The translations under genes were made by a program, and so were the position numbers. Below, piece by piece: positions 1 to 64,000 of a stretch of 64,000 nt of DNA. The stretch is taken from NCBI GenBank assembly GCA_030647655.1, contig JAUSJH010000006.1, positions 3,737 through 67,736 of the forward strand, in the 5' to 3' direction. Under the pieces are notes generated by a model. That model was not told where the DNA came from. It searched no databases and saw only the letters and a program-made list of their open reading frames with translations. Numbering within the stretch: position 1 is the first letter of the stretch; each line of letters starts with the position of its first letter. Origin of the DNA: a bacterium (GTDB lineage: Bacteria; Patescibacteriota; Minisyncoccia; Phycocordibacterales; UBA2100).

Positions 1-1235
1 TCACCCCATGAGAGTCGGTAGCCCGTGCAGGCCGAGGGGACATCGAACGATACAGAGAATGAAAGCGAGTCCGCGCCTGAAGGTGAGACGATTGGCGGGC
101 TGTATTGATACGCGGCTGGCGGAGGAGGAGGCGGAGGTGGCGCCGCCGCCCCGACGATGATGGTCTCCGTCCCTACGGTGGGCCTTCCCACGCCTGCGCC
201 ACCCTGATAGAGCGTCGCCCTGTATCCGCCCGATTGTGTGTATGAGTGTGTGACACTGTAATTGAGCCAGCCGCCGACGGTTGCCGGAAGATTGACAGAT
301 GCCATCGTGCCATCTCCGAAATCCAAGGTCGACGCACATCCACCTTGGCAGAATCCGGCGTCGTTGCTATTCACGGTACCCGAGAATGTGACGCTAAGCG
401 GGGCTGGGCCCGATGTGGGGCTTACGCTAAAAGATTCGCGTGGGAGGTTGGGAGTGAATACCGGAGGTGGGGGCGCTCCCGCACCAGAAACGGTCACGGT
501 CGCGGATGTCTGATGTCTTCCGGCCGAGAGATTTATCTGATACGTGCCGCCGTATTGATAAGTGTGCGGGTACGTTTGGTTGAGTGTCCCGCAATTGCCT
601 GCAGAAACTGGTATCTGCTGCACGGTGGTGTTGTCACCAAAATCGAGCGAGTAGATTGCGCCAGCGCAAGAGCTGACCGTATTCACCGTCGCCGTGACGC
701 TGACGGCAAGCGGTGCATTGCCCGAGATAGGCGTAACGGTGATGAAGCCGCCTACGGCTGGTACGCTAGGACCCGGTACGCCGCCATAATTCCCGGTCGT
801 GCACAAAAGCGCGATTGCGGCGGCAGTGCGCGGACCCACAACTCCATAGCCGGTGGTGGCCGGTGTCCCGGACGAAACGATGTTGTATTTGGCTTGCCAG
901 CGTTGAACTGCCTTTTCTGTGAGCCCTCCGTAGTAGCCGCTCGCAATACCTTCGGGATATATAGATGGGTCGCGTGCAAGAAATTGCTGAAGACGCAAGA
1001 CGTCATCGCCCGAGACACCGTTCTTAAGACTCCTCCCGATAAGCGGGCACGAGCTCGAGTCGTTACCTGTAGGTACGACATTTGTATTGGGATTCCCCCC
1101 AAGTTGAGCCTGAAGCGCCGCGACTTGCGCGAGCAATGCTTGCGCCTGCGCCTGTAATTCGGCCGCCGTCGCGGCATTTGCAGAAAGTGGAAGAATGAGA
1201 AGCGCCAATATCCAAAAACCCAGAGCTCTTTGCAT
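1..1235 (-). CDS. secreted coiled-coil / peptidoglycan-binding-domain protein (partial; C-terminus lies beyond window start)
   Basis: Manual translation of the minus frame from ATG at 1235: MQRALGFWILALLILPLSANA (signal peptide), LQAQAQALLAQVAALQAQL (coiled coil), then a PG_binding_1-like stretch (LxxFL...YYG...WQ...GP.T) and a polyPro stretch near 120-145. The frame is open to position 1. Paralog of 22861..24633 and 24743..25915. Not in the supplied ORF track. Confidence 0.6.
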   Translation of the reverse strand, partial: MQRALGFWILALLILPLSANAATAAELQAQAQALLAQVAALQAQLGGNPNTNVVPTGNDSSSCPLIGRSLKNGVSGDDVLRLQQFLARDPSIYPEGIASGYYGGLTEKAVQRWQAKYNIVSSGTPATTGYGVVGPRTAAAIALLCTTGNYGGVPGPSVPAVGGFITVTPISGNAPLAVSVTATVNTVSSCAGAIYSLDFGDNTTVQQIPVSAGNCGTLNQTYPHTYQYGGTYQINLSAGRHQTSATVTVSGAGAPPPPVFTPNLPRESFSVSPTSGPAPLSVTFSGTVNSNDAGFCQGGCASTLDFGDGTMASVNLPATVGGWLNYSVTHSYTQSGGYRATLYQGGAGVGRPTVGTETIIVGAAAPPPPPPPPAAYQYSPPIVSPSGADSLSFSVSFDVPSACTGYRLSWG

Positions 1236-1333
1236 GCCTACATTGTTGCATGGCTCACAAACCACGCAACTCGCGAATTCACAGCGGGATTCATCTACCT
1301 TGTCCGGAATACTTGAAATAGTTTGAATCAGAA

Positions 1334-2188
1334 TTATGTACCCGTATGGACTTCTATTTTTCTTTCACCTCCCGGCGGACCCATGAGAACGCCAACGCGA
1401 TATTTCTTCTCCTTGGGGCGCACACGGCCGTCGGCAATCGACTCACCCGGATAGTACGGCAACTGTCCAATCGCACGGAAAACATTCTCAAAGATGTCGA
1501 ACCCGAATGTGCGCTCGTTCCAGATGTACAGGTCTAGGTAGTGAATGAGAAGAAGAACCAAAACAACAGCGCTCGAAATCGCGAGGGTGACGATATCGAA
1601 GAACAGGGTGCCGGTACGAAGCCCATACAACGAAAGTATGAAGAGCGCCGCGAGTATAAGTAGTATCGCCCACTGGAATCGAGAAAGTGTCCGAGCCCCA
1701 AGAACGGTAAGCTGCTGGCGGGCGATACTGATGTCGTGCATTATCCCCCGGATGATCTGATAGACCGGTAAAAGCTCGGGCTTTACCGGAAACGACCGCA
1801 CCGTCTCAACTATCGCCTGATACTCGGACGCTGTTGCTTCTGCATATTCGATAATCTCGAAGTCGAAATTCCGCCGCAGGTAGACATCAACGAGTCCGGA
1901 AAGTTTCTCGGCCAATGGTCTATCATAGGTAAGGACATTATCGTAGAGATTAATCCATCCGGCTGTTTCTGCTGAGAGAATATTTTTTACGCTGTTGTAG
2001 TCAGTCGTCGTTACGACAATGTAAAAGCCCGCGATAATGCCAAATAGAAATGCAATGACGGTCAGTACCGTGTTGCCAAGATCGGAAGAGATGAACGGAT
2101 GCGGGACAACAAAAAGCAGGAGGACGAACGCCGCAAAAGAAACCCAAAATATCCGCTGTGTCCTCATGCATCTTTCACTATACATCAA
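1334..2188 (-). CDS. hypothetical polytopic membrane protein
   Basis: 284-aa ORF with two pairs of hydrophobic helices (FAAFVLLLFVV, IAFLFGIIAGFYIVV, WAILLILAALFILSLYG, VTLAISSAVVLVLLLI); no family recognised. Confidence 0.45.
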   Translation of the reverse strand: MMYSERCMRTQRIFWVSFAAFVLLLFVVPHPFISSDLGNTVLTVIAFLFGIIAGFYIVVTTTDYNSVKNILSAETAGWINLYDNVLTYDRPLAEKLSGLVDVYLRRNFDFEIIEYAEATASEYQAIVETVRSFPVKPELLPVYQIIRGIMHDISIARQQLTVLGARTLSRFQWAILLILAALFILSLYGLRTGTLFFDIVTLAISSAVVLVLLLIHYLDLYIWNERTFGFDIFENVFRAIGQLPYYPGESIADGRVRPKEKKYRVGVLMGPPGGERKIEVHTGT

Positions 2189-2190
2189 AG

Positions 2191-2264
2191 TCCGCCCGCT
2201 TGGACTCGAACCAAGAACCCCAGAGGTATAAGCTCTGTGCTCTAACCAATTGAGCTACGGGCGG
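2191..2264 (-). tRNA. tRNA-Ile, anticodon UAU
   Basis: Reverse complement folds as a cloverleaf: acceptor CCGCCCG/CGGGCGG, D arm GCUC-AAUUGGUUA-GAGC, anticodon stem CAGAG/CUCUG with loop CUUAUAC (U33, A37), T arm CUUGG-UUCGAGU-CCAAG, discriminator A; no encoded CCA. Confidence 0.7.
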
Positions 2265-2283
2265 TACAGGAACGATTATAATG

Positions 2284-3417
2284 CTAACGAATGACTTTCG
2301 CGACTGCCTTGGCAACGCGCTTGTCGAACATGTCGGGAACTATCCTCTCTGCAGTCGGCTTTTTCACGAGATTGGCAATCGCGCGCGCGGCTTTGATTTT
2401 CATCTCATCGGTAATTTTAGTTACGCGGTGGTCTAAGGCGCCGCGGAAAATGCCGGGAAAAGCGAGTGAGTTATTTATCTGATTCGGAAAATCAGAGCGC
2501 CCCGTGCCAACGATGAGTGCACCTCCCCTCTTTGCTTCGGGCGGCATTATTTCGGGCGTCGGATTCGCCATCGCAAATACGATAGCTTTCTTTGCCATGA
2601 GTTTAATATCCGCGGCTTTTACAAGATTCGGGCCCGATACTCCGAGCAGTACATCCGCATTTTTCAGAGCATCCTGCAATCCGCCTTTGACGCCCTTGGT
2701 ATTGAAAATCGCAAGTAGCCGCTTGTGCGGCTCGGGGCGGGCGCGATTAACGATACCTTTGCTGTCGAGCACGATGATGTTTTTTGCTCCCGCCACGTGC
2801 AGAAGCTTTGCCGTTGCAGTCCCCGCGGCTCCCGCGCCAAGTACTACAAATCGCGCGGTTGATATCTTTTTACCAACGATCTTGAGCGCGTTTATCATGC
2901 CGGCGAGTACGACCACCGCGGTGCCGGGCTGGTCATCATGCATGACGGGAATATCAAGTGCCTCGGCGACGCGACGTTCTATCTCGAAACATTTGGGCGA
3001 CGCGATGTCTTCGAGATTTATCCCACCGAACGCGGGTGCCACCCGTATGACCGTGTCAACAATTTCATCGGCATCTTGCGTGTCGAGTACGAGCGGTATC
3101 GCATCAACTCCGGCAAAGGTCTTGAAAAGTGCGCACTTTCCTTCCATCACAGGCAATGCTCCGAGTGCGCCGATGTTGCCAAGGCCCAAGACCGCCGAAC
3201 CGTCGGAGATGACGGCGACCATGCGGCCTTTCATCGTATATTCTCGGGCCTCTTTGGGATGCTTCGCCACATAAGTCGATACCGCCGCCACTCCGGGCGT
3301 GTAGACGAGCGCGAGGTCGGCGCGATTGCGCACCGGCGCAGCCGGCATGATGCGGATTTTCCCCCCGAGCTTTTTGTGTAGTGCGAGAGCTTGCTTTGCG
3401 ACGTCCTTTTTTGCCAT
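2284..3417 (-). CDS. NAD(P)-dependent malic enzyme (small type)
   Basis: Protein MAKKDVAKQALALHKKLGGKI...VYTPGVA...GLGNIGALGALPVMEGK...VVLGAGAAGTA... matches malic enzyme N-terminal and NAD-binding domains; start taken at the internal Met (MAKKD). Confidence 0.8.
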   Translation of the reverse strand: MAKKDVAKQALALHKKLGGKIRIMPAAPVRNRADLALVYTPGVAAVSTYVAKHPKEAREYTMKGRMVAVISDGSAVLGLGNIGALGALPVMEGKCALFKTFAGVDAIPLVLDTQDADEIVDTVIRVAPAFGGINLEDIASPKCFEIERRVAEALDIPVMHDDQPGTAVVVLAGMINALKIVGKKISTARFVVLGAGAAGTATAKLLHVAGAKNIIVLDSKGIVNRARPEPHKRLLAIFNTKGVKGGLQDALKNADVLLGVSGPNLVKAADIKLMAKKAIVFAMANPTPEIMPPEAKRGGALIVGTGRSDFPNQINNSLAFPGIFRGALDHRVTKITDEMKIKAARAIANLVKKPTAERIVPDMFDKRVAKAVAKVIR

Positions 3418-3440
3418 TCCCGCCAGTGTATACTTCTCGC

Positions 3441-4544
3441 ATGAGTGACACAATCACGATTAAAAAACCCTTTGATTCACACGTGCACCTGCGGCGCGGA
3501 GCGATGTTGCGGGCGGTCACGCCCATCACCGCTGAGAAATTTTATAGCGCAATCGTCATGCCTAATACCGAGCCGCCTATTGAGACGGTGGAGCAAGCAG
3601 TTGAATACAAAAAAGAAATTCTTGCCGCGCTAAAAAACCATCAAGGCGTCGCCTTGATGGTTTCCGCGTTCGAGCCGTTGATGACGTTGTATCTCACAAA
3701 GAAATTGACGCCTGCAGAAATTGAGAAAGGTGTGAGTAATGATGTTTGCAAGATATACGGAGTGAAGTCATACCCGTATGGTGCGACGACAAATTCGCAA
3801 TGGGGATTTCGAAGTATTTTGGAAGCAAAAGACGTACTCAAAAAGATGGAAGAGGTCGGCATGCCGCTTTTGCTCCACGGTGAAGTGCATCTGAATGAAA
3901 ACAACGAGGAAGAAGACCCCTATGACGGCGAGAAGTTATTTATTGCCGATGTACTCCCGCGACTTTTGGAAACATATCCCAAACTCAAAGTCTCGCTCGA
4001 ACACATGTCGACCTCTCAAGCAGTGGATTTCATGGAAAAGAATGGCAAAGACGGCCAGCTCGTCGCGACGGTGACGCCCACGCATCTCATGTATGACCGC
4101 CGGCAAGCATTTTCCGGCGGCTATCGCCCCCTCCTTCATATGAAGCCGCTTATCAAACGCCGCGAGCACAAAGAACGCGTGCGGGAGCTCGTGAAAAAAG
4201 GCCTGCCGTTCATTTCCGCTGGCACCGACAGTGCGCCGCATCCAGAATCGAAGAAGTTTTCCTCATGTTGCGTCTTCGGCGTCTTCAATTCCCCCGTCGC
4301 TGTCGAGCTCTACACGCAGGTTTTTGATGAGCTCGGGTGCCTCGACAAACTCGAGAATTTTATGTCCATGAACGGCCCGCGATTCTACGGCCTAGAGCCG
4401 AGCAGTGAAACAATAACCCTCGCCAAGAAAGATTGGCAGACGAGCGAGCCCGTCGTAACCGAAGAGGATGTGAAGGTATGGCCTATTTGTAATACGCAGC
4501 ACGGCCTCGGAAATGAGACGGTTCACTGGCAAGTGCAGGCGTAA
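3441..4544 (+). CDS. pyrC: dihydroorotase, class II (homodimeric type)
   Basis: MSDTITIKKPFDSHVHLRRGAMLRAVTP...IVMPNTEPP... aligns with E. coli PyrC (DxHxHLR, MPNL/TxPP); 367 aa from the internal Met. Confidence 0.8.
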   Translation: MSDTITIKKPFDSHVHLRRGAMLRAVTPITAEKFYSAIVMPNTEPPIETVEQAVEYKKEILAALKNHQGVALMVSAFEPLMTLYLTKKLTPAEIEKGVSNDVCKIYGVKSYPYGATTNSQWGFRSILEAKDVLKKMEEVGMPLLLHGEVHLNENNEEEDPYDGEKLFIADVLPRLLETYPKLKVSLEHMSTSQAVDFMEKNGKDGQLVATVTPTHLMYDRRQAFSGGYRPLLHMKPLIKRREHKERVRELVKKGLPFISAGTDSAPHPESKKFSSCCVFGVFNSPVAVELYTQVFDELGCLDKLENFMSMNGPRFYGLEPSSETITLAKKDWQTSEPVVTEEDVKVWPICNTQHGLGNETVHWQVQA

Positions 4545-5546
4545 TCAGGCGCGCAATTTTCTTGCAGAATCAATCTGCTGTCTCATGTGTTCTTCCGCCC
4601 GGGCGGCGGCTGCCGAGATCTTTCCGGAATCGATAGTCAGCGTTCCAACTACTTTATCGGCTCGCAGAAAAAGGTGTGGCTTGCCGCACTTTTCTAGAAG
4701 TTCATCACGCTCTTTCAGATTTTTATCACGTGAGAGCCACGCACTGCGCAATGGTCCCGGAAGTCTTCGGGAGAGAAGAGTGTCTCCGAGACGGGTCAAA
4801 CGATCTTGCGGGGTGTTTTTCGGAGAGTTGGTCAGGATCAAAATGTGAGTCGGGTCGTATCGCTTCAGAATATCTTGCAGAGCATCACGTGCCGCAGGTG
4901 AACCATCTGAATATCGCATCCCATCAATTTCGACAGGTATGGTGTACAGCGACGGAACTGCCGACGAAGCTTGTATTTTACGGATGATGTCACCTTCTTT
5001 ACCATTCAAGAGCGCGCTTTTCCCCGTCTCATACTTGACAGCGATAATGAGAAAATCAGGCCTACTATGTTTGATGTTCTCTACATTAAGCCGTTTGTTG
5101 CCTACCTCCCCTCTATAGAGCTGGCTTATAAACTCGACATCCATTCCGTATCCATCCGGAATTCGCTTCAGGCGTATGAAATCGGATGTCGTACATTCTT
5201 CTGAATATATGGTCGTTCCGAGGCGTGGGTCGCCCGAGAGTAACCACGCGCCCAAATGTGCGCCGGTAGAGTTACCGGCAATTACTTTAAATCCATTAGT
5301 CAGTCCGGCCTCGTGGATGGCCGTTATTTCACCTCCCCCGTACACGCCACTATTGCCTCCCGGGTCTATTAAAAGGGCGACGCGAATATTCGGATCTTCT
5401 CTGCCTTCGCGGACGTTTTGCGCCTGCTGTATTACCGCAGAGATAACGTCCGGATCACCCTCTGCTTCTATCCGACCGTCACGTTCTGGATCGTATGCTG
5501 TGTCCAGTCGGCTCCTCGGACGCAAGGAAAACCTATCCATGCACAA
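4545..5546 (-). CDS. patatin-like phospholipase family protein
   Basis: Gly-rich oxyanion region DPGGNSGVYGGG and GxSxG motif (AGNSTGAHLGAW); alpha/beta fold length about 330 aa. Confidence 0.55.
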   Translation of the reverse strand: MCMDRFSLRPRSRLDTAYDPERDGRIEAEGDPDVISAVIQQAQNVREGREDPNIRVALLIDPGGNSGVYGGGEITAIHEAGLTNGFKVIAGNSTGAHLGAWLLSGDPRLGTTIYSEECTTSDFIRLKRIPDGYGMDVEFISQLYRGEVGNKRLNVENIKHSRPDFLIIAVKYETGKSALLNGKEGDIIRKIQASSAVPSLYTIPVEIDGMRYSDGSPAARDALQDILKRYDPTHILILTNSPKNTPQDRLTRLGDTLLSRRLPGPLRSAWLSRDKNLKERDELLEKCGKPHLFLRADKVVGTLTIDSGKISAAAARAEEHMRQQIDSARKLRA

Positions 5547-5554
5547 ATGATACC

Positions 5555-7489
5555 CTACGCCAACGGTTGGTGTTCGATGTCCTCCTTCTTCTTCGGAGTG
5601 ATGCCGTTCGCGATGAGGATGTTCTCGAATTCCTGACGTTCGAGAGTTTCTACTTCTACGAGTTTTTGCGCGATTGCATTGAGCGCCTTACGGTGTTTTT
5701 TCATGATGGACTCGGCTTTTTTGTGCGCACCTTCGATGATGTGCTTTACCTCTGCATCTATCTGCCCCGCCACCGCTTCTGATTGCTCACTTCCCTCTAC
5801 GCCAGCCCCAAAGAGCGTGCGCCCCATCGCGGCATCAAATGCGATGGGTCCCAATTTTTCCGACATGCCGTAGCGAGCCACCATATCGCGTGCGAGCGCG
5901 GAGAGAACTTGCAGGTCGTTCGAAGCCCCCGTCGTGATGTCACCAAAGACCATCCGCTCGGCCACGTAGCCGCCCAAGGATACCGCGATGTCGTCGAGAA
6001 ATTCTTTGCGCGATTGCATTCTCTTGTCTTCAAACGGTAGCTTCAGCGTGTAGCCCGCCGCGCGACCGCGCGAGATGATGGAAATTTTGTGCACAGGGTC
6101 GGCATACGGTAGGACGGATGCGACAAGCGCGTGCCCTGCTTCGTGGTACGCAGTAATCTCTTTTTCTTTCTTGTTCAAGACGTGGCTCCGACGCTCCGGC
6201 CCGAGCATTACTTTTTCTATCGAGCGAATGAGGTCGTATTGCGTGAGCTCTTTCCTATTTTCGCGCGCTGCTAGTATCGCGCCTTCATTCATAAGGCTCG
6301 CGAGATCGGCACCGGAGAATCCCGGCGTGCGCTCCGCGATGACGACGAGATTCACGTCTGCGCCGAGCGGCTTCTTACGTGCATGTACTTTCAGAATTTC
6401 TTCGCGATCCTTGCGGTCGGGTAAATCTATCGTGACGCGCCGGTCAAATCGGCCGGGGCGCAGAAGGGCGGGGTCGAGCACGTCCGGCCTGTTGGAAGCC
6501 GCCATCACAATGACTTTTTCATTGGGCTCGAAGCCGTCCATTTCGACGAGTATCTGATTCAATGTCTGCTCGCGCTCGTCGTTGCCGCCGCCCACTCCGG
6601 TGCCGCGCACGCGCCCTACCGCGTCAATCTCGTCGATAAAGACGATTGCGGGCGCGGCTTTTTTGGCCGTCTGGAAGAGGTCACGCACGCGCGAAGCGCC
6701 TACCCCGACGAACATCTCGACGAATTCCGAGCCTGAAATGGAGAAGAACGGCACGCCTGCCTCTCCAGCAACCGCGCGTGCAAGCAGGGTCTTCCCCGTC
6801 CCCGGTGCTCCCATCAACAAGACGCCTTTGGGAATGCGCGCGCCTATCTGGATAAACTTCTTTGGATTCTTCAGGAAGTCCACAATTTCCAAGAGCTCGG
6901 ATTTCGCCTCTTTCGCGCCCGCAACGTCTTTAAACGTCACTTTCTGCACTTCATCTTCCGGATTCACGAGTCGTGCCATTGATTTGCCGAACGAGAATGC
7001 CTGCATCCCGCCGCCGCGCATCTGCCGCGAGAGGTACCAAATGACGCCAATAAGAAACATGATGGGCACCAGTATCGGAAGGAGGGTGAGCGCCCAAAAT
7101 CGTAAGCCGCCTTCGTCCTTAATCTCTATCGCCACCCCCGCCAATTTCTCCGGAGCGATCCCATAATCAGAAAGCGTCTGCACGAGCGAGCTCTCGCTTT
7201 CTTTGCGTGATGTTTTGGTAGTTTTGTCCGCATACGTTGCGGTGATGGAATCGCCAGAGACATCGAGCGACGTTATCGTGCCCGCGGTGATGTCTTGCGC
7301 TATCTGCGAGAGGGGTACAGTCTCGTCCTGTGTGGAGATGTATTGACGTATAAAAGAGTATCCAAACGAGAGCACGAGGAAGACGCCGAACGCCGCCGCG
7401 AGCTGAACCCAAATCGAAGGGCCGCCGGAGGGCTTCGGCTTCTCGCCTACCCGTGGCTTACGCGGGAGCTGTTTTTCAGGAATTGCCAT
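5555..7489 (-). CDS. ftsH: ATP-dependent zinc metalloprotease FtsH
   Basis: N-terminal TM helices, AAA Walker A GAPGTGKT, second region of homology, HEAGHALVA zinc motif; 644 aa. Confidence 0.92.
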
Positions 7490-7550
7490 ATCGGGGCATT
7501 ATACATACTTGAAGCATGATTGAAAGAAATATCGTTGCTATAGTTCCTGC

Positions 7551-8396
7551 ATGAGTGACACCCACGCGCGAGGCAAGACCGCTATCGTCTTGATCGGGGG
7601 TGGCATGCGAAGTGCCTACAGCGCAGGTTTTCTTTATGCACTTGCGACGAAGCTCGGTATACAACATCCCGACATCATGATTGCGGCCTCTGGAAGCGCC
7701 GGCAGTGCGTTCTATTTCGCAGCCGGACAGTACGAATCGGGCAAACATATTTGGACGGAGCTTCTCTCAACGCCGCTCTTCCTTTCACATCCTCGAGTCT
7801 GGCGCGTTATGCAGATCGACTATCTCATCGACACGGTCTTCAAGAAACAAGACCCGCTCGATTTTAGCGCCTTCAGGCGTTCGCAAACCGAAATGATCGT
7901 TGCCGTAACGAACACAAAAACGGGAAACGCTGAATTTCTCGATGCGCGGAAGAGCTCGCAACCGCTTGAATTGTTGCGCGCAACAAAGGCACATCCTGTG
8001 CTTTATCGAAAGACGGTTGAAATCGATGGCGAACGCTACATCGACGGTGCGATGGGAATGACGCCACAGATAATCACCGACGAAGCAGTGCGCCGCGGCG
8101 CGCGCGGGATCTTATGCATCAACGAAATGACATCTCGGCGCACACTTGTCGCGCATACATTAAGGGTAGGAAGGTACGTCGCTCCATCGCATCTACGAAC
8201 GGTGTTGAAGCAGTACCCCCTCGCAACACCTGTGCCCATGGTCCCCCGCGATGTCAAACTCCTCTACATATTTCCTGGAAAACTTCCCGTAAGCAGGTTG
8301 TCGCGTAACAAGAAAGCACTATTCGATACCTTTGAGCGCGGAGCTGCGGACGCCCTTGCGCGAGAGAAGGAACTGCGTAGTCTTTTTAATGTGTGA
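7551..8396 (+). CDS. patatin-like phospholipase family protein
   Basis: IVLIGGGMRSAYSAG (GGGxR oxyanion), ASGSAG (GxSxG), DGA/DGG Asp dyad region. Confidence 0.65.
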   Translation: MSDTHARGKTAIVLIGGGMRSAYSAGFLYALATKLGIQHPDIMIAASGSAGSAFYFAAGQYESGKHIWTELLSTPLFLSHPRVWRVMQIDYLIDTVFKKQDPLDFSAFRRSQTEMIVAVTNTKTGNAEFLDARKSSQPLELLRATKAHPVLYRKTVEIDGERYIDGAMGMTPQIITDEAVRRGARGILCINEMTSRRTLVAHTLRVGRYVAPSHLRTVLKQYPLATPVPMVPRDVKLLYIFPGKLPVSRLSRNKKALFDTFERGAADALAREKELRSLFNV

Positions 8397-8516
8397 GCCT
8401 TGTCGAAAATAAGAAGGTCGGGTATGTGAAAAAAAGGCCGTAACGTTGGCGTGAGGGCTGGAGTCTGGAATAGGGCTTCGAATGAAAGAACCCGGGGTCG
8501 GTGTATAGTTGTCCGC

Positions 8517-9629
8517 ATGACACGGCTGGAGAAGAGGGCGCGCGAGATCCTAACTATTGCAGACATCACCATCAACGGTAAAGCGCCCTACGATATTCAA
8601 ATCCACGACGACGCTGTTTATCGCCGAGCTTTCGGGCAGGGCTCTGTTGGCTTGGGTGAGGCGTATATGGACGGGCAATGGGACGCGGAAGACCTCTCGG
8701 CCTTTTTCGCCCGCGTGTCACGCGCGCGACTCGACAAGAAACTCTTTAACCTCCCTACGTTGTTACATGTTATTCGCGCACGCCTCACCAATCTGCAAAG
8801 CAAATTACGCGCCTTTGAGGTCGGAGAACGGCACTACGATCTCGGCAACGACCTCTACGAAGCGATGCTTGGGAGGACGCTCGCCTACACCTGTGGATAT
8901 TGGAAAGATGCAAAAGACTTGGACGAGGCCCAGAACGCCAAACTCGACCTCATTTGCCGCAAAATCGGCCTGAAGCCCAGTCAGACTGTGCTTGATATCG
9001 GCTGTGGGTGGGGCTCCTTCCTCAAATTTGCCGCGGAGAACTATGGCATCAATGGTGTCGGTACCACCATTTCCAAAGAGCAGGCTGCGTTAGCTCGCGA
9101 ACGCTGTAAGGGTCTTCCTATAGAAATTCGGGTCGAGGATTATCGCGATACGCAGGGACAGTTCGACCACATAGTTTCTATCGGTATGTTCGAGCATGTG
9201 GGGCCGCATAACTACCGGGCCTATATGCAAAAGGTGCGAGAGTTGCTTAAGGACGATGGGCTATTTTTACTTCATACTATCGGTGCACATAACACCGTCT
9301 ACACATCCGACCGGTGGATAACAAAATACATCTTTCCGAACGGGACATTGCCTTCTGTAGCGCAAATCGGTGAGGCTATAAACCAGGTCTTTATTATGGA
9401 GGACTGGCACAACTTCGGGCTCGATTACGACAAGACGCTCATGGCGTGGTTTGAGAACTTTGACCGTGCGTGGCCGCAGCTCGAAGCAAAATACGGTAAA
9501 CGGTTTTATAGGATGTGGAAGTATTATCTGCTCTCCTGCGCAGGTATGTTCCGTTCACGATATACCCAACTCTGGCAGATAGTGCTCTCAAAAAAGGGAG
9601 TCGAGGGCGGCTACACTTCGGTACGGTAA
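8517..9629 (+). CDS. cfa: cyclopropane-fatty-acyl-phospholipid synthase family methyltransferase
   Basis: DYDLGNDLYEAMLG..., SAM motif VLDIGCGWGSF, GMFEHVG...Y signature of CFA synthases; start taken at MTRLEKRA. Confidence 0.8.
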   Translation: MTRLEKRAREILTIADITINGKAPYDIQIHDDAVYRRAFGQGSVGLGEAYMDGQWDAEDLSAFFARVSRARLDKKLFNLPTLLHVIRARLTNLQSKLRAFEVGERHYDLGNDLYEAMLGRTLAYTCGYWKDAKDLDEAQNAKLDLICRKIGLKPSQTVLDIGCGWGSFLKFAAENYGINGVGTTISKEQAALARERCKGLPIEIRVEDYRDTQGQFDHIVSIGMFEHVGPHNYRAYMQKVRELLKDDGLFLLHTIGAHNTVYTSDRWITKYIFPNGTLPSVAQIGEAINQVFIMEDWHNFGLDYDKTLMAWFENFDRAWPQLEAKYGKRFYRMWKYYLLSCAGMFRSRYTQLWQIVLSKKGVEGGYTSVR

Positions 9630-9666
9630 GCAAGGCGACCAATGTGCAAACTGGTATAGTGTTCGC

Positions 9667-10110
9667 ATGACCATCGTCGAGAATAAGCGCGTCGGATTCG
9701 ACTACACCATCCTTGAGACCATTGAGGCGGGTTTGGAATTGCTCGGATATGAAGTGAAGTCACTCCGAGCAGGACACGGCTCACTCAAGGGCTCACGCGT
9801 GGTCGCGCGCGGAGGCGAGGCGTATCTTGTGGGCGCGAGCATCCCCGCATGGCAGATATTGAATGCGCCCAAGAGCTACGACCCAGAGCGAACGCGCAGG
9901 CTTCTCCTCTCGCGCAAGCAAATCGCCCACGTTGCCTCTGCCGAAGGTGAAAAAGGGTTGACAATAGTGCCTCTCAGGGTGTACAATAAGGGCCGGAAAT
10001 TGAAGCTTGCTATCGCGATTGTCCGCGGAAAGAAAAAAGAGGACAAACGCCATAGTATCCGTGCGCGCGAGGAGAAACGCCGCATCGAACGCACTTTGAA
10101 AACTAAATAA
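9667..10110 (+). CDS. smpB: SsrA-binding protein SmpB
   Basis: Full-length similarity to SmpB (KRVGFDYTILETIEAGLELLGYEVKSLR...AHVASAEGEKGLTIVPLRVY...). Confidence 0.9.
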   Translation: MTIVENKRVGFDYTILETIEAGLELLGYEVKSLRAGHGSLKGSRVVARGGEAYLVGASIPAWQILNAPKSYDPERTRRLLLSRKQIAHVASAEGEKGLTIVPLRVYNKGRKLKLAIAIVRGKKKEDKRHSIRAREEKRRIERTLKTK

Positions 10111-10138
10111 CATCTGTGGTCAGTCAATCGCCTAAAAC

Positions 10139-10417
10139 ATGGTTTACGCGGTGTACATTCTTTACAGTCAAAAAGATAAGCGGCTGTATGTAGGGTGTAC
10201 GTCAAACTTGAAAGAACGTCTACGTAGACATCAAGCTGGACAAGTGCAGGCAACAAAACTGAGAAGGCCGCTTGTCTTAATCCGCGAAGAGAGTTCCGAG
10301 AATAAAACAGACGCTTTCAAACGGGAGCGATTCCTCAAATCTCTCTGGGGCTCTCGCGAGAAAAAGAAAATCTTAAAACGGTATTTGGATGGGCTAAACC
10401 CTAGAGCAAATCTTTGA
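10139..10417 (+). CDS. GIY-YIG nuclease family protein
   Basis: VYILYSQKDKRLYVGCTSNLKERLRRHQ matches the GIY-YIG motif; 92 aa. Confidence 0.7.
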   Translation: MVYAVYILYSQKDKRLYVGCTSNLKERLRRHQAGQVQATKLRRPLVLIREESSENKTDAFKRERFLKSLWGSREKKKILKRYLDGLNPRANL

Positions 10418-10455
10418 TTTGCTCGGGTCGCCCGAACATGCAAAGCATGTTCTAG

Positions 10456-10837
10456 GGGGGTGACTGGCTTCGACAAGGAAATCGACATATATGTGCGCGG
10501 GGCAAAGCTGTAGTTGCTTTTCAACCGCTACACAATTCAAGTGCGAACAAAGTAGCACGTGCGGTTCTCTCACCTATTCAGGTGTCTGACCTGCAGTTCG
10601 CTTACGCGTTAGCCTAAGCGACCGTCCGCCAGTTCAACGCTTGATCAGAGCTGAACGGGCGTCACTTCATTCAAGCACTGATGTCGTAGGTCCGGACGAT
10701 ATCTAAGATGAGGACTCGGCGGTATACGATTCTGTTCATCTCATACGTATGCCGCTTAAATCAAAAGATGTTCTACGCTTCGTAGACACGCATATACTGT
10801 TTTTCCTTGGACGGGGGTTCGATGCCCCCCACCTCCA
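10456..10837 (+). ncRNA. ssrA: tmRNA (transfer-messenger RNA)
   Basis: 5' GGGGGUGACUGG...CGACAAGG resembles tmRNA 5' ends. 3' end GGACGGGGGUUCGAUGCCCCCCACCUCCA gives a T arm and acceptor strand pairing with the 5' end (including G3:U70). An internal frame ends ...DLQFAYALA-stop, a plausible tag peptide. Lies 40 nt after the GIY-YIG gene downstream of smpB. Confidence 0.75.
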
Positions 10838-10886
10838 CTCGATTCGGCCATATAAAATGGCCTCACTCGTGGCAAGCCACAAAATC

Positions 10887-10916
10887 AAAAGACCGCCAAG
10901 GGGCGGTCTTTTGATT
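10887..10916 (+). terminator. rho-independent terminator after tmRNA
   Basis: AAAAGACCGCC-AAGG-GGCGGUCUUUUGAUU hairpin followed by a U run. Confidence 0.5.
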
Positions 10917-10929
10917 ACCCACACGCTCT

Positions 10930-11049
10930 CTACTCCTCTGCTTCTATCTTCGAACGATTGGACGGGCACTTTTTGCCGCAGCCGGTGCACTTCTCATCAC
11001 CTGGCTTGCACGTGCTGTGCTCACCGCAGTTGCATTCATCTTCACTCAT
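10930..11049 (-). CDS. small cysteine-rich protein (39 aa), putative
   Basis: Manual translation: MSEDECNCGEHSTCKPGDEKCTGCGKKCPSNRSKIEAEE-stop; CxC...CxxC spacing suggests metal binding; below the ORF-track length cut-off. Confidence 0.2.
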   Translation of the reverse strand: MSEDECNCGEHSTCKPGDEKCTGCGKKCPSNRSKIEAEE

Positions 11050-11112
11050 AAAAAATTATTAGCCTATTAATCACCTCAAATGGTATCCCCGCCCGCCAAT
11101 CTGTAAAGAACG

Positions 11113-11805
11113 CTATCTTTTCCTCTCAAACGAAACCTCTTGCGGTCCGGCAGAGTACGGTGCGACCTGGTATGGTTGGAAAATAAAGGTTACTTTGCCT
11201 GCCGATATCAGGAACGAGCTGAAATTCTCAGGGTTGGAATTTGCTCCCTCGGCAAAAAAGGTCTCACCCAGCCTCTCTTTCAATTGTGCGCTCACCGCAA
11301 CGGAGACCTGCTGAGCGGTTAGCTTTATCATTTTGAACGCATCATCTTGGAGAAGCTGTTTGCCGCTTATGCGGTCAAAATTTAATCCACTGAAGAGCGA
11401 GTTCGGGTGTGCACCGCCAGTGTATTGCGAGATAACGAGCTTGAAGGAGACAACGTCGGGCCCGACATAGGGAGATTCGTACCGAACGGTGAGCTCATTT
11501 TGCGGAGAGCTCATGCCCGGAGGATTCGGCGGAAGTGTCTTGAATTCCGCGATAGTGTCGTTCACGATTTTTCCTACCTTGGCATCGATTGCGGAAATGC
11601 CAAACTTCGGATACTGCACGTCTATCGTGTACACAGACGTTTCTTCGTTCACATTCGCTGTCGTAATCTGCACACTTTGCGGAGTTGTCGTGGCGACACC
11701 TGTGTTTTGTGCCTGTAGCTCCGGCTGCACGCGTGTCGCGACGAAGTAGCCTATGCCAAGTGCAAGAGCAGCAACAACAATGTATCCCGCAAAGCGACCC
11801 ATGTC
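11113..11805 (-). CDS. DUF3298/DUF4163 domain protein (RsiV/PdaC-like), membrane-anchored
   Basis: N-terminal TM (YIVVAALALGIGYFV); C-terminal YTGGAHPNSL and surrounding region typical of DUF3298; start at internal Met. Confidence 0.55.
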   Translation of the reverse strand, partial: DMGRFAGYIVVAALALGIGYFVATRVQPELQAQNTGVATTTPQSVQITTANVNEETSVYTIDVQYPKFGISAIDAKVGKIVNDTIAEFKTLPPNPPGMSSPQNELTVRYESPYVGPDVVSFKLVISQYTGGAHPNSLFSGLNFDRISGKQLLQDDAFKMIKLTAQQVSVAVSAQLKERLGETFFAEGANSNPENFSSFLISAGKVTFIFQPYQVAPYSAGPQEVSFERKR

Positions 11806-11967
11806 TTGAGTATACCCCGTGAGATACGTCTGCCATATTTTGCTCCATAATCCGCCGAATATATATCTCACGGGGTATATCAAACCCGCCCGCTACGCGA
11901 CAAAGCCGCCCCTCGATCCGCCGATTGGCGAACTCAGGGCGGCTTTTGCACGATATCCAAAACCGAA

Positions 11968-12480
11968 TTACATCTCGATGCCCACCGTCACACTGACATT
12001 CCCGTCTCCAGTTTCAGCGATGTAGGCACCTACGGTGCGCGTGTCTTTCGTCGCCGAGACGACTGTGGCACCGGCCACGTTGGTCGTACCATGAATGGTC
12101 CAGCCCGCTGAGGTGAGTTGTTGTTTATAGTAATCTGCGACGCTCTGAACGGAAGCGTTCACGGTGTAGGAAACCGCGGAGCCCGATGTGCCGGTCTGCG
12201 GGTTCGAGGTGCCTGAGTAAACTATTGCCGCGCCCGTATAGTTTGCAGGAGCGTCCGATGGCCAATTCGCCGGCATACTTGCGCTGGTGCCGACCGTCAC
12301 GCTTCCATCGTTGTTGGTGTAAGTGGTTGAGCCGTCGGCATTCAGACTGCCGCCCGCCACGCCGCCTAACCCTCGCGTAACGAGCCACCCGAGGAGAAGC
12401 AAAATTACGATACCGCCGATAATGTACCACATCTTGTTTGAGCCCGATGTGGAAGGTGTGTTTGTGTTTCCTTCTGGCAT
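11968..12480 (-). CDS. hypothetical membrane-anchored Ser/Thr/Gly-rich protein
   Basis: One N-terminal TM helix (WYIIGGIVILLLLGWLV) then a low-complexity extracellular region; no family recognised. Confidence 0.4.
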   Translation of the reverse strand: MPEGNTNTPSTSGSNKMWYIIGGIVILLLLGWLVTRGLGGVAGGSLNADGSTTYTNNDGSVTVGTSASMPANWPSDAPANYTGAAIVYSGTSNPQTGTSGSAVSYTVNASVQSVADYYKQQLTSAGWTIHGTTNVAGATVVSATKDTRTVGAYIAETGDGNVSVTVGIEM

Positions 12481-12539
12481 ATTAATACTGTTACGTTGCT
12501 AAGTTCCTCCAGTCTCCCACTCGTGCTCTTGATGTGCAA

Positions 12540-14018
12540 CTAGACGTGCGCGGTTATATATTTCTTGATTAGCTCGGCATCCGCGTCATATACCTCGAAT
12601 CGCTCGGGAAGTGTGACGAGGCTCTTGAAGTGCACTGGTAGATCCGGGTCGCGCCCGATTGCTTCGCGGATAGTATTGGCAAATTTTGTGGGTAATGCGG
12701 TTTCAAGACATATCAAGGGAACATCTGCCTCGCGATGTTTGAGCCCGGTTGTTACTCCATCCGCTGTATGCGGGTCTATCAACACATCATATTTTTCCCA
12801 GATAGAGCGTATCGTGTTCAGACGCTCGGCATGTGTGCTTGAGCCCGCAATAATGCCTGTCTCGGAGATGCGCGAGAAATCCGGCGAGCCGGAAATGTCG
12901 AAGGCCCCTTTGGTTTGTAAATTGCCCCAGAGTTCCTGCATACGCGAGCGATCGCGGAGGATGAGATCAAATACATACCGCTCAAAATTCGATGCCTTCG
13001 AAATATCCATCGAGGGGCTTGAGGTGACCGCAACTTCGCCCCCCTTTCGCGGACGATACACGCCTCCAGTTTTTCCGCCCGAGGCGGATCCTCCTCCGGA
13101 GGAGAAGAATTCCTCGAGCACATTGTTCTCATTCGTCGCAAGGATAAGTTGTTTGATGGGAAGTCCCATGCATCGCGCCACGTGCCCCGCAAGAATGTCG
13201 CCGAAGTTTCCCGTAGGCACGGCATATGAGACGCGTTCGACATTCGAGCTTGTTGCGCGGAAATATCCCCAAAAGTAGTACACGACTTGCGATGCGATAC
13301 GCGCCCAGTTGATGGAATTGACTGCGCCGAGCTTGTACCGCTTTTTGAATTCTGAATCTCTATTCACCTGCTTTACGACATCCTGACAATCATCGAACGT
13401 ACCTCTAATGGCGATATTGAAAATATTTTCATCGGGCAAAGTATACATCTGCTTGCGCTGAAAATCGCTCATGCGACCCAAGGGTGAGAGCATGAAAACA
13501 CGGACACCCACTCTTCCGCGCATCGCGTACTCGGCCGCCGAGCCGGTGTCGCCGGAGGTCGCACCGAGGATATTAAGACGTTCCCCACTCTGTGCGAGCG
13601 CGTATTCGAATGCCCGACCAAGGAACTGCAGTGCGATGTCTTTGAACGCGAGTGTGGGGCCTTCGGAAAGATCAAGGAGATACAGCCCTGCTTCAAGTTT
13701 TTTAAGTGGCACAATATTATCGCTCCCGAAAATTTCTTTGGTGTACGTATCGAAAATGATTTTCCGTAGATCAGCCGGCGGGATGCCGTCGGCAAATTTC
13801 GAGAGAATCACGTACGCAAGCTCCGGATAACTCATCCGGCGCATCGTCTCAAGCTCCTGCGGGGAAAGTTGTGGGTATTTCTCGGGAACATACAAACCGC
13901 CATCCGGAGCAAGCCCTTCGAGAAGGATCTTGAGAAACGGCTGCGGAGCTCCTCCGCCCCGTGTCGAGATGTAGCGCATGAGTTGAATACTACCGACAAT
14001 TGACCGCTTTTCAATCAT
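12540..14018 (-). CDS. thrC: threonine synthase (long form)
   Basis: MRYISTRGG start region, PLP-lysine motif TLAFKD, SGDTGSA glycine loop; start ambiguous (14018 or 13979). Confidence 0.8.
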   Translation of the reverse strand: MIEKRSIVGSIQLMRYISTRGGGAPQPFLKILLEGLAPDGGLYVPEKYPQLSPQELETMRRMSYPELAYVILSKFADGIPPADLRKIIFDTYTKEIFGSDNIVPLKKLEAGLYLLDLSEGPTLAFKDIALQFLGRAFEYALAQSGERLNILGATSGDTGSAAEYAMRGRVGVRVFMLSPLGRMSDFQRKQMYTLPDENIFNIAIRGTFDDCQDVVKQVNRDSEFKKRYKLGAVNSINWARIASQVVYYFWGYFRATSSNVERVSYAVPTGNFGDILAGHVARCMGLPIKQLILATNENNVLEEFFSSGGGSASGGKTGGVYRPRKGGEVAVTSSPSMDISKASNFERYVFDLILRDRSRMQELWGNLQTKGAFDISGSPDFSRISETGIIAGSSTHAERLNTIRSIWEKYDVLIDPHTADGVTTGLKHREADVPLICLETALPTKFANTIREAIGRDPDLPVHFKSLVTLPERFEVYDADAELIKKYITAHV

Positions 14019-14074
14019 GCCGCATAGTTGCCACGGGCCAATCGTTCTCAAATCAACAGCCTGTGGGGAATTGC

Positions 14075-14374
14075 ATGAAAAACTATCCTGGCTTTGATGC
14101 GGGTATACCCGTGGCACTTGCCGTGGACATCAGCGAAATCGAAGAAGAACTCATCGCCATACGAGGGTTCCTTCAAAAACGCATCGCCGCTGCCGCCAAT
14201 GCAGGAGAGAAGGCAACACCCGAGCTGCAAATTCAGCTCGACCGAGAGCTCGCCAACGAGCTGCGTAATCATTCGGGATTCAGTAAACAAGATGTGTTGC
14301 GGATCAACTATGAGCTGACCGAGTTCTGCGTCTATATCACCGACCCGGAAGGCCGCAAGTATAGAATCGAGTAA
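14075..14374 (+). CDS. hypothetical protein
   Basis: 99-aa ORF from MKNYPGFD..., followed by a strong terminator; no family recognised. Confidence 0.35.
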   Translation: MKNYPGFDAGIPVALAVDISEIEEELIAIRGFLQKRIAAAANAGEKATPELQIQLDRELANELRNHSGFSKQDVLRINYELTEFCVYITDPEGRKYRIE

Positions 14375-14397
14375 TCGAGGTGCCTGAGGGAGAAACT

Positions 14398-14448
14398 GGG
14401 CGCGGCGGTGAGGAAATGTCCTCACTGCCGCGCCCGCTATTTTTTTGA
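14398..14448 (+). terminator. rho-independent terminator
   Basis: GGGCGCGGCGGUGAGGA-AAUG-UCCUCACUGCCGCGCCC followed by a run of seven U. Confidence 0.6.
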
Positions 14449-14502
14449 ACGCCCGCCTGCGCTGAAGCTCCTGCCTGCGCTGAAGCTTCGGCAGGCAGGT
14501 CG

Positions 14503-15303
14503 GTGGGCAGGTATACTCTTCACATGAATATGCGTTCTATTTTGCAAATTGGTGGTGGAATTGTGCTCGGAATTTTAATCGGCGTTTTCCTAGTGGGCCG
14601 AACTACAGCGCCTGTCTTTAAGAGCGTGTCAATTGCCTCCCCCGCGGCGTCTGCAGTATCTACGAATGCGCCCACAGCGGCTGGCACTTACCCCGTCGTG
14701 AAAGTCGTCGATGGCGATACGCTCGCTATCCTGATGAATGGAAAAAGCGTAACACTGCGACTTATTGGGCTCGACACGCCGGAGACGGTAGACCCGCGCA
14801 AGCCCGTGCAGTGCTTCGGGAAAGAGGCGTCGGAGGAAGCGAAAGAGGTGCTCGCCGGCAAGACGGTTCGCCTAGAAATGGACCCGTCGCAGGGAGAGCT
14901 TGATAAATACGGTCGCACGCTCGCGTATGTGTTCCTGTCAGACGGAATGTCTTTCAACAAGTACATGATATCCGAGGGCTACGGGCACGAATATACTTAT
15001 AATCTGCCGTACAAATACCAGAGCGAATTCAAAGCGGCAGAAAAACAAGCGCGTGAGGAGAAAAAAGGATTGTGGGGGCTAGAACAATCGCAAAGCGATT
15101 GTTCGCCCGAACCTGTCTCGCCGAGCGAGACAGGTTTTAGGGCAGATGGTACCCATGATTGTTCCCGCAACACTTATAACTGCTCAAGCTTCAAAACGCA
15201 GTCGGAAGCCCAGCGGGTGTTCGACCTCTGCGGCGGCACTGCGAACGATGTCCACAAACTCGACAGCGATAAGGATGGCAGGGTGTGCGAAAGCCTGCCC
15301 TGA
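14503..15303 (+). CDS. secreted thermonuclease (SNase-like) with C-terminal Excalibur calcium-binding domain
   Basis: N-terminal TM/signal; VVDGDTL...RLIGLDTPE...GRTLAYVF nuclease motifs; C-terminal DSDKDGRVCE (Excalibur DxDxDGxxCE). Confidence 0.75.
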   Translation: MGRYTLHMNMRSILQIGGGIVLGILIGVFLVGRTTAPVFKSVSIASPAASAVSTNAPTAAGTYPVVKVVDGDTLAILMNGKSVTLRLIGLDTPETVDPRKPVQCFGKEASEEAKEVLAGKTVRLEMDPSQGELDKYGRTLAYVFLSDGMSFNKYMISEGYGHEYTYNLPYKYQSEFKAAEKQAREEKKGLWGLEQSQSDCSPEPVSPSETGFRADGTHDCSRNTYNCSSFKTQSEAQRVFDLCGGTANDVHKLDSDKDGRVCESLP

Positions 15304-15306
15304 CAT

Positions 15307-16602
15307 GTGTTTTTCTCGGTATACTTAGAACACATGCGCAATCCCGACCTTTCTGTTGCTGTTACTATTGCGACCGCAGTATTCATAAGCGTGGCGGTGT
15401 TTTGTTTGGTCCCGCGTTTTGTGGATGCGGCCGACCTTCCTGCAACAAATCCGGCCGCTTGCAACCAACTATTCGATCTGCCCCAAAATACAATGACGCG
15501 GCCTGCGGACAAGGCACTCATGACCCCGGAAACATGCGATGCTTACTTGTTTCTGCTTCAAAGATACGCCCCGTCGGCCGGCGGCTGTAGCGCACGATAC
15601 GTTCAAAGAACTGCCGGTATCACGAGTCTGAACCCGGATTTTGCCATTCGATTGACAAAAATGTTTCGCGCTGCACCCATGAACATTATGATAATTTCCG
15701 CATATAGGAATCGGCAAGCGCAACAATGCGCAAACCCGAGAGTGACCGACTCAAATCACTCAAAAGGTTTGGCTGTTGACCTTGGATGGGACCAGAAGAG
15801 TTGTAGCTCCTCGGCCTGCCAATGGGTGCTGGCGAACGGCGCTACATTCGGAGTCGGAATTCCTATGCGCTATGGGCCAGAATGGAATCATGTCCAACCG
15901 AGAGGATCCGTGCAGGGTGGGCTTGGTCCCGGGGCGGATGCTTCACAAACTTCTTCGCAACTTTCTGACGCTATTCGCCAAGCTCTCGGCATGCAGCCGC
16001 CTCCACCGCCTCCACCGCCTCCACCGCCTCCTCCTCCACCTCCGATGCAGCCGCAACCAATACTTCCCCCGCAAACCGCGCTCCCCGCACAGCCGACACT
16101 TCCTGCACAACCCACGCTCCCCGCCCAGCCAACGATATTTTCTGAGCAGACACCAATATCAAGTCTGCTTACAATGAATCCAATCGTGATAACACCAACG
16201 ACCACGCGTAGTACAACAACATCAGATACCGGCAACGGTGATTCTATATTCGACCTGATTGAGCAGTATGTAAGTCCAGTGAGCGACTTCATCATTATCG
16301 GCACGGCAACATCCATCTCGCTCAATCCGGATACTGGTGATGCTCTGGTACTTGTAGCGACACGACCGACCTCCACCGCGAATATATTCCCAACGTCTTC
16401 TTCGGTGAATGTGCCCAACACGTTCACGTCCCAAGACCTCGCCAAAAGTCCCATTTCTTCCTCTGTACTCCGACAAAATTCGCTCGTGCTGAAGGTGCTT
16501 GAAGTGATGAAAAATACCCTGCTCTACGCGCTTAACTACCTGAAGCCGTTCGGGGGGAGGACGCCCGGAACAGTACCGCCAGGCAGTGTGTACGCGGATT
16601 AG
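15307..16602 (+). CDS. membrane-anchored VanY/peptidase M15-like zinc hydrolase with polyproline linker and conserved C-terminal domain
   Basis: IISAYRNRQAQQ ... SNHSKGLAVDL matches SxYRxxxxQ...SxHxxGxAxD of M15B/VanY; 17 consecutive Pro; C-terminal 150 aa about 80% identical to the paralog at 16662..17903. Confidence 0.6.
   Translation: MFFSVYLEHMRNPDLSVAVTIATAVFISVAVFCLVPRFVDAADLPATNPAACNQLFDLPQNTMTRPADKALMTPETCDAYLFLLQRYAPSAGGCSARYVQRTAGITSLNPDFAIRLTKMFRAAPMNIMIISAYRNRQAQQCANPRVTDSNHSKGLAVDLGWDQKSCSSSACQWVLANGATFGVGIPMRYGPEWNHVQPRGSVQGGLGPGADASQTSSQLSDAIRQALGMQPPPPPPPPPPPPPPPPMQPQPILPPQTALPAQPTLPAQPTLPAQPTIFSEQTPISSLLTMNPIVITPTTTRSTTTSDTGNGDSIFDLIEQYVSPVSDFIIIGTATSISLNPDTGDALVLVATRPTSTANIFPTSSSVNVPNTFTSQDLAKSPISSSVLRQNSLVLKVLEVMKNTLLYALNYLKPFGGRTPGTVPPGSVYAD
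15997..16048 (+). repeat. (CCGCCTCCA)n short tandem repeat encoding polyproline
   Basis: Direct 9-bp repeats inside the CDS; a shorter analogous repeat lies at 17349..17387 in the paralog. Confidence 0.6.
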
Positions 16603-16661
16603 AGAAAGGTTTTGCTCAGGGTCCGTGTCGAGTCTGAGCGTTTTTTCTGTATACTTCGTCT

Positions 16662-17903
16662 ATGAGTTCGACACGCGCTGAGATCGTTCTAAGAGGCGTA
16701 GTCCTTTTTCTGTTCCTGTTCCTACTAACAACTCCTTTATGGTCACAGGCAGCACTCACACCATGCACCAACGGTCATATAGCAACTCCGCAAGACGTTG
16801 CCGCCGGATACCCAGCTGGCGAGATTGTGTGTCCTCAAGATTATCAAACGACTGGTGTAACGGCTGATAGTGGCGCAGCAAAGCAATATTTAAATACGCA
16901 GTGGTGCCGTGGCGGGCCGTGTACGAAAAATGGTTACGTTTCCAATGTCACGCAACTTGATCCTAAATTCGCTATTTGCGCCGCAAATTTCTTAGAAAAG
17001 TACAAACAAAGAGACCCATCAGTTTGCATACGATGCGCATACCGGAGTCCTGAAATGCAACAAGCAATGTGTGGCTCAGGCTCATCTGGTTGCGCAGCCG
17101 CGAACCAATCAAATCATCCAAAGGGTATCGCAGTTGACTTAGTGCCGAGAAATTTGGATGACATGCAAGCCGCCGTACGCTCATTTTCCGGACTGAGACA
17201 TTTGACCCTTGTGAACGACAAGTGGCATGTCGAGGCCAACAATACGGGTACTTGTGGATTTGGAACTAATGGGGCAAACTCGGGCCCACCATCCGAAAAC
17301 TCACAATCCTCCTCTCTTGCCAACGCCATCCGCCAAGCGCTCGGCATGCCGCCGCCTCCCCCGCCTCCCCCGCCCCCACCTCCGCCATTACAACAGCAAC
17401 CGCAGACACTTCCACAGTCAGCACAACCAACTATTCCATCAGAGTCCCCACAAATCCCGCCCATATCGAGTCTTATATCTTCCACCTCCACGCCGCCACT
17501 TGTATCAACGAACATAAACACCAACGCTAATACAAATACAAACACCGACGCCACCTCCACGTTTGATCTGATTGAGCAGTATGCAAACCCAGTGAGCGAC
17601 TTCATAACTATCGGTACGGCAACATCCATCTCGCTCAATCCGGATACGGGTGACGCCATAGCCCTTAATGCGACAAGGCCGACCTCCACGGCGACAGGGA
17701 CAATCCTGACATCTCTTTCCGTGAATGTGCCCAACACGTTCACGTCCCAAGACCTCGCCAAAAGTCCCATTTCTTCCTCCCTACTGGGACCAAATTCGCT
17801 TGTGCTGAAGGTGCTCGCAGTGATGAAAAACACCCTGATTTACGCGCTTAACTACCTGAAGCCGTTCGGGGGGCGCACAACATCGCCAATGTACAGCGAA
17901 TAA
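16662..17903 (+). CDS. membrane-anchored VanY/peptidase M15-like zinc hydrolase paralog with polyproline linker
   Basis: IRCAYRSPEMQQ ... SNHPKGIAVDL; PPPPPPPPPPPP linker; shared C-terminal domain (FDLIEQY..PVSDFI.IGTATSISLNPDTGDA...NYLKPFGGRT). Confidence 0.6.
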   Translation: MSSTRAEIVLRGVVLFLFLFLLTTPLWSQAALTPCTNGHIATPQDVAAGYPAGEIVCPQDYQTTGVTADSGAAKQYLNTQWCRGGPCTKNGYVSNVTQLDPKFAICAANFLEKYKQRDPSVCIRCAYRSPEMQQAMCGSGSSGCAAANQSNHPKGIAVDLVPRNLDDMQAAVRSFSGLRHLTLVNDKWHVEANNTGTCGFGTNGANSGPPSENSQSSSLANAIRQALGMPPPPPPPPPPPPPLQQQPQTLPQSAQPTIPSESPQIPPISSLISSTSTPPLVSTNINTNANTNTNTDATSTFDLIEQYANPVSDFITIGTATSISLNPDTGDAIALNATRPTSTATGTILTSLSVNVPNTFTSQDLAKSPISSSLLGPNSLVLKVLAVMKNTLIYALNYLKPFGGRTTSPMYSE

Positions 17904-17949
17904 GGAGCCGTTGAGAAAATGCTGATAGGTGCTATAGTCCCCTCAACAA

Positions 17950-18552
17950 ATGGGATTCACTAAGTACACATCGCAGGCGGAAAAAGTGCGCGCACGAATG
18001 AACGAGGGCATCAAAAGCCCCGAGGTACGGGTAATCGGACCGGAGGGCGAGAATTTCGGAGTGCTTCCTATACGTGAGGCGCTCGCAAGAGCCCAAGCGG
18101 CGGGACTCGATCTCATCGAGATATCGCCGAATGCTCAGCCGCCGGTGTGCAAAATCACCGATTATGGCAAATTCAAATACGAGCAGAAGAAAAAAGACAA
18201 AGAGATAAAATCGAAAGCGCATGTTACGGAGACCAAAGTGACGCAGGTGAAGATCGGAACCTCGGAGCGCGACATGCAGATAAAGGCTGGCAAGGCGGCC
18301 GCGTGGCTTAAGGAGGGGCATCGTGTGCGCGTGGACCTTTTCTTGTGGGGCCGCTACAAATACATGGAGTATGAGTTCCTCAAAGAGCGGCTCGAGAGAT
18401 TCCTCGCGGTCATTCCCGAAGGCTTTAAAATAGCCGAGCCTATACAAAAGGGGCTCAAGGGGCTTTCGGTATCCATCGAGCGTGACACTTCAAAGAAAAC
18501 CGCACCGCAAAAGAAAGCACCGGAAATATCGGCATCGTCCGAAAAAGCTTGA
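17950..18552 (+). CDS. infC: translation initiation factor IF-3
   Basis: PEVRVIGPEGENFGVLPIREALARAQAAGLDLIEISPNAQPPVCKITDYGKFKYE... is full-length IF-3; the true start may be a non-ATG codon. Confidence 0.85.
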   Translation: MGFTKYTSQAEKVRARMNEGIKSPEVRVIGPEGENFGVLPIREALARAQAAGLDLIEISPNAQPPVCKITDYGKFKYEQKKKDKEIKSKAHVTETKVTQVKIGTSERDMQIKAGKAAAWLKEGHRVRVDLFLWGRYKYMEYEFLKERLERFLAVIPEGFKIAEPIQKGLKGLSVSIERDTSKKTAPQKKAPEISASSEKA

Positions 18553-18691
18553 AAACTTGCTTTTTCTGAACATCTCGGGCATACTTGCACGACCGCCAAA
18601 GAGCGGTTTTTATCTACCGTAGCGTAGCGAGAGAAGTGGGAAAGTTCACTTTCACACTTCCGAGCCAGCAAGGTAGCATTCGAAGAATCAC

Positions 18692-18880
18692 ATGAAAACA
18701 AACAAATCGTTCACAAAGCGCCTCCGCGTGAGCAAGAACGGCAAAATAGTCGCCCGCGCACCGGGCCAAAATCACTTCAACGCCAAAGAGAGCAGCTCCG
18801 GCCGCATGCGCCGCCGCCGCTCCATTTCCTTCCACGCGGCATTCGACAACACGGCAAAGAGCCGGTTTCTGGGAAATTAA
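18692..18880 (+). CDS. rpmI: 50S ribosomal protein L35
   Basis: MKTNKSFTKRLRVSKNGKIVARAPGQNHFNAKESSSGRMRRRR..., basic 62-aa protein in infC-rpmI-rplT order. Confidence 0.8.
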   Translation: MKTNKSFTKRLRVSKNGKIVARAPGQNHFNAKESSSGRMRRRRSISFHAAFDNTAKSRFLGN

Positions 18881-18898
18881 TAGGTACGACTCACAAGT

Positions 18899-19240
18899 AT
18901 GTCACGAGTAAAGCGCGGAGTAACAAAGAATAAGCGTCGAAAGAATATATTGGCGCAGGTCAAGGGGTATCGCTTCGACCGCAGCAGCAAAGAGCGCATC
19001 GCGAAAGTTGCCATCAAGCACGCTGGTATTCATGCCTTCCGGCACCGACGCGCAAAAAAGCGCGAGTTCCGAAATCTCTGGACCTTGCGGATTAATGCCG
19101 CTGTACGCCCTTTGGGATTCTCGTACTCGAAGTTTATTGACGCTCTTAAAAAGAGCAATGTCGAACTCGATCGCAAGGTCCTATCGGAGCTCGCCAAGGA
19201 TCATCCGGAGGTTTTCGAGCGTCTCGTAAAAATACTGTAG
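18899..19240 (+). CDS. rplT: 50S ribosomal protein L20
   Basis: MSRVKRGVTKNKRRKNILAQVKGY...RINAAVRPLGFSYSKFIDALKK matches L20. Confidence 0.9.
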   Translation: MSRVKRGVTKNKRRKNILAQVKGYRFDRSSKERIAKVAIKHAGIHAFRHRRAKKREFRNLWTLRINAAVRPLGFSYSKFIDALKKSNVELDRKVLSELAKDHPEVFERLVKIL

Positions 19241-19268
19241 TACCATAGAGAGGCTCACGAGCCTCTGC

Positions 19269-19841
19269 ATGGAGTTGGTTACTGCATTTTTGATCGCGAT
19301 TTTTGTATCGCAATGTGCCCTCCTCGGGGCATCGCTAGCCTTTTGTGTCAAATACACGACACTCGCGCTTTCATACGGATACAACGCCCCATACGTCCCG
19401 ACTCACCCCGAATATTTCGAGAAGATTGCTGGAGCGCTCGAGATTAAAGTCGACGACATTGTCTACGATCTCGGATGCGGCGATGGGCGCTTAATTCTTT
19501 TTTGCGCGCGACGCGAGCCGCATGCCCAGTTCATTGGGATTGAACGTAATCGTCTTCTCGTTGCATACGCCAGAACGAGAAAATTAATGACGGGTAATCC
19601 CTCAAACGTATCTTTCAGGTGCAAGGATTTTTTTGACGTTAATTTTAGCGAGGCGACTTGTATCTACTCGTATTTACTTCCACAGACGGTGAATGCATTA
19701 TTCTCTCGTCGAAATCTTACTGGCGTGCGACTTATCTCTCGCGCTTTTCCACTCTACAACCGCACTCCCACCGAGGTCATTAGGCTCTCCCAAAAAGATG
19801 GTTCACATGGAGAGCACCTTCTCTATGCATATAAGCTATGA
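19269..19841 (+). CDS. class I SAM-dependent methyltransferase
   Basis: Motif I VYDLGCGDGRLILF; N-terminal TM helix. Confidence 0.55.
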   Translation: MELVTAFLIAIFVSQCALLGASLAFCVKYTTLALSYGYNAPYVPTHPEYFEKIAGALEIKVDDIVYDLGCGDGRLILFCARREPHAQFIGIERNRLLVAYARTRKLMTGNPSNVSFRCKDFFDVNFSEATCIYSYLLPQTVNALFSRRNLTGVRLISRAFPLYNRTPTEVIRLSQKDGSHGEHLLYAYKL

Positions 19842-19842
19842 A

Positions 19843-20544
19843 TTATAGAATCACCTCTTGGTTCTTTCCGGTAGCACTCCGGCTGTCGTGATTGTTGTAA
19901 ATAAGCATCGTTTGCTCCTTTTCTTTTGTCACCATCTCTATTAACCGCTCTACCATGGCTTTGGGATCGGAATCAAAAACTATTTTCTCGTTGGGCCGAT
20001 TCGCGGCGTCTATAATGTGTTTCAATATTTCGTCGGTCTCCCATGTGCCTTCCAAAATGCCGATTGGCCGACGATCCTCGAAGGCAACCGCGAATTCATT
20101 CAAGGTTCCTATCCTTCCGCAGCCGACAATGATCGCATCCGATGAGCGCACCAAAAGCAGGTCGCGCCCCGAATAGCCAAAGCCGGTGTAGAGAACCACG
20201 TCCATGAAATCGAGAGGGAGTCGGTAGGTTTCCACGTGTTCGCGCTCGGTCGAGGCGGGAGAAAAACCGATGGAAAAGCCGCATTCGTCCTTAGCCCCCA
20301 TCGCGGCATACATAGGGAAACCGGTCGTGGCACCCGTGGTTATAATCCCGCCGTGTTTCGCGATCTCACGCCCGACTTCTTTTGCTTTTTCATACGCGTC
20401 TAAGCCACATGCCCCCGCCTCCGCCGCGCCCGAGACCCCGATCTTCACGACGCCATACCCATCAGGCAAACGGCAGAAATTCAGGGGTACTGCTGTGTGG
20501 TTGGGATGGAGAATTCTTTTTGCCATTAACTGAAATTGTAGCAT
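19843..20544 (-). CDS. TIGR00725/SLOG (LOG-like Rossmann fold) family protein
   Basis: GGIITTGATTGFPMYAAMGA and VGCGRIGTLNEFAVA motifs typical of the LOG/DprA-like SLOG clade. Confidence 0.5.
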   Translation of the reverse strand: MLQFQLMAKRILHPNHTAVPLNFCRLPDGYGVVKIGVSGAAEAGACGLDAYEKAKEVGREIAKHGGIITTGATTGFPMYAAMGAKDECGFSIGFSPASTEREHVETYRLPLDFMDVVLYTGFGYSGRDLLLVRSSDAIIVGCGRIGTLNEFAVAFEDRRPIGILEGTWETDEILKHIIDAANRPNEKIVFDSDPKAMVERLIEMVTKEKEQTMLIYNNHDSRSATGKNQEVIL

Positions 20545-20548
20545 CTCT

Positions 20549-21970
20549 TTACCAATCTATTTCAAACGACTGTCCTGATTCGGGCACTGTCGCGTCGGTT
20601 CCAAGAAAGTCACGAATGCGTTGCGCGAGAAACATTGACGAGTGTGGTTCGCCCATCGTCACAAAGACGCGTTCAAGCGATTCCCCTGCGCCGTCAACGA
20701 AACGAAGTAACTGGTCGCGATCGGCGTGGCCGGAGTAGCCTGAAAGTGTCTCGATGTGAGCATGGACACGGATGTGTTCCCCGTCTATTTCCACTTTCTT
20801 CTCTCCATCCTGTATGCGCCGCCCCAAAGATCCGGGCACCTGATAGCCGACGAAAAGGACCGTCGCATGTTTATCGCTTAAGTAATATTTTTCATGCGCG
20901 CGGATACGACCGCCTCCGGACATTCCTGCACCTGCAATGATTATCTTTGGATTTGGTGCTTTATGTATGGCCTGCGACTCCACCGTACGAGCCGTGAGAG
21001 TGAGGCTTTTGAAAGAAAAAGGATTACCCCCCTTCCCAAAATGTTCTCGCGCCGCTGGATTTAGAAGATTCTTATACTTTCGAAACACATTGGTAACCTC
21101 TATAGCAAGCGGTGCATCGAGATACACGGAGACTGGTTGCATAATTTCCTCTTCTATCATTGCATTGAGTTCAAAGAGCAACACTTGCGTCCGCTCGATG
21201 GAAAATGACGGAATGAGAAGAACACTACGTCGAGCACGTGCATCTTCAACAAAGCTTCGCAGGTGTTCGCGGCGCTCTTCGCGCTTCTCGTGCATCCTAT
21301 CTCCGTAGACGCTCTCCATAACGATGTAGTTCGCACCTTCCGGAGTCTCCGTATCATTCAATATTGGTTCGGGGGAATTTCCTATATCGCCTGTAAATAA
21401 AACAGATTTTCCGCTGCGACCGCATTTAACCATTGCAGAACCTAGAATGTGTCCGGCATCTAGAAATTCGATTGATACGTCCCCTATGTTGAACGGTTCA
21501 TGATACCCATGCGTTTGCCAGAGCGCTAGAGCATGCCCCACGTCCTCTCTTTCATACAGTATTTCGCATCCATGCCTCTCGACTTCCCTCTGCATGATGC
21601 CAAGCGCGTCATCGAACATGAGCGCTGCGAGATCCTTGGTCGCCGCTGTTGAATATATGGGGCCTTTGAATCCGTCGTGTACAAATCTCGGAATCCTTCC
21701 AATGTGGTCAGCATGCGCGTGTGTGACGACGAGGGCATCTATTTTCTTCGTGTCGTACGGAAAGGGGGCTGCGTTCGCGATATCACATACACGCTCACGC
21801 TGGAGAATGCCGCAATCTATTAATATTTTTTTGCCTAAATCATTCGTCTCTGACGAATGATCGGCCGAACCATCTGCGTTTTGCGCAGATGGTTTTAGGC
21901 CAGTATCCAAAAGAAAGTTCGCCCCTGTCACCGTGCCAGCGCCACCGTAAAATGTTATCCCAGCCGACAT
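20549..21970 (-). CDS. MBL-fold beta-CASP ribonuclease (RNase J-like)
   Basis: HAHADH metallo-beta-lactamase motif (VVTHAHADHIG), beta-CASP region, C-terminal GHADRDQL motif; 473 aa. Confidence 0.75.
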   Translation of the reverse strand: MSAGITFYGGAGTVTGANFLLDTGLKPSAQNADGSADHSSETNDLGKKILIDCGILQRERVCDIANAAPFPYDTKKIDALVVTHAHADHIGRIPRFVHDGFKGPIYSTAATKDLAALMFDDALGIMQREVERHGCEILYEREDVGHALALWQTHGYHEPFNIGDVSIEFLDAGHILGSAMVKCGRSGKSVLFTGDIGNSPEPILNDTETPEGANYIVMESVYGDRMHEKREERREHLRSFVEDARARRSVLLIPSFSIERTQVLLFELNAMIEEEIMQPVSVYLDAPLAIEVTNVFRKYKNLLNPAAREHFGKGGNPFSFKSLTLTARTVESQAIHKAPNPKIIIAGAGMSGGGRIRAHEKYYLSDKHATVLFVGYQVPGSLGRRIQDGEKKVEIDGEHIRVHAHIETLSGYSGHADRDQLLRFVDGAGESLERVFVTMGEPHSSMFLAQRIRDFLGTDATVPESGQSFEIDW

Positions 21971-22178
21971 TGAGCGATTCTAGCACTCTAAACCCCGCCA
22001 AGGGCGGGGCTCAGGGGTGCGGTCAGTACGGCAAGCCTGGGTTTGGACCAGGTGGGTTGCCGCAGCATTTACACCAAAGGCGCAAAGCGATGTAGGCATT
22101 CCCTTTCTTGTACCAAGCAGGTTTAAGTACCGGCCGCTAAAATCAGTATACCACTCTATTTTTCCGTGCAAATGGAAA

Positions 22179-22787
22179 CTACGGAAGAATATTCTCCAAT
22201 TCTTTGTTGTACATTATATCCTCGCGAGTCACTTTGTAGTCTATTATCTCGGCTTTTTTGAACCAGTGCGGTATTTCCATGTCGGCTTCCGAGACAGAGC
22301 CGGATGCGTGGATAAGATTGCGCACCGCGCGGTCGTCTGCGTCCGACATGACATAGGAATCCACGACGAAATCGCCGCGAATAGTGCCCACCGGAGCTCC
22401 ACGTGGTTCGGTGCCGCCGGTAATCTTGCGGACGAGCTCTACCGCGTGCGCGCCCTCCCACACCATACAGATGACGGGACCAGCCGTAAGATATTTCTTG
22501 AGGTTTTTGAGGATTTTCGCGGTTATCTCTAGCGGGTCTTCGGATGGCGGCGTTAATCCGCGGTCGCGATAATTCTTAATCGTCTTTTCTCCCGTCACAC
22601 GGCGCCAATTCGGGTCGAGCGTGTAGTGTCCTTCCACCTGCTCGGCCGTAGGCACCACCATCTTCAATCCGACCAATTTCAATCCAAGCCGCTCGTAGCG
22701 CACGATAATCTCGCCAACGAGTGACCGCTGTATCGCATCGGGCTTGATAATGACAAGCGTCCGCTCTTTTTTGGGGTGGTCTTTCAT
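22179..22787 (-). CDS. ndk: nucleoside diphosphate kinase (long form with insertion)
   Basis: ERTLVIIKPDAIQRSLVGEII..., NLIHASGSVSEA (active-site His region); 202 aa. Confidence 0.8.
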   Translation of the reverse strand: MKDHPKKERTLVIIKPDAIQRSLVGEIIVRYERLGLKLVGLKMVVPTAEQVEGHYTLDPNWRRVTGEKTIKNYRDRGLTPPSEDPLEITAKILKNLKKYLTAGPVICMVWEGAHAVELVRKITGGTEPRGAPVGTIRGDFVVDSYVMSDADDRAVRNLIHASGSVSEADMEIPHWFKKAEIIDYKVTREDIMYNKELENILP

Positions 22788-22860
22788 GTCCGCTACTGTA
22801 CCATAATTTTACTGATTTGCGTATGCATCTTTCTCCGCCACCGTGAAGAGATCGTGGTTG

Positions 22861-24633
22861 TTAGTAGCAATACGAGGAGCAGTATCCTATCCCGAACATA
22901 GCTGTTGCTTGTCCTGCAGTTGCTTCGTTACCACTGAATAGTATTTGATAATTCTGAAAGTTTCCTCCTGCAAGTTCACTTGGTATCGTCCATGTGAAGC
23001 TGCCGCCTTGTAATCCTGAAGAATATGCGGTGCCAAGCGAACGGTCGATTGAGCCATATGGGATGCCGCCCAATAAGCGTAAAGAGTAACTCTTTACCCC
23101 CACATCAGAGCCTGTCCACGTAATACGGTATGTTTGACCGGCATACAGTTGCGCGCCAGGAGTCGGGAATGTGATTGTAACTGGCTGCACCAGATTGCTC
23201 AAAACTTTTACACGGACCGAATTGCTCGTCCCGTACTGATTCACGACGTACAGGTCATAGCTCTGCCCGACAATAAGCGACGAGGGGACATCCGCATTCA
23301 CCCGGGTCTCGCTCGTCCACGTCACGGTCGCCGGAATACCACTGAAGAACACTTTGGTTGAATCGACCGTAGCAAGATTATTTCCGTAAATCGACACTTC
23401 GCCACCCGCATCTACCTCCAAATTGCCGGCAGCTTTTGCGCTCGTTGAGATGATGACAGGATCGGTACTTGGAGCATTGACGACGGTGAAATAGCCATTG
23501 CTTTCATCGCGAACATTGCCCGTAGTGAGCGCGACCTTGTACTGCCCGCCCGGTAAGAGCTCACCTGTATTTGGACAGACGTAGCCCGGCCCCATATAGA
23601 ACCCGTACGTCCCGGCAGACACCGCAACAGTGCCGATGTTGCACGAGATTGTCGGGGACACAAGAAATACCCCGGCCGATCCTACGACTCCATGCGCTAT
23701 CCAATTCACTCGCAGATCTACATCCTTACCGCTACCGAAGACGAGGGATTCTCCGCCGTTCGGATACGTAATTGTGATAGACGAAGATGTGTCGACGACG
23801 TAATCAGATGTTTCGCCGACATCATAGCAGTAGCGTCCTTGCTCCCCCCTACAGCCGGCCGAATCGCTCCCCGTCCACAAATTCCCTTGTGAGGGCGCGA
23901 CGTCATTATCATAGTCGAGCGCGGAACTTCTGTTTTCGAGACTTGCACCGAGTTCATATCCTCTTCCCCCTCCGAGTTGATCATATGAATATGAGTTGTT
24001 ATCAGAGACATCTATCGGAACGGAGGCAATGTAGTCAGGCGCGAGAAAAGAGGTTGTCGGAGGATACATCCCCTTATCATCGTAGTAGAGCTCCAGCGCG
24101 AGTTGAAGCTGCTTGATATCGGCGATTCGACGCGCATCACGACCTTTTGCCCGCGCCTCGGCGGTATTCTCTGGAATTTCCATGCCGTAACAGAGCCGTG
24201 CCATCGCGGTGCGGGTGCGCGAGCCGACAAAGCCGTAGCCCGTTGAGTCCGGGTCGCCGGAAGATACGACGCCGTGCGCGGCTTGCCAGCGCTGCACCGC
24301 GCGCATCGTTGCAGGGCCGAAGTAGCCAGTGATGCGCGCTTCGGGATAGATTGAGGGGCCATACGAAGCGAGAAATTGTTGGAGTTTGGTAACCTCCCCG
24401 TTGGTGTCTGCATCGGTGTCGTCAACTGAAAGACTATTTGAAAGAGAGACGCACGCTGAAGTACTGGCGGGGGTGGTATTTGCGGGGACACCGAGTTGGG
24501 ACCTTAGAGCGGTGATTTGTGTTAGCAAACTCTGGACTTGAGCCTGCAAGTCGCTCAACGTATCAGAGGAAGCGAAGAGTGGTGACGCGAGAAAGAGAAG
24601 TCCGAGGCCGCCGAAGGCGATTTTTTTAAGCAT
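22861..24633 (-). CDS. secreted coiled-coil / peptidoglycan-binding-domain protein with pseudopilin (GspG-like) domain and beta-rich C-terminal region
   Basis: Signal peptide MLKKIAFGGLGLLFLASPLFA, heptad region LSDLQAQVQSLLTQITALRSQL, PG_binding_1-like VTKLQQFLASYGPSIYP...YFGPATMRAVQRWQ, then RDARRIADIKQLQLALELYYDDKGMYP (type IV pilin/pseudopilin globular-domain signature) without the N-terminal pilin TM helix. Confidence 0.6.
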   Translation of the reverse strand: MLKKIAFGGLGLLFLASPLFASSDTLSDLQAQVQSLLTQITALRSQLGVPANTTPASTSACVSLSNSLSVDDTDADTNGEVTKLQQFLASYGPSIYPEARITGYFGPATMRAVQRWQAAHGVVSSGDPDSTGYGFVGSRTRTAMARLCYGMEIPENTAEARAKGRDARRIADIKQLQLALELYYDDKGMYPPTTSFLAPDYIASVPIDVSDNNSYSYDQLGGGRGYELGASLENRSSALDYDNDVAPSQGNLWTGSDSAGCRGEQGRYCYDVGETSDYVVDTSSSITITYPNGGESLVFGSGKDVDLRVNWIAHGVVGSAGVFLVSPTISCNIGTVAVSAGTYGFYMGPGYVCPNTGELLPGGQYKVALTTGNVRDESNGYFTVVNAPSTDPVIISTSAKAAGNLEVDAGGEVSIYGNNLATVDSTKVFFSGIPATVTWTSETRVNADVPSSLIVGQSYDLYVVNQYGTSNSVRVKVLSNLVQPVTITFPTPGAQLYAGQTYRITWTGSDVGVKSYSLRLLGGIPYGSIDRSLGTAYSSGLQGGSFTWTIPSELAGGNFQNYQILFSGNEATAGQATAMFGIGYCSSYCY

Positions 24634-24742
24634 GATTTTGACCTCTATGGTAATACCGTAAGGGTAACACGTACTGCACTATTGATGCAGCACCACAGGC
24701 TACCGGTAGTCGTCGGGAGGTTAAACCTCCAGAGTTCACTTT

Positions 24743-25915
24743 TTAGTTGGAAATCGTAAACACCCCACTTTCGGCGAGAGTGTCCATTCCTCTGCTGATG
24801 CGAATCTTGTATCTGCCCGGTACAACAGTATTTTCCTTGTTGATAGTACCAGCACCGAGATAGTTGAGCGTTATGCTGGCAGTCCATCCACTGAATTCTG
24901 CTTGCGAACCGTTGTTTAAGCTGCCAACTATTCCTGCTTGAGAACCATCTTCCCGTATAAGATTCAGAACTACCTTATCGCCCTCAGGCCATGTAGCGAT
25001 GACAGGTTCACTCAGCTTAATTATATGCGCCTCGCCGGTCTTCCAACGGTCGCCGGGTATCGGCGAAAGAACGGTAATGCCGTTTTGAGAACTCTCCGTA
25101 ACCGTAAAGGAAACGGAATTACTCCACTTCGACCATGGTTTTACGGAAATCTCGTAGACGCCTGGAGACACAGAAAAATATGATGCGCATGGAAGTCCTG
25201 AATAAGAAGTGTCCTGCTTACAGAACGATGACTGTATTGTTGTCACGATAGTAGTATCGTCGCTACCAGTCCTGTCCCCGTACATAACACCGCTAGAGTA
25301 ATCCGGAGGGTTAAATTCCGTTGCAATACGAGCATTCAGATCACCTTCAAAACCGCGCAGATTTTTGCCTTTGATAGTAATCTTTGTGCCGATAGGACCG
25401 CTCGAAGGAGTTACGCTGTAAATGACGGGGTCTAAAGTGCTATTGCTGGTCGAACCTGAGCCGCATGATTCTGTGATCTTTGCCCGTGTCATCGGACCGA
25501 CGCCGCTTTTGGGTGTTACGAAACCCATGCCGTGGGCTTTTTGCCAACGCATGACCGCCTGCGCGGTGAGATTTCCATAATAGCCAGTGATAGGACCCGT
25601 GTAAACCCCCTGATCTGTGAGAAACTGTTGCAGACGTGACACTTCATCATCGTGCAGTGAGTCGGTAGAACCTATGATTAAATTTCGCGTAATCATCGGG
25701 CACGTCCCCGCACCCGTCGGATTAGACGGGGCAGTTTTCATGGCGGCCATCTGCGCTTTCAACTGGGTGATTTGTGCGAGCAACCCTTGAATTTGCGATT
25801 GTAGTTCCTCAATCGGATTCGTCGTGGCAAGTGCGGGTGTGGCAAGAAAAAGAATTCCCAAAACCGGAAGCGCGAGTTTTTTAAGCATGATGTTTGCCTT
25901 AAGGGTAATGCACAA
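24743..25915 (-). CDS. secreted coiled-coil / peptidoglycan-binding-domain protein
   Basis: Signal MLKKLALPVLGILFLATPALA, IEELQSQIQGLLAQITQLKAQMAAM, VSRLQQFLTDQGVYTGPITGYYGNLTAQAVMRWQ PGBD-like; paralog of 22861..24633. Confidence 0.6.
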   Translation of the reverse strand: MCITLKANIMLKKLALPVLGILFLATPALATTNPIEELQSQIQGLLAQITQLKAQMAAMKTAPSNPTGAGTCPMITRNLIIGSTDSLHDDEVSRLQQFLTDQGVYTGPITGYYGNLTAQAVMRWQKAHGMGFVTPKSGVGPMTRAKITESCGSGSTSNSTLDPVIYSVTPSSGPIGTKITIKGKNLRGFEGDLNARIATEFNPPDYSSGVMYGDRTGSDDTTIVTTIQSSFCKQDTSYSGLPCASYFSVSPGVYEISVKPWSKWSNSVSFTVTESSQNGITVLSPIPGDRWKTGEAHIIKLSEPVIATWPEGDKVVLNLIREDGSQAGIVGSLNNGSQAEFSGWTASITLNYLGAGTINKENTVVPGRYKIRISRGMDTLAESGVFTISN

Positions 25916-25940
25916 ATGCTAGCATTTTCGGCCTTATTGT

Positions 25941-28766
25941 CTATTGATACAACGATGCGGGCAATTCGGGTTCGAGTGGGTTTGGCGCGGGCTTTTTGCC
26001 GTAGGCGGCGTCGAATTTGCGGCGAATGTCTGCTTCTACCTCTTCTCTATCTTTCCCATACATTTTGTATGAAAGTTCTTTCATCGTGTCTATCTTGCTG
26101 TAATCCATGTGAGGAAGATCGGCAGTTTGGATAGTGAATGGTCGCGCAGGGACGCCATTGACGAGAAGCGCCAAAACCGCGGTTCTGTTCGGCAGATTCT
26201 CAAGATCCTGCTGCGTGAATATCGGCGTAAATTGTTTCTCCAAAAACTCGGCATCTTGCGTGCCTACACGGAACGACGCTTTGGTGCCCACATTTCCGAT
26301 GACCGCGTCGCGGATGTCTTCTTCGAGCTGCGCAATAAATTGATGCGCTATCGTGAGTGAGAGCTTGTATTTGCGGGCCTCGGAGAGAATGGTCGCGATT
26401 GATGGTGTAGCGAAGTTCTGGAACTCGTCGATATAGAGATAAAAGACGGGCAAAAGGTCGCCCCTCGTGTCAACACGCGAGAATGCCGCCTGCAGAAATT
26501 TTGAGACGAGAATAAGACCGAGGAGCGAGGTGTTTCGATCGCCCAAGCGACCTTTCGAGAGATTGGCGAGAAAAATCTTTTTCTTATCCATTATCTCGCG
26601 GAAATTGAACGCGGATTTTTCCTGGCTAACGATAGGCCGCATGATGTCGTTGGTGAGAAAGACGTCGAACTTGCTGGTGATGTAGGGCGCCACGTTCTCA
26701 AGGCTGGGGTCACCTTGCGCCTGTTCGGCAATTTTGCGCCAGAATTGCACGATTATTGGGTTATTGCAGTGGCTAAGCTTTAAATTGCGGAACGCGGTAT
26801 CGGCGAATACACGCGGTATCTCGACGAAAGTACTTCCTGTGTCCGGATCCTCGACGACGAGCTGCACCGCGTTGCGGTAGTATTGCTCGAACATCGGGCC
26901 GAAGGCCTCCGGCACGTCGGCGTAGAGTTTTCTGAAAATGCCATACACTTCGTCCACCACGAATGTCTTCATTTCCGGCTTCGAGCGGTCGTACTCGAGC
27001 ATGTTGAGGCCCATCGGCCGTGCTGTGTATGCAGGGTCAAAATAGATGACGTCTTTCATGCGCTCGGGCGGGATACACGCGAGCACATCCTCGATGTCGT
27101 TGCCGTGCGGATCGATGAAGGCAACTCCTTCGCCGTTCTTTATATCCTGAATAATCATATTCTTGATGAGCCCTGTCTTTCCGGTACCTGTCTGTCCGAT
27201 GACATACGCATGGCGGAGGCGATCCGACGCCCCGAATCGCACCGGCGTCTCGTCGGCGCCGTACTTGTTGATACCGATGGTGATGCCGTCGGCCGGAGTC
27301 TCGACTGGCGCAGGCGCTTGTTTGGCGAAGCTGCGCTTCAACTCGCGTGAGGTCGTGAGGCGCTCGGCGGTGAAATGGAATATCGAGGTCACTTCCGCTA
27401 GCGAGAGCGGCATCGATATCCCGTGGTCGAACTCTCGGTATGTAAAGTCGCGCAGAAAGTTGGCAAGTCCCCAACTTCCGACTTCTTTGAAGATTAAATG
27501 ATTGCCTTTTGCATCATCGTACTGGTTGAAAGGCGCCTCCAGATTACTCAAAAGTTCTTCCGCACGGGCTTTTGTCGGCGCGGACGTGACGAGGCGGATG
27601 GAGACGGGTGCTATGCGCGTTTTTACCTTCTTAGTTACCTCTTCGGTCACCACCTGATCGCTCGAGCGGCGGAATTGTTTTTCCACTTCCATCTCATACT
27701 CCTTCGCCATGAATATTTGTTTTGCCATTGCATAGACCGCTTCTCCAATTTCTGTTTCAGGCACTTTGATGGCCTTGCGGAAATTTTTCCCCTTCTCAAG
27801 TTCCCGAATAATCTTCTTATAGTGATGATTGTACCGATCGCCTTCGGTCGAGACGGTAATCTGTAGCGCCGCCCCCTCCCCGTGTTTTGCTATTTTCGCG
27901 AACGCCGCAAGCAAGACGTTCATCGGATCGTGCTCAAAAAGCTCGGGGGTTTTGAGGGGAAGCGAGGGATGGTCGGCAAGAGTCGCATAGGCGGCAGCAT
28001 GCTCGCCTTCGTAGTTGAAAATGTTGTAATCACCGCGAGATTCGGACATACGCGCGTTGGGAAATACGGATGATATAAGGCGCTCCGCAAGGATCTTTTT
28101 TGCCCGCGGCACGGCGAGGTACAAAAATGCTTCTTCGCTCCCCTCTTGCACTGCGATCTCGAGTGAGAATCCTTCGTGCTTGTCGATGAGGGAGGTGAGG
28201 CCTGCGTAAAGCTGTTCGGAAGATGAGAGGAGCTGTTCGAGCTTGTGCTGTTGATTCTCCTGTTTGTCACCCTCACCAAATGCCTGCGGCTGTATCTCGA
28301 AGAGAACCATGTTGAGTGCGCGGCGAACTTTCTCGGGCGCCTTCATACCGTGGTCCGGCAAGCCTTCTGCGATGTAGCGCACCAAGGCGCGATGCACGTC
28401 GTCCTCGAGGTGCGGATTCTTCATGCGTGCCGCGACCGAAAGTGCGTTCCTTATACCGCTCTGCTGGACCAGTCGCAGTATCTCGTCCACCTGTTTATCG
28501 TGCGTCTCCGGCTCAAGTTTCAAGACCGTGCGCACAATGTCGTGCTCGGCCATAACAACCGTTTCGTGGAGGACGGTCGCCGCAGGAGTGTCCGCATAGG
28601 CGGCAACTTCACGGCGGGCGATACGGTCTTTTTCAAAACGGTTGTCCGGCGCTTCCATCTCGGCCTCTTTCTCGCGCACCCGCTCGCGCAAATAGGCAAG
28701 CTCCTCTTCAGGTGATTTGAATTTCTCTAGAGCCGCATTACGCGGCTTCTCCATCATGGGAGGCAT
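25941..28766 (-). CDS. large P-loop NTPase, VirD4/TraG/TraD (type IV coupling protein)-like ATPase domain with about 500-aa N-terminal extension
   Basis: Walker A GQTGTGKT followed by AFIDPHG / YFDPAY (DP motifs of T4SS-DNA_transf family), Walker B-like YIDEFQNF, RKYKLSLTIAHQFIAQL (TraG-like Q motif); 941 aa, no N-terminal TM helices. Confidence 0.55.
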   Translation of the reverse strand: MPPMMEKPRNAALEKFKSPEEELAYLRERVREKEAEMEAPDNRFEKDRIARREVAAYADTPAATVLHETVVMAEHDIVRTVLKLEPETHDKQVDEILRLVQQSGIRNALSVAARMKNPHLEDDVHRALVRYIAEGLPDHGMKAPEKVRRALNMVLFEIQPQAFGEGDKQENQQHKLEQLLSSSEQLYAGLTSLIDKHEGFSLEIAVQEGSEEAFLYLAVPRAKKILAERLISSVFPNARMSESRGDYNIFNYEGEHAAAYATLADHPSLPLKTPELFEHDPMNVLLAAFAKIAKHGEGAALQITVSTEGDRYNHHYKKIIRELEKGKNFRKAIKVPETEIGEAVYAMAKQIFMAKEYEMEVEKQFRRSSDQVVTEEVTKKVKTRIAPVSIRLVTSAPTKARAEELLSNLEAPFNQYDDAKGNHLIFKEVGSWGLANFLRDFTYREFDHGISMPLSLAEVTSIFHFTAERLTTSRELKRSFAKQAPAPVETPADGITIGINKYGADETPVRFGASDRLRHAYVIGQTGTGKTGLIKNMIIQDIKNGEGVAFIDPHGNDIEDVLACIPPERMKDVIYFDPAYTARPMGLNMLEYDRSKPEMKTFVVDEVYGIFRKLYADVPEAFGPMFEQYYRNAVQLVVEDPDTGSTFVEIPRVFADTAFRNLKLSHCNNPIIVQFWRKIAEQAQGDPSLENVAPYITSKFDVFLTNDIMRPIVSQEKSAFNFREIMDKKKIFLANLSKGRLGDRNTSLLGLILVSKFLQAAFSRVDTRGDLLPVFYLYIDEFQNFATPSIATILSEARKYKLSLTIAHQFIAQLEEDIRDAVIGNVGTKASFRVGTQDAEFLEKQFTPIFTQQDLENLPNRTAVLALLVNGVPARPFTIQTADLPHMDYSKIDTMKELSYKMYGKDREEVEADIRRKFDAAYGKKPAPNPLEPELPASLYQ

Positions 28767-29179
28767 AGAGAAAGTATATCACTGACTTAAACTGTTTGTC
28801 CGACCGCACGTTAGTACGGTCGGACACATTTGCTCATATGCCTTTCCTGATTTGGTTGTAGGCTTTTTGGAGTAACAAAATTACTACGACTGTCACTAGT
28901 ACTTGTGCTACCACATGTCCGATACCTATTGACGATTTCGAAAGGAAGATGACGTCAACGAGATACAGAGTGTTTGCGCCCACAATTATATAGGCGGCTC
29001 CAGCATAGATGTTCATATGACCTCTCCCTGTTTAAGAGCCGCGTATGCGGCTATGGGTTGTTTGATTGAGTGTGAGAGATTGAAACTAACCAAACAGCGC
29101 CACGAGGGCGTCATTTGGAAAGTTTTTAGGGGCTTTACCGATTCCCACTCCCGTAACAGTATTCCGAAAATTTATACTG

Positions 29180-30460
29180 TCAAGAAAGGGACTTTGCCCC
29201 GATGTCGCGGCGGAAATGCATGCCTTCGAAATGGATTTTGCCGACCGCTTCGTAGGCACGGTCGAGCGCCTGCTTGAGCGTGCCGCCGACCGCGGAAACC
29301 CCAAGTACTCTGCCGCCGTTTGTATACAAGGTTGAACCTCGTAAAATAGTGCCTGCATGAAATACGACGACACCTTCCACCTTTTCGGCTTCTTCAATTC
29401 CCGTTATCGGGAACCCCTTCTGATACGCGTCCGGATAACCGCCGGATGCCAAGACGATATTTGCCGCAAAGCCGCGATGCCATTCCACCGATTTTTTTAC
29501 CACATCTACCGTGCTATCGACACACGCGTCGAGAAGGTCGAGAAGGTCGGTTTTGAGAAGACGCATGTATACCTGACATTCAGGATCGCCAAAACGTGCG
29601 TTGTATTCCAAAACCTTGAGACCGTCAAGCGTCACTTTGAGACCGGGATACAGAAGTCCCTGGAACTGTATGCTGCGTTTTTTGAGCGCTTCGAAGGTCG
29701 GGATAACGACCGCGCTGTCGATGCCGGTCATCACTTGTGAGGTGACCCACGGCACTGGAGCGATAGCGCCCATCCCGCCGGTATTTTTGCCTTCGTCTCC
29801 ATCAAGCGCGCGCTTGTGATCTTGGGAAGAAGGAAACAGTACGTGCGTAATCCCGTCTGTAAGAGCGTGTATGGATATCTCGGGACCATCGAGATATTCC
29901 TCTATCACAACCTCGTTACCGGCATCTTTGTGTATTTTCTCAATCATTATCTCGGTAATCGCATGCTCGGCCTCTTCGAAACTTCTGCAGATGTACACTC
30001 CCTTCCCTAGCGCAAGCCCACTCGCTTTTATGACGATTGGAAAGCCATGCGTGCGCACATGCGCGAGCGCCGTGTGCGGCTCGCTAAAGAGCGCAAACTC
30101 GGCGGTCGGGATTTTTGCCTCCTGCATCAATTGTTTTGAAAAAGCTTTCGAGCCTTCGATTTGTGCTGCTTCTTTGCTTGGGCCCCAGATGCGCAGTCCG
30201 TGCGACTTGAACACATCAACGATGCCGCCGACCAGCGGATCATCGGGACCGACAACGGTGAGGCCGATTCTCTTCTCTTCCGCGAATCTAGCCAACTTTT
30301 CGAATTCCATCACACTGATATCTACGTTCTCGGCGAGCATTCCTGTACCGCCATTCCCCGGCGCCACGTAGAGTTTGCCAACGCGCGGTGACTGCTTTAA
30401 TTTCCACGCGAGCGCGTGTTCTCTCCCCCCGCTGCCGATTATGAGAACGTCAGTTGCCAT
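29180..30460 (-). CDS. purD: phosphoribosylamine--glycine ligase
   Basis: MATDVLIIGSGGREHALAWKL... and ATP-grasp region; full length. Confidence 0.85.
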   Translation of the reverse strand: MATDVLIIGSGGREHALAWKLKQSPRVGKLYVAPGNGGTGMLAENVDISVMEFEKLARFAEEKRIGLTVVGPDDPLVGGIVDVFKSHGLRIWGPSKEAAQIEGSKAFSKQLMQEAKIPTAEFALFSEPHTALAHVRTHGFPIVIKASGLALGKGVYICRSFEEAEHAITEIMIEKIHKDAGNEVVIEEYLDGPEISIHALTDGITHVLFPSSQDHKRALDGDEGKNTGGMGAIAPVPWVTSQVMTGIDSAVVIPTFEALKKRSIQFQGLLYPGLKVTLDGLKVLEYNARFGDPECQVYMRLLKTDLLDLLDACVDSTVDVVKKSVEWHRGFAANIVLASGGYPDAYQKGFPITGIEEAEKVEGVVVFHAGTILRGSTLYTNGGRVLGVSAVGGTLKQALDRAYEAVGKIHFEGMHFRRDIGAKSLS

Positions 30461-30998
30461 GCGCTTCAATATACCGCATCGCATCCTTCGGAGTATCTGC
30501 AAAATATATTAACTCATCCAACGGGAGCGGAATCTTTGCACTTCTCAGGAACCCTTCTTTTTCCATTTTCTCAAGTTGCTGTTTTAATCCTTCGTAGAAG
30601 CTACCGGTACTAAGAATGACGATGGGCTTTTTGTGAACACCGTGTTTCTTAAGTTCGAGTACTTCGGTCACTTCGTCCAGAGTCCCGATGCCTCCGACCA
30701 TCGCCACGATGGCATCCGCGCGTTCCAGCATCGCCTCTCGACGTTCTCCGAGAGTCTTGGCAATAATCATTTCATCAGCATTCCTTCGTGTGTGTTCTTT
30801 GAGAAATTCAACAGATATACCAACTATTTTTCCGCCCGCGTCTTGTACGCCAGAAGCAATCACCTTCATTATTCCCTTGTCTGAACCGCCCCAAACAAGC
30901 GTGTGTCCATGCTCACCGAGAAGTTTCGCGAACTCCGCCGCTGGCTTTGTATATTTCTCCGCAATCTCGCTCGCCGAGCAGAAAACGCAAATGTTCAT
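30450..30998 (-). CDS. LOG family protein (cytokinin riboside 5'-monophosphate phosphoribohydrolase-like, TIGR00730)
   Basis: VFCSAS, VWGGSDKGIMK (GGxxGxMG), MVGGIGTLDEV (PGGxGTxEE) motifs. Confidence 0.7.
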   Translation of the reverse strand: MNICVFCSASEIAEKYTKPAAEFAKLLGEHGHTLVWGGSDKGIMKVIASGVQDAGGKIVGISVEFLKEHTRRNADEMIIAKTLGERREAMLERADAIVAMVGGIGTLDEVTEVLELKKHGVHKKPIVILSTGSFYEGLKQQLEKMEKEGFLRSAKIPLPLDELIYFADTPKDAMRYIEAHGN

Positions 30999-31023
30999 GG
31001 GCGCATTCTACTCTATTCTTTCG

Positions 31024-31449
31024 TTAAAATCTCCGATCGTAGTAGTTGAGAAAGACCGTCAGAAGTTTAGGATTAGCAAGTCCATAGATGTAACGGCTAG
31101 TCGGTTCTCCCTTGGAATCCGGGATTTGGACCCAACCAGCACGCTTGCCGTACATACCGACCGCTAAAGGGTTCTGATCGGGTTCAACTGCATCGCCCAA
31201 AAGGATCGGTTCTCCAGACTCTCTGCTGATCCTTTCAACTTCGGCCATCAACTGGGATGCCAAACCTTTTCCTTGGTCCTTTTTTCCCACCCAGAGGAAG
31301 TGGGCAACGTAGTGCGGGACTGGAAACATGTTTTTGCTAAGGGAGATAGTCCCAGATATCGATTCGCTCCCAAATTTCTTTATCTGGATTTTGTTCCCCA
31401 TTCGTTCTATTTCTCCAAATTCCTTTTGTATAGGAAGTGCTTCATTCAT
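31024..31449 (-). CDS. GNAT family N-acetyltransferase (putative)
   Basis: Motif A-like KDQGKGLASQLM; 141 aa; overlaps map by 8 nt. Confidence 0.45.
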   Translation of the reverse strand: MNEALPIQKEFGEIERMGNKIQIKKFGSESISGTISLSKNMFPVPHYVAHFLWVGKKDQGKGLASQLMAEVERISRESGEPILLGDAVEPDQNPLAVGMYGKRAGWVQIPDSKGEPTSRYIYGLANPKLLTVFLNYYDRRF

Positions 31450-32215
31450 ACTTTGTCAAAATCTCCGGGCCGTTTTTTGTGACAAGAACTGTGTGCTCGG
31501 CGTGTGCGGTGCGCGAGCCGTCTTTCGTGCGGTATGAATAGCCGTCTTTATCTATGAAAAGCTCGCCGCTTCCAAGCGTCATCATGGGCTCGATTGCGAT
31601 TATTAATCCTTCGACGAGTTTTGCTCCTTTTCCTCGCTCACCGAAGTTGGGCACATGCGGCTCTTCATGCACCTTGATACCGACGCCATGACCTGAAAGA
31701 TTCTTGGGATAGCCGAAGTGATATTTCTCGGCGATTTTTTGCACCGCATAGCCGATGTCGCCAGTTGCATTCCCCACTTTCGCCTGTGCGATGCCCGTGG
31801 CGAGTGCTTCATAGGTGCCTCTGACCAACTCTTCGTCACGCGGGTCACGTCTGGTACCGGCGATCACAGTCACCGCGTGATCGGTATAGAATCCTTTGTG
31901 CTTAATGCCAAAGTCGAGACATACGACATCTCCATCGTGAATAACCGCATCATTGTCGCTTGCGGGAGAGTGCACAATCACATCGTTCACTGAAACACAG
32001 AGGCCCGATGGGTACGGTTTGTCCCCCTTGCGCTCCGTGTGACCAAAGAACGCGAGCGTGTCACCATCTGCTTTCACAAGTTCGCGCGCCTTATCCTCAA
32101 GCTCGCGCGAAGTGACGCCCGGCGCGACGAGCTCGGAGAGAATGCGCAGATGCCGCGCGAGACGCCTGCCGCCTTCGCGCAGTGCATCGATTTCTGCTTT
32201 GGTTTTCGCAATCAT
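31442..32215 (-). CDS. map: type I methionine aminopeptidase
   Basis: HDGDVVCLDFG...GHGVGIKVHEEP...IAIEPM metal-binding residues. Confidence 0.85.
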   Translation of the reverse strand: MIAKTKAEIDALREGGRRLARHLRILSELVAPGVTSRELEDKARELVKADGDTLAFFGHTERKGDKPYPSGLCVSVNDVIVHSPASDNDAVIHDGDVVCLDFGIKHKGFYTDHAVTVIAGTRRDPRDEELVRGTYEALATGIAQAKVGNATGDIGYAVQKIAEKYHFGYPKNLSGHGVGIKVHEEPHVPNFGERGKGAKLVEGLIIAIEPMMTLGSGELFIDKDGYSYRTKDGSRTAHAEHTVLVTKNGPEILTKYE

Positions 32216-32802
32216 TGCGCCAATCCTAACACCGAGAGGATATTTTTATGGATAGACTCTACATCCGGTTCACCATCAATCTCGTGGATCAATCTACCAC
32301 GACTTTTCAAAAGTTCGAGTTGCGGCACAACGTCGGTTTTTGTCCACGCGAGGCGTCTGCGTATCGCTTCTTCTGTATCATCGTTGCGCCCGCGTGCGAG
32401 AAGACGCGTAACTGCTGTATCGTCGGAAATGACGAGGTTCACAATTTGTAAGTCCTCGCGCTTGAAAAACTTAACCATGTCATCGAATCCTCTCGTCTGG
32501 TCCTCTCCACGAGCCAATCCGTCGGCGATAACATGTTCTTCTCCGGTGAAATTATCGACAAGTTTCTTTGTTTGGAGATAGATTGCCATAAAATCATAGA
32601 TGCGAATCCCGTTGTCTATGATTTCCCCGGTCAATTTCCCCGCGTATGTTCCCGTATCGCGTAAATTGCGAAGCTCTTGCCCCATGTCGATACGAATGAT
32701 GACGCGGTTGGATTTCGATTGAAGGTACTCAATGAGCATCTTCACTTGCGTTCCCTTGCCAGCTCCCTGTGAGCCAAAAAATAACACGGTGAGCGGTTTC
32801 AT
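32212..32802 (-). CDS. adk: adenylate kinase
   Basis: MKPLTVLFFGSQGAGKGTQ P-loop from the internal Met; the upstream part of the listed ORF is Arg-rich junk. Confidence 0.8.
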   Translation of the reverse strand: MKPLTVLFFGSQGAGKGTQVKMLIEYLQSKSNRVIIRIDMGQELRNLRDTGTYAGKLTGEIIDNGIRIYDFMAIYLQTKKLVDNFTGEEHVIADGLARGEDQTRGFDDMVKFFKREDLQIVNLVISDDTAVTRLLARGRNDDTEEAIRRRLAWTKTDVVPQLELLKSRGRLIHEIDGEPDVESIHKNILSVLGLAQ

Positions 32803-32804
32803 GT

Positions 32805-33395
32805 TTAGAGATTGTATCCTTCTTTGCGCATTATATCCACGACATCGTGCACGGTGTCCTCGAGCTTTCCATTGGCATTTACGACGCGGTAATCGTACTG
32901 CGGCGCGTGCACGCGCAACTCCTCTTCGGTCACTTTCATGCGCGCTTGAAATTCGGCTTCCGACCACTCCGGAGAGCGCGTGTGCAGGCGGCCTCTAAAT
33001 TGTTCGAGGGACTCGGGCATGATGAAGATGGTGGTTGCTCCATAGCGCTCTTTCAAGAGCCGCGCGCCTTCGATGTCTACTTGTGCGAAAATGATTTTCC
33101 CCTCTTGTATCTTCTTTTCGAGGTCCGGCAGGTAGGTGCCGTAATACGTATTGAGCGCAGGCACAAAGCGGTGTTCTGGGATGTTGCCTGACGCAAGCTC
33201 CGCATCGAATTGCTCCTGCGAGAGAAAATAATAGTCCACTCCCTCGCGTTCGGCTGGGCGCATGGAGCGGGTCGTCGCTGTCACGAGACGCACGCAATTG
33301 CGGTAGCGTTTGAGTATCTCATTGATGACCGCGTTTTTTCCAGAGCCCGAAGGACCTGCGATGACAACGACCTGTTTACCAGATGCCGCGTTCAT
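32805..33395 (-). CDS. gmk: guanylate kinase
   Basis: VVVIAGPSGSGKNAV...TTRSMRPAEREGVDYYF motifs. Confidence 0.85.
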   Translation of the reverse strand: MNAASGKQVVVIAGPSGSGKNAVINEILKRYRNCVRLVTATTRSMRPAEREGVDYYFLSQEQFDAELASGNIPEHRFVPALNTYYGTYLPDLEKKIQEGKIIFAQVDIEGARLLKERYGATTIFIMPESLEQFRGRLHTRSPEWSEAEFQARMKVTEEELRVHAPQYDYRVVNANGKLEDTVHDVVDIMRKEGYNL

Positions 33396-33400
33396 TGCGG

Positions 33401-34675
33401 TTAATACTCTCTGATGGAGGTCTGCGCGTCAACCTTTTTGACGACGTCGAGTACGACTGAAACGACGATGAGGAGCGCTGTACCGCCGATTGTTATCGCG
33501 GTGATACCTGTCAGCCCCTGAAGAATGATGGGCAAGACGGCGAGCACACCGAGAAATAAAGCGCCGACGAGCGTGATGCGTGTAATAATGTTGCCGAGAT
33601 ATTCGGCTGTGGTGCCGCCTGGCCGGACTCCGGGAATAAAGGCGCCATTCTTCTGCAGATTTTTAGCGACCTGATTGGGCTCGAACGTAATCGCAGTGTA
33701 GAAGTAGGTAAAGACGAAGACAAGGAAAAAATAGAGGGCTCCGTAGACCCACGTGTTGGCAAGCGCCGCAACTACTGCGTTCGCACCAGAGGCAACGAAG
33801 GCAATGGGGCTTTTCGTAAGGAAGGTGGCGATCATCTGCGGGAAGAGAAGTATCGAGAGCGCGAAGATAATGGGAATAACTCCTGCCTGATTCACGCGAA
33901 GCGGGAGGTACGTGGAAATTCCGCCCAGGACCTTGGTCCCGCGAACACGCCGTGCATAGGTCACAGGTATCGGGCGTTCAGCCTCCGTGATAAAGACGAC
34001 GCCCGCGATGATGACCGCGGCGGCGGCGGTGAACGCAATGTAGAGAGGAATCTGCGAAACTTCGAATGAAAAGATGAGCTGGGCAAAAGCCGATGGAAGA
34101 GCGGCAACGATTCCGGCAAAGATGAGCAGTGATATACCGTTACCCACACCAAATTCCGAAATGAGCTCGCCAATCCACATGAGAAGAATGGCTCCGGCCG
34201 CGATAACGGTGACATTCGTGATGAAGCCAAGCGTCGTCAGAGAAGATACGATGCCGTTCTGCTGAAGGAGCAAAAGAAATCCGAACGCTTGAACGAACGC
34301 GAGCGGCACCGAGAGGTAACGCGAGTACTGCACGAACCTCTGTCGGCCGGCATCCCCCTCTTCCTGATACATCTCTTTTAATTTCGGAATAAGAATGGTC
34401 ATAAGCTGCATCACGATCGAAGATGTGATGTACGGAGAAACACCGATCATCATGATGGATAGATTGGAAAAGCCGCCTCCCGAGAATATATTGAGAAGAC
34501 CGAGGAATTGGTTGTTGCTCAAGAATGCTTCAAGCTGAAGGGCATTGATTCCGGGGATAGGAATGGTCGCGAGAAAGCGGAAAACAATGAGAGCGCCGAA
34601 AACGAAAAGGATGCGCGAGCGTAAACCCTCGTCTTCGAAGATGAGCTTTACTTTACGAAGAAATGTTTCCCACAT
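33401..34675 (-). CDS. secY: preprotein translocase subunit SecY
   Basis: Ten TM helices and conserved motifs (GINALQLEAF, GVSPYITSSI); directly downstream of rplO. Confidence 0.92.
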   Translation of the reverse strand: MWETFLRKVKLIFEDEGLRSRILFVFGALIVFRFLATIPIPGINALQLEAFLSNNQFLGLLNIFSGGGFSNLSIMMIGVSPYITSSIVMQLMTILIPKLKEMYQEEGDAGRQRFVQYSRYLSVPLAFVQAFGFLLLLQQNGIVSSLTTLGFITNVTVIAAGAILLMWIGELISEFGVGNGISLLIFAGIVAALPSAFAQLIFSFEVSQIPLYIAFTAAAAVIIAGVVFITEAERPIPVTYARRVRGTKVLGGISTYLPLRVNQAGVIPIIFALSILLFPQMIATFLTKSPIAFVASGANAVVAALANTWVYGALYFFLVFVFTYFYTAITFEPNQVAKNLQKNGAFIPGVRPGGTTAEYLGNIITRITLVGALFLGVLAVLPIILQGLTGITAITIGGTALLIVVSVVLDVVKKVDAQTSIREY

Positions 34676-34677
34676 AT

Positions 34678-35127
34678 TTATGCAATGGTGCCGCCAGCAT
34701 TCTCAATAGTAGTGCGTGCGGAGGCTGAAACTGAAACTCCTTTGAGAGAAAACTTGGTATTAATGCTGCCACCACTCACAATCTTGACCGGCGGCATCGT
34801 ACGCGCTGAAATGGCGCCTTTCTCGGCGAGAATCTTTGACGTTACCTCCCCACCGTTCGGGAAGAGCGCACTGAGATGCTCTAGCGAGATAGCGACCGCG
34901 TCGAGCTTTGTTCCATCGACGGTGCGCCCACGATTCTTGCCGTATCCGCGTCGTTTCGGCAACTTTTTGATGATATCACGCAGCTCGGGACGACGTTTAT
35001 TACCAGCGCGCGCCGTTTGTCCTTTGCCCCCCCTCCCAGATTGCTTGCCGCGTGTACTCGATTGCCCACGACCGACACGACGGGATGCGCGCTTTGTCAT
35101 TCTATGCAATGAATTGAGTCCGGTCAT
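34678..35127 (-). CDS. rplO: 50S ribosomal protein L15
   Basis: MTGLNSL...RRVGRGQSSTRGKQSGRGGKGQ matches L15. Confidence 0.9.
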   Translation of the reverse strand: MTGLNSLHRMTKRASRRVGRGQSSTRGKQSGRGGKGQTARAGNKRRPELRDIIKKLPKRRGYGKNRGRTVDGTKLDAVAISLEHLSALFPNGGEVTSKILAEKGAISARTMPPVKIVSGGSINTKFSLKGVSVSASARTTIENAGGTIA

Positions 35128-35133
35128 ACGAAT

Positions 35134-35838
35134 TTATGAGGTGATGGATATTTTCTTCAGAGCCTCGATAGCCGCTCGTGCGTTGTTGACGGGATTCTTA
35201 CTTCGGGAGAGAAGCTTGGCGGTAACGTCCGATACACCGGCAAGCTCGAGCACGGTGCGCACCGACGAGCCCGCGACCAATCCGCGGCCTGGGCTCGGGC
35301 GTATCTCGACGCGTGACGCACAGAATTTTGCCTCTACGTTGTGTGCGAGCGAGCGGTTCTTGGTCAGATTCAAGCTGATCATATTGCGCTTTGCAGCGCG
35401 TGTCGCTTTCTCTATCGCTTGTGCGGTATCAGCTGCCTTCCCCAGCCCCACACCCACGCGGCCCTTCTTGTCGCCCAAGACGAGGCCTGCGCTGAAATTG
35501 AAACGGCGGCCGCCGGCCATGACACGCGCGACGCGCCGGATGCCGATAAGTTTTTGTGCAAACTCACTGCGGCGTTCATCGCCTCCGCGGCGAGGCCCTC
35601 CGCGGCCCCTCTGACCTCCACTACGGCGATCACGATTGCCGCGACCCGCAAAAGGTGCTCGCGCAGGACGCACCTCCACAGGGACTTCTACGGAAGCCTT
35701 TACCGGCACATCCTGCGCAGGCGTTTCGGCAATTACCACCACTTCGTCTTTTTGATTGTCAGCCACCCCCTGAGAAAACGAGTTCTGAGATTCAGCGAGG
35801 ATATTGTCTGTCGGATCTTTTGGAGTTGTGTCGGTCAT
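35134..35838 (-). CDS. rpsE: 30S ribosomal protein S5 (with N-terminal extension)
   Basis: IGIRRVARVMAGGRRFNFSAGLVLGDKKGRVGVGLGKA...; only 6 nt separate it from rplO, so no rpmD. Confidence 0.9.
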   Translation of the reverse strand: MTDTTPKDPTDNILAESQNSFSQGVADNQKDEVVVIAETPAQDVPVKASVEVPVEVRPARAPFAGRGNRDRRSGGQRGRGGPRRGGDERRSEFAQKLIGIRRVARVMAGGRRFNFSAGLVLGDKKGRVGVGLGKAADTAQAIEKATRAAKRNMISLNLTKNRSLAHNVEAKFCASRVEIRPSPGRGLVAGSSVRTVLELAGVSDVTAKLLSRSKNPVNNARAAIEALKKISITS

Positions 35839-35861
35839 AAAATATTTATTTTCTCATGGGG

Positions 35862-36206
35862 TTAAAATACTAATCCTGCGGCACGCGCGGCTTCCGCAAA
35901 CGCTTTGACCGTGCCGAGATACTGGAATCCCCCGCGATCGAAGACGACCGATTTCACGCCCTTCGCGCTCGCGCGTTTCGCGAGTGTTGCGGCGGCCGCT
36001 TCGGCGCGCTCGCGCGGGGTCTTGCCTTTCTCATCAAGCGACGAGACAGCAGCTAGTGTCGTCCCCTTTGCATCATCTATTATCTGTGCGACGAGACGCG
36101 TGTTTGATTTGTAAATCGAAAGACGCGGGCGCGATTCAGACCCCTGCACCTTCGCGCGCACGCGGCGGTGCCGTCGGTCTCTCTGTTGTGTTTTAGTAAG
36201 TGCCAT
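35862..36206 (-). CDS. rplR: 50S ribosomal protein L18
   Basis: RLSIYKSNTRLVAQIID...GGFQYLGTVKAFAEAARAAGLVF. Confidence 0.9.
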   Translation of the reverse strand: MALTKTQQRDRRHRRVRAKVQGSESRPRLSIYKSNTRLVAQIIDDAKGTTLAAVSSLDEKGKTPRERAEAAAATLAKRASAKGVKSVVFDRGGFQYLGTVKAFAEAARAAGLVF

Positions 36207-36212
36207 AGTGTT

Positions 36213-36761
36213 TTATGCCGTAGTGGCTACTGCGGCTTTCTTGCCCTGCTTCTCGCGCACCACTTCGCCTTCGTAACGGATGCCCTTGCCTTTGTATGGC
36301 TCCGGCTTCTTCTCTGCGCGAACACTTGCCGCAAATTCTCCCACCTGCTCTTTGTCGGCACCGGAAACGGTGATGATGTTCTTGTCGACAGCAACAGTAA
36401 CGCCTGCGGGAACGGACAGAAGGACGGGGTGCGAAAAGCCGATTGCGAGCTTCAGTGTTTTGCCCGAGAGTTCGGCACGATAACCGATACCTTCAATCTG
36501 TAGTTTTTTCACGAAAGGCGTATTAACGCCTGCGATCATGTTGCGCATATGCGCTGCGTACGTGCCCCAGAGAGCGCGGCCCAAGCGAGACTTTTCTTTG
36601 GGAGAAACCAGCGCTTCGCCATTCTCGATAGAAATCGAAATCGCCGGATGGAGCATGCGCTTCAGCGTTCCGCCTTTTCCCTTGACGATTATCTCATTGG
36701 AAATGATGGACACATCGGTGCCTGCGGGAATTTTTATCGGATTTTTTCCTATGCGACTCAT
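36213..36761 (-). CDS. rplF: 50S ribosomal protein L6
   Basis: MSRIGKNPIKIPAGTDV...; start at the second Met. Confidence 0.9.
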   Translation of the reverse strand: MSRIGKNPIKIPAGTDVSIISNEIIVKGKGGTLKRMLHPAISISIENGEALVSPKEKSRLGRALWGTYAAHMRNMIAGVNTPFVKKLQIEGIGYRAELSGKTLKLAIGFSHPVLLSVPAGVTVAVDKNIITVSGADKEQVGEFAASVRAEKKPEPYKGKGIRYEGEVVREKQGKKAAVATTA

Positions 36762-36766
36762 ATGTT

Positions 36767-37162
36767 TTACCAAATCTCAAAAAGCGCCTCTCCTCCGACC
36801 TTTTCCTTTCGTGCTTCTTTGTCCGTCATGACGCCGCGCGGCGTCGAGAGTACCAAAGCGCCATGCCCGTAGCGTACCGGCAGGATTTCGCGCGTACTCT
36901 TGTACATGCGCCGCCCCGGCTTCGAAATACGCTTCACGCCATTGATGGCGTGTTCGCCTTCGGCGTTGTATTTGAGGACGACGTCCAGTGTCTTTCTCAC
37001 TTTCTTTCCTTTCTTTTCGACACCAGCAACATATCCGGCGTCTTTCAATTTTTCTGCGACCGCCATTTTGAAAGCCGAGTACGGCACGGAGACAGACGTC
37101 TTTTTGATAGCACCTGCATTTTTGAGAGAGATTATGAAATCACCGATGGGATCGTTTACCAT
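36767..37162 (-). CDS. rpsH: 30S ribosomal protein S8
   Basis: [16 protein letters not shown]...[30 protein letters not shown]. Confidence 0.9.
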
Positions 37163-37341
37163 GAAGATTTTTTGATGCCGGGGATATTCCCTTCTAGTGC
37201 TTCCTCGCGGAAACAGATGCGGCAGAGATTAAAATCACGCATAAAACCGCGCGGGCGGCCGCATTTGAAACAGCGTCGCACCGTCCGAGACGAAAATTTC
37301 GGCACGCGATTCGCCTTTATTATCATTGATTTTTTGGCCAT
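37156..37341 (-). CDS. rpsN: 30S ribosomal protein S14 (zinc-binding type Z)
   Basis: 61 aa, [20 protein letters not shown] CxxC...CxxC. Confidence 0.9.
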
Positions 37342-37510
37342 ATATAGATACCCCTAGGAGACTTAGAGGCCCTTGCATCCGGCGCTTGCGCAACCGACTT
37401 ACAGAAGCTTCTTCGCGTGGCTTTGTTCTTCTTCCAACCTGTGGTCAAAAAACAAAGCCCCCTACGAGGCTCGGACAATATAGTCGATGTGGGAGGTAAA
37501 GTCAATCGAA

Positions 37511-37569
37511 TAGACAAACGTCCGAATCGGCATATATTATCCAAACTCACGTAACCACCCAATGGAGGA
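37511..37569 (+). promoter_or_regulatory. sigma70-like promoter (TAGACA-N16-TATATT) and Shine-Dalgarno GGAGGA for the inserted gene
   Basis: -35-like TAGACA 37511-37516, -10-like TATATT 37533-37538, GGAGGA 37564-37569, six nt before ATG 37576. Confidence 0.45.
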
Positions 37570-37575
37570 CGAACG

Positions 37576-38040
37576 ATGAGTGCTCTCGACAACAGGCTCT
37601 CGCCGGACCAACTGAAAGCGCCCGCGGGCAAGTTCCGCGTGGTGAAAGTCCAGACGCCGAAAGACGGCCTTGCCGATTCGGCGGCATTCTTCCTCGTCGA
37701 GGACTTCCCCGACAGGTACGACGCCCTCGTGCGTTGGCGCGACCTCGCACAGGCGGGCTGGCGCTCGGACGAAGAAGGCATCAGCTACAGGTTCTACGAC
37801 GACCAGGGCCGTATCAACGACGCGATCGGCGCGCATGTCACCGAGGGGGACCGGAAGGCACCGCCCGGCAAGTTCCGCATCATTTGCGTGGACTTTGCAG
37901 GGCATCCGCCGGCGATCAAACTCGTCACCGACCTCGACGACCGCGATGCGGCGATTGAATACGCGAAGACCGCATACGAAGGTCCGTACACCGGCTTTCA
38001 GGTGCACGACGACACCGGAGCGGCATTAATCCCGGTCTGA
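37576..38040 (+). CDS. hypothetical protein, GC-rich foreign-looking gene inserted in spc operon (opposite strand)
   Basis: 154-aa ORF with strong GC3 bias unlike neighbours, internal duplication (PAGKFRVVKVQTP / PPGKFRIICVDFAG), own promoter, SD and terminator; no family recognised. Confidence 0.55.
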   Translation: MSALDNRLSPDQLKAPAGKFRVVKVQTPKDGLADSAAFFLVEDFPDRYDALVRWRDLAQAGWRSDEEGISYRFYDDQGRINDAIGAHVTEGDRKAPPGKFRIICVDFAGHPPAIKLVTDLDDRDAAIEYAKTAYEGPYTGFQVHDDTGAALIPV

Positions 38041-38066
38041 TGACCAGGCGCGAGATTGAAAACGAA

Positions 38067-38104
38067 AACGGGCCCCGTGTTTGGGGCCCGTTGTTTTTTA
38101 TTTC
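38067..38104. terminator. bidirectional rho-independent terminator
   Basis: AACGGGCCCC-GUGUUU-GGGGCCCGUU then UGUUUUUUAUUU; the complementary strand also has a U-rich tail. Confidence 0.65.
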
Positions 38105-38652
38105 TTTGCTTCTTCTTGTTTCTCCTGCAGCGGCATGCCGAGGTGGCGAAGGAACGCTTCGGCTTCTTTTTTGTTTTTCGCCGTCGTGGTGATGGTGATG
38201 GCAAGACCGAAAATGTCTTTTGATTCCTCGTCTGAAGTCTCGGGGAATACGATGTGTTCTTTGAAGCCAATCGAGATGTTGCCCATCTCGTCGATAGCGC
38301 TCGTCTTTATGCCCCGAAAGTCTTTGACGCGCGGGAGCACGATATTTATGAGTTTACTTAAGAACGACTGCATGCGCGCGCCGCGGAGCGTCGTCTGGTA
38401 GCCCACCACGTCACCCGCGCGGCTTTTGAAATTCGCTATCGCTTTCTTCGCGGCGCGCGGCGCGGGAGCCTGCCCAGTGATGCGCGAAAGTCGGTCTACG
38501 ACAAGCTCGAGGCGTTTTTTATCTTTATTGACCTTGCCGACGCCCGAAGAAACGACGATTTTCACGACCTTCGGAGCCTGCATTACATTCCTGTAGCCAA
38601 GCTCACTTTTGAGTGCGTTGAATGTGCTCATGTGTGGTGTTGCTGTTTTCAT
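38098..38652 (-). CDS. rplE: 50S ribosomal protein L5
   Basis: Full-length L5 (…YRNVMQAPKVVKIVVSSGVG…). Confidence 0.9.
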   Translation of the reverse strand: MKTATPHMSTFNALKSELGYRNVMQAPKVVKIVVSSGVGKVNKDKKRLELVVDRLSRITGQAPAPRAAKKAIANFKSRAGDVVGYQTTLRGARMQSFLSKLINIVLPRVKDFRGIKTSAIDEMGNISIGFKEHIVFPETSDEESKDIFGLAITITTTAKNKKEAEAFLRHLGMPLQEKQEEAKK

Positions 38653-38661
38653 ACGAAATGT

Positions 38662-38979
38662 TTACTTCAGTGGTTCTCCACTTTTAACGGCGACGCGCCC
38701 ACGCTCCCCGTCTTTGCCGCGCACTATTCGAATGCGCGTGGGCTTGCCGCTCTTCGGGTCCATGAGCATCACGTTGGATACATGCATAGGCATCGATTTT
38801 TCCACGATCTGGCCTTTGCGGTTTTGCGCCGATGGCTTGCGATGCTTTTTGACGAGATTCATGCCGTCGATAAGGACCATTTCCTTGCGCGGCAAAACAC
38901 GAACGATGGCGCCGCTTTTCCCCTTGTTCTTGCCCGCAATAACGAGCACGGTGTCTCCTTTTTTCAATTTCATACGCAA
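38662..38979 (-). CDS. rplX: 50S ribosomal protein L24
   Basis: KLKKGDTVLVIAGKNKGKSGAIVRV KOW motif. Confidence 0.9.
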   Translation of the reverse strand: MRMKLKKGDTVLVIAGKNKGKSGAIVRVLPRKEMVLIDGMNLVKKHRKPSAQNRKGQIVEKSMPMHVSNVMLMDPKSGKPTRIRIVRGKDGERGRVAVKSGEPLK

Positions 38980-38997
38980 AAATTTATTTTGTACAGA

Positions 38998-39378
38998 CTA
39001 GACGATCTCGGGCGCAAGCGAGCCAATGCGCTGGTATCCGCGGTCCACGACCTCGCGTGGAATGGGGCCGAATACGCGATTCGCCTTTGGCTCCTTGGGG
39101 TCTTTGCCGCTACCGACGATGAGCACTACAGCATTCTCGTCGAAACGCACGTATGAGCCGTCTTTGCGACGGAGCGCATTGACCTGTCGCACGACGACCG
39201 CGCGATGCACTTCTTTTTTCTTAACCGACTTCCGCGGCTGGGCTGTTTGGATTGAAATTACTATTTCATCGCCAATACCCGCGTAGCGCTTCTTCGAGCC
39301 GCCCAATATTTTAAAGACACGGCCGATGATGCCGCCAGAATTATCTGCAATCTTTACGAGAGTTCTATCTTGTATCAT
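38998..39378 (-). CDS. rplN: 50S ribosomal protein L14
   Basis: MIQDRTLVKIADNSGG... Confidence 0.92.
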   Translation of the reverse strand: MIQDRTLVKIADNSGGIIGRVFKILGGSKKRYAGIGDEIVISIQTAQPRKSVKKKEVHRAVVVRQVNALRRKDGSYVRFDENAVVLIVGSGKDPKEPKANRVFGPIPREVVDRGYQRIGSLAPEIV

Positions 39379-39380
39379 AT

Positions 39381-39668
39381 CTATTCTTTTCCTCCGGAGG
39401 AGGATCCGCCTTCGGCGGACACCTCCGTGCGAGATACGAGTATGAAGCGTTTGCGTTTTGAGATGGGACGCGTCTCACGAATCACGACCTTCTCCCCCAC
39501 TTGTGCGGTGTTGCCCACATCGTGCACGAGAAATTTCTTGCTCAAGCGCATGAATTTCTTGTACTTCGGATGCTTCACGTAGCGCTCCACAGAAACGGTG
39601 GCCGTGTCTTTCATGGCGCGCTTAACGACGACGCCTTCGAATGTCTTGCCTTGTTTTGTTTCGTTCAT
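39381..39668 (-). CDS. rpsQ: 30S ribosomal protein S17
   Basis: GVVVKRAMKDTATVSVERYVKHPKYKKF... Confidence 0.9.
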   Translation of the reverse strand: MNETKQGKTFEGVVVKRAMKDTATVSVERYVKHPKYKKFMRLSKKFLVHDVGNTAQVGEKVVIRETRPISKRKRFILVSRTEVSAEGGSSSGGKE

Positions 39669-39683
39669 AAAGAATTGAATATT

Positions 39684-39887
39684 CTACGCGGCTTTCTTTT
39701 TCGAATCAATCTGACGAGCTCGCATCTCCGTCAAGATCTGTGCAATCTCGCGGCGCAGGTTTCTGCCTTCGCGCACGTTCCTCGTGCGACTACCCTCGCC
39801 CTGAAAGCGGAAAGTGCGCAATGCCTCGCGCTTATCGGCAACGAGCTTCTGCAATTCCGGGGCATCCTGTTTTGAAAAATTAGACAT
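39684..39887 (-). CDS. rpmC: 50S ribosomal protein L29
   Basis: LQKLVADKREALRTFRFQ...; start at the internal Met. Confidence 0.8.
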   Translation of the reverse strand: MSNFSKQDAPELQKLVADKREALRTFRFQGEGSRTRNVREGRNLRREIAQILTEMRARQIDSKKKAA

Positions 39888-39894
39888 AGTATTT

Positions 39895-40317
39895 TTATTC
39901 GCGCGCGACGACACGAACCTTGAGCGGTAACTTTGTCCCTGCCTTGCGCAGCGCTTCGCGCGCCATCGCCTCGGGTGCCCCGTCTATCTCGAAAATAACG
40001 CGGCCTGGGCGTACGTCGAATACAAATCCTGCGACGTCTCCTTTACCGCTTCCCATGCCGACCTCTGCCGCCTTCTGCGTGAACGGCCTGTCGGGAAAAA
40101 TGCGCGTCCATATCTTTGCGGATTTTCCGCCGGCACGCGTGAGCGCTCGACGAGCAGCCTCGAGCTGATTCGAGGTGACGCGCGCCTGCGAAAGTGCTTT
40201 GATTCCGTATGAGCCGAAAGCGACCGTGATGCCGCGTGTCTCCGGAGCGTTGAGGCGTTTCCCGCGTCGGCGACCACTCTGCCACTTGCGATATTTTGCT
40301 TTTTTAGGTGCGAGCAT
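39895..40317 (-). CDS. rplP: 50S ribosomal protein L16
   Basis: MLAPKKAKYRKWQSGRRRG...; start at the internal Met. Confidence 0.9.
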   Translation of the reverse strand: MLAPKKAKYRKWQSGRRRGKRLNAPETRGITVAFGSYGIKALSQARVTSNQLEAARRALTRAGGKSAKIWTRIFPDRPFTQKAAEVGMGSGKGDVAGFVFDVRPGRVIFEIDGAPEAMAREALRKAGTKLPLKVRVVARE

Positions 40318-40319
40318 AT

Positions 40320-41021
40320 TTATTTCCTGCTTGAAGCTACCCCGCCTTGGGCGGACTTTGCTTCTTTGTCGAAGATGTCTCCTCGGTAGATCCAAACTTT
40401 GACACCAACCACGCCGTATGGGAGATACGCTTGCTCACGCGCGAAATCTATATCGGCGCGCATCGTCTGGAGGGGTACGCGGCCGCGCTTTATCTCTTCT
40501 GTGCGCGACATCTCCGCCCCGCCGAGTCTGCCGGCAATCGCTATTTTCACCCCCTCGACATCGCGATTTGCCATCACTTTCTCCACCGTCTGCTTGAGGA
40601 CACGACGGAACGTCTGGCGTTTCTCCAAGCCCTCAGCAACCATATAGGCGACGACCGGCGACTGACTTTCCGGTGAACGAACTTCCTCTATATCGAGACG
40701 CACTGTTTTGCGCTCGGCGCGCGGCACTGTGCGGATGACTTTTTCTATCTCTTTGGTGAGCTTGGTCGAGCCTTCGCCACCGCGACCGATGACAAGGCCC
40801 GGACGCGAAGTTTTGATGATGACGCGGATGGCCTTCTCATTGCGCTCGATCTCGACAGAGCACACATAGTTGCCGCGCAAACGTTTCTTGAGAAAGCGGC
40901 GAATGGCGGCGTCGACACACACTCCGGTGCGATAATCTGCCGGTGTTTTGCCGAACCAACGACTTTTCCAGTCGCGGATGATGCCGAGGCGGTGCGCGTA
41001 TGGGTGTACGGTATGTGTCAT
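40320..41021 (-). CDS. rpsC: 30S ribosomal protein S3
   Basis: MTHTVHPYAHRLGIIRDWKSRWF...KH domain. Confidence 0.92.
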   Translation of the reverse strand: MTHTVHPYAHRLGIIRDWKSRWFGKTPADYRTGVCVDAAIRRFLKKRLRGNYVCSVEIERNEKAIRVIIKTSRPGLVIGRGGEGSTKLTKEIEKVIRTVPRAERKTVRLDIEEVRSPESQSPVVAYMVAEGLEKRQTFRRVLKQTVEKVMANRDVEGVKIAIAGRLGGAEMSRTEEIKRGRVPLQTMRADIDFAREQAYLPYGVVGVKVWIYRGDIFDKEAKSAQGGVASSRK

Positions 41022-41022
41022 A

Positions 41023-41433
41023 TTACTTGTCCGCCGAAGCCTTAGCGGAGGCGGATTTTACTTTCTTTGGTGAACTTCTTTTGGCAACTTTTCCTGGCTT
41101 TGTTGTTTTTGCCGTAGCGCCCAACTCAAGAAAAACAATACTCATCGTCTTCCTAATGGTTCCGGAGCGTCCACGCGCAAAAGGGCGCGCGCGGCGCATG
41201 ACCAAGCCCTTGTTGACTGTGATTGTTTTTACAAAAAGATTGTCGGCCGAAGCTCCCTTAGCACCAGCGTTGGCAACGGCGGAGTTCAAAAGCTTGCCGA
41301 TCGCCGGCGAAGACTTCTTCGGCAAATACAAGAGCGCCGCGCGCGCAGCCGCAACACTTTTGCCGCGAATGAGGTCCGCGACAAGCCTCACCTTGCGAGG
41401 CGACTGGTGGTAGTTGGTGAGTGTTGCTTTCAT
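41023..41433 (-). CDS. rplV: 50S ribosomal protein L22
   Basis: MKATLTNYHQSPRKVRLVADLIRGKSV... Confidence 0.9.
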   Translation of the reverse strand: MKATLTNYHQSPRKVRLVADLIRGKSVAAARAALLYLPKKSSPAIGKLLNSAVANAGAKGASADNLFVKTITVNKGLVMRRARPFARGRSGTIRKTMSIVFLELGATAKTTKPGKVAKRSSPKKVKSASAKASADK

Positions 41434-41460
41434 AGATTATTTATAGTGAGCACTGTCGAA

Positions 41461-41811
41461 CTATTTCTTCGCTGCGGCGGTCGTGTCGGCAGTTGCCTTT
41501 GCGGCCTGCGCGGTCGCAATTTCTGCCGCTTTCGCTGCCATTTCGGTCTCTTTTTGCATCTTACCGCCGTGCTTGATGAATTTGGTCGTCGGTGCAAATT
41601 CGCCTAATCGGTGTCCCACCATGTCTTCCGAGACGTACACATCATCGAAATTCTTGCCAGTGTGTACCGCAAATGTGTAGCCGACGAATTCAGGCGCTAT
41701 CTGCGAGCTTCGCGCCCACGTCTTAATAGCCCCCTGTCCCGATTTGCGCAGAGAGACTTTCTTCATCAGTTTGACGTCCACATACGGACCCTTTTTGAGT
41801 GAGCGTGTCAT
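41461..41811 (-). CDS. rpsS: 30S ribosomal protein S19 (Ala/Lys-rich C-terminal extension)
   Basis: [12 protein letters not shown]...FAVHTGKNF...[10 protein letters not shown]. Confidence 0.9.
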
Positions 41812-41925
41812 ATCAATTTAAATCCCGCCGCAGCGGGAGTCCGCATAATGTATAGGAAACCGGGGGCAATGTCAACAAAAATCTCTCGCCCGCTTGCAAG
41901 TTGGGGCTACATTTATCGCGATTTT

Positions 41926-42768
41926 TTACTTCCGCTTCCCTACCTTACGACGGCTAACAATGAAAACATTGCTGTATTTCTTTGGGCGTCTTGTCTTCTG
42001 TCCTTTACCGGAAGGTTTGCCCCACATGGTTTTCGCGCGACGCAAACCGCGACCCTGACGGCCTTCACCTCCACCGTGCGGATGGTCTACCGGATTCATC
42101 GCCGTGCCACGGACCGTGGGCCGACGCCCTAGCCATCGGCTCCTTCCTGCTTTGCCGAGATTGACCAAGCGGTGCTCCTCGTTGGAAACTTCGCCCACAG
42201 ATGCCCACGCGGTCGAAATGACTCGACGCACTTCCGTACTAGGCATCTTGAGGTGCGTGTAGCCGGCGTCCTGCGCCACTATCTCGCAGTAATTACCCGC
42301 GGCGCGCGCGAGGACAGCGCCTCCATTCGGCTTTAATTCTATGTTGTAGACAAATGTGCCGACCGGCATTCCGCCGAGTGGAAGTCGGTTACCGAGAGCG
42401 ACCGGTGCAGTCTCGGATACAAGAAAGGTGTCGCCAACCTTCACTTTTTGCGGAAGCACGACGTAGCGTTTCTCACCGTCCTGATAGATGGCAAGCCCGA
42501 TGAATGCGGAGCGGAATGGGTCGTATTCTATGGAGACGATCTTGGCGGGAATATTCTTTTTGTCGAAACGAAAATCCACCTGCCGGTAGGTCTTCTTGTG
42601 TCCGCCGCCCTGATGACGCATCGTGATGCGACCATGTGAGTTTCTCCCGCCCATAGACCTTTTGCCGCGCATGAGCGATTTTTCCGGAGCATGACCCGAA
42701 AGCAATTTCCGGTACTCTATCGAGGTGTGCTGGCGCTGTGATGGCGATGTGGGTTTGTATGTTTTCAT
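41926..42768 (-). CDS. rplB: 50S ribosomal protein L2
   Basis: Full-length L2 (…GGGHKKTYRQVDF…HPHGGGEGR…). Confidence 0.92.
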   Translation of the reverse strand: MKTYKPTSPSQRQHTSIEYRKLLSGHAPEKSLMRGKRSMGGRNSHGRITMRHQGGGHKKTYRQVDFRFDKKNIPAKIVSIEYDPFRSAFIGLAIYQDGEKRYVVLPQKVKVGDTFLVSETAPVALGNRLPLGGMPVGTFVYNIELKPNGGAVLARAAGNYCEIVAQDAGYTHLKMPSTEVRRVISTAWASVGEVSNEEHRLVNLGKAGRSRWLGRRPTVRGTAMNPVDHPHGGGEGRQGRGLRRAKTMWGKPSGKGQKTRRPKKYSNVFIVSRRKVGKRK

Positions 42769-42801
42769 ATTTGTTTACTGTTCACTGTCAACTGTTAACT
42801 G

Positions 42802-43176
42802 TTAACTAATCGTAATCGTCTCTCCCTTTTTAAGGTACACATACGCTTTCTTGCCTCCTCCAGTCGTTCCACGCTTTCCGGTGCGCACAGAGCGGCGTAC
42901 CTTCCTCGGGATAGAAACGACACGCACCATGCGCGGGCTCACTCCATAGAGCGCACGTACCGCCTGCATCACATCGCGCTTCGTGGCTCTTTCGGCGATG
43001 TCGAAGGTGTAGACGCCGACGCCTTGGTGCATCGTCGCTTTCTCCGTGACACGCGCGTGCTTCAAGATGTGCGACAGGCCTGCGCTTATACCTGAAGCCA
43101 CGGCGGCCGGTTTTATCCTGGCCGGCGTGATAGCAACTGGCGGGAGAGACTTTTTGTTTCGCGTGAATAGTGCCAT
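42802..43176 (-). CDS. rplW: 50S ribosomal protein L23 (N-terminal extension)
   Basis: ILKHARVTEKATMHQGVGVYTFDIAERATKRDVMQAVRALYGV. Confidence 0.85.
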   Translation of the reverse strand: MALFTRNKKSLPPVAITPARIKPAAVASGISAGLSHILKHARVTEKATMHQGVGVYTFDIAERATKRDVMQAVRALYGVSPRMVRVVSIPRKVRRSVRTGKRGTTGGGKKAYVYLKKGETITIS

Positions 43177-43178
43177 AT

Positions 43179-43961
43179 TTATTTTTTAGCCCCTACGAGT
43201 GAAGTATCCGGGGCCTTGACCATAGCATCGTGAGGTTTAGAAACTCTAGAAGTCTTCGTTTTGCGCGGTGGTGCTTTCGGCTTCGCGCTCGGCTCCGTCT
43301 TGTGAAGACGGCTCTCGACAATAGCGACCGCGGCTTCCGGATTCTCGATGACGAGATACGAATTGCCGAGGATAGCGACAGGATTCAGGTTGCGCACGTC
43401 GATGCATGTCACATTGCCGAGATTGCGGAAACTCTTTTGCGCGGCGAGGTTGCGATCGGAGAGCGCTACGAGCGCGGCGTTCTTGCGCTTGGTCGTAAGT
43501 TTCGCAAAACCCGACACCTTCGAGAGCATCACGAGAGCGCGCTTCGCCGCGGCGGTCTTGGGCTCGCTGATTCCAAACGAATCAACGAAAAGTATCTCGC
43601 CTTCTTTGAGTTTGCGCGAGAGCGCCATAAAAAGGGCTTTCGCGCGCATTTTCTTTGGGATCGCCCGTGAATAATCCTTATCCTTGCGCGGCCCGTGCGT
43701 GACGCCTCCGCCACGCCAAATGGGAGAGCGGATAGAGCCGTGGCGCGCGCGGCCCGTGCCTTTTTGCTGCCATGGCTTTCTCCCGCCTCCTCTCACTTCG
43801 CCGCGCGTCTTCACGTGCGCCACGGTCGGTCGGGCATTGGCCTGCATCGCGGTTACCACCTGATGCATTAGGGAGTCGTTCCACGCAACGCCAAAGACAC
43901 TCTCCGGCAATTCGACGGAGCCCGCTTTCTTGCCTTGAATGTTGTAGATGTCGGTTTTCAT
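43179..43961 (-). CDS. rplD: 50S ribosomal protein L4 (C-terminal extension)
   Basis: Full-length L4 plus a Lys/Pro-rich tail. Confidence 0.9.
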   Translation of the reverse strand: MKTDIYNIQGKKAGSVELPESVFGVAWNDSLMHQVVTAMQANARPTVAHVKTRGEVRGGGRKPWQQKGTGRARHGSIRSPIWRGGGVTHGPRKDKDYSRAIPKKMRAKALFMALSRKLKEGEILFVDSFGISEPKTAAAKRALVMLSKVSGFAKLTTKRKNAALVALSDRNLAAQKSFRNLGNVTCIDVRNLNPVAILGNSYLVIENPEAAVAIVESRLHKTEPSAKPKAPPRKTKTSRVSKPHDAMVKAPDTSLVGAKK

Positions 43962-43968
43962 AAAAATA

Positions 43969-44577
43969 TTATCCTCTTATCTCAACGAGCGTGCCTGGGC
44001 GTCCCGGAATCGCACCTGAAATAACGAGTGTATTGCTGGCCACATCCACCTGCAAGACTTTGAGATTCGGCACCGTGATACGCTCCCCTCCCATACGACC
44101 GGCCATGCGCATGCCTTTTACCACACGCCCGCCAGCGCGGCCGCCGCCGCCGATAGAACCCGGAGAGCGCTCGCGATTCTTCTGGCCGTGACTGCGCGGA
44201 CCGCCGTGGAAACCGTGGCGCTTCACGACACCCTGAAATCCTTTTCCCTTTGAGGTCGCAGAGACGGTGACAACATCCCCCGGCGTGAAAATGGAGACGT
44301 CTATCGCGGAAGCAGGCTCCGGATTCGAAGCACCTGCTTCTAGGGAGAACTCGCGAATGTGCATAAATGGTTTCCCGGTCTGTGCCTTGTTGAGACGCGA
44401 TTCTTTCTTTGTGCCAAAGCCTACCTGAACAGCCGCATAGCCGTCTTTGTCCTGTGATTTCGTCTGAGTAACGGCGAGAGGGCCCGCGGTAACGATGGTC
44501 GCAGCGGAAACGACACCCTTCTCATCGAAGACCTGCGTCATACGGCCCTTGGTTCCGAGCATGAATTTTGTTGTCAT
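43969..44577 (-). CDS. rplC: 50S ribosomal protein L3
   Basis: Full-length L3 (MTTKFMLGTKGRMTQVFDEKG…). Confidence 0.92.
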   Translation of the reverse strand: MTTKFMLGTKGRMTQVFDEKGVVSAATIVTAGPLAVTQTKSQDKDGYAAVQVGFGTKKESRLNKAQTGKPFMHIREFSLEAGASNPEPASAIDVSIFTPGDVVTVSATSKGKGFQGVVKRHGFHGGPRSHGQKNRERSPGSIGGGGRAGGRVVKGMRMAGRMGGERITVPNLKVLQVDVASNTLVISGAIPGRPGTLVEIRG

Positions 44578-44697
44578 GAAATTGAAACGCCCGCAATAGC
44601 GGGCATACGATGCCTGCCATTGGTCCCTATGGGGACATGGGATGACAGGGAGTATACAGAGGCAAACTCAAAAGTCCACCCCCCTGTACTCGAAATG

Positions 44698-46149
44698 CTA
44701 AAGCGTGGGCTCGAGTGGCGACGCATGATTTCGTCGGCGGACCCAGAGCCATGAGACTACAAGAAGCGCCAGAAGCGCAATCACGCCAGTAAGCTTCAGG
44801 AGACCTGACGGTGAGAGGATGTCGCTTAAGGAGAACGTTTGCGATTTCAACTCTTTCGGAAGGCAGGTAGACGGAGCAATCTGATTGCAATCGTACGTCA
44901 GCAGAGACTCATCGACGAGCGTGCCGCCCTGATAGAGCTTCGCGGTGAGCTCGAACGTGTCGTAATTGCCTTTCGGGGTGAATTTCTCCGCGACGCCCAT
45001 CATGTCACCAGTCACGTCACCCGTATACGTATATTCGTGAATAAGTTTGCCCGAAGTGTCCGAGAGATGGAGGACGAGCTTGCCATTGGGTACAGACTCG
45101 CTCTCGCCGCTGTTGTGCAGGCACGAGAAGAGCGTCGTTTCCTCACCTTTGCGCAACGGAAATGCGGTCACTCCCGGAAAATTGATGCGCGTGCGGTCGA
45201 TTCCTGTGCGCGCGAAGCGCACGTTGATGATGGACTGCGTGTTGCCCCAGCCCACCCAGCCGATGAGTAAGTACACCGGATAGCGCGCATCGGTCGCGGT
45301 ATACGAGACTGTCGCGCTCCCGCCAGCGGGGACGGATACTTGCGAATCGCTTTGCGCTACCAGGTTGCCCGGCTGACCCGCATCCCATGTGTAAAGCTTC
45401 CACGACACGGGCACAAGTACTTTCTGCGCCGTGGTATTGCGTATGACCGCGCTTATCGGCACGGCCGCTACTTTGTCTGTGCGCGGCGGGAACGCGGCGA
45501 AGTAGTATGTGTTGCCCGCTACCGTGACCGCGTTCTTATCGAACGATACGAGTTTCTGCTGTTCGCCAGACACATGGAAGCTCGCTGTGTTACCGACAAC
45601 ATCGTCAGTGAACGAGAGGCCGAGCAGATTGTATTTCTTGGATGTGGTGAAGAAGGTGGCGATTTTGTAGTCGCCCGTAGATGCATAACTCGGAATATCC
45701 CACGTGAACGCGATGGGCAATGAGCCCTGCGCCGGTAGATTGATACCACTACGCACGAAGAATTGGTCAACGACATCGGGACCGTTCGGGTCTTTGGCGC
45801 CGGAATTATCCTTCAGTCGGAATACCTTGATATAGAGTGCGCCGTCCACGATTGGGTAGGGATTGTCGTTCTTGATGGCGCCGGTAAAGGTGATGGGCGT
45901 GCCCGAGACCGCGGTCGTGACACTTGAACTTACGTTCACTTGTACCGAACCGAAACGGTAGTACGCGAAGCAATCGGTAGTGCCAGCCGGAAACACGACC
46001 GTGGTGGTAGAAGGGACCGCATCAGCGTCGTCGGGCGCAAGCGTATCTTGTGCGAGTGCGAGCGGCGCGCCTGAGCTGGCAAGGAGAAGCACGGCACTGA
46101 TAAATGCGGTTCCGCGCCGAAGACTAACGATGAGAGAGTTCATAGACAT
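44698..46149 (-). CDS. secreted surface protein with C-terminal TM anchor, hypothetical
   Basis: Signal peptide, beta-rich 440 aa, C-terminal GVIALLALLVVSWLWVRRRN helix plus basic tail. Confidence 0.5.
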   Translation of the reverse strand: MSMNSLIVSLRRGTAFISAVLLLASSGAPLALAQDTLAPDDADAVPSTTTVVFPAGTTDCFAYYRFGSVQVNVSSSVTTAVSGTPITFTGAIKNDNPYPIVDGALYIKVFRLKDNSGAKDPNGPDVVDQFFVRSGINLPAQGSLPIAFTWDIPSYASTGDYKIATFFTTSKKYNLLGLSFTDDVVGNTASFHVSGEQQKLVSFDKNAVTVAGNTYYFAAFPPRTDKVAAVPISAVIRNTTAQKVLVPVSWKLYTWDAGQPGNLVAQSDSQVSVPAGGSATVSYTATDARYPVYLLIGWVGWGNTQSIINVRFARTGIDRTRINFPGVTAFPLRKGEETTLFSCLHNSGESESVPNGKLVLHLSDTSGKLIHEYTYTGDVTGDMMGVAEKFTPKGNYDTFELTAKLYQGGTLVDESLLTYDCNQIAPSTCLPKELKSQTFSLSDILSPSGLLKLTGVIALLALLVVSWLWVRRRNHASPLEPTL

Positions 46150-46150
46150 A

Positions 46151-47809
46151 TTACAGCTCCCGAACCAACGGTACGACGTTCACGGTCGTGGATTGTGTGA
46201 GTATCGAACCATCGAGCCCCGTGCATGAGAGCGTGTAGACGGTCTGGCTCTGGATTTGAGATGTGGCGACGCCTGAGGAGAGTGCCCCGCTCCAAGCGCC
46301 CGTGCCATTGGCGAGTGGGTCGCTCGGGCTCGTCACCTTGCAGGAATTGCCCACGACATTAGCGGCGCTCCACGAGACAGTCGTCGTGTCGCCCGGACGC
46401 ACAAGCGAAGGAACGGCACGGATGAGGAGCGCGGGCGTGCCTCCTCCGCCTCCTCCTATGCAGTAAGCGCCGCTCTGCGTTTGCGGTGGGGTGCACTGGC
46501 ATGATGGGTATGCTGTCTTGTTGAGGCCGTTGGAGCACAAGGTGCCAATGTCCACACAGGAAGAGCCGCTTTGTTTTTGCCCAGTGGGACAAGTGCACGA
46601 TGGATACGTCGTCTTGTTGAGGCCGTTGGAGCACAGATTCTGTGTGCCCGAGCAGGTGAATCTGAAGGTGGTCCATCCCGAGGAAAATCCGGGCTTGTCG
46701 AACGCAATGACCTTGATGGTCTTCCCGCCAGCTGTTGTGTATGTGCGAGAGGCCGATTGCGCGACTCCCGAGGCGACGTATCCCGAAGATGGAACGAACT
46801 GGTCTACGGTGCCATCTGCGTCCCAGTCCACGCCGTATCTCACTTGGTCACCGTCGGAATCCGTGGAGTAGAACGTGATGGTATGCGAGGTGCCGATGGT
46901 GCACTGGCCGGAGCCGGAGACAGTGGGAGCGGAGGGTGTGGAACCTGTGGTATCTGTAACAGTAATTGGATACGGGATTGTTTGCGTCGGAACAGTAAGC
47001 AAGAAATTGCCCTGTGATCTCCCTGCACTTGATGCCGCGGGTTTGTATACCCACATGGGTTCGTTGTTCCCTGTGCAACGGCGCGCTGCCAATGGTCCAC
47101 TCGTGGGGTCCAGTCTACCGTAGAATCTTCCCCTTGTGGCGGCAAAGGAAAACGAGAGCGGGACTGTGCCGAGATCGGAGGCAGTGCAGGTGCGCGAACC
47201 GTTCTCGGCCGCTTCTCCGCATGAAAGGTTGCCGACTCCTTGTACGGTCTGGTTTGGAGGTGCCGCGACAAGCGCCGCATAGATTTTTCCGTCTCGGACA
47301 CCGTTACGATCATGTCCTACAAAATCCTTTTCAAGACAGGCGAGCCGCGGCGCCGATGCTTGCGCGCGCCATTCTCCGTAGGGGCTGTCGTAGCCGAAGC
47401 CCGTGGAAAACCAATAGATGTCTTCGCTCGCGTGTCGGTCGAATGAGAGAACGAGCCGAGTCCCGCGCAAGACCGAGCCGCCGGGAGGAATGATTTCGCC
47501 TGTCGCCGCTTTTTTCACTACCGCGCGATATTGCACGGAAATCGTCGGATTACCGAATCCGAACGAATCCGGTCCGGAGCATTGGCGATCGGCGCCCAGC
47601 GGAACGAGGCAGGAGCGAATAAGTGTTCTAGAAACCGTCGTGCTCCACACGACGCTTTCCGCGTGAACAAGAAGGGGCAACACTATTGCAATTAAAAGCG
47701 CCGCCAGTGAAAGCGAATAGGCACACCAGAGAGTTCGATGCATATCTGCATTATAGAGCGTGGAAAGCGTCGGCGGCGACACAATGTGGCGACGTGTGTA
47801 CAAATTCAC
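46151..47809 (-). CDS. secreted Cys-rich repeat protein, hypothetical
   Basis: Signal/TM at N-terminus; two tandem about 33-aa Cys repeats (CSNGLNKT.YPSC.C...QSG..C), then a poly-Gly. Confidence 0.5.
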   Translation of the reverse strand: MNLYTRRHIVSPPTLSTLYNADMHRTLWCAYSLSLAALLIAIVLPLLVHAESVVWSTTVSRTLIRSCLVPLGADRQCSGPDSFGFGNPTISVQYRAVVKKAATGEIIPPGGSVLRGTRLVLSFDRHASEDIYWFSTGFGYDSPYGEWRAQASAPRLACLEKDFVGHDRNGVRDGKIYAALVAAPPNQTVQGVGNLSCGEAAENGSRTCTASDLGTVPLSFSFAATRGRFYGRLDPTSGPLAARRCTGNNEPMWVYKPAASSAGRSQGNFLLTVPTQTIPYPITVTDTTGSTPSAPTVSGSGQCTIGTSHTITFYSTDSDGDQVRYGVDWDADGTVDQFVPSSGYVASGVAQSASRTYTTAGGKTIKVIAFDKPGFSSGWTTFRFTCSGTQNLCSNGLNKTTYPSCTCPTGQKQSGSSCVDIGTLCSNGLNKTAYPSCQCTPPQTQSGAYCIGGGGGGTPALLIRAVPSLVRPGDTTTVSWSAANVVGNSCKVTSPSDPLANGTGAWSGALSSGVATSQIQSQTVYTLSCTGLDGSILTQSTTVNVVPLVREL

Positions 47810-47845
47810 AACTCCCGAAACAACGGTAAGGTGCCGCGGCGCAAT

Positions 47846-48331
47846 TCAGACTTGCACAATATTATCCGAGCGCACAGGATGTCGGCGTCGGTGGAGCATT
47901 TCCGCGATAATCCACACAAGTCCCATCGAGGCTGCGCCGAGCGTGAAAGCAATGGTCGCGTCGGGGCCTGCGAAACCAAAAGCTTCATTAAACATGCACA
48001 GGAACCTAGAGGCCCGGCACGCGTCAGGCGATACCGGACTTTGCTCACTCGCAGTAAAGCTCTGTGTGTTTTGCGGACGCCATTGTATGTCTTGCACTGT
48101 CATCCCCTGTTTTCCTGCTTCATCCGTGAGGAGGTCTACCATCGCGTCGAGCTCGGCATTGGACAGTCCGGAAGTACGTGGATCGCTCAAGAGTTCAGCG
48201 CGAATGGTGGAGCGCAAATCACCCTGTGCAACGGTCTGTGCGTACAGGACGAAGGGGAAAAATGCAAAGAGGCACGTGAAGAGAACGAGTGCGAAGTAAA
48301 ATGAGAGTGTTGTGTGCGTGCGCATGTGCAT
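47846..48331 (-). CDS. hypothetical membrane protein
   Basis: 161-aa ORF, N- and C-terminal hydrophobic helices. Confidence 0.4.
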   Translation of the reverse strand: MHMRTHTTLSFYFALVLFTCLFAFFPFVLYAQTVAQGDLRSTIRAELLSDPRTSGLSNAELDAMVDLLTDEAGKQGMTVQDIQWRPQNTQSFTASEQSPVSPDACRASRFLCMFNEAFGFAGPDATIAFTLGAASMGLVWIIAEMLHRRRHPVRSDNIVQV

Positions 48332-48337
48332 ATTGTA

Positions 48338-49732
48338 CTACTGTTCGTTGAAAATGGGAACGATGTTGACCGTGGTCGAGTCTGTCACGCTCGGGGGCGA
48401 GGAGCCTTCAAGCCCTTGGCAGAGAATGGTGAAGACGGTCTGGGCATTAATCAGCTTCGAGGTTTGGATAATCTCGGTAGAACAGGCACCCCCCAGACAA
48501 CTCCATGAATCATTATTGGTACTAGTCACCGTGCACGATGCGACATAGTCAGCTTTCCATTTGACTTGCACGGCATTGTTCCTCTGCACTAAAAGAGGTC
48601 GAACACTCCAAGTGACTATCGAAGGAGGTGGTGCCCCGATACACGCGCCGCCGGAACAGCCGTAATCGCAACTCTGGTAGAGTGACTCGGTGCAACTTGC
48701 CCCGCTTCGCCGATACAGATCATTTCCACGACATACGAACGGCGGCGTGCATTGACTAATCGACTGCGTATATTGGCACTTTCGTTCAGACGTGCATCGC
48801 GTTACAGACAGCCAGCGAAGGTCCTGCGCCGGGTTTGTATCTCCTGTACATACTGTCGCATTTGAAGGTAGTGACCCTGTGCAGGCTCCTGCTGACTGCG
48901 TATATTGGCACTTTCGTTCAGACGTGCATCGCGTTACAGACAGCCAGCGAAGGTCCTGCGCCGGGTTTGTATCTCCTGTACATGCTGTCGCATTTGAAGG
49001 TAGTAATCCTGTGCAGACTCCCGCTGACTCCGTATATTGGCACTTTCGTTCAGACGTGCATCGCGTTACAGACAGCCAGCGAAGGTCCTGCGCCGGGTTT
49101 GTATCTCCTGTACATGCTGTCGCATTTGAAGGTAGCGATCCTGTGCAGCTCCCCCCTCCCACTCCACCAACAGTAACACTTGCCGTACACGTCGCTGGCA
49201 AAGGCTGGGCGTGGATTGTGCCTATGCGATAGTAATCAGTTCCTGTGAGAGTATAAGTCACCGTGCCAGCTGTGTTTGGAGCAGTAACATTGCGAGAGCC
49301 ACTAAGGGTGGCGCTCCCGCTATCCGTGACATTGAGCCCGCCAGGATTGATTGAACCGTCAAATCTATGGCGCGAATTTGGGTAACCGATAGAAAAACCA
49401 CCAGTCGGCGGCGGTCGCGTCACGCGCCATGTAAGCCTGAATTGACGGCCCGCATCGGGGGGCGTATCCGAAGGGGTGAGCGTACAAATGGCACCAGATG
49501 AACTACAATTAGGCACACCTGTATCGCCCGCAAAATGCGGAGGCGCTGACGGGCATGAGGCTGGGACAATCGCAAGTCCGTGCGGGGAGGCATCGGTGAA
49601 TTTCACCTCGGCGGATGCAAAAGGTTTTTGTGTGTTTGAAGCGATACCGGAGAGGAGTAGCGCGATCGCAACGAGCGCGGCAATCAATAGCAACTCTTTC
49701 CTCAAAACAACCCAATGTAGATGTTTTTTCAT
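48338..49732 (-). CDS. secreted protein with three near-identical 41-aa Cys-containing tandem repeats, hypothetical
   Basis: Signal peptide; repeat CTGSLPSNATACTGDTNPAQDLRWLSVTRCTSERKCQYT.S three times. Confidence 0.5.
   Translation of the reverse strand: MKKHLHWVVLRKELLLIAALVAIALLLSGIASNTQKPFASAEVKFTDASPHGLAIVPASCPSAPPHFAGDTGVPNCSSSGAICTLTPSDTPPDAGRQFRLTWRVTRPPPTGGFSIGYPNSRHRFDGSINPGGLNVTDSGSATLSGSRNVTAPNTAGTVTYTLTGTDYYRIGTIHAQPLPATCTASVTVGGVGGGSCTGSLPSNATACTGDTNPAQDLRWLSVTRCTSERKCQYTESAGVCTGLLPSNATACTGDTNPAQDLRWLSVTRCTSERKCQYTQSAGACTGSLPSNATVCTGDTNPAQDLRWLSVTRCTSERKCQYTQSISQCTPPFVCRGNDLYRRSGASCTESLYQSCDYGCSGGACIGAPPPSIVTWSVRPLLVQRNNAVQVKWKADYVASCTVTSTNNDSWSCLGGACSTEIIQTSKLINAQTVFTILCQGLEGSSPPSVTDSTTVNIVPIFNEQ
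48776..49145. repeat. 123-bp tandem direct repeat, 3 copies, over 95% identical
   Basis: Period measured from the recurring tatattggcactttcgttcagacgtgcatcgcg at 48779, 48902 and 49025. Confidence 0.8.
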
Positions 49733-49774
49733 GCGTTCTTGCTATCAACTATCAACTGCGAACTATTCACTACT

Positions 49775-50638
49775 TCATTGTACCGTGCTCGAGGCAAGCG
49801 ACTGCTCTATGGTGTGCATATTGCCAGACACGGCCTTTTTGAACGCCGCGAGTCCATCACTCGCGATCTTTGGGTCGTTGCCGGGGTATGCAACGAGCCA
49901 CTGCTTTTCTGTGGTCTTTCGTACCTCCGCGTCGGCACGTTGTACGTATACAAGCGCTCCTGCATAATCCCCCATCTCATAGAGCGCAGTCGCTTGTGAA
50001 TTAAGAAGCCACGGGTTATCGGGAAAATTCTCGAGGCCGCGCGCAGTTGCCGCCGCGGCTTCTTCTGGTCGATTTGCTTTGAGCAATACCCACGCATAAT
50101 CATTGAGGGCCGCCCAGTTCGTCGGGTCGTACTCAAGATAGCGCTCATAGTCTTTCGCAGAAGCGTCATATTTGCCCATATAACCCTCAATGAGTCCGCG
50201 GACATAGTATGAATTCGGAGTTTCGTCTCCGTGCATGCTTATCTGGAAATCTATCTTGGCGAGTGCCGCGTTGAAACGGCCTTTCAAAAAATCAATACGC
50301 GCGAGTTCGTGGTAGAGGTAGAGGATTGTCGGATCAAGTGCCGCCGCTTTCTTGAAGAAGTATTCGGCGCGAGCGATATCGTAAGCCGATGAATTGCTCG
50401 CATTGAAATGCCGCTCGCCATAGGCAAAAGCGCGGGCGGCTGTGGGATTGATAACGTAGAGTGCGTCCTCGCCCGCGTTCCGCAAACTTTGCGGCGCTGT
50501 ATTCCATGTAAGAGCAAGACCGAGCACGAAGAGAACAGCTAATCCCGCGGCATGTGCGTGAACGCGCGTTATCCCCCATACTTTCACCCCGTTAGAAAAT
50601 GCCCTCTTTCTAACGGGCGAGCTTGACTTTTCACACAT
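49775..50638 (-). CDS. tetratricopeptide (TPR) repeat protein, membrane-anchored
   Basis: N-terminal TM; multiple TPR-like 34-aa units (YYVRGLIEGYMGKYDASAKDYERYLEYDP...). Confidence 0.6.
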   Translation of the reverse strand: MCEKSSSPVRKRAFSNGVKVWGITRVHAHAAGLAVLFVLGLALTWNTAPQSLRNAGEDALYVINPTAARAFAYGERHFNASNSSAYDIARAEYFFKKAAALDPTILYLYHELARIDFLKGRFNAALAKIDFQISMHGDETPNSYYVRGLIEGYMGKYDASAKDYERYLEYDPTNWAALNDYAWVLLKANRPEEAAAATARGLENFPDNPWLLNSQATALYEMGDYAGALVYVQRADAEVRKTTEKQWLVAYPGNDPKIASDGLAAFKKAVSGNMHTIEQSLASSTVQ

Positions 50639-50651
50639 AATCTTATCTTGG

Positions 50652-51845
50652 TTATGATGGATTTCTCCCCGCCTTGTGCGGGGGGATTTTATTTTGATCC
50701 GGCAATTCAGTATGCTTCGCCTGCTCGTGTAAGAGCATGTCGGTATAATTCTCGCGATTCACAACAGCAAACCGCGCGGCGGGATATGTTTCCCTCCAGA
50801 GCGCAGGCGCCCGTGCACTGCCCGACCACTTACACTCGATCGCGGTAAGCACTCCGCTTTTCTCCCGTACGATATCAACCTCATGTCCCGCGTGTGTCCG
50901 CCAAAAGTAGAACGTTGCAAAATCTTCAGCGATGCCGCTTTGCTTCACCAGCTCCATAAAGACAAAATTTTCCCATAATTGTCCAACATCGTTGCGAAGA
51001 TGGAGCGGGTTAAATTGGCCGATGAGGGCATTTCTCACTCCGAGATCGACAAAATAGTATTTCGCCTTCCTTGAAATCTCGTTCCGCAAATTTCGACTGT
51101 AGGCTCGCACTTTTTTAATAACAAACATTTTTTCCATGACGTCAAGATACCGCCCTACGGTTTTCCCGTCGAGACTGGTGAGTCTCCCGATTTCATTAAG
51201 CGACACCTCTGAACCAATTTGAAACGCGAGTGCACGAACAACATTCAATAAGGAATCCGGCGAACGCACTTTGTCGAGCGCGAGTATGTCTTTAAACAGA
51301 TACGAGGACACAAGTTCGTTCAAGATTTTCTCTTTTGTGTGTGCATCGCGTTCCTTTAAGACTTCTGGGTATGATCCGTGAATAAGGAGGTCGGGAAGTG
51401 CATTCTTGAGCTCAAATTCACTCGCGTCCATTTCAGATTGAGCAAAAGGAAAAAGTGTAAGAGTAAAATGTCTTCCCGTAAGTGGCTCGCCCACCTGCTG
51501 AGACAGATCAAACGATGACGAACCGGTCAGGATAATTTCTTTTTCCGGGTACTCGTCGACAATCATCTTGACTCCGAGTCCGATCAGGGGAACTTGTTGA
51601 GCCTCGTCAATCGCGACAATTTCAAAAGGCGCTGCAAATTTCAAAATGTCATCCCGTATTTGCGAGGAAAAGAGCGCTCGAAGGCGAATGTCATCTCCCG
51701 AAGCAAGAAAGGTTTTTCGGTGGGCATTTTTCTTTAAATACTCTTTAAGCAAGGTTGTTTTCCCTGTGCGTCGTGGTCCATACACGATAAGGGCCCGGCC
51801 CTGCTTGATATTTTCTTCAATACTCTGAAGTCGGTGAAATTGCAT
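50652..51845 (-). CDS. AAA family ATPase with DUF4143 (COG1373)
   Basis: Walker A GPRRTGKTT, Walker B IVAIDEAQ, C-terminal DUF4143-like region. Confidence 0.75.
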   Translation of the reverse strand: MQFHRLQSIEENIKQGRALIVYGPRRTGKTTLLKEYLKKNAHRKTFLASGDDIRLRALFSSQIRDDILKFAAPFEIVAIDEAQQVPLIGLGVKMIVDEYPEKEIILTGSSSFDLSQQVGEPLTGRHFTLTLFPFAQSEMDASEFELKNALPDLLIHGSYPEVLKERDAHTKEKILNELVSSYLFKDILALDKVRSPDSLLNVVRALAFQIGSEVSLNEIGRLTSLDGKTVGRYLDVMEKMFVIKKVRAYSRNLRNEISRKAKYYFVDLGVRNALIGQFNPLHLRNDVGQLWENFVFMELVKQSGIAEDFATFYFWRTHAGHEVDIVREKSGVLTAIECKWSGSARAPALWRETYPAARFAVVNRENYTDMLLHEQAKHTELPDQNKIPPHKAGRNPS

Positions 51846-52217
51846 ATATTCAGGGTATACTAAACCTCAAATTGTGTCAAATCTGCGGTGTGGAGAACCG
51901 AGAATCTACTTCTTTGCCGCTACAGAATCACTTGCCGTCCAGCCATATGCGAGTTTTTGTATCATGCCCCTTCCAGAAATCCTTTTTCATCCCGTGTATC
52001 GTACCACGGTGAACACTTTAGGTTCGCTGCGCAACTCACGCGAGCTCATGATACACGTACAGAAGCGTCGGGTCTTTTGCGGCCGCAAGATCAAAAAAAT
52101 GCTCTGTACGTTTGATATCGTACTGTGAAGGTCAATGCGCTGTGTGAAATCCCTTTTCTTCGACTCTGGCCCCGAAAACCCCTGTCTTTCCCGGGAATTA
52201 AGCGGGGACTCTTTCGG

Positions 52218-53300
52218 TTATTTGAAATCCGCCTCCGTCCAGCCGAGCGAAATGACGAGTTGTTTGAATTTCGGATCAATCGAAGCGAGGAGAATAACAT
52301 TGTTTTTCGCACCAAGACGATTCTCGCGTTCGTTTCTGAGAAAACTCGCAAAAGAGATGCCGTGTGCTTCGTAGTCTTCATTGAGTGGGGCGAGAATGTC
52401 TCTGATGTCGGTACTGCGAACAGTCCCGAATGTTCTCGCAAGATACACTGCGTATTGAAAACGTGTCGTTGCGTCATATTGTAAGTGGTACACAGAGAAT
52501 AGATTGAGTAAATCCGCAAAATCTTTCTCTGGGTCTCCAAAAGAGGTGTCTCCGAGCTGAGTCATCCTACCGACTATAATCGCCCGACGTTCAAGCGAAT
52601 ACACAAGCATGTACGCTTGCGTTGAGTCGCCACGAATCTGATCGAGATTGCTGTCGGCAAGTTTGATTTTCTGCCGAATGATTTCTTTATACTCGGGATG
52701 CGACACGGGGTCTTTCGCAAGCTGGCTCGAGTACCAATTTGCAATATACAACTCCGAAAGAGCAAGTGGGTACAGTGAGGTCGCGTATTCAAAGAGGTGA
52801 CGATAGGTGAGTGAACTATCTCCCTTCACTACAAAATCACTGTACGGTTCGTCTTTGAAAATTTCTTCCGTGATGCGCGGGTCGCCATAACGATAGAACA
52901 TCCACGCCATTCTCTGTACCGCCGATGCGCGAGTATGAAGTGAGTATGCATTCTTGTCTGCCGCGATCTCTTTCAGGACCGAGACGGCTTCTGCATAATT
53001 ACCAATGGGCTCGTCAGCATTCACGAGCCAGAATTTTATTACCGCTTGCTCTACTGGATTGCTTGTACCCGCAAGCGCATTTCGAAACTGTGCTCCGGCG
53101 GAGGAATACGCGCCGCTTTTCTGGAGTTGGATGGCACTTACAAACGCGGGGTTATCTGCCGTCAGCTGATTATACCCATCAAGCGCTGTTTGATATCGGT
53201 ACGGACTGGTTTGCTGAAAAAATCCTAGATACCACAGTCCAAAAACACCAAGTGTAGTGAAAGAGAGTAAAACCAGCCCGATGATAATCCTTCTAGTCAT
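52218..53300 (-). CDS. hypothetical membrane-anchored protein
   Basis: 360 aa with N-terminal TM helix; alpha-rich; no family recognised. Confidence 0.4.
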   Translation of the reverse strand: MTRRIIIGLVLLSFTTLGVFGLWYLGFFQQTSPYRYQTALDGYNQLTADNPAFVSAIQLQKSGAYSSAGAQFRNALAGTSNPVEQAVIKFWLVNADEPIGNYAEAVSVLKEIAADKNAYSLHTRASAVQRMAWMFYRYGDPRITEEIFKDEPYSDFVVKGDSSLTYRHLFEYATSLYPLALSELYIANWYSSQLAKDPVSHPEYKEIIRQKIKLADSNLDQIRGDSTQAYMLVYSLERRAIIVGRMTQLGDTSFGDPEKDFADLLNLFSVYHLQYDATTRFQYAVYLARTFGTVRSTDIRDILAPLNEDYEAHGISFASFLRNERENRLGAKNNVILLASIDPKFKQLVISLGWTEADFK

Positions 53301-53327
53301 AAAAATATGTTTGGCGCAGGTCTAGCC

Positions 53328-53687
53328 CTAGCCACCTTCGCCACCTTCGCCACCTTCGCCACCTTCGCCTTCGCCTTCGCCTTCGCCTTCGCCTTCGCCT
53401 TCGCCGCCACTACCTTCGCAGCCCGCAGTGCCGTCTGAAGTGCCTTCGGCGCTACCCCCACTACCGCCACTACTACCATCACAGCTACCGGCGCTACTGC
53501 CTTCCCCACTACCTTCACCGCTACCGGCTGCATCGGCGTGAACGTATGGAGCGGGAAACGAGAGCGTATTTGAAAGCCCGTGACCGCGTGATTCTCCCCC
53601 AAGAATGGTCAGTACAAATGCAAGCGTGGTCAATACAATGTACACCGCAAATTTAAATACTCTTTTTATGAGGATGGCCATAATCAA
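53328..53687 (-). CDS. small membrane protein with Gly/Glu/Ser low-complexity tail
   Basis: N-terminal TM; tail ...GEGEGEGEGEGEGGEGGEGG encoded by hexamer microsatellite. Confidence 0.35.
   Translation of the reverse strand: MIMAILIKRVFKFAVYIVLTTLAFVLTILGGESRGHGLSNTLSFPAPYVHADAAGSGEGSGEGSSAGSCDGSSGGSGGSAEGTSDGTAGCEGSGGEGEGEGEGEGEGEGGEGGEGGEGG
53330..53410. repeat. (CACCTTCGC)4 + (CTTCGC)6 microsatellite (GAAGGC on coding strand)
   Basis: Direct reading of 53331-53407. Confidence 0.8.
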
Positions 53688-53797
53688 AATACTCGACTCA
53701 ATGGTAGCACGCGCGATGAAAAATGTTACCGAACAATGGGGATAAAAAGGTCGTGGTATGGTAGCTTAACATGTGCAATACTGCTGGCTAAATAGCT

Positions 53798-55480
53798 ATG
53801 GAGCATACGGGCAAAAAACAGCGGGGCATGGATTCTCTTGCCGTACTACACTACGCGCTTGCGAACAGAGCCTTTAGGATGCGCGAAGAACAGCGGATGG
53901 TCACCCAAAGCGGTGACCCGTGCAGATGGTTCTTTGATTTTAGAAGCATACTCCTCGAGGGACCCACACTCACTGTAATCTCCGAGCTTTTCTGGAAACA
54001 ACTAAAATCAGAAGTGCCGTTTCAAGTAGGAGGACTCGAGACGGCGGCAATCACGCTTGTTGCGGGTGTAGTCCTCAAGGCAAAAGCCGACAATGTTATT
54101 GTCAATGGCTTTTATGTGCGAAAATCGCGCAAAAAAGACGGCATCCAGCAGATGGTAGAAGGAGCTCTAGGCGACGAGAAGGTCATTCTCATAGACGACG
54201 GGCTCAATAGCGGCAAGAGTTTAATACGACAAATTGAACTGCTTCATCTTCTGGGGAAAAAAGTGCATGCCGTTTGCGTCATGGTGCGGTTCCGCGACCT
54301 TTCGTTCTACAGGTATTTCCACGAAAACGGAATCCGCATCATCTCACTTTTCACGCTCGATGACTTTCCGGAAACTGGCGGAATCGAGAAATATGCACGT
54401 GACAATGCAGAAAAAAGTACGTCAGCGGCACACATCCCCTTCATTCTACACTGGAAATTTGAGAGCAAAGACCCAAGTTACTTTCATATACTCCCCAAAT
54501 CCGCGCCCGCAATCGATGACGAGCGTGTATATTTCGGCGCGGACAATGGTACCCTGTGGGCACTCAATCAATCCGATGGTTCGGTCGCATGGAGTTACAA
54601 GACATTATTTGGTGCGGGAAAAAAGCGGATTTTCTCTTCGCCCGCTGTACATGATGGCATCGTGTATTTCGGTGCATACGACGGGAATTTCTATGCGTTG
54701 GATGCAAAAACCGGAAAAAAGAAGTGGATATACAGAGAGGCTGATTGGATCGGTTCATCGCCGTGCGTTGCAGAAGATTTTGGTACCATCTTCATAGGAC
54801 TCGAATTCGGACTCTGGAACAAACAGGGGGGCATCGCGGCGCTTGACTTAAAAACGGGCGAAAAAAGATGGTGGCGGTACGTCAAGACAATGGTGCATTC
54901 TTCCCCCGCACACTCAAGAGAGTATTGTGTCGTTATAGTCGGGAGTACGAGTGGCACGGTGTATGCCTTTAATGCGAAGTCCGGCGAGCCGCTTTGGACA
55001 TTTCAGACCGATGGCGCAGTGCGCGCAGGGTTCGCATTCGACGAAACATACGGTTATGTCTGTTTCGGTTCGGAGGATAAATATACTTATGTGCTCAATA
55101 CAAAGAATGGGACGCTTGTGTATAAAGTAGAAACATTAGAACCTATATACTCAACTCCGCTGGTTGCGAACGGACGATTGTATTTCGGAGTCTTGGACAA
55201 ACGGGTTCTCTGCGTCGACCTTACGACAGGAAGTGTCCTTTGGACCTTCTGGACAAGCTCACGCATATTTGCAACTCCCTTAATGGTAGATGGACATATT
55301 TTTATTGGAAGCAATGACGGACGGCTTTACGAGCTTGACGCAACAACGGGCAAAGAGATGGGCTACTTTCAGACAACCGAGCGCATCGTCAACAAAGTAG
55401 CGTATAATCCGACAACGAAAAGATTCTTCGTGCCGACGTACGCCAACGAGTTGTATTGTCTTGAGAGAAAAAACGAGTAA
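53798..55480 (+). CDS. phosphoribosyltransferase-like domain fused to PQQ-like beta-propeller repeat protein
   Basis: N-terminal EKVILIDDGLNSGKSL (type I PRTase PRPP-binding motif); C-terminal repeated ...DG.VYFGA.DG.LYALDA.TGK.KW blades. Confidence 0.5.
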   Translation: MEHTGKKQRGMDSLAVLHYALANRAFRMREEQRMVTQSGDPCRWFFDFRSILLEGPTLTVISELFWKQLKSEVPFQVGGLETAAITLVAGVVLKAKADNVIVNGFYVRKSRKKDGIQQMVEGALGDEKVILIDDGLNSGKSLIRQIELLHLLGKKVHAVCVMVRFRDLSFYRYFHENGIRIISLFTLDDFPETGGIEKYARDNAEKSTSAAHIPFILHWKFESKDPSYFHILPKSAPAIDDERVYFGADNGTLWALNQSDGSVAWSYKTLFGAGKKRIFSSPAVHDGIVYFGAYDGNFYALDAKTGKKKWIYREADWIGSSPCVAEDFGTIFIGLEFGLWNKQGGIAALDLKTGEKRWWRYVKTMVHSSPAHSREYCVVIVGSTSGTVYAFNAKSGEPLWTFQTDGAVRAGFAFDETYGYVCFGSEDKYTYVLNTKNGTLVYKVETLEPIYSTPLVANGRLYFGVLDKRVLCVDLTTGSVLWTFWTSSRIFATPLMVDGHIFIGSNDGRLYELDATTGKEMGYFQTTERIVNKVAYNPTTKRFFVPTYANELYCLERKNE

Positions 55481-56239
55481 TTAACCGAGGACGAGCGAGC
55501 AGATGGCAGATTCGGAGAATCCGTCTATATCCAGAAGTCTTTCGATTTCCGGCTCGCGCACGCCGTCGATTGCGCAACATTTGATACCGAGTGCGGTGGC
55601 GACGAGATAGATGTTTTGGACGATAGCCCCCGCCTCAATGAGGATTTGCCGATACCCCCGCTCGCCGTACTTCATTTGATTGCGCTCGAAAACGGCCGTT
55701 ATTACAAGTGCACACGAGGCGTTTTGCGCCCATGGATAGGTGAAAAGCTCTGCGATATCCTCTTTCACAAAGGCCCGGGTCCATAATGCATCAAGTCCGT
55801 GCTCCTTGATGTTGTAGTGATAAAGACCCGATGGAATCCCATCACCTCCGACAAAGATAATCGGATATACTTCGAGAGGATAACGCCCGCCTCCGGAGGG
55901 CTGTGCGCGATGGTACCCATTTTCCTCCTCGCTCGTTGTGCCACAGGCGTACTTCAAGAGGGTACCCAACCTGGCTTTATTTAGAGGCCGCCCTGCAAAG
56001 TCGCGATGCGAACGGCGTGAGCGTATAAGGTTGGACAAATCCCCGCGTGGTCGTGCGTCGCCGAGTGTAATCGTCTTAAAACGCGGATACTGTTTGTAGA
56101 AGAGGGTTTTCCACTCAACTGGCCATAGACTCGAATCGAGTGGTATATTCACGCCCCCCTCTCCAGAACGGTCCTTGGAAGATTGATGAAAAAGCCCCGA
56201 GAAATCTATGTGCATACTTATGGAAACGGGTGTGGCCAT
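55481..56239 (-). CDS. SagB-type (McbC-like) FMN-dependent dehydrogenase / nitroreductase family
   Basis: RRSHRDF, PSGGGRYPLEVY, IEAGAIVQNIY hallmarks of the SagB/ThcOx family; overlaps the YcaO gene by 22 nt. Confidence 0.7.
   Translation of the reverse strand: MATPVSISMHIDFSGLFHQSSKDRSGEGGVNIPLDSSLWPVEWKTLFYKQYPRFKTITLGDARPRGDLSNLIRSRRSHRDFAGRPLNKARLGTLLKYACGTTSEEENGYHRAQPSGGGRYPLEVYPIIFVGGDGIPSGLYHYNIKEHGLDALWTRAFVKEDIAELFTYPWAQNASCALVITAVFERNQMKYGERGYRQILIEAGAIVQNIYLVATALGIKCCAIDGVREPEIERLLDIDGFSESAICSLVLG

Positions 56240-64000: not shown

Follow-up and report, generated by a model that had tools for sequence, protein, structure and literature searches.

What would place a nuclease gene next to two peptidase-like paralogues with similar C-termini in the genome of a very small bacterium, and on which cell wall would their products act? 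The question is raised by the window, a 64,000-nt stretch of DNA (GCA_030647655.1 JAUSJH010000006.1:3737-67736) from an uncultured, ultra-small bacterium of the Patescibacteria (Candidate Phyla Radiation, CPR) that is Kaiserbacteria-like. Three plus-strand open reading frames (ORFs), at 14503-15303, 15307-16602 and 16662-17903, encode a staphylococcal nuclease (SNase)-type protein, then two M15 paralogues with divergent heads (Table 1). A first-pass annotation had described them as three consecutive genes forming one set; the ORFs were confirmed, but the nuclease and the two peptidase genes probably do not constitute a single operon, because a TATACT box precedes each of the three, and a hairpin followed by U6 lies between the peptidase genes. 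The ATG codons located 6-8 nt 3′ of these boxes (14524, 15334 and 16662) are likely to be the true starts: the pattern TATACT-N4-9-ATG occurs 9 times in the 64-kb window, for 0.83 expected.

Table 1. Features of the locus (positions in the window; residue numbers of peptidase 1 are those of the 422-aa form, 9 being added for the 431-aa form)
Feature	Position	Strand	Remarks
Terminator-like hairpin, strong	14397..14436	+	18 pairs, then T-run; ends upstream unit, just 5′ of nuclease gene
TATACT, -10-like box	14512..14517	+	6 nt 5′ of nuclease ATG; probable leaderless start; also promoter-like in separate site scan
Nuclease gene	14524..15303	+	259 aa from ATG; ORF opens at GTG 14503
SNase domain	14689..15075	+	PF00565 E=2.3e-26; motifs DGDT, RLIGLDTPE, YGRTLAYV
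Excalibur-like Ca-binding tail	15169..15300	+	DxDxDGxxCE loop as DSDKDGRVCE at 15262-15291
TATACT box	15320..15325	+	8 nt 5′ of peptidase 1 ATG
Peptidase 1 gene	15334..16602	+	422 aa from ATG; ORF opens at GTG 15307 (431 aa)
Peptidase 1, h-region and FVDA|AD	15355..15435	+	Probable signal-peptidase I site; sequence inspection by eye
Peptidase 1, M15 catalytic core	15619..15900	+	SAYR (R125), SNHSKGLAVD (H142, D149), EWNH (E183, H186); Zn triad H142/D149/H186
Peptidase 1, short conserved helix LSDAIRQALG	15961..15990	+	Head-linker junction; AF2 helix 216-226 (431-aa numbering)
Peptidase 1, run of 16 Pro	15997..16044	+	CCGCCTCCA x3.9 plus CCT/CCA/CCG codons
Peptidase 1, tail module	16243..16599	+	FDLIEQY helix, PVSDFIIIG, LNPDTGD, NTFTSQDL, amphipathic helix NSLVLKVLEVMKNTLLYALNYLKPFGG (16477-16557), end VYAD-COOH
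DNA repeat tracts	16249..16562	+	Matching 17562-17878; 133 nt at 84%, 175 nt at 89%; gene-conversion trace; dS 0.37, dN 0.10
Terminator-like hairpin and U6	16613..16646	+	Between peptidase genes; MFE -20.3 kcal/mol, z = -2.2; missed by simple terminator scan
TATACT box	16650..16655	+	6 nt 5′ of peptidase 2 ATG
Peptidase 2 gene	16662..17903	+	413 aa; probable signal peptide (WSQA|AL), helix LANAIRQALG, Pro13, linker, tail; pre-domain and M15 core unlike peptidase 1
Peptidase 2, M15 catalytic core	16947..17237	+	CAYR (R128), SNHPKGIAVD (H152, D159), DKWH (D186, H189); Zn triad H152/D159/H189
Peptidase 2, run of 13 Pro	17349..17387	+	CCGCCTCCC x2.6
Peptidase 2, tail module	17556..17900	+	81% identical to peptidase 1 tail

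The arrangement recurs in the lineage. Wherever flanks were present in the examined loci, all from Kaiserbacteria-like genomes, the SNase gene comes first, followed by one M15/tail gene or two and then by infC-rpmI-rplT. In all of them the locus lies in a core-genome setting, the other flank being formed by thrC or PdaC-like genes and the infC start being found about 45-110 nt 3′ of the M15/tail gene. The nuclease and M15 genes remain adjacent even in loci where the wider neighbourhood is altered. Genes for wall proteins with PdaC/DUF3298 and PG_binding_1 domains are located nearby, so the organism has a wall. A search of viral contigs yielded no M15/tail copy. A gene resembling type IV coupling proteins (T4CP) lies 8 kb from the locus.

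In the nuclease, a hydrophobic segment near the N-terminus (nt 14539-14595) and a spacer rich in Ala, Ser and Pro precede the SNase domain, which is followed by the Excalibur-like tail. The assignment of the protein as an SNase-like thermonuclease holds: the score on PF00565 is 92.7 bits (cut-off, 21), and the Ca-site and catalytic motifs are present, which we take to correspond to D21, R35, D40, T41, E43 and R87 of the Staphylococcus aureus enzyme. For the Excalibur tail the outcome is mixed, since the DSDKDGRVCE loop is there but PF05901 gives only 18.6 bits for a Pfam cut-off of 22. The protein resembles the NucI-like staphylococcal nucleases with Excalibur by its domain, its active-site motifs and its predicted export; it differs from them in that the NucI-like match (E=3.6e-37, 127 bits) is under the NCBIfam equivalog cut-off of 250, and in that the Excalibur-like tail is peculiar to the window's nuclease, being absent from the 8 orthologues among the 9 nucleases compared. 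The product would be an exported, Ca-dependent nuclease of the SNase type.

Are the two following genes really M15 peptidases? Both motif pairs on which this assignment was based (SAYRNRQAQQ...SNHSKGLAVDL and CAYRSPEMQQ...SNHPKGIAVDL) were found, and the possibility that their spacing fits no M15 profile was not borne out. With the Pfam M15 models (VanY PF02557, M15_3 PF08291, M15_4 PF13539 and M15_2 PF05951) the window proteins score 13-17.5 bits for gathering thresholds of 23-27, and both heads stay under every curated Pfam and NCBIfam cut-off. The proposed HMM check (PF02557, PF13539) therefore goes against the window proteins taken singly, whereas evidence from the family as a whole goes in favour of M15. 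Related heads at the same locus exceed the cut-offs (29.7 for a cut-off of 23.2 on M15_3 for gene 1 of locus L009, 35.6 for 25 on VanY for L016), and among 29 homologues VanY is matched by 10 (E<=0.01; best E=5e-9), M15_3 by 8 and M15_4 by 7. The family profile matches the VanY structures 5zhf, 6a6a and 5hnm with an E-value of about 7e-8. The AF2 model of peptidase 1 has a pLDDT above 90 over residues ~70-200, and its best 11 PDB matches with Foldseek are all M15 enzymes: LdcB (E=9e-5), LysECD7, VanX, the T5 and RB49 peptidases, ChiX and a Streptomyces DD-peptidase; the LAS/Hedgehog-DD-peptidase fold expected of the family is thus recovered. The R, H, D and H columns are invariant in the 29 aligned sequences, and both window heads have the H-x6-D...H zinc triad, an acid 3 residues before the last His (EWNH, DKWH) and an Arg after S-x-Y or its equivalent (SAYR, CAYR; this column is also invariant), the last two presumably having the roles of their counterparts in the VanX and LdcB structures. 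An M15 fold with its catalytic residues is therefore predicted for the window heads, with support at family level.

The cores of peptidases 1 and 2 are only 29% identical and belong to different M15 subtypes, with ExxH as in VanY/LdcB and DxxH as in M15C, the zinc ligands and the Arg being kept in both. VanY and LdcB (MEROPS M15B, DD-/LD-carboxypeptidases) are zinc enzymes that work outside the cytoplasm on the stem peptides of peptidoglycan, as the window peptidases would too. Peptidase 1 shares with VanY and LdcB S-x-Y-R, SxHxxGxAxD and ExxH, and they provide the best profile and fold matches of the family (5zhf, E=7e-8; 4jid/4mph, E about 1e-4); identity is nevertheless only ~15-19%, the window proteins are under the Pfam VanY gathering score, and the known enzymes lack the pre-domain, the ~110-aa linker and the ~115-aa tail. 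Peptidase 2 has the D-x-x-H of the M15C L-Ala-D-Glu endopeptidases (T5 EndoT5, RB49, LysECD7, Ply500, ChiX) and of MepK/Peptidase_M15_2; its weak best matches, all sub-threshold, are to Peptidase_M15_2/MepK and phage endolysin PHROGs, and the fold matches include 8q2g, 23ri, 5opz and 2mxz. But the phage enzymes are single-domain proteins, while those of the window have a probable signal peptide and a tail, and no phage context.

Peptidase 1 consists, in order, of a probable signal peptide, a pre-domain, the M15 core, a short helix, Pro16, a P/Q/T-rich linker and the tail. The N-terminal hydrophobic segments of both paralogues had been read as transmembrane; cleavable Sec signal peptides, and not anchors, are the more likely interpretation. 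Inspection by eye reveals MRNPDLS, a 19-residue h-region and FVDA|AD in peptidase 1, MSSTRAEIVLRG, an h-region and WSQA|AL in peptidase 2, and AxA-like sites recur in homologues. The motif of the junction helix is found, with a loose pattern, in 80 of 127 family sequences. As for the proline runs, previously counted as 17 and 12, they contain 16 and 13 residues; they are encoded, as had been noticed, by tandem repeats, with 9-bp units that match at 100% (CCGCCTCCA x3.9 at 15997-16031 and CCGCCTCCC x2.6 at 17352-17374). The CCGCCTCCA repeat being in frame, slippage would alter the length of the run and not the frame. Run length varies from 1 to 16 among 122 family members, the window's run being the longest, and linkers are generally P/Q/S/T-rich: a long polyproline run is not a conserved feature of the family. 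A polyproline-II (PPII) helix extends by ~3.1 Å per residue, so that 16 Pro in this conformation would span about 50 Å. A rigid or extended Pro segment between a functional and an interaction domain recalls the spacers of TonB-type proteins; there is, however, no homology and the run is of variable length, and the orientation differs, since the anchor is probably C-terminal in the M15/tail proteins.

The C-terminal domain had been described as near-identical over 150 aa. The two proteins do share it, over about 115-125 aa and with 75-81% identity. A search of 1.84 billion proteins (clustered at 50% identity) gave 354 representatives with E<=1e-3, 209 of them with E<=1e-10, and every match has the tail in C-terminal position; with 354 clusters, the family is wide and more than a local duplicate. 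An M15 head precedes the tail in 126 of 127 full-length members (HxxGxAxD in 125 of the 127, with an HxxAxAxD variant in P0173). Comparison of the tail with PDB, Pfam and NCBIfam gave no match. It is a real family, previously undescribed and unnamed, found essentially only behind M15 heads. AF2 gave no compact monomer fold when the tail was modelled by itself or within the whole protein; in the latter (pTM 0.44, pLDDT below 50 for residues 323-390) confident placement is limited to the helices. The terminal helix (pLDDT 92-94) has a heptad-like hydrophobic stripe, with a hydrophobic moment of 0.32-0.38 (p 0.01-0.04 versus shuffles) and a mean hydrophobicity of 0.2-0.3. The end is conserved: L-x-P-F-G-G, 5-12 residues, then aromatic-x-E/D-COOH. 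Upstream, QTFTSxDL and NPVSDSIDIG are conserved in an otherwise poorly structured region, and 106 sequences all have T68 and F69.

Heads and tails do not share the same history. The two heads of one genome have 25-32% identity, their tails 72-95%; when genomes are compared, the figures for orthologous heads are 50-76% and for tails 33-62%. The window tails are 81% identical to each other, versus 35-59% to tails elsewhere. In another genome (L011, a single metagenome assembly) the two copies share a 300-nt tract with 100% DNA identity, and for tail pairs of one genome dS lies between 0 and 0.85 in 4 cases out of 5, versus at least 1.5 or saturated between genomes. These comparisons show that the tails of the two copies in a genome are homogenised by gene conversion. 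Because the window heads are only 29% identical, and given the repeat tracts and dS values, the likeness of the window tails reflects this process and not a young duplication. The opposite seems to apply to the heads, which in close relatives (infC 96-99% identical) are only 23-36% identical, a difference of subtype level. An example is provided by L015 and L019, two single-copy loci: infC is 97% identical, the SNase 86% and the tail 78%, for a head at 30%, and about 400 nt inside the M15 gene (1407 to 1812) are left unaligned by blastn. The catalytic core thus appears, from these alignments, to have been replaced between close relatives, while homology is maintained in the pre-domain, linker and tail as well as in the neighbouring nuclease gene and infC. 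Birth and death of tandem copies, instead of allelic replacement, could also account for head diversity.

Taken as a whole, the explanation that we hold to be somewhat on the probable side is that of a chromosomal envelope-enzyme locus, conserved in the lineage, in which genes 2 and 3 encode exported peptidases for peptidoglycan, whose exchangeable heads are mounted on a single kind of docking tail. The products would be Sec-exported zinc enzymes with the fold of VanY, LdcB and the phage L-Ala-D-Glu peptidases, built on a common plan: signal peptide, small pre-domain, M15 core, short helix, an extended spacer that is Pro/Gln- then Ser/Thr/Asn-rich, and a ~115-aa tail ending with the amphipathic heptad-like helix, PFGG and aromatic-x-Glu/Asp-COOH. 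The head would decide which stem-peptide bond is cut and the spacer would set its reach, while the tail may serve as a docking or assembly module, holding both enzymes on the same partner in the producer's envelope, or together via the terminal helix; since AF2 shows no compact tail fold, the docking role is proposed from conservation and position. Modular Gram-positive autolysins and endolysins, in which domain shuffling is well known and wall binding relies on LysM, SH3b, CWB or SLH domains, have the same layout: the enzyme domain forms the head, a flexible or extended linker follows, a targeting module occupies the C-terminus, and heads are exchanged on a constant module. The window tail, however, matches no known wall-binding domain, has no compact predicted fold, and is limited to a single head superfamily and, across the examined loci, to a single place on the chromosome.

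Among the alternatives, the one that survives best is that the peptidases mature or recycle the cell's own peptidoglycan, as LD/DD-carboxypeptidases or endopeptidases like LdcB, VanY or MepK, the tail holding them on their own envelope and the nuclease being an unrelated syntenic gene. The conserved position from thrC/PdaC-like genes to infC-rpmI-rplT suits such a role equally well, the nearby genes attest a wall, LdcB and VanY are the best structural matches, a promoter-like box in front of each gene dispenses with co-regulation with the nuclease, and no copy was found on viral contigs. But the chemistry of a cell's own stem peptides should be constant, which is difficult to reconcile with heads differing so much in nearly identical backgrounds; copy number also changes from 1 to 2 among loci, and the adjacency of the nuclease outlasts changes in the neighbourhood. 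We thus regard this as a possible explanation, though a distinctly less likely one.

Other functions for the tail are far less likely. It could be a C-terminal sorting or attachment signal (with a T9SS CTD- or sortase-like logic), read by a dedicated machine and then cleaved or linked covalently to the envelope, as its position at the extreme C-terminus, its strongly conserved end and its restriction to a lineage would suggest; this is improbable, since general sorting signals have diverse cargo and here the cargo is M15 in all but one of the full-length members, a probable Sec signal is already present, the helix is amphipathic and not transmembrane, the end is acidic where the sortase, PEP-CTERM and PGF-CTERM classes have a basic tail, and no conserved processing enzyme was found among the neighbours of the examined loci. 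No better placed is an autoinhibitory or regulatory pro-region, which would use the linker to bring QTFTSxDL and NPVSDSIDIG back onto the M15 active site, so that the enzyme stays latent until triggered: exclusive coupling to M15 heads, invariant T68 and F69 in a poorly structured region and a linker long and flexible enough for back-folding are in its favour, but one tail serves very divergent heads with different catalytic motifs, and AF2 places it with no confidence beyond its helices. A recent tandem duplication without a wider family was rejected, with virtually no doubt, on the basis of the 354 clusters, the varied heads in one- and two-copy loci of many genomes and the 29% identity of the window heads.

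Coming back to exported peptidases with exchangeable heads, what would they cut? The target that we favour, while recognizing it as the weakest step, is foreign peptidoglycan (of host, prey or necromass), the nuclease scavenging the freed DNA; head turnover in near-identical backgrounds and the constant pairing with a secreted nuclease are the reasons. The idea put forward in the first-pass annotation, that the DNA and envelope of a host would be degraded at some distance, would fit head turnover and nuclease linkage, but the position next to infC fits housekeeping as well. Polymorphic toxin and effector loci offer a parallel, in that the catalytic module is swapped like a cassette in close relatives, with breakpoints inside the gene. 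Polarity is reversed, however, the core on the N-terminal side being variable and the C-terminus constant, and neither an immunity gene, for which infC directly following the M15/tail gene leaves no place, nor an adjacent dedicated secretion system was found at the examined loci; overall they do not belong to this class. The most informative features of the locus, concerted evolution of the tails and swapping of the catalytic core, were absent from the earlier description. They lend themselves to a bolder and rather unlikely view, in which the locus would be a polymorphic 'warhead' system and the CPR bacterium an epibiont or scavenger: M15 heads, one or two and interchangeable, would be shown at the cell surface, on long spacers, by a new type of C-terminal module for docking or oligomerisation, recombination would swap heads to fit whichever peptidoglycan chemotype the present host or prey has, the adjoining secreted nuclease would harvest the released DNA, and gene conversion of the tails would keep all heads compatible with one fast-evolving docking partner.

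The two peptidases encoded behind the nuclease gene share 75-81% identity over their final 115-125 residues, so that the first-pass annotation was right about a common C-terminal tail but overstated it as a near-identical domain of 150 amino acids. Searching 1.84 billion cluster representatives (50% identity) with a profile of the tail revealed a wider family of 354 clusters at E≤1e-3 (209 of them at E≤1e-10), in all of which the match is C-terminal; the 64-kb window holds exactly two copies. The catalytic-core motif HxxGxAxD is present in 125 of 127 full-length tail proteins; of the two exceptions, one carries an HxxAxAxD variant and the other, with an unrelated N-terminus, is possibly a gene-call chimera. 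Judged from this distribution, the tail accompanies M15 specifically rather than being a module of general use, and it appears lineage-specific. It has no Pfam or NCBIfam model, no PDB sequence matched the profile at E<0.85, and no source record checked offers a functional name, the clusters being called 'hypothetical protein' only. Its conserved elements are a short helix (TSTFDLIxxY); NPVSDSIDIG and IxLNPDTSD, followed by a variable S/T/G stretch; QQTFTSxDL, whose T and F are invariant in 106 sequences; a 24-residue helix hydrophobic at positions 90/93/94/97/101/104-105/108/111; and an end made of P-F-G-G, 5-12 residues and aromatic-x-E/D-COOH. In both a full-length and a tail-only AlphaFold2 run (106 sequences), only two tail helices were predicted with confidence (pLDDT 92-94 for the terminal one; pTM 0.26 for the tail-only run). 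The tail is either a domain whose monomer AlphaFold2 fails to fold or a module that would become ordered upon binding or oligomerisation. A transmembrane tail-anchor was rejected because the terminal helix, which is amphipathic, has a mean hydrophobicity of 0.2-0.3 and contains K, E and N.

The N-terminal catalytic parts (the heads) belong to the known M15 superfamily as divergent representatives. Taken singly, neither window peptidase passed a cut-off, all matches to VanX-like and MepK-like NCBIfam models and to four Pfam families of M15 being sub-threshold, and the VanY/M15 assignment initially proposed had to be made at the level of the family. Among 29 aligned homologues, VanY was matched by 10 (best E=5e-9), M15_3 by 8 and M15_4 by 7; the family profile matched VanY crystal structures at E ~7e-8; AlphaFold2 with the family alignment gave pLDDT >90 for residues ~70-200; and the best 11 Foldseek matches in the PDB were all M15 enzymes (LdcB, LysECD7, VanX, the T5 and RB49 peptidases, ChiX and a Streptomyces DD-peptidase). 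Across the 29 sequences, the columns without variation are precisely the Arg in S-x-Y-R, H and D in SxHxxGxAxD, and the final His. By alignment and model, the M15 assignment is thus solid at the family level. The last His lies in E-W-N-H (VanY/LdcB pattern) in peptidase 1 and in D-K-W-H (M15C pattern) in peptidase 2, with only 29% identity between the cores; both appear to be active zinc peptidases with peptidoglycan as their substrate, but of different subtypes. The N-terminal transmembrane segments first attributed to both paralogues are better read otherwise: inspection by eye of these proteins and their homologues shows a hydrophobic stretch preceded by a basic n-region and followed by an AxA-type site (FVDA|AD and WSQA|AL), so that cleaved Sec signal peptides are more likely than membrane anchors. 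Both proteins have an intact M15 catalytic set and are probably exported. PHROG matches (endolysins and one tape-measure protein) are weak and limited to the M15 core, and a phage endolysin origin is not supported, since a scan of viral contigs did not find the tail.

The order SNase, one or two M15/tail genes, infC (-rpmI-rplT) was found at every locus with flanks present. The loci came from five Kaiserbacteria-like contigs; from 14 further metagenome loci, found with a 7-sequence alignment that reaches close relatives only; and from four more loci, including those of the distant family members P0078, P0079 and P0178, where the SNase-M15-infC order is retained within a different wider neighbourhood. 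Among the 14, three (L012, L015 and L019) show one M15/tail gene separating SNase from infC, two have a pair (L013, and L017, on the same contig as L011), and the remainder are ended by the contig end. Named homologues belong to Candidatus Kaiserbacteria and other Patescibacteria MAGs, and the infC product of the window is 83-92% identical to that of most related loci, a value that falls to 73-77% for the most distant pair of loci. With housekeeping genes on its flanks and FtsH, tmRNA, SecY, EF-Tu genes and the like elsewhere, the window is chromosome and not a mobile element. The three consecutive ORFs of the first-pass annotation are present just as it described them.

Features of the window, in order of position
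Feature	Position	Strand	Remarks
tRNA	2191-2264	-	one tRNA
tmRNA	10456-10840	+	114.8 bits; smpB near this position in related loci
PdaC/DUF3298 protein	11113-11883	-	upstream of the locus
Membrane-anchored protein, 170 aa	11968-12480	-	no Pfam match
Threonine synthase gene		-	upstream of nuclease gene
Gene 1, SNase-type nuclease	14503-15303	+
Nuclease C-terminal 44 residues	15169-15300	+
Peptidase 1	15307-16602	+
Antisense ORF, 188 aa	15888-16454	-	rejected
Peptidase 2	16662-17903	+
Antisense ORF, 239 aa	17114-17833	-	rejected
GC skew of -0.19	16001-18000		strongest in window
infC, rpmI, rplT			directly downstream of peptidase genes
Methyltransferase, SLOG/LDcluster4 protein, beta-CASP RNase, NDK			further downstream, with the next three proteins
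Two adjacent secreted-looking proteins	22861-24633, 24743-25915	-	PG_binding_1 + TIG/Ig-like (+ Kre9_KNH)
T4CP (VirD4/TraG)-like ATPase, 941 aa	25941-28766	-	TraG-D_C, TrwB_AAD_bind, DUF87; DUF8128 in orthologues
purD (phosphoribosylglycinamide synthetase)	29180-30502	-	complete
Three consecutive ORFs, 483/552/464 aa	44698-49732	-	no Pfam match at E≤1e-4
Phosphoribosyltransferase-like N-terminus + PQQ/beta-propeller protein, 560 aa	53798-55480	+
YcaO cyclodehydratase homologue	56218-57780	-
TATACT-N4-9-ATG sites	3429, 14512, 15320, 16650, 52688	+
TATACT-N4-9-ATG sites	11814, 13445, 28778, 59718	-

At this fixed position, tails and heads have had different histories. Within each of five two-copy genomes, the two heads are 25-32% identical and the two tails 72-95%; between these genomes, orthologous heads are 50-76% identical and their tails 33-62%, an extreme case being the first M15/tail genes of loci L003 and L011 (heads 76%, tails 37%). 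The two genes of L011 share a 300-nt tract at 100% identity (in one assembly only), and those of the window share tail tracts of 175 nt at 89% and 133 nt at 84%. Synonymous divergence between tails is 0, 0.37 (the window), 0.59 and 0.85 within genomes, with one genome saturated, and at least 1.5 or saturated between genomes. Such values are the signature of tails homogenised within each genome by repeated gene conversion, and the tail is also under purifying selection (dN/dS is ~0.27 for the window pair).

The position adjoining infC is occupied by five head subtypes or more, on tails that are very similar. In genomes whose infC proteins are 96-99% and nucleases 82-90% identical, the heads are only 23-36% identical. 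For the single-copy loci L015 and L019, identity is 97% for infC, 86% for SNase, 78% for the tail and 30% for the head; blastn aligned them over the nuclease gene and from there ~430 nt into the peptidase gene, left ~400 nt within the latter unaligned (1407-1812), and resumed at 1812 through infC. Since infC, nuclease and tail are similar while heads diverge, and the alignment gap falls inside the peptidase gene, the locus reads as a mosaic with breakpoints on either side of the core. Heads turn over between close relatives, through allelic replacement by recombination or through birth, death and conversion of tandem copies, either of which could account for the pattern; the linkage to a secreted nuclease is invariant.

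Head and tail are joined by a short conserved helix (LSDAIRQALG or LANAIRQALG; AlphaFold2 helix 216-226) and a spacer. Perfect 9-bp repeats encode the prolines in a row after the helix, 16 in peptidase 1 and 13 in peptidase 2 (not 17 and 12, as first counted); being in frame, they are such that slippage would change length only. The long polyproline linker of the first description is not family-wide. In 122 family members, the linker measures 83-255 aa (median 136; P 15%, S 12%, T 10%, Q 9%), and its longest proline run ranges from 1 to 16, peptidase 1 of the window being the extreme, with only 41% having a run of at least four; judged from these sequences, what is conserved is an extended low-complexity spacer and not a long polyproline rod. 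The mirror images of the proline runs on the opposite strand are the two poly-Gly antisense ORFs, which were rejected as compositional artefacts, and the strongest GC skew reflects the same C-rich coding stretch. A six-cysteine module (C-x-P-Q-x-Y-C-x5-Y-Y-R-x-S-x-C-x-D-Q-x-Y-Q-x-C-x2-G-C-x4-C) lies between the Pro/Gln stretch and the tail in 42% of the 122 members, e.g. at L003 8001-10816 and in P0008, P0012, P0027 and P0037, and in neither window protein. A second optional insert with two cysteines, (N/T)xxECFTSLNPPTIAxPGTVxQSQCLTNA, occurs at L001 7858-10732 and in P0008, P0032, P0053 and P0079. Such inserts are common to the pair within a genome, the six-cysteine module in L003 and the two-cysteine insert in L001.

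Gene 1 is an SNase-family nuclease, as first proposed (PF00565, 92.7 bits, E=2.3e-26; motifs DGDT, RLIGLDTPE and YGRTLAYV), and NucI-like with a score far under the NCBIfam equivalog cut-off. Its N-terminus is a hydrophobic segment, either an anchor or a cleaved signal, followed by a low-complexity spacer. The Excalibur Ca-binding tail ascribed to it does have the DxDxDGxxCE loop but scores 18.6 bits against a cut-off of 22. It is missing from 8/8 orthologous nucleases of the same locus, which end ~10-15 residues past the SNase domain, and is therefore a peculiarity of this genome. An apparent nuclease fusion at L009 4700-6004 (434 aa, against 205 aa in the near-identical L010) was rejected as an over-extended start call.

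A TATACT box lies 6-8 nt upstream of the ATG of all three genes. The window contains nine TATACT-N4-9-ATG sites against 0.83 expected, a number reached in 0/100 shuffles, and upstream-extended ORFs of homologues read '...LLYTS-M...', i.e. the same box at the same place; this suggests that mRNAs without a leader are widespread in the lineage, their -10 box lying immediately upstream of the start codon. A strong terminator precedes the nuclease gene. Given one box per gene and a hairpin with U6 between the peptidase genes, the three genes are probably transcribed separately, as mRNAs without a leader. In most related contigs the locus adjoins the pair formed by the PdaC/DUF3298 protein and the 170-aa protein, the latter position being occupied by AF_1845-like proteins in related loci.

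How these enzymes work may be sketched as follows. The tail would dock both to one common partner, or to each other via its heptad-like helix; the two PG_binding_1/TIG proteins are candidate wall-associated partners. The spacer would give reach (16 prolines in PPII conformation span ~50 Å by the textbook rise per residue), and the head would set bond specificity. The uncertain step is the target, for which the comparisons put foreign peptidoglycan slightly ahead of housekeeping. A housekeeping role on the cell's own wall fits the core-genome position and the wall-related neighbours; however, a turnover of heads between near-identical backgrounds would hardly be expected of enzymes that trim an unchanged own wall, and it fits adaptation to foreign peptidoglycan that varies. 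Scavenging fits the nuclease linkage, and the presence of purD, a gene of de novo purine synthesis, in this CPR-like genome may bear on the idea of a nuclease serving nucleotide scavenging. That heads are matched to the host, as warheads, we regard as unlikely. The T4CP-like gene, syntenic and ~8 kb downstream, is accompanied by no visible virB4 in the window, and patescibacterial T4CP genes lie mostly far from virB4 (PMC12102498). A VirB1-like role was rejected, both for want of a nearby virB4 and because VirB1-like hydrolases of Patescibacteria T4SS carry M23 or LysM domains, without M15 or tail (PMC12102498).

The combination of head, linker, targeting module and shuffling follows the same logic as in Gram-positive autolysins and endolysins. 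What appears new is the tail family itself, which is unnamed, lacks a structure and is apparently confined to this Patescibacteria lineage; its occurrence with M15 heads exclusively and at a single place on the chromosome; and the tail gene conversion combined with core-cassette replacement. The literature searched on Patescibacteria/CPR peptidoglycan hydrolases, Kaiserbacteria nucleases, leaderless transcription and autolysin concerted evolution holds no description of the M15/tail family or of these other features. To our knowledge, how Patescibacteria (CPR) handle their own and their hosts' cell walls is largely unknown, and their secreted proteins are mostly unannotated. The locus defines an M15-specific module of ~115 aa and offers a clean natural case of module-level evolution in which the core-genome position stays fixed. 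For an uncultured lineage it also makes host or wall specificity accessible to testing, by way of head alleles, bond specificity and the partner of the tail. If the heads target foreign peptidoglycan, the head allele could mark host range in metagenomes, and the warhead reading, if true, would make the locus considerably more interesting.

Follow-up and report, generated by a model that had tools for sequence, protein, structure and literature searches.

How CPR bacteria build their surface and grip their partners is largely unknown outside the Saccharibacteria, and four genes in the 64,000-nucleotide stretch of DNA analysed here (hereafter, the window) raise the question of whose cell wall their peptidoglycan-binding domains hold, that of a host or that of the producer itself. 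An earlier note on this DNA had described the four as a paralogous family joining a PG_binding_1-like (PGB) domain to diverse beta-rich C-terminal domains, and had proposed them as candidates for host cell-wall attachment. In a Pfam profile search, all four products exceeded the curated gathering score of PF01471 PG_binding_1 (23 bits), with 40.8 bits for gene A (22861..24633), 41.9 for gene B (24743..25888), 30.2 for gene C (1..1235), and 26.1 for gene D (62326..64000), all encoded, like the features of these genes given below, on the minus strand. An HMM built from the four N-terminal modules retrieved A, B, C, and D only from the six-frame translation of the window, with no fifth member. 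Moreover, the four-sequence alignment contained 20 invariant columns, mostly in the PGB core together with the two flanking Cys residues, and the shared similarity thus reaches beyond a low-complexity coiled coil. The four open reading frames stand as first described, except for the start of B, which appears more likely to be the ATG at 25888, preceded by an AAGG Shine-Dalgarno-like site, than the TTG at 25915. The window edges do truncate two of the genes, C lacking its C-terminus and D its N-terminus.

The products of A, B, and C begin with a K/R n-region and a hydrophobic core of 14–16 residues, followed by the cleavage sites LFA|S, ALA|T, and ANA|A, respectively, all read by eye from the sequence; they are thereby predicted to be Sec/SPI-type secreted proteins, in agreement with the earlier description. 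The signal peptide of A comprises residues 1–22 (MLKKIAFGGLGLLFLASPLFA|S; 24568..24633) and contains no lipobox, and those of B and C are encoded at 25826..25888 and 1173..1235. A Q-rich helix follows, at 24493..24564 in A (residues 24–47, from a/d periodicity), 25736..25816 in B (residues 25–51 in the AF2 model), and 1098..1166 in C. Among 31 family members, L, I, V, M, or F occupies alignment columns 5, 8, 12, 15, 19, 22, and 26 (72–100%), that is, a 3-4-3-4 hydrophobic spacing with Q in between over three heptads, and the helix part of the module profile matched the designed coiled coil 5mj3. The coiled coil of 3–4 heptads that had been read from the letters is thus recovered in the a/d columns and in the modelled helix of B. 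The PGB domain comes next, bracketed by Cys61 and Cys148 in A (24190..24453; Pfam match at residues 78–130), Cys63 and Cys142 in B (25463..25702), Cys63 and Cys145 in C (801..1049), and Cys30 and Cys112 in D (63664..63912). This Cys pair is invariant in A–D and reaches 90% conservation or more in alignments A3 and A4. In the AF2 model of B, the PGB domain forms a three-helix bundle (residues 82–92, 106–118, and 132–141) with pLDDT of about 87–96. The N-terminus of D, which shows a Cys-rich stretch, lies beyond the window end; ahead of their PGB domain, its orthologues (37–39% identity) carry a signal peptide, a helix, and a mini-domain with four Cys residues.

The module profile matched solved PGB domains of wall enzymes (1lbu, 5nm7, 4lpq, 6tci, and 3bkh); its top PDB match, the designed propeller Tako8, was rejected as an artefact of summed sub-threshold repeats. 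In the PF01471 wall enzymes, among them the Streptomyces albus Zn DD-carboxypeptidase (1LBU), phage phiKZ gp144 (3BKH), SleB (6TCI), and an L,D-transpeptidase (4LPQ), the homologous three-helix bundle targets a catalytic hydrolase or transpeptidase, whereas A–D contain no catalytic domain, having Ig-like, PKD, and pilin-head domains as partners, and their PGB domain is preceded by the heptad helix and bracketed by the two Cys residues. Neither an LPXTG sorting signal nor a lipobox was detected in A–D by regex search, nor was there a C-terminal membrane segment, which leaves these proteins with no second anchor. Cys counts are even, with the residues paired domain by domain, which fits an extracytoplasmic location.

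Beyond this module, the proteins are as diverse and beta-rich as the note had claimed. A, which comprises 590 amino acids and has an identical entry at NCBI under the name 'MAG: peptidoglycan-binding protein', continues after the PGB domain with a type IV pilin head (residues ~159–274; 23812..24159), a beta-rich domain (~290–392; 23458..23766), an IPT/TIG Ig-like domain (~395–480; 23194..23451; Pfam TIG at 408–473, 24.2 bits), a Kre9/KNH-like Ig domain (~485–575; 22909..23181; PF10342 Kre9_KNH at 490–571, 39.8 bits against a cut-off of 24.6), and a CSSYC tail ending in ...GYCSSYCY; its eight Cys residues are paired one pair per domain. B, with 381 amino acids from the ATG, contains a TIG domain (residues 154–263; 25100..25429; 34.9 bits, the TIG cut-off being 20.9) and a C-terminal beta domain (~290–381; 24746..25021) ending in ...GVFTISN. 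Its helix, PGB, and TIG regions were modelled confidently by AF2 and the C-terminal beta domain with low pLDDT (pTM 0.46 overall), and the Foldseek matches of the B model were adhesins with stalks of tandem Ig domains, among them invasin InvD, a biofilm-associated protein, and GhpA. C carries PKD repeats (3..758; 31.4 bits) and D four PKD domains (62329..63657; 85.4 bits), against a cut-off of 23.5. Residues 290–392 of A and ~265–381 of B had no Pfam match even at E≤10 and a marginal BLAST match to the C-terminal domain of A; the Kre9/KNH-like Ig identity that had been expected for them was dropped, and the two regions carry no family assignment.

The pilin head in A is a feature that the earlier note had missed. 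Judged by homology, residues ~159–274 correspond to the entire head of the type IV pilins found in Patescibacteria. The region has 2,641 homologues, the best 120 of which are almost all PF07963 prepilins of ~150 amino acids, with 43–58% identity (mostly 45–57%), E values of 1e-41 to 1e-32, and query coverage of 59–88% (mostly 86%). All seven PDB sequence matches were GspG/EpsG, the AF2 model (pLDDT 79) consists of a long helix plus a sheet, and the top six Foldseek matches were type IV pilins, with weak E-values. Homology to the major pilins starts at the end of their alpha1-N, at ...ARxKGRDARR, and runs as far as the C-terminal GRYCYDV; the Cys pair lies within this stretch and in A is Cys261–Cys269 in the C-terminal loop. 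In contrast to these pilins, which have the class III leader (G|FTLIE), A starts with a Sec-type leader; it also lacks the hydrophobic alpha1-N, and its head is embedded between the PGB domain and the Ig domains. Indeed, the PF07963 leader motif G|F(T/S)LIE was absent across the six-frame translation of the window. For these three reasons A cannot be a filament subunit, and it is established pilin biology that a head without alpha1-N is unable to enter the pilus filament. The head is present in 3 of the 136 family members of the genome loci. Through this chimera, the presumed wall-anchored proteins are connected with type IV pili, which drive host binding in Saccharibacteria (PMC9894109, PMC11623550).

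The family itself is real, common in the lineage, and already annotated, comprising 1,234 representative clusters at E≤1e-30 under the name "peptidoglycan-binding protein". The closest relatives of the window proteins belong to Kaiserbacteria and Paceibacterota MAGs, in keeping with the CPR-type organism that had been supposed, and the helix-plus-PGB module also occurs in a Minisyncoccia MAG (L043). Helix and PGB domain move as one unit: among 190 modules found in 200 homologues, 152 have the helix region and 131 both Cys residues; 130 start within the first 40 residues of the protein, and of the others a couple of dozen lie internally or at the C-terminus. The unit further carries FKBP prolyl isomerase (P0015, P0042), cupredoxin (P0029, P0177, P0187), and S11 DD-peptidase (P0072) domains as cargo. 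In most homologues the alignment is confined to the N-terminal ~25% of the query (50–75% identity), and the PGB domain of A is 84–85% identical to those of P0005 and P0006, the C-terminal parts of which are unrelated to A. In these alignments the helix-plus-PGB unit is the best-conserved part of the family proteins.

The tandem placement of A and B had been taken as a sign of a diversifying family. The two are 44% identical over their first ~122 residues, and a Kaiserbacteria MAG has the same B-then-A pair at the corresponding locus, the orthologues there being 44% and 56% identical. A recent tandem duplication is rejected on account of this low identity and the conservation of the pair in a distant genome, and the paralogues are, on this comparison, old. 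Diversification does hold, in the form of whole-domain swapping between otherwise orthologous genes, and the copy number of the family does vary between genomes. Even the PGB domain is swapped between orthologues; in the comparison of A with its L020 orthologue it is 33% identical, against 55–75% elsewhere (55% in the beta-rich domain), a pattern that retargeting to different wall chemotypes would explain just as well.

Two conserved genomic slots house the family, and tandem arrays are frequent. In slot 1, the order is purD - ATPase - PGB gene(s) - NDK - RNase J, and the upstream neighbour in the window is a TraG/VirD4-like P-loop ATPase of 941 amino acids without an N-terminal membrane segment (25941..28766, minus strand; Pfam TraG-D_C and TrwB). 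The slot beside the ~940-residue ATPase contains a family member in all 10 slot-1 loci examined; members free of the pilin head fill it in several genomes, and in one genome (L002, L003, and L006, the same contig) the ATPase and PGB genes are separated by an oxidoreductase gene. Because synteny extends over everything from SecY to RNase J, the adjacency to the ATPase carries no specific signal, and with this synteny and the intervening gene a functional coupling of the family to the ATPase was considered undemonstrated. Slot 2 is the malic-enzyme locus, where many genomes have an orthologue of C (70–72% identical) as the first family gene past the one for malic enzyme. Counts from a promoter and terminator scan were not above those of shuffled controls.

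On balance, we lean towards the reading that the helix-plus-PGB unit clips the protein to the producer's own peptidoglycan and that the distal domains are displayed outward. After Sec export and signal-peptidase cleavage, the mature N-terminus would be the Q-rich heptad helix of ~22 residues, followed by the PG_binding_1 three-helix bundle, presumably closed by a disulfide within the Cys-Cys pair. Oligomerisation of the helix would cluster two or three PGB domains, and the clustered unit may hold the protein non-covalently on the own wall. The Ig-like, PKD, and TIG domains, plus the grafted pilin head in A, would then point outward as stalks and as adhesive or structural surfaces, giving non-enzymatic surface proteins with disulfide bonds, their domains lined up as beads on a string. 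The helix-plus-PGB unit would act as a portable anchoring cassette, with distal domains exchanged between genes in the two slots, and a different surface repertoire in each lineage would be the outcome. Anchoring on the own wall is favoured because the unit is the best-conserved part, because it carries FKBP, cupredoxin, and DD-peptidase domains, which must work at the producer's own surface, and because no second anchor accompanies it, so that a protein anchored only to a host would be lost from its producer. Peptidoglycan synthesis lies within the core genome of Parcubacteria (PMC4508563).

It is unlikely that A–D are instead host-wall adhesins, with a PGB domain that attaches to a bacterial host's peptidoglycan and a remainder that stays with the symbiont. 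The PGB domain is genuine, and PG_binding_1 membership cannot separate own from foreign murein; the hosts of Kaiserbacteria may be bacteria with accessible murein, and the four divergent PGB subtypes in one genome, together with the PGB swapping, could reflect different wall chemotypes. However, nothing like a second anchor would keep these proteins on the symbiont, the PGB unit is where the proteins vary least, not most, and the same unit bears the three kinds of cargo that belong to the own surface. Moreover, methanogen hosts have no murein, as is textbook knowledge. Methanogenic archaea are the hosts in the sole expression study (Kuroda et al., mBio 2024, PMC10936435), which ranks the genes of PGBD/Ig/PKD proteins with the most strongly expressed ones in cultured Paceibacteria attached to or parasitising methanogens and, besides expression data and AlphaFold models, reads the PGB domain as host-binding and proposes host attachment by these proteins. 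Host attachment through the PGB domain, as the note had envisaged, is thus not the best-supported reading, whereas host adhesion through the distal domains is plausible. Current ideas are sharpened by this, not overturned, and the result argues against the PGB domain as a host-wall binder.

We regard as quite improbable a structural role in which the conserved members, above all those of the C type, would be tethered to the wall as building blocks of an S-layer-like coat and would not be adhesins. An N-terminal wall anchor with Ig/PKD repeats behind it is reminiscent of how SLH-anchored S-layer proteins are built. The fixed locus and 70–72% identity of the C orthologues in many genomes and the high expression of related proteins (PMC10936435) would also suit a structural layer. 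Against this, the low pTM of the B model (0.46) indicates flexible beads on a string, and the other members vary strongly in copy number and domain content. Least probable is a part of a wall-spanning machine, in which A would dock or cap type IV pili or work with the adjacent ATPase: the full pilin head, the constant ATPase neighbour, and the role of pili in Saccharibacteria speak for it, and the wholly syntenic block with its intervening oxidoreductase gene, the pilin-head-free members in slot 1, the rarity of the head in the family, and its missing alpha1-N, without which it cannot join a filament, speak against it.

Anchoring on the producer's own wall would place the family, as a mechanistic analogy only, beside proteins with LysM, SLH, CWB2, or GW modules, such as InlB and S-layer proteins. 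Those proteins are anchored non-covalently to the walls of monoderm bacteria, and the logic would be the same, namely a conserved wall module with variable displayed domains and several paralogues per genome; in contrast, the anchoring fold differs, and the anchor of the present family is usually N-terminal beside a coiled-coil helix. Braun lipoprotein (Lpp) and the OmpA/Pal tethers likewise hold an envelope component in place by attaching to peptidoglycan with the help of a short coiled coil or an oligomer, and may be compared to that extent by analogy, whereas the present family lacks both a lipid anchor and a covalent link, has a fold unrelated to theirs, and comes from an envelope of the monoderm type. 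The proteins of Ca. Yanofskyibacterium, Microsyncoccus, and Minisyncoccus described by Kuroda et al. (PMC10936435) come from Paceibacteria as well and are predicted to be extracellular, with PGBD, Ig-like, and PKD domains, a likeness at the level of domain composition. The helix-plus-Cys-bracketed cassette, the slots, the domain swapping, and the pilin-head fusion are not described in the portions of that report considered here.

If the helix-plus-PGB cassette does anchor its cargo, it is small enough to be usable as a handle for cell-surface pull-down or labelling, and the two slots with their variable content could serve as host-range or strain markers for an abundant family. More tentatively, and rather doubtfully, the helix with the disulfide-bracketed PGB domain might be a general, position-independent wall-sorting cassette of Paceibacteria, a counterpart of LPXTG, LysM, and SLH on which much of the exoproteome depends, the ATPase-NDK and malic-enzyme loci being recombination hot-spots that shuffle distal domains and change partner specificity, and the head of the cell's type IV pilin being shown, in A, on a short wall-anchored stalk. 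Were this so, A would reproduce the binding surface of the pilus at short range and independently of the pilus, and could lock contact after pilus retraction.

Elsewhere in the window, the tandem secreted genes at 15307..17903 were suspected to be M15/VanY-type peptidases from an SNH-x-KG-x-AVDL motif, an idea that found no support in Pfam or in a PDB sequence search. Exact-sequence look-ups of the contig flanks, with the bestrophin-like gene and EF-Tu, gave no match, and protein A is indexed on one 2.7-kb Logan contig only.

All four minus-strand genes that the earlier note had assigned to one peptidoglycan-binding family, namely A (22861..24633; 590 aa), B (listed as 24743..25915; 381 aa from the ATG at 25888), C (1..1235; C-terminus cut off at the window start), and D (62326..64000; N-terminus cut off at the window end), gave PG_binding_1 (PF01471; PGB) matches exceeding the Pfam gathering cut-off. 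When run over the window translated in all six frames, an HMM built from their four N-terminal modules matched these genes and no others. Of the 20 invariant columns in the alignment of the four modules, two are cysteines bracketing the PGB domain and the majority fall within the PGB core (LQ.FL, G(Y/F)(Y/F)G..T..AV..(W/L)Q, VG..T); because of this distribution, the likeness is not that of a low-complexity coiled coil alone, and the observation of a four-gene family stands. For B, translation more likely begins at the ATG at 25888, judging from the AAGG site preceding it. The 12-mer TTACCCTTA[CA]GG occurs exactly twice in the window (24656..24667 and 25897..25908, minus strand), in the 5' leaders of A and B, 22 and 8 nt ahead of the ATG, after which both coding sequences start with ATGCTTAAAAAA; its significance is marginal, two matches being reached in 6/100 shuffles.

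A, B, and C begin with Sec/SPI signal peptides as read from sequence (LFA↓S, ALA↓T, and ANA↓A), all without a lipobox, followed by a Q-rich helix. In 31 diverse family members, columns 5, 8, 12, 15, 19, 22, and 26 of this helix are 72–100% L/I/V/M/F, giving a 3-4-3-4 heptad spacing with Q and A between; the AF2 model of B places a helix at residues 25–51, and among PDB entries the helix portion of the family profile hits a designed coiled coil. A low-complexity S/T/P linker separates the helix from a Cys–three-helix PGB–Cys unit, which has pLDDT above 90 in B and whose bracketing cysteines are each at least 90% conserved in family alignments. The C-terminal parts are diverse and beta-rich, comprising by Pfam TIG and Kre9/KNH-like Ig domains in A, TIG and a beta domain without family assignment in B, and PKD repeats in C and D. 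The AF2 model of B (pTM 0.46, single domains confident) suggests beads on a string; the structures resembling it are tandem-Ig stalks from invasins, biofilm proteins, and the like. Cysteines pair up inside domains (8 in A, 4 in B, and 14 in D), consistent with extracytoplasmic proteins. D (63913..63999, minus strand, where the last part is visible) and three of four inspected orthologues (L039, 10935..12917; L078, 10323..12452; L015, 4496..7246; absent in L076; all loci in related genomes) carry a 4-Cys module, C.(M/Q)EAKICPDGTAVGR.G.NC.F..CP, between the heptad helix and PGB.

We favour the reading that the helix+PGB unit would anchor these proteins to the producer's own wall, because the unit behaves as a portable cassette (N-terminal in 130/190 modules, within the chain or at the C-terminus in some two dozen others), is better conserved than any other part of the proteins, carries cargo that has to remain on the producer's surface (FKBP isomerase, cupredoxin, and DD-peptidase), and is accompanied by no other anchor, neither an LPXTG motif nor a C-terminal membrane segment being found in the family proteins of the window. 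The heptad helix would probably cluster PGB domains for avidity, and the distal Ig/PKD/TIG domains and pilin head would form the outward-facing, variable, possibly host-contacting part. The conserved C type, whose orthologues are 70–72% identical in many genomes, may instead play a structural, S-layer-like role. Host-wall adhesion, suggested in the earlier note, in which the PGB domain binds host peptidoglycan, is less likely, even though such a domain cannot discriminate between own and foreign murein and the exchange of PGB domains could reflect retargeting to another chemotype. Methanogen hosts are not known to have murein. Anchoring to the producer's own wall is further favoured because the sole expression study ranks PGBD/Ig/PKD genes with the most highly transcribed ones in Paceibacteria that live on methanogens (PMC10936435), and because Parcubacteria synthesise their own peptidoglycan (PMC4508563).

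Gene A is an unusual variant of the family. Its residues ~159–274 (AEARAKGRDARRIADIKQLQLALELYYDDKGMYP ... GCRGEQGRYCYDV), overlooked in the earlier note, constitute an entire type IV pilin head. Profile searching with this stretch retrieved 2,641 proteins, the best 120 of which are almost all ~150-aa Patescibacteria prepilins with PF07963 (N_methyl), 45–57% identical over 86% of the segment (E 1e-41 to 1e-32). In the four prepilins compared, the counterpart begins past the hydrophobic alpha1-N (G↓FTLIELLVVIAIIGILSSVVLASLNS) and extends to or near the C-terminus, the Cys pair being included in 3/4. Weaker independent evidence comes from PDB sequence matches (7/7 GspG/EpsG), the AF2 model (pLDDT 79, a long helix on a small sheet), and Foldseek, where the top six matches are type IV pilins. 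A itself is ruled out as a pilin, having neither class III leader nor alpha1-N, and no prepilin was found in the window. The fusion is rare, occurring in 3/136 family members in genome loci and in 18/200 collected homologues, a set biased towards relatives of A.

The paralogues are old. A and B share 44% identity, limited to the first ~122 residues, and the other pairs 31–55% over the module, and orthologues exist for every one of the four separately (in the Kaiserbacteria MAG locus L020, 56% identical over full length for A and 44% for B; 37–39% for D). Per-domain comparison shows mosaicism. A and its L020 orthologue share 68% identity in the pilin head, 55% in the beta domain, 65% in TIG, and 75% in Kre9/KNH, but only 33% in PGB, whereas the PGB domain of A is 84–85% identical to those of homologues P0005 and P0006, with all sequence past it unrelated. 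P0003, in slot 1 of L001, is 64–68% identical to A in PGB, pilin head, and TIG, and misses the other two domains. B and its L020 orthologue share 67% in PGB and 61% in the C-terminal domain, with the TIG domain replaced; the TIG of B is 86% identical to that of P0089, an otherwise different protein. The family proposed to be diversifying does diversify, but by whole-domain exchange inside conserved slots rather than by local duplication and divergence, given the low A/B identity and the B–A pair also present in L020.

NCBI already lists A and B, from a 69-kb contig, under the name 'MAG: peptidoglycan-binding protein [bacterium]', and relatives occur in MAGs of Kaiserbacteria, Adlerbacteria, Nomurabacteria, Colwellbacteria, Paceibacterota, and Minisyncoccia. 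Against 1.84 billion representative proteins, the helix+PGB profile gave 35,352 matches at E<=1e-3, 13,066 at E<=1e-10, and 1,234 at E<=1e-30, many with several PGB copies per protein. Two to five same-strand family genes, nearly all tandem, occur in 34/78 loci of species-representative genomes. The family genes occupy two conserved slots. Slot 1 reads purD, a 940-aa TraG/VirD4-like ATPase, one or two PGB genes, NDK, and RNase J; its family content is a single A-type gene in L001, a single B-type gene in L004 and L005, a different member with extra genes in L002, two family genes in L019, and the B-then-A pair in the window and L020. Slot 2, downstream of a malic-enzyme gene, contains between one and four members across some 40 loci; in the window, malic enzyme (2284..3453) and a bestrophin-like gene (1334..2188) are followed by C. 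The window ATPase (25941..28766, minus strand; 941 aa) is a P-loop protein with TraG-D_C and TrwB motifs (DUF8128 in orthologues) and without an N-terminal membrane segment. The ATPase gene lies directly upstream of the PGB slot in 10 related slot-1 loci. Evidence that the family works with pili or with this ATPase is circumstantial. Two LOG/SLOG-cluster-4 ('lysine decarboxylase-like') genes (30450..30998 and 19843..20544, minus strand) flank the slot-1 block and are kept in related loci.

As a genuine member of PF01471, the PGB domain shares ancestry with its counterparts in 1LBU, phiKZ gp144, and SleB; here it has no catalytic partner. The overall logic parallels, by analogy, that of LysM-, SLH-, CWB2-, and GW-anchored surface proteins of monoderm bacteria. 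In the literature searched, neither the helix+Cys-bracketed cassette nor the pair of slots, the mosaic domain make-up, or the PGB–pilin-head chimera was found to be described. PGBD/Ig/PKD proteins of Paceibacteria are themselves already described and proposed as attachment factors in PMC10936435. The data usefully and testably refine the picture of wall decoration in CPR cells, and hold nothing to greatly surprise a specialist.

The window (~52% G+C) holds about 70 genes, among them the S10-to-SecY ribosomal block, EF-Tu, and SmpB. Tandem plus-strand genes (15307..16602 and 16662..17903) encode paralogous secreted proteins of 431 and 413 aa, each with a Cys-containing N-terminal domain (SNH-x-KG-x-AVDL), an uninterrupted stretch of 11–16 prolines, and a well-conserved C-terminal part ending in ...LKVL.VMKNTL.YALNYLKPFGGRT; an M15-type peptidase assignment is unsupported, as neither product has a Pfam match and the one searched against the PDB (15307..16602) has none there. 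The plus-strand gene at 14503..15303 encodes a staphylococcal-type nuclease, either secreted or anchored in the membrane, which has an Excalibur Ca-binding domain at its C-terminus and may serve nucleotide scavenging. Within the ribosomal-protein region lie three consecutive minus-strand genes for large secreted or membrane proteins of 483, 552, and 464 aa (44698..46149, 46151..47809, and 48338..49732), all without a Pfam match, the last having three ~40-aa Cys-rich tandem repeats (CTG.LPSNAT.CTGDTNPAQDLRWLSVTRCTSERKCQYT). At 55481..57780 (minus strand), genes of the YcaO cyclodehydratase family (520 aa) and the nitroreductase family (252 aa) overlap, a pairing typical of azol(in)e RiPP maturation. 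Between this cluster and rpsJ are a MazE/MazF (PemK) toxin–antitoxin pair (58427..58998, minus strand) and then a weak YoeB-like ORF (59244..59495). A 560-aa fusion (53798..55480, plus strand) joins an N-terminal phosphoribosyltransferase-like region, below the Pfam cut-off, to a PQQ/BamB-like beta-propeller.

What the first reader, a model, noticed from the sequence alone, without database searches (positions are those of the whole stretch)
23700..24200. Pseudopilin (GspG/type IV pilin-like) globular domain embedded in a PGBD protein without the pilin N-terminal helix
Within 22861..24633 the stretch AEARAKGRDARRIADIKQLQLALELYYDDKGMYPPTTSFL...NSYSYDQ reproduces the conserved beginning of type IV pilin / T2SS pseudopilin globular domains (RDA.R..D...I..ALE.Y..D.G.YP). 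It is not preceded by the class III signal peptide or hydrophobic helix; instead it follows a Sec signal, coiled coil and PG-binding domain. A pilin-fold domain delivered by the Sec route and tethered to peptidoglycan is an unusual architecture.
Basis: partly seen in the sequence, partly recalled or inferred. Interest (0 to 1): 0.55.

Follow-up and report, generated by a model that had tools for sequence, protein, structure and literature searches.

The report
Pilin head domain without its helix
A cell-wall-binding surface protein of an ultrasmall (Kaiserbacteria-like) bacterium carries the globular head of the lineage's own type IV pilin, cut exactly where the membrane helix ends, so a pilus building block has been reused as an ordinary secreted protein domain.

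Summary
ORF 22861..24633 (-) encodes a 590-aa protein. Its order is Sec-type signal, heptad coil, PG_binding_1 domain, pilin head (residues 158-274) and three Ig-like domains.

- **Homology:** the head matches about 150-aa Patescibacteria type IV pilins at E 4e-30 and 56% identity, right to their C-terminus. It lacks pilin residues 1-24, which hold the class III signal, E5 and the hydrophobic helix.
- **Fold:** AlphaFold gives a confident helix-plus-sheet head (pLDDT 86.6). Its best PDB matches are GspG/EpsG pseudopilins and type IV pilins.
- **Conservation:** every column conserved in pilins from R165 onward is equally conserved in embedded heads.
- **Reality of the fusion:** a syntenic Kaiserbacteria ortholog has the same architecture. 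At least 29 other non-pilin proteins carry such heads in several architectures.
- **Genomic context:** PilB/PilC lie near the homologous pilin genes in 66 loci, but near none of the 7 embedded-head genes.

Best reading: a Sec-exported, wall-tethered modular surface protein whose pilin-derived head is an autonomous, non-polymerising module, probably adhesive. The function is inferred, not shown. This is a new variant of a known kind, of moderate interest.

The parts
22861..24633 (-). Gene for the 590-aa PG-binding / pilin-head / Ig-domain surface protein. The identical protein is in NCBI as 'MAG: peptidoglycan-binding protein [bacterium]'.
   Evidence: Full-length orthologs exist at 56% identity: P0122 and L005 in Ca. 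Kaiserbacteria.
24641..24646 (-). Shine-Dalgarno-like AGAGGT, 8 nt upstream of the ATG.
   Evidence: Sequence read.
24568..24633 (-). Sec-type (type I) signal peptide, residues 1-22: MLKK, hydrophobic core, then PLFA|SS. There is no lipobox Cys and no class III motif.
   Evidence: Read from the sequence. The N-terminal pattern is shared by 7 homologs. pLDDT is below 50 for residues 1-23. The cleavage site is inferred.
24496..24564 (-). Heptad coiled-coil helix, residues 24-46 (LSDLQAQVQSLLTQITALRSQL).
   Evidence: AlphaFold helix H24-46. Hydrophobic residues show 3-4-3-4 spacing in the sequence. The motif QAQIQxLLAQIxxLxAQ is conserved in the family. The oligomeric state is not known.
24190..24453 (-). 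PG_binding_1 domain bracketed by invariant Cys61 and Cys148 (residues 61-148).
   Evidence: Pfam PF01471, 40.8 bits against a cut-off of 23, residues 78-130. pLDDT is above 90 over residues 61-127. C61 and C148 are invariant in 8 homologs.
23812..24162 (-). Pilin head domain, residues 158-274. It equals mature-pilin residues ~25 to the C-terminus: alpha1-C helix, alpha-beta loop, antiparallel sheet and the C-terminal Cys261/Cys269 pair.
24073..24165 (-). Alpha1-C helix of the head (residues 157-187) with the near-invariant motif RDARRIADIKQLQLALELYYD.
   Evidence: AlphaFold H157-187 in the full-length model and H8-38 in the domain model. Conservation equals that in pilins.
23482..23775 (-). 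First beta-sandwich (Ig-like) domain, residues ~287-384. It has no Pfam name.
   Evidence: AlphaFold strands E287-384. No Pfam hit.
23194..23457 (-). IPT/TIG Ig-like domain, residues ~393-480.
   Evidence: Pfam PF01833, E 3.3e-5, 24.2 bits against a cut-off of 20.9. Strands seen.
22894..23181 (-). Kre9_KNH-like Ig-like domain, residues ~485-580, followed by the tail GIGYCSSYCY.
   Evidence: Pfam PF10342, E 7.6e-10, 39.8 bits against a cut-off of 24.6. It is the best-conserved part between orthologs, at 75%.
24743..25915 (-). Upstream paralog with the same signal-coil-PGBD N-module plus TIG, and no pilin head.
25941..28766 (-). VirD4/TraG-like coupling-protein ATPase (941 aa) on the same strand directly upstream. 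The adjacency is conserved in two syntenic genomes but not elsewhere, so it is context and not a demonstrated partner.

Best explanation
The gene encodes a Sec-exported, non-covalently wall-tethered modular surface protein of a Kaiserbacteria-like Patescibacteria bacterium.

**Family.** It belongs to a large family in which a conserved N-terminal module (signal peptide, heptad coil, PG_binding_1 domain) carries interchangeable extracellular cargo domains.

**Cargo.** Here the cargo starts with a domain derived from the head of this lineage's own GspG-like type IV pilins. It was excised at the alpha1-N/alpha1-C junction, near mature-pilin residue 25. Three Ig-like domains follow.

**Consequence.** The head lacks the class III signal, Phe1/Glu5 and the hydrophobic alpha1-N helix that forms the filament core. 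It therefore cannot be processed by prepilin peptidase or polymerised by the pilus machine. It should fold as a soluble, autonomous head, which is what laboratories obtain when they truncate pilins at the same point. The protein then displays it at the cell wall, most likely as a binding or adhesion module. This would reuse the pilin's exposed surface, possibly on a stalk of Ig-like domains.

**Shown:** homology, fold, domain boundary, conservation, recurrence, and lack of linkage to pilus genes.

**Inferred:** export route, wall binding, monomeric non-polymerising state, and adhesive role.
For: **Homology and boundary.**
- The head matches true pilins at E 4e-30, running to the pilin C-terminus.
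- In 36 head instances in long proteins, the match starts at profile positions 1-8, the same junction each time.
- Column analysis shows positions conserved only in pilins stop at residue 163. From R165 on, 28 columns conserved at 80% or more in 116 pilins are equally conserved in 30 embedded heads. No column is conserved only in pilins.

**Fold.** pLDDT 86.6. The best PDB matches are all pseudopilins or pilins.

**The fusion is real and under selection.**
- A syntenic ortholog in Ca. Kaiserbacteria RIFCSPHIGHO2_02_FULL_54_11b has the same architecture.
- Between orthologs the head is 70% identical (alpha1-C 80%), against 28% for the PGBD and 56% overall.

**Modular family.**
- N-module homologs carry PKD, FKBP, cupredoxin, beta-lactamase/S11 peptidase, lectin, fn3 and other domains.
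- The window alone holds four N-module paralogs.

**Recurrence.** Twenty-nine non-pilin proteins carry heads, and 30 of 36 instances have no hydrophobic helix upstream. Seven of 89 heads in species-representative genomes are of this kind.

**Decoupling from the pilus machine.**
- PilB/T or PilC homologs lie within 10 kb in 66 loci, all of them classic-pilin loci.
- They lie near none of the 7 embedded-head genes and are absent from the 64-kb window.
- The sister genome does have a T4P locus elsewhere, with a T2SSE ATPase, T2SSF PilC and N_methyl pilins.

**Linkers.** Linkers before the head are Pro/Thr/Ser/Asn-rich in homologs.
Against: - No ligand or adhesive function has been shown for any member.
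- The head sits next to the wall anchor, with the Ig-like domains distal. This is not the usual anchor-stalk-tip order of fibrillar adhesins, so the head could be structural rather than the binding tip.
- Strict conservation of the charged alpha1-C motif in embedded heads could also mean a retained pilin-pilin or pilus contact rather than mere fold stability.
- PG binding by PG_binding_1 is a family annotation and was not tested.
- The signal peptide was judged by eye.
- The rest of this genome, including its pilus genes, could not be examined.
Confidence: 0.6

Rival explanations
1. Pilus partner. The wall-anchored head keeps a pilin-pilin interface and works with the cell's own type IV pilus. 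It could be a collar or dock where the fibre crosses the peptidoglycan of a secretin-less monoderm cell. It could also be a short-range adhesin with the same specificity as the pilus, holding the host after retraction.
For: - The alpha1-C motif and all family-conserved head columns are retained at pilin-like levels.
- The sister genome has a T4P locus with a homologous pilin.
- The head lies directly after the PG-binding domain, close to the wall.
- A heptad coil could make the protein oligomeric.
- T4P are central to episymbiosis in cultivated Patescibacteria (abstract of PMC11623550, listed).
Against: - There is no genomic linkage to pilus genes in 7 of 7 embedded-head loci, whereas the homologous pilins are linked.
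- Heads also occur at C-termini, in tandem and in unrelated architectures. That fits a general-purpose module better than one dedicated machine part.
- Filament contacts in T4P are dominated by alpha1-N (established knowledge), and alpha1-N is missing here.
Confidence: 0.15
2. Decoy. The displayed head mimics the pilus surface and soaks up pilus-targeting phages, or other factors that recognise the pilin.
For: - The head is closest to one true-pilin subfamily, at 56-59% identity.
- Other embedded heads are nearest to different true-pilin subfamilies.
- The surface proteins evolve much faster (44-56% identity) than the flanking housekeeping genes (70-90%).
Against: - The embedded head is only 45% identical to the sister genome's pilin in the T4P locus, which is poor mimicry.
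- Within the protein the head is one of the slowest-evolving parts.
- No structural relatives were found among viral proteins, though that test bears only weakly on this idea.
Confidence: 0.07
3. Cryptic or degenerate pilin. The protein is still a pilus substrate, cleaved at G150|MEIPE, or it is a decaying pilin remnant fused by mis-assembly or mis-calling.
For: MAFFT placed window G150-MEIPE under the pilin G|FTLIE motif, matching G, I and E.
Against: - The motif is absent from all orthologs, so the match is chance.
- No hydrophobic stretch follows it.
- The architecture is conserved in independent assemblies from several samples and in syntenic genomes.
- The reading frame is intact with a good ribosome-binding site.
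- The head is under purifying selection.
Confidence: 0.02

Closest known systems
Type IV pilins / T2SS major pseudopilin GspG (Pfam T2SSG PF08334 with N_methyl PF07963), specifically the ~150-aa pilins of Kaiserbacteria/Paceibacteria
   Same: The head domain is homologous over its whole length. It shares the alpha1-C motif RDARR..D.KQLQLALELYYD, the YP and DP motifs, the sheet and the C-terminal Cys pair. It has the same predicted fold.
   Different: It has no class III signal peptide, no Gly-1/Phe1/Glu5 and no hydrophobic alpha1-N. It sits at residue 158 of a 590-aa Sec-signal protein and is not next to pilB/pilC. Its own T2SSG score is below Pfam's cut-off.
Laboratory N-terminally truncated pilins and pseudopilins (e.g. 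PulG 1t92, EpsG 3fu1/4lw9 crystal constructs)
   Same: The boundary is the same: alpha1-N removed, alpha1-C plus sheet kept. These are the best structural matches. From general knowledge, such constructs are soluble and do not polymerise.
   Different: Those are artificial. This truncation is natural, conserved and fused to other domains.
Modular type IV pilins (Streptococcus sanguinis PilB/PilC; PMC8179133, PMC9934059, listed)
   Same: A pilin module is combined with adhesive or other modules in one polypeptide.
   Different: Modular pilins keep the class III signal and alpha1-N at the N-terminus and are polymerised into the pilus. Here the pilin module is internal, lacks the helix and is delivered by Sec.
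Geobacter split pilin GSU1496/GSU1497 (PilA-N/PilA-C), from gene fission (PMC5174107)
   Same: The globular part of a pilin is separated from the N-terminal helix and has its own signal peptide.
   Different: GSU1497 is a small stand-alone beta-sheet protein without alpha1-C. It is encoded next to its helix partner and is functionally tied to it. The protein here keeps alpha1-C, is fused to a PG-binding domain and Ig-like domains, and is unlinked to pilin genes.
Wall-anchored modular exoproteins and fibrillar adhesins of monoderm bacteria (anchor, Ig-like stalk, functional domain; PMC9210967, listed)
   Same: It has a Sec signal, a non-covalent wall-binding module, Ig-like (TIG, Kre9_KNH-like) domains and rapid divergence between close genomes.
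   Different: The anchor is N-terminal PG_binding_1 after a coiled coil. The candidate functional domain is a pilin head placed next to the anchor rather than at the tip.

Membership tests
Type IV pilin / pseudopilin (type IV filament subunit) | Class III signal peptide with Gly-1 and a prepilin-peptidase site (G|F/M-T-L-I/L-E) | tested here: not met
   The regular-expression scan found no such motif in any frame of the window. The alignment shows the segment is absent. The chance 'GMEIPE' is not conserved in orthologs.
Type IV pilin / pseudopilin (type IV filament subunit) | Hydrophobic alpha1-N helix (~residues 1-24) with Glu5 | tested here: not met
   Maximum KD17 hydrophobicity is 0.17 in the 40 residues upstream of the head. 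In pilins the same measure is about 3.05.
Type IV pilin / pseudopilin (type IV filament subunit) | Head fold: amphipathic alpha1-C packed on an antiparallel beta-sheet | tested here: met
   AlphaFold pLDDT 86.6, with H8-38 plus strands. The Foldseek top 14 matches are all pseudopilins or pilins, probability up to 1.0.
Type IV pilin / pseudopilin (type IV filament subunit) | Sequence homology of the head to bona fide pilins | tested here: met
   E 4e-30, 56% identity to PF07963-bearing pilins. The helix-less profile hits only GspG/EpsG in the PDB.
Type IV pilin / pseudopilin (type IV filament subunit) | C-terminal cysteine pair (disulfide-bonded loop) | tested here: inconclusive
   Cys261 and Cys269 align with the pilin Cys pair. 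Bond formation cannot be tested here.
Type IV pilin / pseudopilin (type IV filament subunit) | Encoded with, or dependent on, the PilB/PilC/PilD machinery | tested here: not met
   No PilB/T or PilC homolog lies in the 64-kb window or within 10 kb of any of the 7 embedded-head genes. They are present in 66 classic-pilin loci. The rest of the genome was not available.
Pfam T2SSG (PF08334) | Score at or above the gathering threshold (21 bits) | tested here: not met
   The window head scores 14.8 bits, E 0.031. Twenty-five of 30 related heads match at E<=1, best 3e-6.
PG_binding_1 (PF01471) wall-binding proteins | Domain score above the gathering threshold | tested here: met
   40.8 bits against 23, residues 78-130. 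The fold is confident.
PG_binding_1 (PF01471) wall-binding proteins | Actual binding to peptidoglycan | not testable with these tools
   This is a family annotation only.
Sec-exported protein (type I signal peptide) | N-terminal n/h/c regions with a small-x-small cleavage site and no lipobox | tested here: inconclusive
   The pattern is visible in the sequence and shared by homologs. No signal-peptide predictor was available.
Fibrillar adhesin class | Anchor, repeated stalk domains and a distal adhesive domain | tested here: inconclusive
   The anchor and three Ig-like domains are present. The order differs from the usual one, and no adhesive activity is known.

The most novel reading that the evidence does not exclude
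The helix-less pilin head is a wall-anchored partner of the cell's own type IV pilus in a secretin-less, monoderm episymbiont. It could be an oligomeric collar or dock at the point where the fibre crosses the peptidoglycan. It could also be a 'hand-over' adhesin that presents the pilin's binding surface at the wall, so that a host captured by the retracting pilus is then held at close range. Either reading would make it a new class of type IV filament accessory, built from a pilin that has lost the ability to polymerise.
Probability: 0.15. Interest if true: 0.8.

Novelty: new variant of a known kind. Interest (0 to 1): 0.5.

Why it matters
The long hydrophobic N-terminal helix is treated as the trademark of the type IV pilin superfamily. 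Pilin heads are normally discussed only as parts of filaments.

This case shows a conserved, recurrent natural use of the head alone. It is cut at the same junction structural biologists use, delivered by Sec and tied to the wall. So the head is an autonomous evolutionary module that can leave the filament system.

Current annotation misses it. The protein is named only 'peptidoglycan-binding protein', and its T2SSG score is below threshold.

Patescibacteria depend on surface contact with hosts and have few characterised adhesins. These proteins are therefore concrete candidates for host recognition. They are also a natural soluble form of an uncultured organism's pilin head, suited to structural and binding studies.

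Tried and rejected
1. **'GMEIPE' as a relic of the prepilin site GFTLIE.** MAFFT suggested this. It is rejected because none of the orthologs has it.

2. **Functional link to the adjacent VirD4/TraG-like ATPase.** The adjacency is conserved in L005 and L002/L006, but there the whole block from map and purD to NDK and beta-CASP is syntenic. Other head-bearing loci (L008, L011, L078) have no VirD4-like gene. Orphan T4CP genes are common in Patescibacteria (PMC12102498). The ATPase is treated as context only.

3. **Single-sequence search of PDB sequences.** It found nothing relevant. Only the profile recovered GspG.

4. **Genomic context of the exact protein.** Only a 2.7-kb contig was returned.

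6. **Foldseek against viral structures.** No meaningful hit.

7. **Promoter and terminator scan.** Counts did not exceed shuffled expectation, so no operon statement is made.

8. **Literature searches.** Searches for a described helix-less pilin head in Sec-exported or CPR proteins found none. The library is incomplete, so this is absence of evidence only.

9. **Caveat.** That search did not return the query's own 590-aa protein. It under-samples long proteins, so recurrence was established by other routes.
Full report
**What is there.** The window encodes, on the minus strand at 22861..24633, a 590-aa protein. A GAGG ribosome-binding site sits 8 nt before the ATG.

Pfam places three domains:
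- PG_binding_1 at residues 78-130, 40.8 bits against a cut-off of 23.
- IPT/TIG at residues 408-473.
- A Kre9_KNH-like Ig-like domain at residues 490-571.

Pfam places nothing on residues 140-290. The identical protein exists in NCBI, named only 'MAG: peptidoglycan-binding protein [bacterium]'.

**Is the pilin resemblance real?** Yes.
- Residues 150-284 found 522 proteins. The best had E 4e-30, 56% identity and 84% coverage. Nearly all are 137-186-aa Patescibacteria proteins with the prepilin N-methylation motif PF07963, several named Kaiserbacteria or Yonathbacteria.
- In the alignment, homology begins at pilin 'NSARxKGRDARR' and continues to the very C-terminus 'CYDVxP'. This includes the YP and DP motifs and the C-terminal Cys pair, Cys261 and Cys269 here.
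- The pilin segment GFTLIELLVVIAIIGILSSVVLAS has no counterpart.
- Counting from Phe1, window residue 158 corresponds to mature-pilin residue ~25. So exactly alpha1-N is missing, and alpha1-C plus the sheet are kept.
- Hydrophobicity upstream of the head is 0.17 (KD, 17-residue window), against about 3.05 in true pilins.
- No class III motif exists anywhere in the window.
- MAFFT's placement of G150-MEIPE under G|FTLIE is chance, because no ortholog has it.

**Fold.**
- AlphaFold2 on residues 150-290, with a 121-sequence alignment, gave pLDDT 86.6 and pTM 0.78. The model has a 31-residue helix followed by an antiparallel sheet.
- The top 14 Foldseek matches against the PDB are all T2SS major pseudopilins or type IV pilins. 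They include EpsG 4lw9/3fu1/3gn9, PulG 1t92, GspG 3g20, C. difficile PilA1 and PilW, and Thermus PilA4 and TTHA1221. The best has E 4.6e-3, probability 1.0 and TM 0.42-0.55.
- A profile built only from helix-less heads hits only GspG/EpsG chains among 177,635 PDB sequences, best E 8e-4.
- Twenty-five of 30 heads match Pfam T2SSG. The window's own head scores 14.8 bits, below the cut-off of 21, which explains why annotation missed it.
- The full-length model (pLDDT 73.9) shows, in order: a disordered signal, helix 24-46, a confident PGBD, the head (helix 157-187 and strands to residue 274), and three beta-sandwich domains. Helix 24-46 has perfect 3-4 heptad spacing of hydrophobic residues.

**Is the fusion real and selected?**
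- A full-length ortholog at 56% identity lies in Ca. Kaiserbacteria RIFCSPHIGHO2_02_FULL_54_11b (L005). A shorter-matching one lies in a Paceibacterota MAG (L006, which is P0123).
- L005 is syntenic with the window. The flanking genes are 70-90% identical: map 86%, purD 77%, VirD4-like ATPase 90%, NDK 88%, beta-CASP 70% and LOG-like 86%. The two PGBD surface genes are only 44% and 56% identical. So the window is a Kaiserbacteria relative, and its surface proteins evolve fast.
- Within the protein, identity is 70% for the head (alpha1-C 80%) and 75% for the C-terminal domain. It is 28% for the PGBD and 36% for the coil.
- Across 116 pilins and 30 embedded heads, columns conserved only in pilins end at residue 163. 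From R165 onward, 28 columns are conserved in both sets and none is conserved only in pilins. The conservation boundary is therefore the alpha1-N/alpha1-C junction.

**Recurrence.**
- Seventeen of the 81 long homologs from the full-length search carry a head.
- With the exhaustive representative search (9,015 hits at E<=1e-3, 61 at E<=1e-30), 31 proteins had 36 head domains. Twenty-nine of the 31 proteins are not pilins, and 30 of the 36 instances lack an upstream hydrophobic helix.
- Architectures fall into four groups:
  - signal-coil-PGBD-head-Ig, which is the window's clade: P0122, P0123, P0127, P0130, P0145, P0146, P0207, P0210;
  - head at the C-terminus: P0144, P0152, P0153, P0200, P0290;
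  - tandem heads: P0217, P0218, P0285, P0296;
  - cytoplasmic domain, TM helix, then head: P0188, P0195.
- In 80 loci from species-representative genomes, all Parcubacteria-type Patescibacteria, 82 of 89 heads are classic pilins and 7 are embedded.
- The window's head clusters with P0122, P0130, P0123 and P0127 at 58-69% identity. Other embedded heads are nearest to different true-pilin subfamilies, for example P0162 and P0124. This suggests more than one capture or later recombination. That inference rests on nearest neighbours, not a tree.

**Context.**
- The window is ordinary chromosome. It holds the SecY/adk/map/L6 ribosomal cluster, EF-Tu, FtsH and a tmRNA.
- It contains no other head and no PilB/PilC.
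- It has four paralogs of the signal-coil-PGBD module. Homologs of that module elsewhere carry PKD, FKBP, cupredoxin, beta-lactamase/peptidase S11, lectin, fn3 and other domains. The module is therefore a generic wall anchor for exoproteins.
- PilB/T or PilC homologs lie within 10 kb of the head in 66 loci, all classic-pilin loci. They lie near none of the 7 embedded-head loci.
- The sister Kaiserbacteria genome has a T4P locus on another contig, with a T2SSE ATPase, T2SSF and three N_methyl proteins. Its pilin head is 45% identical to the embedded one.

**Interpretation.**
- The protein is best read as a Sec-exported, wall-tethered modular surface protein. Its pilin-derived head is an autonomous, non-polymerising domain.
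- Without the class III signal, Glu5 and alpha1-N it cannot be a substrate of prepilin peptidase or of filament assembly. This rests on established knowledge of type IV filaments.
- The same truncation yields soluble heads in the crystal constructs that are its best structural matches.
- The most likely role is binding or adhesion at the cell surface. This is inferred from the architecture, the fast evolution of the protein and the episymbiotic lifestyle of the group (abstract of PMC11623550). It is not shown.
- Rivals are a pilus-partner role (collar, dock or hand-over adhesin), a decoy role, and a cryptic or degenerate pilin. The last is effectively excluded.

**Comparison with known things.**
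- It is not a member of the type IV pilin family as operationally defined. Three defining features were tested and not met: the signal, alpha1-N and machinery linkage. Its head is nonetheless a homolog of GspG-like pilin heads.
- Modular pilins of S. sanguinis combine a pilin module with adhesive modules but keep the N-terminal pilin signal and are polymerised (PMC8179133).
- Geobacter GSU1497 is a pilin globular part separated by gene fission and given its own signal peptide. It stays next to, and depends on, its helix partner (PMC5174107).
- I found no description of a helix-less pilin head as a module of Sec-exported wall proteins. The library searched is incomplete.

**Verdict.** The thing is a new variant of a known kind: a known domain in a new, recurrent, machinery-independent context. 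Interest is moderate at 0.5. It would rise to about 0.8 if the head proves to work with the pilus.

Noticed in passing
window 2190..2264 (-): tRNA-Ile with anticodon TAT (UAU). Bacteria usually read AUA with a lysidine-modified CAU tRNA, so this is an uncommon decoding solution.
   Followed up: no
window 10456..10838 (+): tmRNA gene with tag peptide ANKVARAVLSPIQVSDLQFAYALA.
   Followed up: no
window 3..1364 (-), 24743..25915 (-), 62326..63864 (-): Three further paralogs of the signal-coil-PG_binding_1 N-module. One carries TIG, one carries PKD domains, and one runs off the window start. With the studied gene that makes four in 64 kb, pointing to a multigene family of wall-anchored exoproteins.
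   Followed up: partly
window 25941..28766 (-): A 941-aa VirD4/TraG-like coupling-protein ATPase with no other T4SS gene seen nearby. It is 90% identical to the copy in the sister Kaiserbacteria genome, while the surface genes immediately downstream are only 44-56% identical. Orphan T4CPs are reported as common in Patescibacteria (PMC12102498).
   Followed up: partly
window 56218..57780 (-) and neighbours 55481..56239 (-), 49775..50638 (-): A YcaO cyclodehydratase-family gene beside an unannotated 252-aa ORF, with a TPR protein nearby. This may be a RiPP or thioamide-type locus in a reduced genome.
   Followed up: no
window 44698..46149, 46151..47809, 48338..49732 (all -): Three consecutive large ORFs (483, 552 and 464 aa) with no Pfam match at E<=1e-4.
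   Followed up: no
proteins P0188, P0195; locus L069 9509..10807: A different head-bearing architecture in Sungbacteria-type genomes. A soluble N-terminal domain is followed by a transmembrane helix and then directly by the pilin head, without a prepilin cleavage motif. This would be a membrane-anchored, apparently uncleavable pilin-like protein.
   Followed up: partly
proteins P0217, P0218, P0285, P0296: Two or three tandem copies of the helix-less pilin head within one protein.
   Followed up: no
locus L003 8001..9455 (protein P0144): A PGBD protein with a C-terminal pilin head is inserted between rpsL-rpsG and fusA, within the conserved str operon, next to a ParE toxin gene.
   Followed up: no
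window protein residues 61 and 148 (window 24451..24453 and 24190..24192): Two cysteines bracketing the PG_binding_1 domain are invariant in eight diverged homologs. This suggests a disulfide staple across the domain, even though the PGBD sequence itself is only 28% conserved between orthologs.
   Followed up: no
tool behaviour: The word-indexed homolog search with the 135-aa head did not return the query's own 590-aa protein or its 69%-identical ortholog. Head-only searches of that database therefore under-report long, multidomain carriers.
   Followed up: yes

What the first reader, a model, noticed from the sequence alone, without database searches (positions are those of the whole stretch)
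25941..28766. 941-aa VirD4/TraG-like P-loop ATPase with long N-terminal extension adjacent to the PGBD protein cluster
The C-terminal about 440 aa carry Walker A GQTGTGKT, DP-rich segments (AFIDPHG, YFDPAY), YIDEFQNF and RKYKLSLTIAHQFIAQL that resemble type IV coupling proteins. There are no N-terminal TM helices and a 500-aa alpha-rich N-terminal region precedes the ATPase. Type IV secretion-like and pilus systems are thought important for CPR episymbiosis. A soluble T4CP-like ATPase next to surface-protein genes may be part of a non-canonical secretion or DNA-uptake apparatus whose other parts lie outside the window.
Basis: partly seen in the sequence, partly recalled or inferred. Interest (0 to 1): 0.55.

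Follow-up and report, generated by a model that had tools for sequence, protein, structure and literature searches.

The report
Core soluble VirB4/VirD4-hybrid ATPase of Patescibacteria
This gene encodes a membrane-anchor-free motor ATPase related to those of type IV secretion systems; it is inherited as a strongly conserved housekeeping gene next to the ribosomal-protein operon in these ultra-small bacteria, its apparent counterpart in the one genetically tractable relative is essential, and its link to the neighbouring cell-wall-binding genes is accidental.

Summary
The ORF is real: 25941-28766 on the minus strand, 941 aa, with every quoted motif and no TM helix. It belongs to a very large Patescibacterial family (Pfam DUF8128 + TraG-D_C). 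It has three modules. Residues 1-140 are helical and are a separate upstream gene in other classes. Residues 143-485 are an alpha/beta domain whose only structural match is the N-domain of VirB4. Residues 490-925 are a TrwB/VirD4-like motor with invariant Walker motifs.

It is not mobile-element cargo. In Kaiserbacteria and other Paceibacteria it lies in the array SecY-Adk-Map-[ATPase]-Ndk-beta-CASP. Its motor is as conserved as SecY.

The two PG-binding genes beside it fill a variable slot. Relatives with 89-91% identical ATPases have a toxin-antitoxin pair or nothing there.

No T4SS gene occurs in the window or among conserved neighbours in about 90 related loci.

By seven-gene synteny, the Saccharibacterial counterpart is SEML1_0142 of Southlakia epibionticum. 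Published Tn-seq scores it essential, and that organism also has a canonical FtsK.

Best reading (about 0.45): a ring translocase that serves as the "missing" coupling ATPase of the essential, relaxase-less chromosomal T4SS. Main rival (about 0.35): an essential translocase that works without the T4SS.

The parts
25941..28766 (-). Whole gene, 941 aa plus stop; DUF8128 + TraG-D_C family ATPase
   Evidence: ORF list and translation. More than 1100 homologues, the best 75-91% identical over full length, with precomputed PF26449 + PF12696. PF26449 is named DUF8128.
28347..28766 (-). Module 1, aa 1-140: all-helical N-terminal module. In other Patescibacterial classes it is a separate ~140-aa gene immediately upstream of a shorter (~790 aa) ATPase.
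   Evidence: AF2 secondary structure. A conserved upstream ~140-aa neighbour occurs in 16 short-form loci, on the same strand, with gaps of 3-184 nt. hhalign of the long-form N-terminus against that neighbour family: probability 97.2%, E 3.6e-11, 118 columns. Pairwise BLASTP E 4e-4.
27312..28340 (-). Module 2, aa 143-485: alpha/beta domain (DUF8128 region) with a fold like the VirB4 N-terminal domain
   Evidence: The domain modelled alone has pLDDT 87.3 and pTM 0.86. In Foldseek against PDB the top 14 hits are all R388 TrwK/VirB4 (E 4e-7 to 1e-4, TMq 0.44-0.47); the next hit is unrelated (E 8e-4, TM 0.31). In BFVD it matches phage G gp156 (TM 0.63) and gp155 (TM 0.50), the latter carrying a VirB4-type AAA_10/TraG P-loop C-domain. 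No sequence-level match to VirB4 or to anything solved.
25992..27299 (-). Module 3, aa 490-925: TrwB/VirD4-type RecA-fold ATPase
   Evidence: Pfam and NCBIfam hits. Foldseek to TrwB E 1e-11, TMt 0.64; Cag-beta 1e-9; HerA 1e-10. Profile against PDB sequences: TrwB 1.4e-6, DotL 6.6e-6, HerA 5e-3. Identity is 86-96% within Kaiserbacteria and about 60% across Paceibacteria orders, equal to SecY and S5.
27174..27197 (-). Walker A, GQTGTGKT (aa 524-531)
   Evidence: Position. G524, G527, G529 and K530 are invariant in 15 and in 59 diverse homologues.
26418..26441 (-). Walker B, YLYIDEFQ (aa 776-783), followed by the invariant SEARKY (R798, K799) and HQ (H808, Q809)
   Evidence: Position. D780, E781, R798, K799 and Q809 are invariant in both alignments; H808 is invariant in A2 and nearly invariant in A1.
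26655..26975 (-). All-helical insertion (aa ~598-704) in the position of the TrwB all-alpha domain
   Evidence: Six consecutive helices in the model. The global structural alignment to TrwB covers about 450 columns. Assignment as the AAD equivalent is an inference.
25944..25994 (-). Low-confidence, probably disordered C-terminal tail (aa 925-941, ...KKPAPNPLEPELPASLYQ)
   Evidence: pLDDT below 50 for residues 924-941. Any role as an interaction tail, as in F TraD, is speculation.
22861..25915 (-). NOT part of the system: two PG_binding_1 + TIG/Ig surface-protein genes occupying a variable slot between the ATPase and ndk
   Evidence: Pfam. They are absent from the same slot in relatives: L092 has a 73-aa ORF plus a YafQ toxin; L093, L006 and L007 have nothing; L004 has a 131-aa ORF. 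tblastn finds them beside the ATPase in none of the other loci.
29180..34675 (-). Conserved upstream frame on the same strand: SecY, Gmk, Adk, Map, (GNAT, LOG/SLOG), PurD
   Evidence: Pfam and NCBIfam. SecY-Adk-Map lies upstream of the ATPase in 15-20 of the Paceibacteria species loci.
19843..22787 (-). Conserved downstream frame on the same strand: Ndk, beta-CASP RNase, SLOG
   Evidence: Pfam. The Ndk and beta-CASP families lie downstream in 21 and 19 of the species loci.

Best explanation
What it is (shown). The gene encodes a vertically inherited, cytoplasmic ATPase of the type-IV-secretion ATPase lineage. It has three modules: a helical N-module, a VirB4-N-domain-like alpha/beta domain (Pfam DUF8128), and a TrwB/VirD4-like motor with an all-helical insertion and intact catalytic motifs. 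It has no membrane anchor. It is a core gene of Paceibacteria sitting at the tail of the ribosomal spc operon. The PG-binding genes beside it are unrelated cargo in a variable slot.

How it most likely works (inferred). Like TrwB and VirB4, it assembles into a ring that uses ATP to thread a polymer through its central channel. It has no TM helices, so the VirB4-like N-domain would dock it onto membrane partners. The helical N-module, fused here and a separate gene elsewhere, would act as adaptor or regulator. Its most probable job is that of the 'missing' coupling or energising ATPase of the chromosomal, relaxase-less Patescibacterial T4SS, which is encoded elsewhere (near dnaA according to the literature).
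For: Identity and architecture: Pfam, NCBIfam and PDB profile hits to T4CPs. In Foldseek the full-length model matches full-length VirB4 best (E 2e-15, about 910 columns), then TrwB (TMt 0.64). The N-domain alone matches only VirB4. Fusion/fission of the N-module is shown. Catalytic residues are invariant.

Core-gene status: the SecY-Adk-Map-[X]-Ndk-beta-CASP synteny is kept at 45-50% protein identity across Nomura-, Taylor- and other Paceibacteria. The motor is as conserved as SecY and S5. There are 5071 50%-identity clusters at E<1e-30 and at least 600 matching stretches in the species-representative genome set.

Link to the T4SS: Patescibacteria carry a chromosomal T4SS. Most such clusters have no relaxase, and the T4CP homologues are rarely next to virB4 (148 of 5,713) (PMC12102498). 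In S. epibionticum the T4SS is essential and 'lacks recognizable coupling and relaxase proteins' (PMC10633639).

Essentiality: SEML1_0142 (a 1019-aa TraM-recognition-domain ATPase) and the small ORF before it are scored essential. SEML1_0142 sits in the same array, L20-L35-IF3-YifB ... ATPase-GyrB-GyrA-PAP2, as the Saccharibacterial DUF8128 proteins P0480 and P0456. The Saccharibacterial clade that includes them is ~33% identical to the window protein and groups beside the Paceibacteria clade in a rough NJ tree. That organism has its own essential canonical FtsK, so the ATPase is not just an FtsK substitute.
Against: The gene is never found beside T4SS genes: none in the window and none among conserved neighbours of about 90 loci. 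T4CP-like proteins occur in 2,918 of 3,035 Patescibacterial genomes but VirB4 in only 2,417, so at least 500 genomes have one without the other. It was not shown that those counts include this family.

Homologues with the same N-domain are core genes of SPO1-like and other Bacillus phages, which have no T4SS. The N-domain likeness to VirB4 is at fold level only, with TM about 0.47.

The small ORFs upstream in Saccharibacteria show no significant homology to the N-module. No oligomer or partner prediction could be run.
Confidence: 0.45

Rival explanations
1. A T4SS-independent, essential housekeeping translocase. A soluble ring ATPase acts on chromosomal DNA or another nucleic acid (replication-, repair- or segregation-associated processing, or handling of imported DNA for nucleotide salvage). 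Only its ancestry lies with conjugation ATPases.
For: The synteny is purely housekeeping and the conservation matches SecY. In other classes the gene sits next to DNA-metabolism genes: gyrB-gyrA directly downstream in Saccharibacteria; dnaX downstream in 7 loci; uvrB and rmuC in several. Nucleotide kinases (Adk, Gmk, Ndk; Cmk and an AA_kinase-family gene in L009) surround it in Paceibacteria. T4CP-like proteins are more widespread than VirB4. Relatives occur in phages without a T4SS, one of them followed by a Replic_Relax protein. TrwB, FtsK and HerA relatives are DNA pumps (established knowledge).
Against: Gene neighbourhood among housekeeping genes may be inherited order rather than functional linkage. 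A canonical essential FtsK and XerC already exist in S. epibionticum, so the obvious segregation role is taken. The best sequence and fold matches are T4SS ATPases, not FtsK or HerA. The VirB4-like N-domain is, in VirB4, a membrane-complex docking module.
Confidence: 0.35
2. One reading: the ATPase works together with the adjacent PG-binding/Ig-domain surface proteins as part of one non-canonical secretion or DNA-uptake apparatus.
For: The genes are adjacent and on the same strand in this window. PG-binding and Ig-fold proteins are discussed as host-adhesion factors in Patescibacteria (PMC10936435).
Against: The adjacency is strain-specific. Relatives with 89-91% identical ATPases carry a toxin-antitoxin pair or nothing in that slot, and none of the other ~90 loci has PG-binding genes beside the ATPase.
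Confidence: 0.05
3. A mobile-element or defence gene: a conjugative coupling protein of an integrated element, a prophage gene (phrog_5156), or a defence ATPase (MADS mad8-like).
For: phrog_5156 E 3.4e-66 over aa 152-918. PADLOC mad8 E 9.5e-14. Plasmid and phage homologues at 21-35% identity.
Against: No relaxase, integrase, T4SS or phage structural gene lies nearby. The position in the ribosomal-operon region is fixed across orders. Conservation equals SecY. GC content is unremarkable. Defence and mobile genes do not behave like this. The apparent orthologue is essential.
Confidence: 0.03

Closest known systems
Type IV coupling proteins (VirD4 / TrwB / TraD / TraG; Pfam PF02534, PF10412, PF12696)
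   Same: The C-terminal 430 aa share the RecA-type nucleotide-binding fold with a helical insertion, the Walker A/B motifs and the 'TraM-recognition' region. These are the best sequence-profile matches among solved structures (TrwB, DotL), and the TM-score to TrwB is 0.64.
   Different: There is no N-terminal transmembrane anchor. An extra ~480 aa (helical module plus VirB4-like domain) precede the motor. The gene is not encoded with a relaxase or T4SS. It is a syntenic core gene with SecY-level conservation. It falls far below all NCBIfam T4CP cut-offs (52.9 bits against 366).
VirB4 / TrwK (R388) T4SS ATPase
   Same: The overall two-domain plan is the same: a ~350-aa alpha/beta N-domain plus a TrwB-like C-domain, with no TM helix. 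Full-length VirB4 is the best structural match of the full-length model, and the only match of the N-domain alone.
   Different: There is no sequence-level match to VirB4 models (TIGR00929 scores 23 bits against 643; PF03135 and AAA_10 are not hit). The TM-score is only about 0.47. No VirB2/VirB3/VirB6/VirB8 neighbours are present. Patescibacteria have a separate bona fide VirB4 near dnaA (PMC12102498; SEML1_0008).
[quoted passage not shown]
   Same: The annotation matches: a ~380-aa N-region precedes the P-loop domain, and a small ORF lies directly upstream. Its seven-gene neighbourhood is identical to that of the Saccharibacterial DUF8128 proteins, whose clade is ~33% identical to the window protein.
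   Different: It is longer (1019 aa, with a C-terminal extension) and lies next to gyrBA rather than the spc operon. Its upstream ORF could not be shown to be homologous to the N-module.
Bacillus phage proteins of phrog_5156 (phage G gp156, SPO1 gp27.4, CP-51/JL/Shanette homologues) and the Clostridium botulinum plasmid 800-aa 'ATP-binding protein'
   Same: They show the same N-domain fold (TM 0.63) and the same N-domain-plus-motor layout over aa ~190-915.
   Different: Identity is only 21-24%. They sit on mobile genomes with conjugation-like partners: gp155 (VirB4-like C-domain) in phage G, a Replic_Relax protein after SPO1 gp27.4, and a TrbC/VirB2-like ORF (just below Pfam's cut-off) before the C. 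botulinum gene. Their function is unknown.
FtsK/SpoIIIE and HerA DNA translocases
   Same: They belong to the same P-loop superfamily of ring translocases. HerA is a secondary structural and profile hit.
   Different: There is no FtsK alpha/beta/gamma domain, 4TM region or HAS-barrel. DUF87 scores 20.5 bits, below its cut-off of 23.2, and PF01580 is not hit. A canonical FtsK coexists with the family in S. epibionticum.

Membership tests
VirD4-type coupling protein (T4CP) | TrwB/TraG-type P-loop nucleotide-binding domain | tested here: met
   PF12696 scores 30.1 bits (cut-off 22). PF10412 scores 20.4 (cut-off 20.5) here and 28.1 in homologue P0101. Profile against TrwB 1.4e-6. Foldseek to TrwB TMt 0.64.
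VirD4-type coupling protein (T4CP) | N-terminal transmembrane anchor | tested here: not met
   The maximum 19-residue hydropathy is 1.39, and that window lies inside the ATPase core. The model shows a soluble N-terminus.
VirD4-type coupling protein (T4CP) | Encoded with a T4SS (virB4) and/or a relaxase | tested here: not met
   No such gene is in the 64-kb window or among conserved neighbours of about 90 related loci.
VirD4-type coupling protein (T4CP) | Passes curated full-length T4CP models (NCBIfam TraD / VirD4-like) | tested here: not met
   SXT_TraD 52.9 bits against 366; CD1115 35.9 against 250; TOL_TraD 34.9 against 647.
VirD4-type coupling protein (T4CP) | Hexameric ring with DNA- or substrate-stimulated ATPase activity | not testable with these tools
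   No multimer prediction or biochemistry was available.
VirB4 | Two-domain soluble architecture: VirB4 N-domain plus TrwB-like C-domain | tested here: inconclusive
   Fold-level support only. Full-length model against TrwK: E 2e-15 over ~910 columns but TM 0.27-0.31. N-domain alone: top 14 hits are TrwK, with TMq 0.44-0.47.
VirB4 | Sequence match to VirB4 models (TIGR00929, PF03135, PF12846) | tested here: not met
   TIGR00929 scores 23 bits against 643. No PF03135 or PF12846 hit. The N-domain profile finds no VirB4 in PDB or NCBIfam.
VirB4 | Adjacent VirB2/VirB3/VirB6/VirB8-type genes | tested here: not met
   None was found. The 60-aa two-TM ORF upstream (28834-29016) has no room to exist in relatives L004, L006 and L093.
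Pfam DUF8128 (PF26449) + TraG-D_C proteins | Match to PF26449 in the N-terminal half | tested here: inconclusive
   A scan of the local Pfam copy returned no PF26449 hit, even for homologues that carry the precomputed hit, so the local copy probably lacks the model. Nearly all homologues at 75-92% identity carry a precomputed PF26449 hit. Membership is therefore by proxy and very likely.
FtsK/SpoIIIE | FtsK alpha/beta motor (PF01580), gamma domain, 4TM region | tested here: not met
   No hit was obtained.
HerA | DUF87/HerA central domain above cut-off, with a HAS-barrel | tested here: not met
   DUF87 scores 20.5 bits, below the 23.2 cut-off, and only around the P-loop. HerA ranks below TrwB in the profile and fold searches.

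The most novel reading that the evidence does not exclude
This family is a third, unrecognised lineage of T4SS-type motor: a VirB4-like N-domain joined to a VirD4-like motor, with no membrane anchor. It would be vertically inherited and essential across Patescibacteria. It would be the missing engine of their essential, relaxase-less T4SS, possibly running in the import direction to pull host nucleic acid in for nucleotide salvage. That would fit its position among nucleotide kinases in Paceibacteria and beside gyrase in Saccharibacteria.
Probability: 0.2. Interest if true: 0.85.

Novelty: new variant of a known kind. Interest (0 to 1): 0.6.

Why it matters
Patescibacteria (CPR) depend on hosts. 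In the one species with genome-wide genetics, a T4SS of unknown function is essential yet "lacks a recognizable coupling protein". A 2025 survey counted thousands of T4CP-like genes scattered away from virB4. It suggested they may be exapted and cited a non-essential copy.

The present analysis shows that one of these families has four notable properties:
- It is structurally a VirB4/VirD4 hybrid without a membrane anchor.
- It is a syntenic core gene as conserved as SecY.
- It exists as a fused or a split two-gene unit.
- By synteny, it corresponds to a gene that published Tn-seq scores as essential (SEML1_0142), a different gene from the non-essential copy (SEML1_0293).

This gives a concrete candidate, testable in a system where genetics already exists, for how the Patescibacterial T4SS is powered, or for a new essential translocase.

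Tried and rejected
- Sequence-level tests of the N-domain against PDB sequences and NCBIfam found nothing, so the VirB4 likeness stays at fold level.
- The local Pfam copy returned no PF26449 hit, even for homologues that carry the precomputed one. No paper mentions DUF8128.
- The 60-aa two-TM ORF upstream (28834-29016) was considered as a VirB3-like partner. It was rejected because purD abuts the ATPase in L004, L006 and L093.
- The FtsK-replacement idea was weakened because S. epibionticum has a canonical essential FtsK and XerC.
- Homology between the Saccharibacterial upstream small ORFs and the N-module is not significant. hhalign E is about 0.1, although the local match falls in the expected motif region.
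- Prophage, plasmid and defence origins (phrog_5156, mad8) were rejected on synteny and conservation.
- Cluster names gave no taxonomy for the ~1000-aa representatives.
- An apparent second ATPase copy in many loci was a clustering artefact: Map was linked through an overlapping ORF call.
- Promoter and terminator scans around the gene were at chance level.
- The tree is a plain NJ tree without support values. It is used only as a hint.
Full report
OBSERVATION. An ATG-started ORF of 941 codons occupies 25941-28766, but on the minus strand. The most hydrophobic 19-residue window scores only 1.39 on the Kyte-Doolittle scale and lies inside the ATPase core, so there is no TM helix. The gene is real. 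More than 1100 homologues were scored, and the best 120 are full length (about 930-950 aa) and 75-91% identical. Where named, they come from Candidatus Kaiserbacteria or Paceibacterota.

FAMILY ASSIGNMENT. Pfam gives TraG-D_C above its cut-off (30.1 bits against 22). TrwB_AAD_bind falls on the cut-off (20.4 against 20.5), and DUF87 and T4SS-DNA_transf fall below theirs. NCBIfam gives only partial, far sub-threshold matches to TraD and VirD4-like models. A profile of 15 diverse members hits TrwB (1.4e-6) and DotL (6.6e-6) ahead of HerA (5e-3) among solved structures, and does not find VirB4. Homologues carry a precomputed PF26449 hit, which the context tool names DUF8128. A scan of the local Pfam copy did not return it, even for homologues that carry the precomputed hit, so the local copy probably lacks the model. 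No paper in the library mentions DUF8128.

The family is very large. An exhaustive HMMER scan found 20,484 50%-identity clusters at E<1e-3 and 5,071 at E<1e-30. At least 600 stretches in the species-representative genome set match it, and the best 80 are almost all Patescibacteria: Nomura-, Taylor-, Zambryski-, Portnoy-, Wolfe-, Moranii- and Uhrbacteria among others.

ANATOMY. An AF2 model built on 59 sequences has mean pLDDT 82.6. It shows three modules rather than one "alpha-rich extension".

Module 1 (aa 1-135) is all-helical. In a shorter form of the protein (about 790 aa, starting at the equivalent of aa ~145), found in other Patescibacterial classes, this module is missing. Instead, a ~140-aa gene sits immediately upstream on the same strand in 16 loci. 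Profile-profile comparison shows that gene to be homologous to aa 17-140 of the long form (hhalign probability 97.2%, E 3.6e-11). The Paceibacteria protein is therefore a fusion of a two-gene unit.

Module 2 (aa 143-485) is a mixed alpha/beta domain. Modelled alone it has pLDDT 87 and pTM 0.86. Its top 14 PDB matches are all chains of R388 TrwK/VirB4 (E 4e-7 to 1e-4, TM 0.44-0.47), and the next hit is unrelated. The full-length model also matches full-length VirB4 best (E 2e-15, about 910 aligned columns), ahead of TrwB (E 1e-11, TM 0.64 over the motor). The same N-domain fold occurs in Bacillus phage proteins: phage G gp156 and phage JL at TM 0.63, and phage G gp155 at TM 0.50. The C-terminal half of gp155 is VirB4-type by Pfam (AAA_10, TraG P-loop). 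At sequence level the N-domain matches nothing known.

Module 3 (aa 490-925) is the TrwB-like motor, with a six-helix insertion (aa ~598-704) where TrwB has its all-alpha domain. The Walker A glycines and lysine, Walker B D780/E781, and R798, K799 and Q809 are invariant across 59 sequences that are 40-92% identical to the window protein. The last 17 residues are modelled with low confidence.

GENOMIC CONTEXT. In the window the gene lies in a long co-directional array: ribosomal proteins, SecY, Gmk, Adk, Map, a GNAT protein, a LOG/SLOG protein, PurD, the ATPase, two PG_binding_1+TIG genes, Ndk, a beta-CASP RNase and a SLOG protein. Relatives keep the frame SecY-Adk-Map ... ATPase ... Ndk-beta-CASP. 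This holds not only in Kaiserbacteria but also in Nomurabacteria and other Paceibacteria whose ATPases are only 45-50% identical. Among the species-representative loci, the Adk, SecY, Ndk and beta-CASP families flank the ATPase in 20, 18, 21 and 19 loci respectively, and in many of them Map directly precedes the ATPase.

The two PG-binding genes are not part of this frame. In L092 (ATPase 91% identical) the slot holds a 73-aa ORF and a YafQ toxin. In L093 (89%) and in L006/L007 it holds nothing. In L004 it holds a 131-aa ORF. The slot between purD and the ATPase also varies, so the 60-aa two-TM ORF at 28834-29016 is not a conserved partner.

The short form lives elsewhere. Its recurrent neighbours are DnaX, UvrB, RmuC, a PBP transpeptidase, a Mur ligase, CysS, an FtsE-like ABC ATPase and PMT-type glycosyltransferases. 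No VirB4, VirB6, pilin, relaxase or type IV pilus gene appears in the window or among these conserved neighbours.

CONSTRAINT. Measured against the same set of relatives, the motor domain is 86-96% identical within Kaiserbacteria and 58-63% across orders. That equals SecY (78-87% and 58-65%) and S5, and exceeds Map, Adk, L15 and beta-CASP. The N-domain is less constrained, at about 34% across orders. This is the signature of a core cellular function, not of a mobile-element coupling protein.

LINK TO EXPERIMENT. Quinonero-Coronel et al. 2025 (PMC12102498) found VirB4 in 2,417 of 3,035 Patescibacterial genomes. They found 5,713 VirD4-type T4CP homologues in 2,918 genomes, only 148 of them near virB4. 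They noted that the T4CP homologue of S. epibionticum is non-essential and may be exapted.

The Tn-seq tables of Wang et al. 2023 (PMC10633639) list two such genes. SEML1_0293 (921 aa; PF10412, PF12696, PF01935; preceded by a sigma factor) is non-essential. [quoted passage not shown] The 139-aa ORF directly upstream of it, SEML1_0141, has no insertions.

I could not obtain the sequence of SEML1_0142, but its neighbourhood is L20(-), L35(-), IF3(-), YifB(-), small ORFs(+), ATPase(+), [two inserted genes], GyrB(+), GyrA(+), PAP2(+). This is the same array that surrounds the Saccharibacterial DUF8128 proteins P0480 and P0456; the shorter contig that carries P0198 shows part of it. Their clade is Saccharibacterial, about 33% identical to the window protein over 780 columns, and falls next to the Paceibacteria clade in a rough NJ tree. 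The sigma-linked type groups outside, with a proteobacterial plasmid protein. The inference is that the window's family corresponds to the essential copy.

Wang et al. also state that the essential Se T4SS lacks recognizable coupling and relaxase proteins. Their tables show a canonical, essential FtsK and a XerC.

MECHANISM. Shown: the domain architecture, the intact catalytic motifs, the lack of a membrane anchor, the core-gene synteny, the strong constraint, and the accidental nature of the PG-binding adjacency.

Inferred: a ring-shaped ATP-driven translocase (by homology with TrwB and VirB4) that is recruited through its VirB4-like N-domain rather than by TM helices, with the helical N-module as adaptor or regulator.

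I favour, at about 0.45, a role as the coupling or energising ATPase of the chromosomal relaxase-less T4SS encoded elsewhere. The reasons are that its closest relatives are T4SS ATPases, the T4SS lacks a recognised T4CP, and both the T4SS and the apparent orthologue are essential in an organism that already has FtsK.

The main rival, at about 0.35, is an essential translocase independent of the T4SS. It is supported by four points: the gene is never found near T4SS genes; T4CP-like genes are more widespread than VirB4; the neighbours recurrently include DNA-metabolism genes (gyrBA, dnaX, uvrB, rmuC) and nucleotide kinases; and phage homologues exist without any T4SS.

NOVELTY. The family is already catalogued (Pfam DUF8128; PGAP names such as "TraM recognition domain-containing protein") and is probably included in published T4CP counts. 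New, as far as the searched literature shows, are four things: the hybrid VirB4-N-domain/VirD4-motor architecture without an anchor, the fused-versus-split N-module, the deep housekeeping synteny with SecY-level conservation, and the correspondence with an essential gene of S. epibionticum distinct from the non-essential T4CP-like copy. I rate it a new variant of a known kind, with interest 0.6.

Noticed in passing
window 22861-25915 (slot between the ATPase and ndk); L092 10893-11377; L093 10820-10857: The intergenic slot between the ATPase and ndk is a hot spot for variable cargo. It holds two PG_binding_1+TIG surface-protein genes here, a 73-aa ORF plus a YafQ toxin in a relative whose ATPase is 91% identical, and nothing in one whose ATPase is 89% identical.
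   Followed up: yes
literature: PMC12102498 versus PMC10633639 Table S1 (SEML1_0142, SEML1_0293): The 2025 survey says the T4CP homologue of S. epibionticum is non-essential. The Tn-seq table lists two T4CP-like genes: SEML1_0293 is non-essential, but SEML1_0142 and its upstream ORF SEML1_0141 are scored essential.
   Followed up: partly
L094 1558-4116 and 6001-9237: Two DUF8128 ATPase paralogues (852 aa and 1078 aa) lie 1.9 kb apart on one contig, separated by a 170-aa ORF and a sigma-70-like gene. The sigma-then-ATPase order resembles SEML1_0294/0293.
   Followed up: partly
L090 (Bacillus phage G) 2231-6373; L091 (SPO1) 2747-6284; L003 (C. botulinum plasmid) 6441-9241: Distant homologues on mobile genomes come with conjugation-like partners. 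Phage G gp155 (AAA_10/TraG P-loop with the same N-domain fold) lies in tandem with gp156. SPO1 gp27.4 is followed by a Replic_Relax protein (gp27.3). The C. botulinum gene is preceded by a TrbC/VirB2-like 133-aa ORF (27.7 bits, just under Pfam's 27.9 cut-off).
   Followed up: partly
window 28834-29016 (-): A 60-aa ORF with two hydrophobic helices lies in the 413-bp gap between purD and the ATPase. A 10-bp perfect inverted repeat (TGTCCGACCG...CGGTCGGACA) lies just upstream of the ATPase start. The ORF has no room to exist in several relatives.
   Followed up: partly
window 55481-57780 (-): A YcaO cyclodehydratase (520 aa) is adjacent to a nitroreductase-family protein (252 aa). This is the enzyme pair of a thiazole/oxazole-modified peptide (TOMM-type RiPP) cluster. 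No precursor peptide was looked for.
   Followed up: no
window 44698-49732 (-): Three large consecutive ORFs (483, 552 and 464 aa) have no Pfam match. They are wedged next to the start of the S10/L3-L4 ribosomal operon and are followed by a TPR protein and a DUF4143/AAA_14 ATPase.
   Followed up: no
window 15307-17903 (+): Two consecutive ORFs (431 and 413 aa) have no Pfam match. They lie between a staphylococcal-nuclease-like gene and IF3.
   Followed up: no
window 2190-2264 (-) and 10456-10838 (+): ARAGORN calls a tRNA-Ile with anticodon TAT, which is uncommon in bacteria. It also calls a tmRNA with tag peptide ANKVARAVLSPIQVSDLQFAYALA.
   Followed up: no
window 20549-21970 (-): The conserved downstream beta-CASP/MBL RNase scores 388 bits against the NCBIfam 'type VII CRISPR-associated Cas14' model (cut-off 800) and 292 bits against archaeal aCPSF1. 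It is a syntenic partner of the ATPase-Ndk block in 19 of the species loci.
   Followed up: no
window 29180-34675 and loci L008-L049: In these Paceibacteria the spc operon tail SecY-Adk-Map is followed by this ATPase and Ndk. From general knowledge, most bacteria have infA-rpmJ-rpsM-rpsK-rpsD-rpoA there. In some genomes nucleotide kinases (Gmk, Cmk and an AA_kinase-family gene that may be PyrH) are interleaved.
   Followed up: partly
window 62326-63864 (-): Another surface-type protein carries four PKD domains and a weak N-terminal PG_binding_1 match. It shows that PG-binding/Ig-like genes are scattered through this genome rather than specific to the ATPase locus.
   Followed up: no
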